14,940 nt of DNA from Candidatus Micrarchaeota archaeon. Its GTDB lineage: Archaea > Micrarchaeota > Micrarchaeia > Norongarragalinales > Norongarragalinaceae. Where the stretch lies: positions 1 to 14,940 of the forward strand of contig JBBIMI010000022.1 of the NCBI GenBank assembly GCA_037444485.1, given 5' to 3'. The position numbers were made by a program, and so were the translations under genes. Below the pieces are notes generated by a model, which had not been told where the DNA came from, made no database searches, and saw nothing but the letters and a program-made list of their open reading frames with translations. Positions 1 to 14,940 of the stretch are shown in pieces; position 1 is the first letter of the stretch; every line of letters begins with the position of its first letter.

Positions 1-561
1 TGCAGGCAAACTCGTCGCCGGCTGAAGCAAGTTGTTTGAATTAAAATAGAAAAACCCGAGAATCGCGAGCAACACTAGCGGCAAGAGCTTTAAAATAGTG
101 AGCGTGTCTTCAACGCGCGCGCCTGCCTTAATGCCGCGGTAGTTAACGTAAGTGAAAACGAAGCCCGCGAGCGCGGCAAGCGCGACACGCAAGTTCCAAT
201 CGCTTGGAATAAAGAATTGAAGGTACCACGCGAGCGCGAGTTGTTCAACCGTAATCGTAAGCCAGTAACCAAACCAAAAACTGTATCCAGTCACGAAACC
301 CCAAAAATCGCCGAGCGCAGCATGCGCGTACGAGTAAAGCCCGCCTGTTTTCGGAACTATGGCAGCGCATTCCGCAAAACAAAAACCCGCGAGAAGAGCG
401 TAAAGCCCGGCGACAACCCAAGCGAGAATCGACCACGCGCCTGCCGCTTGGGCGGCGAGCACGGGCATTATGTAAATGCCGCTGCCGACGATGAAGCCCA
501 CGCCAAGCATTACGGCGTCAAAAAACCCGAGCGCGCGCACGAAGCGAATCTTGCGAGCCAT
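1..561 (-). CDS. APC-superfamily amino acid/polyamine permease, N-terminal 187 aa (runs off the left edge)
   Basis: Not in the ORF track; translated by hand from ATG at 561: MARKIRFVRALGFFDAVMLGVGFIVGSGIYIMPVLAAQAAGAWSILAWVVAGLYALLAGFCFAECAAIVPKTGGLYSYAHAALGDFWGFVTGYSFW...VNYRGIKAGARVEDTLTILKLLPL. It has the APC TM1 G-x-x-(I/V)-G-S-G-I motif, the AE...P..GG.Y.Y motif and N.RG.K, and the frame is open to base 1. Confidence 0.93.
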   Translation of the reverse strand, partial: MARKIRFVRALGFFDAVMLGVGFIVGSGIYIMPVLAAQAAGAWSILAWVVAGLYALLAGFCFAECAAIVPKTGGLYSYAHAALGDFWGFVTGYSFWFGYWLTITVEQLALAWYLQFFIPSDWNLRVALAALAGFVFTYVNYRGIKAGARVEDTLTILKLLPLVLLAILGFFYFNSNNLLQPATSLPA

Positions 562-584
562 GAAAAACAAGAAAGCGCTACGAG

Positions 585-594
585 TATAAAAAAA
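585..594 (-). promoter_or_regulatory. Probable archaeal TATA box for a leaderless permease transcript
   Basis: The minus strand reads TTTTTTTATA ending 24 nt before the ATG at 561, and no SD motif precedes the ATG. This is the usual spacing for leaderless archaeal mRNAs. Confidence 0.5.
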
Positions 595-626
595 TTTTTG
601 AACGCCTCCGGATGCTCGCGTTTTCG

Positions 627-641
627 AAAAAAATCAAAAAA
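627..641 (-). terminator. Oligo-T tracts after the PPDK_N stop codon; possible archaeal terminator
   Basis: The minus strand after TGA reads TTTTTTGATTTTTTT. Confidence 0.4.
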
Positions 642-1589
642 TCAGAGTGTTGTGATGGGCCGGGCTTGAGTCACGTATAAAACGTTTTTTTCTACAGCCC
701 ACTCGATGTCTTGCGGGTAGCCGTAATGTTTTTCGATGCGCGCGCAGGTTTTCGCGACTTCCAAAATCAATGCGTCGTCAAGCTTTTGCTTTGCGCGTTT
801 TGCTTCCGGCACCCGCTTTTCTATAACGCCTCCGTTTGCGCCGCGCGTTATCATGATTTCTTGTTCTGAAATGTTTTTGTCGAGAACGTCGAATCTTCCG
901 TTCTTGTGTTTGTGTACGACGTAAGCGTCTGGAGTGATTTTGCCGCCGACGATGGCTTCACCCAAACCCCAGCCTGCCTCGATCACCATTTGGTCGCGGT
1001 CTTTAGTTACCGGGTTTACGGTAAACGCGATTCCTGAAACCTCGCTTTGAACCATTTTTTGGACGACGACTGCCACGAACACTTTTTGTTTGTGAAAGTT
1101 TTTTTCGAAACGGTAATAAATCGCGCGGGGCGTGAACAGGGAAGCCCAACATTTTTTGATTGACTCAAGCAAGTTTTTTCGGCGGACGTTCAAAAACGTT
1201 TCAAGCTCGCCAGCCCAACTCGCGGTTTTCGAGTCTTCGGCAGTCGCGCTGCTGCGAACCGCGACGAGCGGCGCGCCGAGTTCGTTGAATGCGGAGAAAA
1301 CTTCTGTTGCAACGTCTTTCGGAAAGCCAGTGTTTTTAATCAAGCCCCTGATTTTGATTGAAGCGCCTTCAACCGAATTAACGTCGTTGTAGTCAATCGA
1401 GTGCGTCAGCGCTTCAACTTCAGCCGCGAGGTTTGTTTCTTCAAGGAAATGCTGGAAAGCGTTTGAAAGCACTATGAATCCTGGCGGGACTGGAATTCCG
1501 GCGCGCGTCATTTCGCCGAGCGACGCGCCTTTGCCGCCTGCCTCGCGCACGTCATCCTTAGAAATTTGTTTAAAGCTTTTCACAAACAA
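642..1589 (-). CDS. Stand-alone PEP-synthase/PPDK N-terminal ATP-grasp (AMP/ATP-binding) domain protein; putative ATP subunit of a split dikinase
   Basis: Motifs GGKGASLGEM, PVPPGF, VAVRSSATAEDS..ASWAG..ETFLNV, CWASLFT.RAIYYR, VVVQKMV.SE.SG..FT.NP, IEAGWGLGEAIVGG..TPD, PQDIEWA, QARPITTL then stop. No His domain and no C-terminal TIM barrel. Start taken as TTG at 1589, after the SD-like GGTGGGGGT; the track start at 1631 is the alternative. Confidence 0.92.
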   Translation of the reverse strand: MFVKSFKQISKDDVREAGGKGASLGEMTRAGIPVPPGFIVLSNAFQHFLEETNLAAEVEALTHSIDYNDVNSVEGASIKIRGLIKNTGFPKDVATEVFSAFNELGAPLVAVRSSATAEDSKTASWAGELETFLNVRRKNLLESIKKCWASLFTPRAIYYRFEKNFHKQKVFVAVVVQKMVQSEVSGIAFTVNPVTKDRDQMVIEAGWGLGEAIVGGKITPDAYVVHKHKNGRFDVLDKNISEQEIMITRGANGGVIEKRVPEAKRAKQKLDDALILEVAKTCARIEKHYGYPQDIEWAVEKNVLYVTQARPITTL

Positions 1590-1608
1590 CTTTTTTACCC
1601 CCACCAAT

Positions 1609-1740
1609 TCTTTCTTCATTTTTTTCTTCATTCTTTTATCTTTTTCTTTATTCTTTCTTCATTTTTTTATTCTTTTATCTTTTTCTTTATTTTTTTTTCT
1701 TTTATTTTTTTCTCTTTAATTTTTTTTATTTCTTTTTTTA
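1609..1740. repeat. Low-complexity T/C-rich intergenic tract with an imperfect ~39-bp duplication
   Basis: ATTCTTTTATCTTTTTCTTTATT occurs at 1630-1652 and 1669-1691. Confidence 0.7.
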
Positions 1741-3201
1741 TTTCCGCTCCAAAATTTTTATGAAGCCAGTGCTTTTGCTTGCGTCCACCTCGACTAGGTC
1801 GCCGTCTTTAAGCGTTTTAGTCGCGTGCTTAGTGCCGATAATGCATGGTTTTTTTAACTCGCGCGCGACTATTGCCGCGTGACTCAACAACCCACCTTCG
1901 TCTGTAACGATTGCGGCTGCTTTCTCCATCGCTGGAACGTGCGTTGGCGCCGTGCTGGTAGTGACGAGGATTCTGCCGCGTTGAAAACTCTTGATGTCTT
2001 CAAGGTTACGAATTACTTTAACGCGTCCCTTCGCTCTACCAATGAACGCGGGCTGTCCCTGCAACTCGTTGATTGACGCTAACTCTCCTTGTTTTTTTAG
2101 TTCAGGCTCCAAGTATTTTTTTAAACGCTGGCCGCTTAAAACCCTTGTTTTTCCGTTAACGTAAATGAGGGCGTAGTCTTTCGCGCGCTCGTCTGCCGTG
2201 CGCGCTAGTTTTTTCGTCAAGCCGTGCTTTAACGCGTTAGTGATTTCGTTTACAGTCAAGTAAACAAGTTTTTCGTAAGGCAGTCCGATTCGCTCGCTTG
2301 CTTCCAGCATTACTGGCTTTAAAATGAAGGGAATCCTGTGGTATAACTCGTTAGCCCACATTGAAGTGAACGCGTATTCCTTGAACACGCGGATGACGCT
2401 GCGTTCTTCCGCGTTCAACTCGAATTTTTTTTCGAACTCACGCGTCTTCAAACGGTTTTCGCGGACTTGCTGGAATCCGGCAATCGTTTCCTTGATTATT
2501 CGCGTTTCGCTTTTTCGAGCCAGCGTTTTAACGCGTTCGCGGACTCTCGACTCGTCGAGTGGTTCTCCTAAGAAAACGAAGGTGGCCAAGTACCCGTAAC
2601 GCTTCGCGTACAGCTTAATCATTTTTTTTGCGCGCGCGTCGAAACCGGTTTTCTTCACGTGCAACGCGAGTTCGCCTAACTCTTTTTGTGACTTCAACAA
2701 GTCGGTCGGCTTGTTCAAGCCAGTAACGCGCGAAAGCCAGTAATTGAATTCCTGCAAGTTCGCCGCGTGTTTTGAAACCAATGCGTTCACGCGGTCAGAG
2801 TAAAAAGAGTTGAGGACGAAGTAATCGTAGCCGTAATTGTAGCATCGCGCACTCAAGTCAGCGAGTTTTAGGAAGAGCCGCGTCAACTCTTTATTCGTCA
2901 ACCTTTTTTTTCGCGCTTGTTTTACTGCTTTTTCCGCGAAAGCAAGCAAAACAAGCTTCTTCCTGCGGTAGGCTCTAGCCCATTTTATTAGCGTGCGCGG
3001 TGTAGAACGCTTCAACATTTCAACGTAGTCGCGAAAGTCTTTCTCACCCCACCACCGCGCATGCAACGCGCAGCGAAAGTTTTTAATCCTCGTTTTGCCG
3101 TCGTGCGCGCGCGTAAAAAGCTTGAAGGATCTGGCAAACAAGTCCCAGAATATGACTGGCGGCATTTGTGTTGTTTCCTTGAATTTAATCCACTGCGTCA
3201 C
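1738..3201 (-). CDS. PEP-utilizer mobile (phospho-His swivel) domain protein with large N-terminal helical domain, paralogue 4
   Basis: C-terminal AAAIVTDEGGLLSHAAIVARELKKPCIIGT..AT..LKDGDLVEVDA; N-domain motifs YAKRYGYL and IGLPYEKLVYLTVNEI. Start taken as GTG at 3201, after a strong SD GGAGGTGG (3206-3213); the track start is 3240. Confidence 0.88.
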   Translation of the reverse strand: MTQWIKFKETTQMPPVIFWDLFARSFKLFTRAHDGKTRIKNFRCALHARWWGEKDFRDYVEMLKRSTPRTLIKWARAYRRKKLVLLAFAEKAVKQARKKRLTNKELTRLFLKLADLSARCYNYGYDYFVLNSFYSDRVNALVSKHAANLQEFNYWLSRVTGLNKPTDLLKSQKELGELALHVKKTGFDARAKKMIKLYAKRYGYLATFVFLGEPLDESRVRERVKTLARKSETRIIKETIAGFQQVRENRLKTREFEKKFELNAEERSVIRVFKEYAFTSMWANELYHRIPFILKPVMLEASERIGLPYEKLVYLTVNEITNALKHGLTKKLARTADERAKDYALIYVNGKTRVLSGQRLKKYLEPELKKQGELASINELQGQPAFIGRAKGRVKVIRNLEDIKSFQRGRILVTTSTAPTHVPAMEKAAAIVTDEGGLLSHAAIVARELKKPCIIGTKHATKTLKDGDLVEVDASKSTGFIKILERK

Positions 3202-3223
3202 TAGACCACCTCCGCGTTCAAGC

Positions 3224-4675
3224 TCAAGCTTCACTTTCAACTAGTTTCCTTACTATTCCTTTCGTCGCGTCTACTTCAACCAAATCGCCGTCTTTCAGGA
3301 CGCGCGTCGCGACGCGCGTGCCGATGACGCAAGGAATGCCGAGTTCTCGTGAGACTATCGCCGCGTGGCACGTTATTCCGCCTTCGTCGGTCACGAATGC
3401 GGCTGCTTTCTTGAGCAACGGCATCATTTCAGGAGTCGTCATACTCGTGACGATGATGTCGCTTTCCTGGAACTTGCCGTAATCAGTTTTACTCAAAATT
3501 ATTTTGCAGGCTCCCCGCGCTTTCCCGGCGCAAGCAGTTTTTCCCTTCAACTCGCTTGCAGGCAAAGGCTTTTCTTCAAGCTGGCTCTGCAGCTCGTCCA
3601 CCTCGCTTCCAGTGAGAACGCAGGAGTCTTCGCCGATTTCCACGCAGGCGAAGCTGTGAATCCTGTCTTGAAGAACCTGCTTCGAGGGAATCGCGCCGTC
3701 CAACAGCTCGTAAACCGTGCAGTGCAGCAGCTCACCGTATTCGAGTCCTTTCGCTTTAGCCAGTTTCAAGAGCAAGTTTCGAATTTCGTAAAAAGTTTTG
3801 TTAATCAAATCTGTGCGGTGCGTCCTGTAGTAAACGATTTCCTGCACTACTTTAACCAAGTGCCTGTCTTTCGCGCTCAACGCGCGTTCCGCCTCCGCTA
3901 TTTTTTCAGCGTGCTTCTCGTCTTCAGCAAGCTTTTCCCGCAGCTTCTTCTCCAAATCATCGCATTTAGACAATTCATCTTCAAGCCTTTCAAGCAACTG
4001 CTGTGGAGTCCAAGCGTCCAGCGAACCGTAGCGGGTTCCGAGCCACCCGAACTCGCGCGCGTGTTCCTCCAACCTTTCCTTTACGCTCTGCGTTACGCCT
4101 TCCTTCTGCGCTTGGACAGCTATTTCGAGAAAAGCTTGCTCTTCAAGCGTGGAAAAGTTTTTCTTGAGCGGCATGGAAACCGCACCGAAGTACTCTCGCG
4201 CTCGCGCTTTGCCGAATGCTTTCTCAAGGGCTTTGCGTAGCGTGGTTTCAAGGCTGTCGAGAATGAAGAAAATGCCTATGGCGGGCGCGTAGCGCGCGTA
4301 CGCGTCGGCGAAGCGCTTGAAGTCTTCAAGCAGTTCGCTTTCGCTTGCATTGGAATACGTTTTTCGCTCTATTTCGCTGGCGATTTTCTGTAGTTCGCCG
4401 CCAGTCTGTTCAGCGCTGGAAACAAGAAGGTTGATGTACTCGGGCTCGCGCTTTAAGCGCTTCTTCAAGTATTCCGCGAATTTTACTGGGTGATATTCCG
4501 AATAATAAAAATCTCCGTTTATCATCACTCTGTCGTGAATGTGGTAGTCGACGTCGGCGAAAGACTTCCAGTATCCGCGATTCGCCATCCCGGAGAATAT
4601 GAGTGAAACGGGTAGCGGCGGGTACTCTCTGTGTACGACCTTGACTAGTTTGTCTGAAAACTTGAATTCCCTCAT
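3224..4675 (-). CDS. PEP-utilizer mobile domain protein with large N-terminal helical domain, paralogue 3
   Basis: AAAFVTDEGGITCHAAIVSRELGIPCVIGT..ATRVLKDGDLVEVDATKG; N-domain EHAREFGWLG. The ATG at 4675 lies 1 nt after the upstream TAA (4677-4679), so it is preferred over the track start at 4723. Confidence 0.9.
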   Translation of the reverse strand: MREFKFSDKLVKVVHREYPPLPVSLIFSGMANRGYWKSFADVDYHIHDRVMINGDFYYSEYHPVKFAEYLKKRLKREPEYINLLVSSAEQTGGELQKIASEIERKTYSNASESELLEDFKRFADAYARYAPAIGIFFILDSLETTLRKALEKAFGKARAREYFGAVSMPLKKNFSTLEEQAFLEIAVQAQKEGVTQSVKERLEEHAREFGWLGTRYGSLDAWTPQQLLERLEDELSKCDDLEKKLREKLAEDEKHAEKIAEAERALSAKDRHLVKVVQEIVYYRTHRTDLINKTFYEIRNLLLKLAKAKGLEYGELLHCTVYELLDGAIPSKQVLQDRIHSFACVEIGEDSCVLTGSEVDELQSQLEEKPLPASELKGKTACAGKARGACKIILSKTDYGKFQESDIIVTSMTTPEMMPLLKKAAAFVTDEGGITCHAAIVSRELGIPCVIGTRVATRVLKDGDLVEVDATKGIVRKLVESEA

Positions 4676-4676
4676 T

Positions 4677-6197
4677 TTAACTAACTGCACCTTCTGCTTC
4701 AGTTTTTTTGGTTTTGTCACCAACTTTTCTCATGATTCCCGTGCCCGCGTCTACTTCAACTAAATCGCCGTTTTTGAATATGCGCGTGGCGTTTTTCGTG
4801 CCAACGATGCACGGAATCCCCAATTCCCGCGAGACGAGTGCCGCGTGGCACGTTATTCCACCTTCGTCTGTAACAATCGCGACCGCGTTCCTCATCGCCG
4901 CCATCAACTCAGGGGTAGTCATTGGAGACACTAGCACGATGTTTTTCTCTCCAGCGTAATCATCTTGTTTGAAGACTATCTTCACGCGTCCAACGGCTTT
5001 CCCGAACGTTGCAGGAATGCCTTTAATGAATGACGCTGAAGGGGTAACGCCAACTATCTTGTCACGAAATTCTAGTGCTTTACGCCCGACGAAAACTTTG
5101 GTTGTCTTGGTTTTAGCGTTAAAGTAAAAAGCGTGGTCTAACTCGCCTAAAAGCGGTTTGATTGCTTTTCTTTTTTCTTCGATTAATTGAATTGCGTCCC
5201 AACCAGCTAGTTCGGTGCACTCGAGTTTCTTTAAACCAATTGCTTCACTGACTACTCGCAGAAAAGGACGCGTTTCGTAGTGAAAGCGGTTCAAGTTAAA
5301 CCGAATGTAGTCTTTAAAGAAAGTGAATTCGGAGAGGACGGAAAAGATTCTTGAAATGCTTTCAGGCGGATTCAATTCGTCCAGCAACGCTTTTTTTTCT
5401 TCAACCAACTTTTTCGGGTGTTCTTCAACGAGTTTAAAACGCGCGAGCGTTTTTTCCTCGTTTGAGAGCGCTTGCTTTAACTCGCTTGCGACGTAAGCCT
5501 TGCTCCACGGTTCTTCGTTATCGTAACCGCAGGGAAACCAACAATATTTTTTCAAGTGTTCGTCAACCAACGCATTCAATTCAGCGAACCGCCCGTCGTT
5601 TTCTAACAGGAACGCCGTTTCTTCAAGCGTTTTTTTCAAAAAAAGTTTCTTGAATTTTCTTGCTTTCAAAAAAATTTTTTTGAAAGACTCTTGTTCCTTC
5701 TGCAGAAAGCTTTCTTTCGCGGTTCCAGTCAGTACGCTGAACGCTTCCCTAATTTTTTTAGAGTCGCTTCCACGCATTTCGCGTTCCAGCCATTTCCTGC
5801 ATTCTTCAACGCCGGTCCTGTTAAACAAACGGATTAAGCCGACTAGAAATTCTGTGCGCTTGTAGCTAGTCCAGTATTCTTTAAAAAACTCTGGCGAGGG
5901 TTCACGCACCGCTTTTCTTCCAACTTCATGCATTGCGGAAATAAGTTTTTCTGCGTCGCTCGAATATTTTTGTGTAAAACGCGGGTCGCTTAAAACAAGT
6001 TTTTTAATGCTTTCTCCTGTCTTACGCAAGGAAGCTTCTTCGAAAAACATTGAGGCCTTATGCTTTTCTCCAAAGATCACGACGCTGGTGTCGTTGCAGT
6101 AAAACGGCGGGTGGCCCTCGACGTAAGTAGCGAAAAAAGCGGAAGTATAGAATGGAGCGCATCGCCTTTCCCAATCGTAATCCCACTTGCCAGCCAT
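4677..6197 (-). CDS. PEP-utilizer mobile domain protein with large N-terminal helical domain, paralogue 2
   Basis: AVAIVTDEGGITCHAALVSRELGIPCIVGTKNATRIFKNGDLVEVDA; N-domain EHLKKYCWFPCGY. The ATG directly abuts the upstream TGA (TGAATG). Confidence 0.9.
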   Translation of the reverse strand: MAGKWDYDWERRCAPFYTSAFFATYVEGHPPFYCNDTSVVIFGEKHKASMFFEEASLRKTGESIKKLVLSDPRFTQKYSSDAEKLISAMHEVGRKAVREPSPEFFKEYWTSYKRTEFLVGLIRLFNRTGVEECRKWLEREMRGSDSKKIREAFSVLTGTAKESFLQKEQESFKKIFLKARKFKKLFLKKTLEETAFLLENDGRFAELNALVDEHLKKYCWFPCGYDNEEPWSKAYVASELKQALSNEEKTLARFKLVEEHPKKLVEEKKALLDELNPPESISRIFSVLSEFTFFKDYIRFNLNRFHYETRPFLRVVSEAIGLKKLECTELAGWDAIQLIEEKRKAIKPLLGELDHAFYFNAKTKTTKVFVGRKALEFRDKIVGVTPSASFIKGIPATFGKAVGRVKIVFKQDDYAGEKNIVLVSPMTTPELMAAMRNAVAIVTDEGGITCHAALVSRELGIPCIVGTKNATRIFKNGDLVEVDAGTGIMRKVGDKTKKTEAEGAVS

Positions 6198-7877
6198 TCA
6201 CAACCGCCTCACTATTCCTTTCGTCGCGTCTACCTCCACCAAATCGCCGTCTTTCAGGACTAGAGTTGCGTGCTTAGTGCCGATAATGCATGGTTTTTTT
6301 AACTCGCGCGCGACTATTGCCGCGTGGCACGTTATTCCACCTTCGTCCGTAATTATGGCCGCGGCTTTCTTCATTGCAGGCAGCAAGTCAGGGTTGGTTG
6401 CAGGCGACACGAGCACGTCGCCCTCACGCATTTTAGTTACGTCTTCAACGCGAACAACGATTTTCACTGCGCCCTTCGCTGTTCCAACGCGCGCAGGCAT
6501 TCCCTTCAATTCCTTCACGTCAGTTTTGAAACCCTCGTCACTCTCGCCGCTTGTCACGCGCGACGACAACAACCGCGCTTGCCTTCCAGTGAAAACAGTG
6601 ACTTCGCCGCCTTCGAAAAACCAGCAACTCTGTTTTACGCGTTCTTCAAGTTTCCGCGCGTTCGGCTTCAGCGTTCCTTCAAGCGCTTTCACGATTTCGT
6701 AGAGCGTCAAGTGTCTGGCTTGCGTTAGAGTTAAACCCAAGCGCGACGCGATTTCCTTAACCAACCCTTCACTCCAGCAACTCGCTTTAAACACCGCGTC
6801 CTTGCGCGCTGCCTTCAAGAACATGAACGTGCGCGCGACGCGAATCCAGTGTTTTTCTTCAGCATTCAAGCCAAGTTTTTTTTCAAACCGCGCTTGCTTT
6901 TCCGCTAGTTCGCGTTTCTTGTTTTCTAGTTCTTCAAGCTTTTTCTTGCCGCTTGTTTTCCGCTCGAGTTCAGACTTCAAGAGTTTAACAAAATGCGCTT
7001 CGTCAAGCACAGTCGGCCCGTCGTAACCGTACTGAAGCCAACCGTATTCGCGTGCGTGCTCGCTGACTGGTTCGCGAACGCCGGGCAGCGTTACGAATTT
7101 TCTTAAAACCTTGTTTCCCGGGTTGCTGAAAACCTTTAACGCGAGCGGGCTTTCTTGAATCAAGGCAAGCAATTCGTAAAAATCTTCTTCATGCCTCGCA
7201 ATCGAACTTTTTTCGAGGGGTGTGGTTAAAACAGTGAAGGCTTCAGCAACGCTCGCGCTTGAACTTGTTCCGCGTATTCTTTTTTCTAACAAATCATTGA
7301 TTTTGTTTGAAAGCATGAAGTGTTCAAAGTCAGCCAAGTTCACGACGTGGCCCAAAACGTTAGCTTCCACCCAAACGTCGTAAAGCATTTGAAACTCGCG
7401 CAACAGTTCTTCGTTAGAGCATGCTTGCAGTTTTCGTCTCTGCGTCTCGCCACGCAACGCTTCAGCTTTTTCTTCTAGTTTTTTAATGGACTCTCGGCTG
7501 TTGCGTTCAACTAACTCGAAAAAGTTTTTACTCTGCAAGCGTTTCAACGCGATTACGCCGGCTTTATTAAAGCTTTCATCGGCATAAAATCTAGAGTTTT
7601 GGTTTTCGAACACCAGCATCATTGAATGCGTGTTCAACCCTTCAACTCCAAGCACTGCAAGCACTTCGTTCGAGGTCGCTGCTTGACAGTATGCTGCGGG
7701 ATGCATTAACGGGCTTGCAGGGTTTACTGCAACAACCTTCCACGCTTTACTCAAGGCTTTACTCAAGGCTTTACTCAACCCAGCCTTTTTTTCAGTCGTT
7801 TCTTCAGTCGTTTTCGTTCCCTCCAACACTCTTTTTTTCTTTCCTTTTTTTCTTTCCTCGTTTTCTCTGGGTTTCAA
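6198..7877 (-). CDS. PEP-utilizer mobile domain protein with large N-terminal helical domain, paralogue 1
   Basis: AAAIITDEGGITCHAAIVARELKKPCIIGTKHATLVLKDGDLVEVDATKG; N-domain EHAREYGWLQYGY. The start is uncertain because the first ~45 codons are low-complexity and repeat-containing. Confidence 0.88.
   Translation of the reverse strand: MKPRENEERKKGKKKRVLEGTKTTEETTEKKAGLSKALSKALSKAWKVVAVNPASPLMHPAAYCQAATSNEVLAVLGVEGLNTHSMMLVFENQNSRFYADESFNKAGVIALKRLQSKNFFELVERNSRESIKKLEEKAEALRGETQRRKLQACSNEELLREFQMLYDVWVEANVLGHVVNLADFEHFMLSNKINDLLEKRIRGTSSSASVAEAFTVLTTPLEKSSIARHEEDFYELLALIQESPLALKVFSNPGNKVLRKFVTLPGVREPVSEHAREYGWLQYGYDGPTVLDEAHFVKLLKSELERKTSGKKKLEELENKKRELAEKQARFEKKLGLNAEEKHWIRVARTFMFLKAARKDAVFKASCWSEGLVKEIASRLGLTLTQARHLTLYEIVKALEGTLKPNARKLEERVKQSCWFFEGGEVTVFTGRQARLLSSRVTSGESDEGFKTDVKELKGMPARVGTAKGAVKIVVRVEDVTKMREGDVLVSPATNPDLLPAMKKAAAIITDEGGITCHAAIVARELKKPCIIGTKHATLVLKDGDLVEVDATKGIVRRL
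7744..7814. repeat. In-frame 12-bp tandem repeats: (GCTTTACTCAAG)x3 encoding LSKA x3, and a 12-bp x2 encoding TTEE/TTEK
   Basis: Units at 7744-7755, 7756-7767 and 7768-7779; TTCAGTCGTTT at 7791 and 7803. Confidence 0.85.
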
Positions 7878-7880
7878 GCG

Positions 7881-8093
7881 TTAAACGATTTTAAGCGACT
7901 TCAACCACTTCGTGAAGTCAAGCGCTTCCGCGAATTTCGCTACTTTTGCTTGGCTTTTATACAAAACAAGCGCGATTATCAACAGCGCGACCAGCGTCGC
8001 TTCGTCAGCCCGTGCAAGAAACCAAAACACCGCATTCCGCAAGTCGTCTATAGCCAAGAAAGCCAGCACGACGAGAACGTCTAATCCCTTCAA
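7881..8093 (-). CDS. Small hydrophobic (membrane) hypothetical protein, 70 aa
   Basis: Hydrophobic stretches VLVVLAFLAI and TLVALLIIALVLY. It fills the gap on the operon strand and its stop lies 3 nt from the next start; TTG start. Confidence 0.6.
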   Translation of the reverse strand: MKGLDVLVVLAFLAIDDLRNAVFWFLARADEATLVALLIIALVLYKSQAKVAKFAEALDFTKWLKSLKIV

Positions 8094-8157
8094 TTCAAAA
8101 ACCCTTTATCTTCAAAAACCTTGCTCGAATCGTCGAATTTGTTGCTTATTTGTTCAC

Positions 8158-8604
8158 TTAATTGCCTTTAGGCGCTGGCGCGCTTGCAATCCGTTGTTCA
8201 ACGCTAACGTCTTCAATCGGCAACAAGATTGGACGCATTTCAAACTCTTGCCAGTTCGAGTACGCTGCGCCTGAACGCCACCAGTAGTACACTGCTGCCA
8301 TCGTCGCGAGCATTCCGCCGTAAACGAACGCAACGCCTCCAACGCCAGTCGCTACTTGAACAACGCAGTAAACCGCTACAGCAGCGCTGACGAACGCCTT
8401 CGCCACCGCCTCGTAAGTCTTTTTCAAAACGTATTGATACTCGCCAATTATTTCCGCCTTCGTCTTCACGATCTCGTAATTGTGTTTGCGTAAGTGCTCT
8501 GGAGACGACTTGTCGCCAACGGGAATGGGACTTCCTAAGCGTGAAAAGCCGGGCGCGAAAGTGCGCAGAAAACCGTCAGGCGAGCCAGGCGTATAAACCC
8601 TCAT
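8158..8604 (-). CDS. Hypothetical two-TM membrane protein, 148 aa; paralogue of 8662-9087
   Basis: ATG preceded by duplicated GGTGA SD; hydrophobic hairpin AFVSAAVAVYCVVQVATGVGGVAFVYGGMLATMAAVYYWW; shares motifs with the neighbouring ORF. Confidence 0.8.
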   Translation of the reverse strand: MRVYTPGSPDGFLRTFAPGFSRLGSPIPVGDKSSPEHLRKHNYEIVKTKAEIIGEYQYVLKKTYEAVAKAFVSAAVAVYCVVQVATGVGGVAFVYGGMLATMAAVYYWWRSGAAYSNWQEFEMRPILLPIEDVSVEQRIASAPAPKGN

Positions 8605-8661
8605 TTTTTTTCACCTTTTTTCACCTTTTCTTTTTTTCGTTTCATTTTTTCAGTGTTTGTT

Positions 8662-9087
8662 TTACATCATTCCTTGCCCTTCATTCAACACGTAAGCGTT
8701 GTGCGTGAGCATGCGCACCGGGTCGTGCTCGTAATCACTCCAGTCGCCGGCATACCCACCCCAAGCAGCAGTCCAATAACGCATGACGAGCCCTGAAAGC
8801 AGGATTGCTGCAAGCGCGTAAGTCGGGTCGAAACTCTGCATGAACAAGCTTAAAAAGTAGAGTACCGCGACGCCGAAAACAGCTGAAATGCTGGCGTTCA
8901 AAATCGTTTTCTTCATAGTTTTATTATACTTGTCGACTAGTTCAGCGCGCGTGCCGATGCGCCACAAGTTATCCATGTTGAGGCGGCTCATGCCTGCAGC
9001 GTTGTTTTTACGCTTGAATTCAGGAGCTGGCGGCATCCACTTCCATACGCCGAAACCCGTTTTTCTCAACGCTTCCTCAAACCACAT
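8662..9087 (-). CDS. Hypothetical two-TM membrane protein, 141 aa; paralogue of 8158-8604
   Basis: ATG at 9087 follows GAGTGGTG-TAAAA (the track start 9126 lies just beyond the duplicated SD); hydrophobic hairpin ILNASISAVFGVAVLYFLSLF...YALAAILLSGLVMRYW. Confidence 0.8.
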   Translation of the reverse strand: MWFEEALRKTGFGVWKWMPPAPEFKRKNNAAGMSRLNMDNLWRIGTRAELVDKYNKTMKKTILNASISAVFGVAVLYFLSLFMQSFDPTYALAAILLSGLVMRYWTAAWGGYAGDWSDYEHDPVRMLTHNAYVLNEGQGMM

Positions 9088-9121
9088 TTTTACACCACTC
9101 GAAATTTTACACCACTCGAAA
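9088..9121. repeat. Perfect 17-bp tandem duplication containing the SD of the first operon gene
   Basis: TTTTACACCACTCGAAA at 9088-9104 and 9105-9121. Confidence 0.9.
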
Positions 9122-9355
9122 TTCACGCTGCTCTAAAAAACCCAGAATCCTGGAGCTTCACCGAAGCCCCAACCACTACTCAACCTCAATCTCCAACGCT
9201 ACTAAAACCAAAAATCAACCAAAAATCAAAAACTTAACTCGACCCCCCAAAAAACTTAACCAACCAAAATGCTGCCAATATCACCACAAACTCGTTTTAA
9301 CTTTCGTTTTAACTCCTTTGTAGTAACATTTATCAGAAAAGGGCGATATATTAGT

Positions 9356-9379
9356 TTGTTATAATACTTATTATAACAA
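9356..9379. promoter_or_regulatory. Palindromic operator 1 (candidate TrmB-family binding site)
   Basis: TTGTTATAATA-CT-TATTATAACAA, perfect 11-bp arms, in the AT-rich divergent intergenic region. Confidence 0.7.
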
Positions 9380-9405
9380 GGATATTGAAAGTAAATGGGA
9401 TTAAA

Positions 9406-9415
9406 TTTATTAATA
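9406..9415 (+). promoter_or_regulatory. Candidate TATA box between the two operators
   Basis: TTTATTAATA immediately abutting operator 2; its direction cannot be established from sequence alone. Confidence 0.35.
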
Positions 9416-9437
9416 TGTTATAACCTTCGTTATAACA
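9416..9437. promoter_or_regulatory. Palindromic operator 2 (candidate TrmB-family binding site)
   Basis: TGTTATAAC-CTTC-GTTATAACA, perfect 9-bp arms; same 22-bp geometry as operator 1 (9357-9378). Confidence 0.7.
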
Positions 9438-9463
9438 GAATTATTCACTAACTACTGTCTTGT

Positions 9464-9576
9464 TTGTTGGGTTTTGTTTGTTTTTTTGTTTGTGGGTTGC
9501 GTTGTTGGGTTTTGTTTGTTTTTTTTTGTTTGGGGTTGCGTTGTTGGGTTTTGTTTGTTTTTTTTTTGTTTGTGCG
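9464..9576. repeat. Three ~38-bp G/T-rich tandem repeats upstream of trmB
   Basis: TTGTTGGGTTTTGTTTG-T(7/9/10)-GTTTG... units start at 9464, 9502 and 9541. Confidence 0.85.
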
Positions 9577-9588
9577 GGGTGAGTGTTG

Positions 9589-10410
9589 ATGGCCGTAAAA
9601 AAATTAAGGGAAGAGGCAGGGAGGGAGGGAAAGCTCGAGTTTGTTCAGCCTTTCAGCGCGCTCGAGGTTTTGCGGGAATTGGGTTTGACGGACAATGAAG
9701 CGAAAACGTTTCAAGCAATGTGCGCGCTTGGGCCGGCGAGCGCCAGCGAAATCGCGGAGAAAGCGGGAGTGCACCGCGCGCTTGCTTACAACACGCTCGC
9801 GCGGCTGGTAGAGAAGGGCTTCGTCAGTCAAATCGTTCAAGACAAGAAAAAATTGTTTCACGCAGTGACGCCGGAGCACTTGTGGTCGTTGTACGAAGAG
9901 CGGGAAAAGCGGTTGAGCGCCGGACTTGAAGAGCTCACGAAAAGACTCGAGGACGTTTACCGCGTAAGCGAAAAACCGACTGCAGAGATTTTCACTGGCT
10001 TGGATGGAGTAAAAGCAATTCTTTCTGAAGAATTAGTGAGCGTCAAGCCAGGCGGCGAGATTCTTTATTACCGCACTCAACCCGACATCGCGTTAGCGTT
10101 GCCAGTATTCGTTTCCTGGTACCACAAGCAACGCGCGAAAAAAGGAATTCGCGCGAAAGCGATTTTCGACAGTTCGCCTGCAGCGTTAAAACGCGCGCGA
10201 GAATTCCAAAAGCTTTCCTTGACTGAAGTCAGGGTTTTAGTAGAAGAATTGCCTTCACCGATTTCTTACCACGTTTGCGGCGACGCGTTAGCGATTCTTT
10301 CCTTCGCTGGAAAAAACAGCCTTGGAATCTTTATTAAAAGCAAGGAAATTTCGTCTTTCTTCCGCCACAACTTCAACTTTGCTTGGAGCAAGCTCAAGCC
10401 TTATCAATAA
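9589..10410 (+). CDS. TrmB-family transcriptional regulator (N-terminal wHTH plus C-terminal effector-type domain)
   Basis: LRELGLTDNEAKTF..M..LGPASASEIAEKAGVHRALAYNTLARLVEKGFVS......KKLFHAVTPE is a typical TrmB HTH; it is followed by EIFTGLDGVKAIL and R.KKGIRAKAI. SD GGGGTGA lies upstream of ATG 9589 (track start 9583). Confidence 0.9.
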   Translation: MAVKKLREEAGREGKLEFVQPFSALEVLRELGLTDNEAKTFQAMCALGPASASEIAEKAGVHRALAYNTLARLVEKGFVSQIVQDKKKLFHAVTPEHLWSLYEEREKRLSAGLEELTKRLEDVYRVSEKPTAEIFTGLDGVKAILSEELVSVKPGGEILYYRTQPDIALALPVFVSWYHKQRAKKGIRAKAIFDSSPAALKRAREFQKLSLTEVRVLVEELPSPISYHVCGDALAILSFAGKNSLGIFIKSKEISSFFRHNFNFAWSKLKPYQ

Positions 10411-10426
10411 ATTTTATCAATAAATT
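10401..10426. repeat. 13-bp tandem duplication spanning the trmB stop codon
   Basis: TTATCAATAAATT x2. Confidence 0.8.
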
Positions 10427-10466
10427 CAATAACCGCTTTTTTTAAAGGCGTTTGACAAAATAATGT

Positions 10467-11768
10467 TTGGTGAGCGGGTTGGCTGGACGGCCGATTGCGT
10501 CAAAATACACAAAATACAAGTTGTTGAGAAAATACGGTTTGAACCGAATCAAGGCCGTGCTCTTAGCCACGCGAAGAGACTTCAAACCCGAATTGTACTT
10601 CAACCCCGATTTGTTAAAAATCGTAAAAAACCTGGAAGAAGTCGAAAAACACAAGAAAAAACCAGAATACGAGAAAGAACTCGAAAAACACAAGAAAAAA
10701 CTTGAAGAGTACGAAAACACGCTTGCGGAAAAGACAGACAATGATTTAAAAAAATTTCTCGCGGCCGGCCATTCCCACCACGATTTCTTCTTCAAGACGA
10801 AGCCGACAATTGAAGAATTTTTTAACTTGCTCGTCCTGGGCGAGGGACTCCCGCCTGGTGAAGCGGTATACGAATCGCTGGTATGCCAAAACGCGTCGAA
10901 ATACTTGAAGAAATACGGGCTTCAAGGCGTCACCCGGTTTTCGCTTGGAAACTGGGCTTCATGGAAAGCGAAACGCATTGCGGAAATCCTCTTCAACCGC
11001 GATTTGAATCGCGAGAATAATAATGAAGAAAAAAAACGAATGGTAATCGATGACCTTAAGAATGCTTTCGACAACGCCGTCTCGAAAGGTGAAGCGCCGC
11101 AAATCGAGCTTAAAATATTTTGGGGCGGACACAAGGAAAAAGAACCCGGAACCGCGGACGAGGAAGACGAAAGATTGCTTGACCGACTAAAGGGAGTCGC
11201 AGATTCGCTGCAAAAAATGGGCGTCGACGCCAGGGTAAAACTAATTTTTTCTGACCTGCATTCTGAGAAAATCAACGACGTCGAACGCGAGAGAATCAAC
11301 AAGTATTTTGACAGCCTTAAACCACTCGCGGAAAAACGCGGGTTCGGCGTGGAATTATTGAGCAACTTGTGGAACGAACACAACCCGTTCAAAAAATGGT
11401 TTAAAGAACCAGCGCCTGGAGAAAAACCAGCGCTTGGAGAAAAACCACTAGAGAGTATGGATGCTCTAGGCTTCACCGCCAAAACGCTCAACATCCTAGA
11501 AAAAATGGGGATTATTGAAAAAAGCGTTATAGCAGCGGCGAGGCACTCGCAGGAAGTCGCGAAGGGAAAAGAAAGCGCTTTCGAATCAAGTGAAAAGTAT
11601 CACGCGCTCATGCTTGTGGAAAAATTCATGTTCGAGCGGCTCAGGGAACAGGGAACTTTCTTTATCTCTCTATCCAACCCGCGCTCGAGCGCGCTGTACA
11701 AGCCGCAGTACACGCTTTATTTTTGGTCTAAAAAACGCGGAACTGGAAAATCGCCGTGGTTTAAATGA
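10467..11768 (+). CDS. Hypothetical protein; C-terminal ~270 aa resembles the PvcA/Dit1/IsnA isonitrile synthase fold
   Basis: Long ORF. Motif order ELKIFWGGHKE..ADEEDERLLDRL..ARVKLIFSDLH..V.RERINKY..L..FISLSNP..SPWF parallels my recollection of PvcA (F.LPAFP.KS..PD.AE..L..L..A.I...SDG..I.AY..L..RLSIHP..TPWH). Possible start TTG 10479 after GGTGA; TTTAAA TATA-like box at 10441-10446. Confidence 0.55.
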   Translation: MVSGLAGRPIASKYTKYKLLRKYGLNRIKAVLLATRRDFKPELYFNPDLLKIVKNLEEVEKHKKKPEYEKELEKHKKKLEEYENTLAEKTDNDLKKFLAAGHSHHDFFFKTKPTIEEFFNLLVLGEGLPPGEAVYESLVCQNASKYLKKYGLQGVTRFSLGNWASWKAKRIAEILFNRDLNRENNNEEKKRMVIDDLKNAFDNAVSKGEAPQIELKIFWGGHKEKEPGTADEEDERLLDRLKGVADSLQKMGVDARVKLIFSDLHSEKINDVERERINKYFDSLKPLAEKRGFGVELLSNLWNEHNPFKKWFKEPAPGEKPALGEKPLESMDALGFTAKTLNILEKMGIIEKSVIAAARHSQEVAKGKESAFESSEKYHALMLVEKFMFERLREQGTFFISLSNPRSSALYKPQYTLYFWSKKRGTGKSPWFK

Positions 11769-12703
11769 AAACACCTATCTGGAGCAAAGCATGGAGTAAA
11801 CTAAAGTTGAAACTAGAGGAACGCCGGTTAAAGAAAGCAGAGGAAGTCAAGCAAAGCAAGCTGGAGCAGTTGGAGCGCTTGAAGGAAAGCGTGACTGGCT
11901 CGAAAGTGCTCGGCCCGCCAGACAAACGGTTTTTGTACGCGAAAATAACTGGCGTCGCGCTCGCGTTGCTTCTCGCCGCCGGGATTACGCGGGAAGTAGT
12001 GATGCGGTACAACCGCTTGATGGTGGAACGATACGAAGCAGAGCGAGCGAAAGTGTTGTCTATCTTCGAGGAGCAGATGAGAACACGCATGGCTGCCTTG
12101 CGCAAGGCTGGAGTTAAAGACGCGGAATTTTGGGCGGAAATGATGGCTAGAAGCCAGTACTGGAACGAAAAGTTTCCTTCCCTCCCCAAATTTTCTTTAG
12201 AGGATTACGTTGAACTCGAAAAATGGTTTGGAAACGACAAGTATGCGGTAAGGACGTTGCTGCCGGTATTCAAGCACGCGAAAACTTTTTTGAATAATCC
12301 GACTAGAGAAGACCTCGAGCGAGAACGAGAATTGCTTAAACAAAAATTTGAAGAATTCCGCGAGAACGAGGTCGCTGAAAAACCTTTTGACTATATTTTA
12401 ATTGACAGATCTTTATTGAAAGCGGAAAAAGCGCTTAAATACTTGATTGAAAACAACGACAACCCGAAAGTCAGGAAACTACTCGAAAAATTGGCGGAGT
12501 ATTCAAGATTCAATCAATCTCCGTTTGATGTCGATTACACTAGCGACGCCAACCCAAACTTGTTTAAAAAAATTTATTTAGGCGAAAAACCAGTAAAACT
12601 AGAATTCAAGGTCGACCAACAACTCGTCGACAACCTGAAAATAGAATTAAAGAGTTTGAAAGAAAAACACGAACAACTTAAAAACAAGCAAGAAAAACAA
12701 TAA
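11765..12703 (+). CDS. Hypothetical membrane-anchored, coiled-coil-rich protein, 312 aa
   Basis: ATGA overlap with the upstream stop; a single hydrophobic segment ITGVALALLLAAGIT; E/K/L-rich helical remainder; no recognisable family motif. Confidence 0.75.
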   Translation: MKTPIWSKAWSKLKLKLEERRLKKAEEVKQSKLEQLERLKESVTGSKVLGPPDKRFLYAKITGVALALLLAAGITREVVMRYNRLMVERYEAERAKVLSIFEEQMRTRMAALRKAGVKDAEFWAEMMARSQYWNEKFPSLPKFSLEDYVELEKWFGNDKYAVRTLLPVFKHAKTFLNNPTREDLERERELLKQKFEEFRENEVAEKPFDYILIDRSLLKAEKALKYLIENNDNPKVRKLLEKLAEYSRFNQSPFDVDYTSDANPNLFKKIYLGEKPVKLEFKVDQQLVDNLKIELKSLKEKHEQLKNKQEKQ

Positions 12704-12763
12704 GCAAGAAAAACAACAAAAACAAAAAAAACAATAAGCAAGAAAAACAACAAAAACAAAAAA
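12693..12763. repeat. 34-bp A-rich tandem duplication spanning the stop codon of 11765-12703
   Basis: CAATAAGCAAGAAAAACAACAAAAACAAAAAA twice (TAA at 12701 and 12735). Confidence 0.8.
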
Positions 12764-12879
12764 CCGTTGATTAAAATCATCGAAGTCGTTCAAGCCTCCG
12801 ATTTGCTGTAATTTATTGTGATTTGTCTGAAACGCTTGAGTTCGCCTAAACCGCCGAGAGGCTGGCGAGCATTGCAACG

Positions 12880-12954
12880 ACTACCGAATTAATAGCGAAT
12901 TACTACCGAATTAATAGCAAATTAATTAGTAACTATAATTAGTGATAATTAGTG
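12880..12954. repeat. 22-bp x2 and 10-bp x2 tandem duplications downstream of rpsJ
   Basis: ACTACCGAATTAATAGC(G/A)AATT at 12880 and 12902; ATAATTAGTG at 12935 and 12945. Confidence 0.8.
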
Positions 12955-12968
12955 GTTAGCTGCGGTTT

Positions 12969-13274
12969 TCAGCCGAGCATCATTTCGACGTTGACTTGTT
13001 GGGGAATGCGGATGCGCATGATTTCCCTGAGGACTCTGTCGTCAGCTTGCACTTCAATCAAGCGCTTGTGAATGCGTAACTCCCATTTCTCGTAAGTGTC
13101 GCTTCCGTCTCCGCACGGCGTTTTACGCGTCGAAATCTTTAGTTTCTTGGTGGGTAAGGGAATTGGTCCCCGCATTTGAATTCCTGTTTTTTTGGCGACT
13201 TCCTTGATTTGGTTGCATACCTCGTCCAACGCCACACAGTCTTGGCTTTGAAGTTTGATGCGGGCCTTCTGCAT
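12969..13274 (-). CDS. rpsJ: 30S ribosomal protein uS10 (archaeal type)
   Basis: KARIKL.S...LDEVC.QIKE.AKKTG..MRGPIPLPTKKLKI.TRKTPCG.GS.T.EKWELRIHKRLI; lies downstream of EF-1alpha as in the archaeal str cluster. Confidence 0.98.
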   Translation of the reverse strand: MQKARIKLQSQDCVALDEVCNQIKEVAKKTGIQMRGPIPLPTKKLKISTRKTPCGDGSDTYEKWELRIHKRLIEVQADDRVLREIMRIRIPQQVNVEMMLG

Positions 13275-13488
13275 TTGAAAACCAACTTTTTTGAATCAAA
13301 AAAACTTTTAAACTCAAGGGAGTTTTCGTGTTCGCTTCCGAATTCCCTTCAACGCGCGCTTCGAAAGCGAAAAAAACTTTTTCTTTTTTTCACGAGGAAA
13401 AGAAAAGTTTTTTTTAAAAGAAAACTTTTTTAGTGAGTCTTTAGTGAACCGTTAGGAAATCGAGCCAGTTTCACGTTTTTGAGTCAGT

Positions 13489-14760
13489 TCACGCTTTTTT
13501 TGGCGTGAAGTCGAGAACGACGCCGGCCGCGACAGTTTGCCCCATGTCACGCATTGCAAACCTGCCTAACGCTGGAAACTCGCTGTATTTTTCTGTAACC
13601 AACGGTTGTGTCGGCTTGCACTTGATTATCGCCACGTCGCCGGTTTTTATGAAGTCCGGGTTTTTCTGCAGCGTTTGGCCGGTTTTGGGGTCCTTCTTTT
13701 CAAGAATTTCTACGACTTGACAAGTTACTTGCGCTGTGTGAATGTGGAACACTGGAGTATAGTTTTTGCCGATTGCAGTCGGGTGGTTCAACACTACTAC
13801 TTGGGCAGTAAAATCTTCGACTACGGTCGGTGGGTTGCTTGGCAAGCCGACGACGCTGCCGCGTTTGATTGCTTTCTTTTCAACGCCTTTAAGCACGAAG
13901 CCTACGTTGTCGCCAGGGATTGCTTGCGTTAACGGCTGGTGATGCATTTCAATGCTTTTGACTTCTCCAGTCACGCCTTCAGGCATTACGACGACTGTAG
14001 TGTTCGGCTTGAGAACGCCGCTTTCCACGCGGCCGACAGGCACTGTGCCTTGGCCAGTTATAGTGAAAACTTCTTGAATCGGTAGCCGCAAGGGCTTGTC
14101 CATCGGCTTTTTAGGTTCCACGAATTGGTCAAGCGCTTCAAGGAAGGTTGGGCCAGCATACCACGCGGTTTTTTCGCTTTTCTTGACGACGTTGTCGCCG
14201 TAGTAAGCGCTTACTGGAATGAATGGAATCTTATCCACCGGGTAACCCATGGGCTTGAGTTTTGCGATGAGCGCTTGCTTGGTTTCCTCGTACTTGACGC
14301 GCTCGTAATTGACGGCATCCATCTTGTTGATTGCGATAATGAATTGCGTTACTCCAAGGACTTTCAAGAGGAAAGCGTGTTCTATGGTTTGCGCTTGCAC
14401 GCCTTCCTTCGCGCTGCATACTAGCACTGCAGCGTCAGCTTGACTTGCGCCGGTAATCATGTTTTTGACGAAGTCCTTGTGTCCAGGCGCGTCGATTATC
14501 GTGAAGTAGTATTTCTGCGTGTGGAAATCGCGGTGCGCGATGTCAATCGTAACGCCGCGCTCGCGTTCCTCCTTTAATTGGTCCATCGCGAAAGCGAATT
14601 CGAAAGTAGGCTTGCCGACTTTCATGGCTTCCTCCTTGAGTTTGCGTAACTCGTTCTCTGAAAGCGCGCCAGTATCGTAAAGCACTCTGCCTACGAGTGT
14701 TGACTTTCCGTGGTCAACGTGGCCAGTGAAAATCAAGTTCAAGTGCGGTTTTTCAGCCAT
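13489..14760 (-). CDS. tuf: Translation elongation factor EF-1alpha (aEF1A)
   Basis: GHVDHGKST, ERERGVTID, DAPGHKDFVKNMITGASQADAA, NKMD, PLRLPIQ, VKSIEMHH, LGRFAMRDMGQTVAAG; 423 aa; SD GAGGTG upstream. Confidence 0.99.
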   Translation of the reverse strand: MAEKPHLNLIFTGHVDHGKSTLVGRVLYDTGALSENELRKLKEEAMKVGKPTFEFAFAMDQLKEERERGVTIDIAHRDFHTQKYYFTIIDAPGHKDFVKNMITGASQADAAVLVCSAKEGVQAQTIEHAFLLKVLGVTQFIIAINKMDAVNYERVKYEETKQALIAKLKPMGYPVDKIPFIPVSAYYGDNVVKKSEKTAWYAGPTFLEALDQFVEPKKPMDKPLRLPIQEVFTITGQGTVPVGRVESGVLKPNTTVVVMPEGVTGEVKSIEMHHQPLTQAIPGDNVGFVLKGVEKKAIKRGSVVGLPSNPPTVVEDFTAQVVVLNHPTAIGKNYTPVFHIHTAQVTCQVVEILEKKDPKTGQTLQKNPDFIKTGDVAIIKCKPTQPLVTEKYSEFPALGRFAMRDMGQTVAAGVVLDFTPKKA

Positions 14761-14839
14761 TCTTCAAAACACCTCTCCCAAACTTCCAAACTTTTTACTT
14801 TTTCTATTTTCTTTTTACTTTTCTTTCTTTCTTTTTTTT

Positions 14840-14940
14840 ATTTTCTATTTTCTTTTTTTTTATTTTTCTTTTTTTTATTTTCTATTTTCTTTTTTTTTAT
14901 TTTTCTTTTTTTTATTTTCTATTTCTTTTTTTTTATTTTT
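14840..14940. repeat. 37-bp T-rich tandem repeat (about 2.7 copies, runs to window end)
   Basis: Units beginning ATTTTCTATTT at 14840, 14877 and 14914. Confidence 0.8.

Follow-up and report, generated by a model that had tools for sequence, protein, structure and literature searches.

A candidate one-to-many, two-component dikinase of the rifampin phosphotransferase type in a Micrarchaeota archaeon

Introduction

The closest described counterparts of the genes considered here are the characterised two-component dikinases HpeHI of Rhodococcus, CreHI of Corynebacterium and PpsAB of Thauera and Aromatoleum (PMC12167813). As described in that source, these systems keep an ATP-grasp subunit apart from an acceptor subunit in which a substrate domain like that of rifampin phosphotransferase (RPH) is joined to a C-terminal swivel domain with the phosphorylated histidine; one ATP subunit is provided for one acceptor subunit, the substrates are phenolic and the pathways catabolic, and the acceptor subunits PpsA, HpeH and CreH are ~45% identical to one another (PMC12167813). 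RPH itself, represented by RPH-Lm (PDB 5FBS, 5FBT, 5FBU, 5HV1), consists of one chain that has a single substrate domain. PEP synthase and pyruvate phosphate dikinase combine ATP-grasp and swivel domains with a PEP/pyruvate TIM barrel. Finally, Enzyme I of the PTS, which is charged by PEP via a TIM barrel and passes the phosphate to the protein HPr, has a phosphohistidine swivel domain and offers a parallel in concept, in that one phosphoryl source supplies many specific downstream branches.

Here, we analyze a window of 14,940 nucleotides from a Candidatus Micrarchaeota archaeon (contig JBBIMI010000022.1). Like HpeHI, CreHI and PpsAB, it encodes an ATP-grasp subunit that is separate from the substrate and swivel domains, and its acceptor paralogues share with those systems the catalytic motif T/SxxGGxxxH (PMC12167813). 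Unlike them, it sets one ATP subunit next to four acceptor subunits, and the genome has a fifth at another place; split dikinases as such are already known from that source, and it is the one-to-many layout that differs. No description of a one-to-many array of such genes was found in the literature.

Results and Discussion

Organization of the locus

Four packed paralogues, designated A to D, lie on the minus strand and are followed, beyond a 106-nt repeat spacer, by a single PPDK_N-only gene (Table 1). An earlier note on this DNA, made from the sequence alone, had described these five genes as they are found, including the junctions TGAATG and TAA-A-ATG, which occur at D/C and C/B, and the intact catalytic histidine motif of all four paralogues. 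The repeat spacer, which may be the site of a separate promoter, weighs against taking co-transcription of the array and PPDK_N as given. The open frames cover 1738-3240 (A), 3224-4723 (B), 4677-6197 (C) and 6198-7877 (D). The C/B junction places the start of B at 4675 (483 aa), in agreement with the database call; if A starts at GTG 3234 (498 aa), which also matches the database call, it overlaps B by 11 nt. Three short tandem repeats are located at 7744-7866, with the first ~41 codons of the D frame (7755-7877) inside them, and the relatives of D align only from residue ~44; hence D probably starts at TTG 7754 and would be somewhat shorter than first described, with 7755-7877 as spacer.

Table 1. 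Features of the window, in order of their coordinates
Feature	Coordinates	Strand	Details
APC-family amino-acid permease fragment, cut by window end	1..570	(-)	PF13520 E 8e-26; downstream of PPDK_N
PPDK_N-only gene, proposed ATP-binding "charger"	642..1631	(-)	329 aa; PF01326 E 1.3e-104
A-rich degenerate tandem-repeat spacer between A and PPDK_N	1632..1737		periods ~20 and ~39 over 1607-1743
Acceptor/phospho-His subunit A	1738..3234	(-)	498 aa; PF00391 at 419-489; variant active-site motif
Acceptor/phospho-His subunit B	3224..4675	(-)	483 aa; PF00391; widespread ~440-aa type
Acceptor/phospho-His subunit C	4677..6197	(-)	506 aa; PF00391 at 417-487
Acceptor/phospho-His subunit D (probable start)	6198..7754	(-)	~518 aa; PF00391; open frame to 7877
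S70, conserved hydrophobic protein just upstream of D	7881..8093	(-)	70 aa; no Pfam family
SM1, small predicted membrane protein	8158..8604	(-)	148 aa; no Pfam/NCBIfam family
SM2, small predicted membrane protein	8662..9126	(-)	154 aa
TrmB-family regulator, divergent from the SM2-SM1-S70-array operon	9583..10410	(+)	PF01978 E 2.6e-17

The gene set extends beyond the four paralogues first noted: a fifth, E (515 aa), is located on contig C1, unlinked to the window cluster, a position that counts against a one-to-many reading. As the earlier note had stated, the TIM barrel (PF02896) is absent from all five window genes in a Pfam profile search, and the genome has no stand-alone barrel gene, which the earlier note had named as a sign of ordinary PEP synthase activity; its sole barrel belongs to a separate, complete PEP synthase of 817 aa on contig C18 (PPDK_N, PEP-utilizers and PEP-utilizers_C), so the absence holds for the window and not for the genome. 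Together, the system's six genes occupy roughly 0.9% of the 0.96 Mb genome.

The acceptor subunits

Each of A-D has a divergent N-domain of ~370-410 aa and a C-terminal swivel domain, and in A-E PF00391, at the C-terminus, is the only domain matched (E 1e-24 to 4e-27 in A-D). The swivel motif T(D/E)(E/Q)GG..(C/S)HAA..(S/A)REL is present with its catalytic histidine in all five, A-D having the form TDEGG(I/L)(T/L)(C/S)H and E the form TEQGGVTCH, and the histidine is kept in 206 of 208 proteins of the acceptor family. Among the five paralogues the swivel domains are 49-69% identical and the N-domains 19-28%; such strong conservation of the swivel relative to the N-domain is the pattern that would be expected for a shared docking partner. 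The swivel domains are also 47-60% identical to that of the genome's own PEP synthase.

Confident AF2 models (pLDDT 94.8 for A, 95.1 for B) find their best structural match in RPH-Lm, at a sequence identity of only 16-18%. Model A aligns with 5fbt over 431 residues (Z 20.0, rmsd 4.8; model 4-496, RPH 323-867) and model B with 5fbt (VIA) over 406 (Z 19.0, rmsd 5.3; model 8-479, RPH 328-867), and the top Foldseek match of B is 5fbu (E 2.3e-15). Since the N-domains alone reach Z 15.5 (B) and 15.3 (A) against RPH-Lm, the kinship with the RPH substrate domain that the earlier note had proposed is borne out: as modelled, A and B have the rifampin-binding fold. The N-domains of A-E are mutually homologous by BLASTP (C against A, B, D and E: E 0.03 to 2e-9), and it is by homology to A and B that C, D and E are assigned an RPH-type N-domain.

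The RPH residues used for residue matching were those given in PMC4844700. The position of R666 is occupied by R or K in 150 of the 208 acceptor proteins and that of K670 in 182. In B the motif YYR284-T-H-R287-TD aligns with RPH Y-R666-E667-Y-P-K670, and B, D (LKAARKD) and E have a basic residue at both positions; C (FKDYIR) has K at the first and R one position late; the position of Glu667 is occupied by T, D, A or F. A, with TSMWAN, lacks the equivalents of both Arg666 and Lys670, and that the paralogue nearest PPDK_N should have neither phosphate-site basic residue counts against the dikinase reading. The closest relative of A in the set, a Portnoybacteria record (37% N-domain identity, clade support 0.996), has TSLWAD. 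No support was seen for rifamycins as substrates.

Phylogenetically, A groups with the Portnoybacteria protein and with proteins of Doudnabacteria (support 1.0), E shares a clade with proteins of Falkowbacteria and Magasanikbacteria (support 1.0) and D in a five-member clade (support 0.996). Cluster representatives related to the N-domain of D number 1,193 at E<=1e-3; B has >5,500 database relatives, typically ~440 aa, under names that include Nanoarchaeota, Woesearchaeota and Patescibacteria; a C-type protein is a neighbour in the array of a related genome, G019 (L094, phmmer E 2e-106). The nearest neighbour of any of A-E is never another of A-E, and each window paralogue has relatives in other genomes, some of them bacterial, that are closer than those in its own. 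This topology points to five subfamilies that are old and differ in their active-site motifs; for that reason, each probably has a different acceptor.

The ATP-grasp subunit and its relation to known families

In the PPDK_N-only gene, PF01326 spans residues 30-328 of 329 and no other domain is present. Its K34, R126 and T145 align with RPH Lys22, Arg117 and Thr136, and structure alignment matches it to the RPH ATP-grasp domain, its best structural match, and also to 9goj (387 aa), whose deposited name is PEP synthase. With 18 stand-alone PPDK_N proteins from relatives and from CPR/DPANN arrays, bacterial and archaeal, it shares 46-61% identity, which again fits the pattern expected for a shared docking partner, and is 42% identical to the ATP-grasp domain in the PEP synthase of its own genome.

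Neither the PEP synthase nor the RPH family takes in these genes. In the sequence of their ATP-grasp and swivel domains the window genes stand near PEP synthase and pyruvate phosphate dikinase. The best NCBIfam matches of PPDK_N are PEP synthase models, against which the window genes score 95-360 bits at cut-offs of 598-740. The RPH model NF041857 gives 287 bits for PPDK_N and 47-75 bits for the paralogues (cut-off 999). The ~600-aa PRK08296-type models ("hypothetical protein"), which we take to be linked to PpsA and use as a proxy for kinship to it, match only the last ~110 residues of the paralogues, with 67-94 bits against cut-offs of at least 578. The window acceptors are 483-518 aa long, compared with the 71 kDa of HpeH, and no carboxylase or aromatic pathway genes were found near the array. 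The comparison with the PRK08296-type models suggests that the paralogues are a different subfamily of the HpeHI/CreHI/PpsAB kind.

Proposed mechanism

With an RPH-type fold and conserved ATP-site residues, the locus is best read as a split RPH-type dikinase similar to HpeHI, CreHI and PpsAB, and the reading that we favor, with moderate confidence, is a one-to-many, two-component dikinase for small molecules. The observed domain content, folds, catalytic residues and motifs, gene order and context, copy numbers and natural fusions bear out the core of the earlier note, one ATP subunit for several acceptor subunits; from them we infer charging in trans by the single ATP-grasp protein, the release of AMP + Pi, small molecules as acceptors and distinct specificities. 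By analogy with HpeHI, CreHI and PpsAB the chemistry would be that of a dikinase. The stand-alone ATP-grasp protein (642-1631) would bind ATP, and the swivel domain of any one of A-D, or of the unlinked E, would dock on it; the conserved histidine would then take the beta-phosphate, leaving AMP + Pi, after which the swivel domain would swing back to its own rifampin-binding-domain-like N-domain and transfer the phosphate to the small molecule held there. In principle, the genome's PEP synthase could also charge the paralogues, given the resemblance of its ATP-grasp and swivel domains.

Distribution and the one-to-one alternative

The layout, for which the earlier note knew of no characterised parallel, is widespread. 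The 41 related genomes (0.7-1.6 Mb) have 1-17 swivel genes each, compared with six in the source genome, and arrays in CPR bacteria and DPANN archaea reach about ten acceptor genes; with copy number so variable and five paralogues here, the earlier suggestion that four subunits could match four bases falls. A complete stand-alone PPDK_N occurs in 10 of the 41 genomes and at most once per genome (G023 has an additional 184-aa fragment); it is present in 9 of the 17 genomes with at least five swivel genes and in none of the 16 with two or fewer. In seven of nine relatives' loci around a stand-alone PPDK_N the acceptor genes are on the same strand, and in 13 of 74 CPR/DPANN loci PPDK_N lies inside or beside the array. 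Natural fusions, up to 2,967 residues long, include single ORFs in which one PPDK_N is joined to 5, 5 and 6 swivel modules (L025, L055 and L059) or to 2 (L042, L045, L070), and RPH-like one-module fusions followed on the same strand by further acceptor-only genes (L033, L060, L080).

These data bear on an alternative that we regard as unlikely, namely that PPDK_N works with one partner only, perhaps A, which is adjacent, or any neighbouring gene, and that the others are charged by the ATP-grasp domain of PEP synthase or, as transphosphorylases, by phosphorylated small molecules. Such one-to-one pairing would agree with the unlinked position of E, with the resemblance of the paralogue swivels to that of PEP synthase, and with the description of HpeH alone moving phosphate from 4-phosphoacetophenone to acetovanillone, by which acceptor subunits need not always depend on ATP (PMC12167813). 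It would likewise agree with the absence of a stand-alone PPDK_N from 7 of the 17 relatives with at least five swivel genes (G007, G009, G012, G014, G019, G022 and G029; 71-89% complete), a result that a protein query at E<=1 did not change for five of the seven. However, the array runs up to the end of its contig in each of the three genomes of genus g6 that were examined, so the missing gene cannot count there as a true absence. One-to-one pairing is also difficult to reconcile with ORFs that combine one PPDK_N with 5-6 modules, with a single PPDK_N flanked by many acceptor genes on one strand, or with the confinement of stand-alone PPDK_N to genomes with at least three swivel genes; in G025, moreover, an E-type protein (48% identity) is encoded directly upstream of PPDK_N (locus L015).

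Membrane genes, regulators and the remaining alternatives

Upstream of D are S70, with hydrophobic segments, and SM1, with one TM-like stretch (both Kyte-Doolittle); SM1 and SM2 are distant paralogues (22% identity, E 1e-5), and SM2 gave no usable ESM-Atlas match. Of the 13 relatives' loci scanned, 10 have a relative of S70. SM1 is found in 14 of the 41 related genomes, G000 included, and in 8 of the 14 loci, from six genera, it is directly upstream of acceptor genes, as part of an SM2-SM1-S70 trio with a divergent TrmB gene ahead of the array; in six of these eight cassettes a D-type protein follows the trio. This arrangement hints that the function is regulated and linked to the membrane or uptake. 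The permease, which the earlier note had mentioned in naming amino acids as candidate acceptors, is indeed adjacent to PPDK_N, but the scan of relatives' loci showed no permease beside that gene, which makes its membership in the system doubtful.

A more far-reaching extension of the favored one-to-many dikinase, which we put forward as speculation and think quite unlikely, is that ultra-small symbionts might have in the array the soluble half of a capture system that resembles the PTS but is driven by ATP. Its phospho-His modules, substrate-specific and changeable, would be charged by one ATP-grasp "Enzyme I analogue", and in Micrarchaeota a D-type module would work with the membrane trio, under a TrmB-type regulator, to trap or detoxify many different host-derived molecules by phosphorylating them on entry. 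If true, group translocation or metabolite capture would have a third general design, and the presence of up to 17 swivel genes in such small genomes would be accounted for.

It is improbable, in our judgment, that the system is instead a phosphorelay to proteins, as in PTS Enzyme I, with SM1, SM2, S70 or neighbouring HTH regulators as targets in signaling or transport-coupled phosphorylation. The swivel domain is that of Enzyme I (Z 14-16 to its N-terminal domains), the trio with TrmB precedes the array in the eight loci above, and HTH_10 regulators are interspersed with arrays in six Micrarchaeota-order loci. The Enzyme I models match only the swivel region, at ~33-48 bits against cut-offs of 342-824, and neither the barrel nor the HPr-binding subdomain was seen in the window genes. 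Yet the rifampin-binding fold, in which most members keep basic residues at the phosphate site, agrees with a buried site for a small molecule; the SM pair has no acceptor gene directly downstream in 6 of the 14 loci (downstream DNA covered in five); the trio is absent among the CPR array neighbours scanned; and regulators are ordinary beside catabolic operons.

PEP synthase is thought to make ATP from AMP + Pi in some Thermococcales, and the system could conceivably run in this direction too, energy-rich phosphorylated metabolites of the host passing phosphate by way of the swivel histidine to the ATP-grasp subunit. The location of CPR arrays beside an acylphosphatase (L076), a phosphate acetyl/butyryl transferase (L053) and a carbamoyltransferase (L038) is circumstantial evidence for such reverse operation, which we nonetheless hold to be very improbable. 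Few metabolites carry phosphate of PEP-like energy, a scarcity hard to square with 5-17 modules per genome, and the phosphatases that recur near arrays (His_Phos_1, HD and HAD, in four loci each) better fit pathways that phosphorylate and then dephosphorylate. That the paralogues are redundant or decaying duplicates without distinct functions is hardly credible, for although tandem duplication commonly leads to pseudogenes and the N-domains are so dissimilar, there are five open frames with intact catalytic motifs, confident structure models, and relatives in other genomes, some of them bacterial, that are closer and keep the subfamily motifs.

Significance

Most metabolic pathways have been lost in CPR bacteria and DPANN archaea, which are ultra-small organisms. 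A family that is kept at such a genomic cost, is common to both domains and is sometimes fused into single chains likely matters for life on hosts. If one ATP subunit does charge many substrate-specific partners, many compounds could be phosphorylated in a modular fashion, and the two-component dikinases that were recently characterised would gain an extension. The proteins are also a defined set for screening against metabolite or antibiotic libraries. It also calls for caution with the automatic label "phenylphosphate synthase", and hence "phenol degradation", which DPANN metagenome studies may attach to such genes (PMC8091004).

Layout of the Locus

The window corresponds to contig C22 in a genome (G000) of 0.96 Mb in 58 contigs, 95% complete, which has archaeal-type genes such as those for EF-1-alpha and ribosomal protein S10. 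Each of its four paralogues A to D has as its sole Pfam domain the phospho-histidine swivel PF00391 (over the final ~72 residues, E 1e-24 to 4e-27), and the sole Pfam domain of the 329-aa stand-alone ATP-grasp protein (PPDK_N) is PF01326 (E 1.3e-104). The junctions are as first read, TGAATG at D/C and TAA-A-ATG at C/B; the B and A frames share 11 nt, with the start of A as called in the database, and an A-rich degenerate tandem repeat of 106 nt lies between A and PPDK_N. Because three short tandem repeats (7744-7866) cover some 41 first codons of the D frame, and relatives of D align only from residue ~44, the start of D is probably the TTG at 7754. One spacer repeat (LSKA x3) inflates the apparent N-terminus of D; short locus-specific tandem repeats fill spacers at 1607-1743, 7744-7866, 9464-9574, 12680-12763 and 14792-14940. 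The neighbouring APC permease, whose adjacency the earlier note points out, is rejected as a partner: in the relatives, the scanned ORFs next to PPDK_N include no permease.

Predicted features of the window
Feature	Position	Strand	Remarks
SM2 (small protein)	8662-9126	-	first in transcription order
SM1 (small protein)	8158-8604	-	after SM2
S70 (70-aa ORF)	7881-8093	-	after SM1
Paralogue D	6198-7877 (as open frame)	-	PF00391
Paralogue C	4677-6197	-	PF00391
Paralogue B	3224-4675	-	PF00391
Paralogue A	1738-3234	-	PF00391
PPDK_N-only gene, 329 aa	642-1631	-	PF01326
APC permease	1-570	-	start only; 3' of PPDK_N
TrmB-family regulator	9583-10410	+	divergent; opposite to the SM2-to-PPDK_N genes
433-aa ORF	10467-11768	+	downstream of TrmB
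312-aa ORF	11765-12703	+	downstream of TrmB

A Probable Split Dikinase of the Rifampin Phosphotransferase Type

We conclude that the window, together with a fifth paralogue elsewhere in the genome, constitutes a real and intact split dikinase system of the rifampin phosphotransferase (RPH) type, in which by predicted function one ATP-grasp protein serves five acceptor proteins, each an N-domain followed by a swivel. The earlier count of one to four fits the four paralogues of the window and fails as a total, since paralogue E (515 aa, with TEQGG replacing TDEGG) is encoded on contig C1 and makes five in G000. Across the whole assembly the swivel domain occurs six times, PPDK_N twice and a PEP-utilizers_C barrel once. 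This sole barrel is part of a complete three-domain PEP synthase of 817 aa encoded on contig C18, so that there is no orphan barrel gene, of the kind the earlier note had asked after, from which PEP synthase could be rebuilt with these parts.

The structural evidence agrees with the suggestion that the N-domains are related to the substrate domain of RPH. The AlphaFold model of B (97 sequences, pLDDT 95.1) gave Listeria RPH as all of its top six Foldseek matches (best E 2.3e-15, TM 0.60), and it superimposes on RPH by VIA-align with Z 19.0 and rmsd 5.3 over 406 residues (model 8-479, RPH 328-867); for A (pLDDT 94.8) the values are Z 20.0 and rmsd 4.8 over 431 residues (model 4-496, RPH 323-867). 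The N-domains alone likewise match RPH, with Z 15.5 for B (model 1-364, RPH 318-741) and 15.3 for A, and along this domain C, D and E are 19-28% identical to A and B (BLASTP E 0.07 down to 8e-18). PPDK_N for its part aligns end to end with RPH's ATP-grasp domain (E 2e-61) and matches 9goj, a 387-aa chain deposited as a phosphoenolpyruvate synthase, at E 1e-54. In the alignment its K34, R126 and T145 occupy the positions of RPH Lys22, Arg117 and Thr136, residues tied to the nucleotide phosphates (PMC4844700).

The acceptor side was assessed by aligning 208 acceptor proteins of one module each, the five of G000 and 203 encoded in fetched loci. The catalytic histidine is kept in 206 of them. The region of RPH R666, E667 and K670 holds the transferred phosphate (PMC4844700), and the B-family profile aligns YYR-T-H-R-TD with Y-R666-E667-Y-P-K670 of RPH; an R or K stands at the R666 position in 150/208 proteins and at that of K670 in 182/208. 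Both positions are basic in B, D and E, while C has K at the first and an R shifted one position past the second. A reads TSMWAN at the phosphate site, with no basic residue, and this counts against the one-to-many reading, in which a single PPDK_N charges several partners; but because its closest relative in the set, a Portnoybacteria record, keeps TSLWAD, A is best seen, from its sequence, as a conserved variant type and not a decayed copy. Prediction of a PPDK_N-B complex, run without controls, scored 0.23-0.24 against a mark of 0.32.

Two-component dikinases of this build (HpeHI, CreHI and PpsAB) have been characterised (PMC12167813), and RPH is the fused form of such enzymes (PMC4844700). 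The window proteins have fold and residues in common with these but probably not close sequence kinship, and they match the ~600-aa PRK08296-type models of NCBIfam over the swivel region only, far below cut-off. One metagenome study reports "phenylphosphate synthase" genes in DPANN genomes in which the carboxylase is missing (PMC8091004). Full-text searches, largely outside the subscription journals, turned up neither an account of one-to-many arrays nor one of this family in CPR or DPANN.

An apparent fusion of PF00391 with UDP-GlcNAc 2-epimerase (PF02350) was rejected as a cross-hit, the match overlying the swivel itself both in locus L065 and in the PEP synthase of G000. These weak Epimerase_2 matches are at L008:91-2544 (own PEP synthase) and L065:2077-5397; since they overlie the swivel, the precomputed "PF00391 + PF02350" database architectures may likewise be cross-hits and not fusions.

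One ATP-Grasp Gene, Many Acceptor Modules

The one-to-many split dikinase is a widespread variant of the characterised two-component kind and, as the genome comparison indicates, a feature of the lineage not confined to the window. Counted over 41 genomes of the order, with G000 among them, matches to the swivel domain number 1-17 per genome, with at least five in 17 genomes and 13-17 in each of G007, G010, G016, G017, G029, G031, G037 and G038; the idea of four subunits for four bases is rejected, the copy number being five here and 1-17 in relatives. A frame of PEP synthase size (727-933 aa) with PPDK_N and swivel occurs in 36 of the 41 genomes. Such frames end at contig edges in G006, G008 and G011, and the scan of the 41 genomes found none of this type in G002 and G016. 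In G007 the frame has 1,454 aa (C77:1885-4713), with PPDK_N in two pieces ~1.5 kb apart and then the swivel, and may be an intein-containing PEP synthase.

Stand-alone PPDK_N, counted as a frame of at most 441 aa (in G037 232 aa, cut by a contig end), occurs in 10/41 genomes and at most once in each, G023 having an additional 184-aa fragment. Its presence by swivel count is 9/17 at five or more, 1/8 at three or four and 0/16 at two or fewer. Fragments cut by contig ends occur in four more genomes. Around the stand-alone gene in nine relatives, seven loci have one to four same-strand acceptor genes; the other two are a 1.6-kb contig and a locus without an acceptor gene in the 7.4 kb available. 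The cut PPDK_N in L010 was confirmed.

Against the one-to-many reading, stand-alone PPDK_N went undetected in seven of the 17 genomes with at least five swivel genes (bins 71-89% complete), and in five of these seven the sole find of a protein query at E<=1 was the domain of the PEP synthase, at 47-50% identity. In the three genomes of genus g6 compared, the array breaks off with its contig on the flank that in the window has PPDK_N, so that neither absence nor presence of the gene is proven. The repeat spacer between array and PPDK_N, and the position of E, unlinked to the array, also count against this reading. Of the sequencing runs listed for this DNA none is of RNA; one DNA run contains it and may be its source.

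That one ATP-grasp domain would serve several modules is argued most strongly, on the comparative side, by natural fusions, found in metagenome bins in which occasional mis-assembly is possible. A pattern scan outside the order, with one genome per species, gave at least 737 encoding stretches, of which 74 loci were kept; their titles are bacterial (Paceibacteria, Falkowbacteria, Saccharibacteria, Magasanikbacteria and other Patescibacteria) and archaeal (Nanoarchaeia, Woesearchaeota, Pacearchaeota and Micrarchaeota). This survey of CPR and DPANN neighbourhoods, which the earlier note had proposed, revealed at least two swivel-only ORFs in 49/74 loci and at least four in 27/74, with up to ~10 on one strand in arrays such as those of L078, L084, L024 and L069. 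Stand-alone PPDK_N is present in 13/74 loci, and an ORF fusing PPDK_N to swivel modules in 9/74. By Pfam, one PPDK_N is joined to five swivels in L025 (2,374 aa, 811-7935) and L055 (2,711 aa, 4154-12289), to six in L059 (2,967 aa, 6159-15062), and to two in L042, L045 and L070; in L025 it is C-terminal, in L055 and L059 N-terminal. Fusions of RPH-like build with a single module (683-801 aa; L033, L060, L080) are followed by same-strand acceptor-only genes. The giant ORFs (L025, L055, L059, L064) have 2,374-2,967 aa and five or six acceptor modules each; in that of L064 (2-7741), whose 5' end is open, no PPDK_N was seen.

Divergence of the Paralogues

Within G000 the N-domains are 19-28% identical and the swivels 49-69%, the pattern expected if all swivels dock on one partner. 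The paralogues are, by tree and identities, old and distinct. In a FastTree phylogeny of the 208 proteins no member of A-E is the nearest neighbour of another; the clades around A, D and E are supported at 0.996-1.0, those of A and E with bacterial and archaeal records intermixed. The N-domain of A is 37% identical to a Portnoybacteria protein, and that of D 41%, 38.5% and 37% to archaeal proteins. The E N-domain reaches 48% with the gene that lies immediately upstream of PPDK_N in G025, and 37% with a protein from Magasanikbacteria. B, compared whole, is 70%, 47% and 44% identical to database proteins, and the N-domain of C reaches at best 28% within a limited comparison set. A word-indexed search with the A N-domain returned three proteins, a method-limited number that is not a measure of rarity. 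PPDK_N shares 46-61% identity with its stand-alone counterparts in relatives and in CPR/DPANN arrays, against 42% with the PEP synthase of G000.

Conserved Cassette and Gene Neighbours

Relatives of SM1 occur in 14/41 genomes. Comparison of 14 loci with the SM pair, the window among them, showed one layout in eight: TrmB, transcribed divergently, is followed by SM2-SM1, in most cases by S70, and next by same-strand acceptor genes; these eight span six genera (G000, G031, G019, G024, G027, G012, G006, G014). A D-type gene leads the acceptor genes in 6/8, and the array of G019 reads D, E, C. In the other six of the 14 no acceptor gene was found directly downstream of the pair. Each of SM1, SM2 and S70 has a TM-like hydrophobic stretch; SM1 and SM2 matched no Pfam or NCBIfam family, S70 no Pfam family, and SM2 gave no usable ESM Atlas match. 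The 433- and 312-aa ORFs also matched neither Pfam nor NCBIfam. The former lies beside TrmB again in four loci from relatives (L011, L097, L098, L102) and in the ESM Atlas falls near clusters of PF05141 (DIT1_PvcA, isonitrile synthase family; score 0.93, low recognition, 1661), a kinship without Pfam confirmation that is a lead only. HTH_10-type DNA-binding proteins of ~215-245 aa lie among the acceptor genes of Micrarchaeota-order arrays in L010 (three), L013, L014, L015, L016 and L089, which suggests gene-by-gene regulation of the arrays.

Outside the order, 106 same-strand neighbour ORFs from the 74 loci include phosphatase types (His_Phos_1 in four loci, HD in four, HAD in two, and singly an LMW phosphatase and an acylphosphatase), Fic in three loci, and nucleotidyltransferase (in one locus with HEPN alongside) or PemK toxin-antitoxin-type genes in four. 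The recurrent phosphatases hint, by analogy with the Hpe pathway (PMC12167813), at a phosphorylate-then-dephosphorylate chemistry. In other loci of the Micrarchaeota order, HAD hydrolases, a Fic protein or a histidine-utilisation operon adjoin the paralogues. Fic/DOC genes lie in or beside arrays at L011:3123-4010 (Micrarchaeota order, between acceptor gene and PPDK_N), L039:2251-3243, L043:3297-3698 and L078:932-2017, the titles of the last three being two "bacterium"/Patescibacteria and one uncultured Gammaproteobacteria. An acceptor paralogue of 475-478 aa, of a type absent from G000, stands immediately upstream of the genes for histidine ammonia-lyase and urocanase in L013 (12319-15397) and L016 (9918-14976), which come from one genus (g2) and count as one observation; in L013 genes for an Amidohydro_1 amidohydrolase and a formiminotransferase come next.
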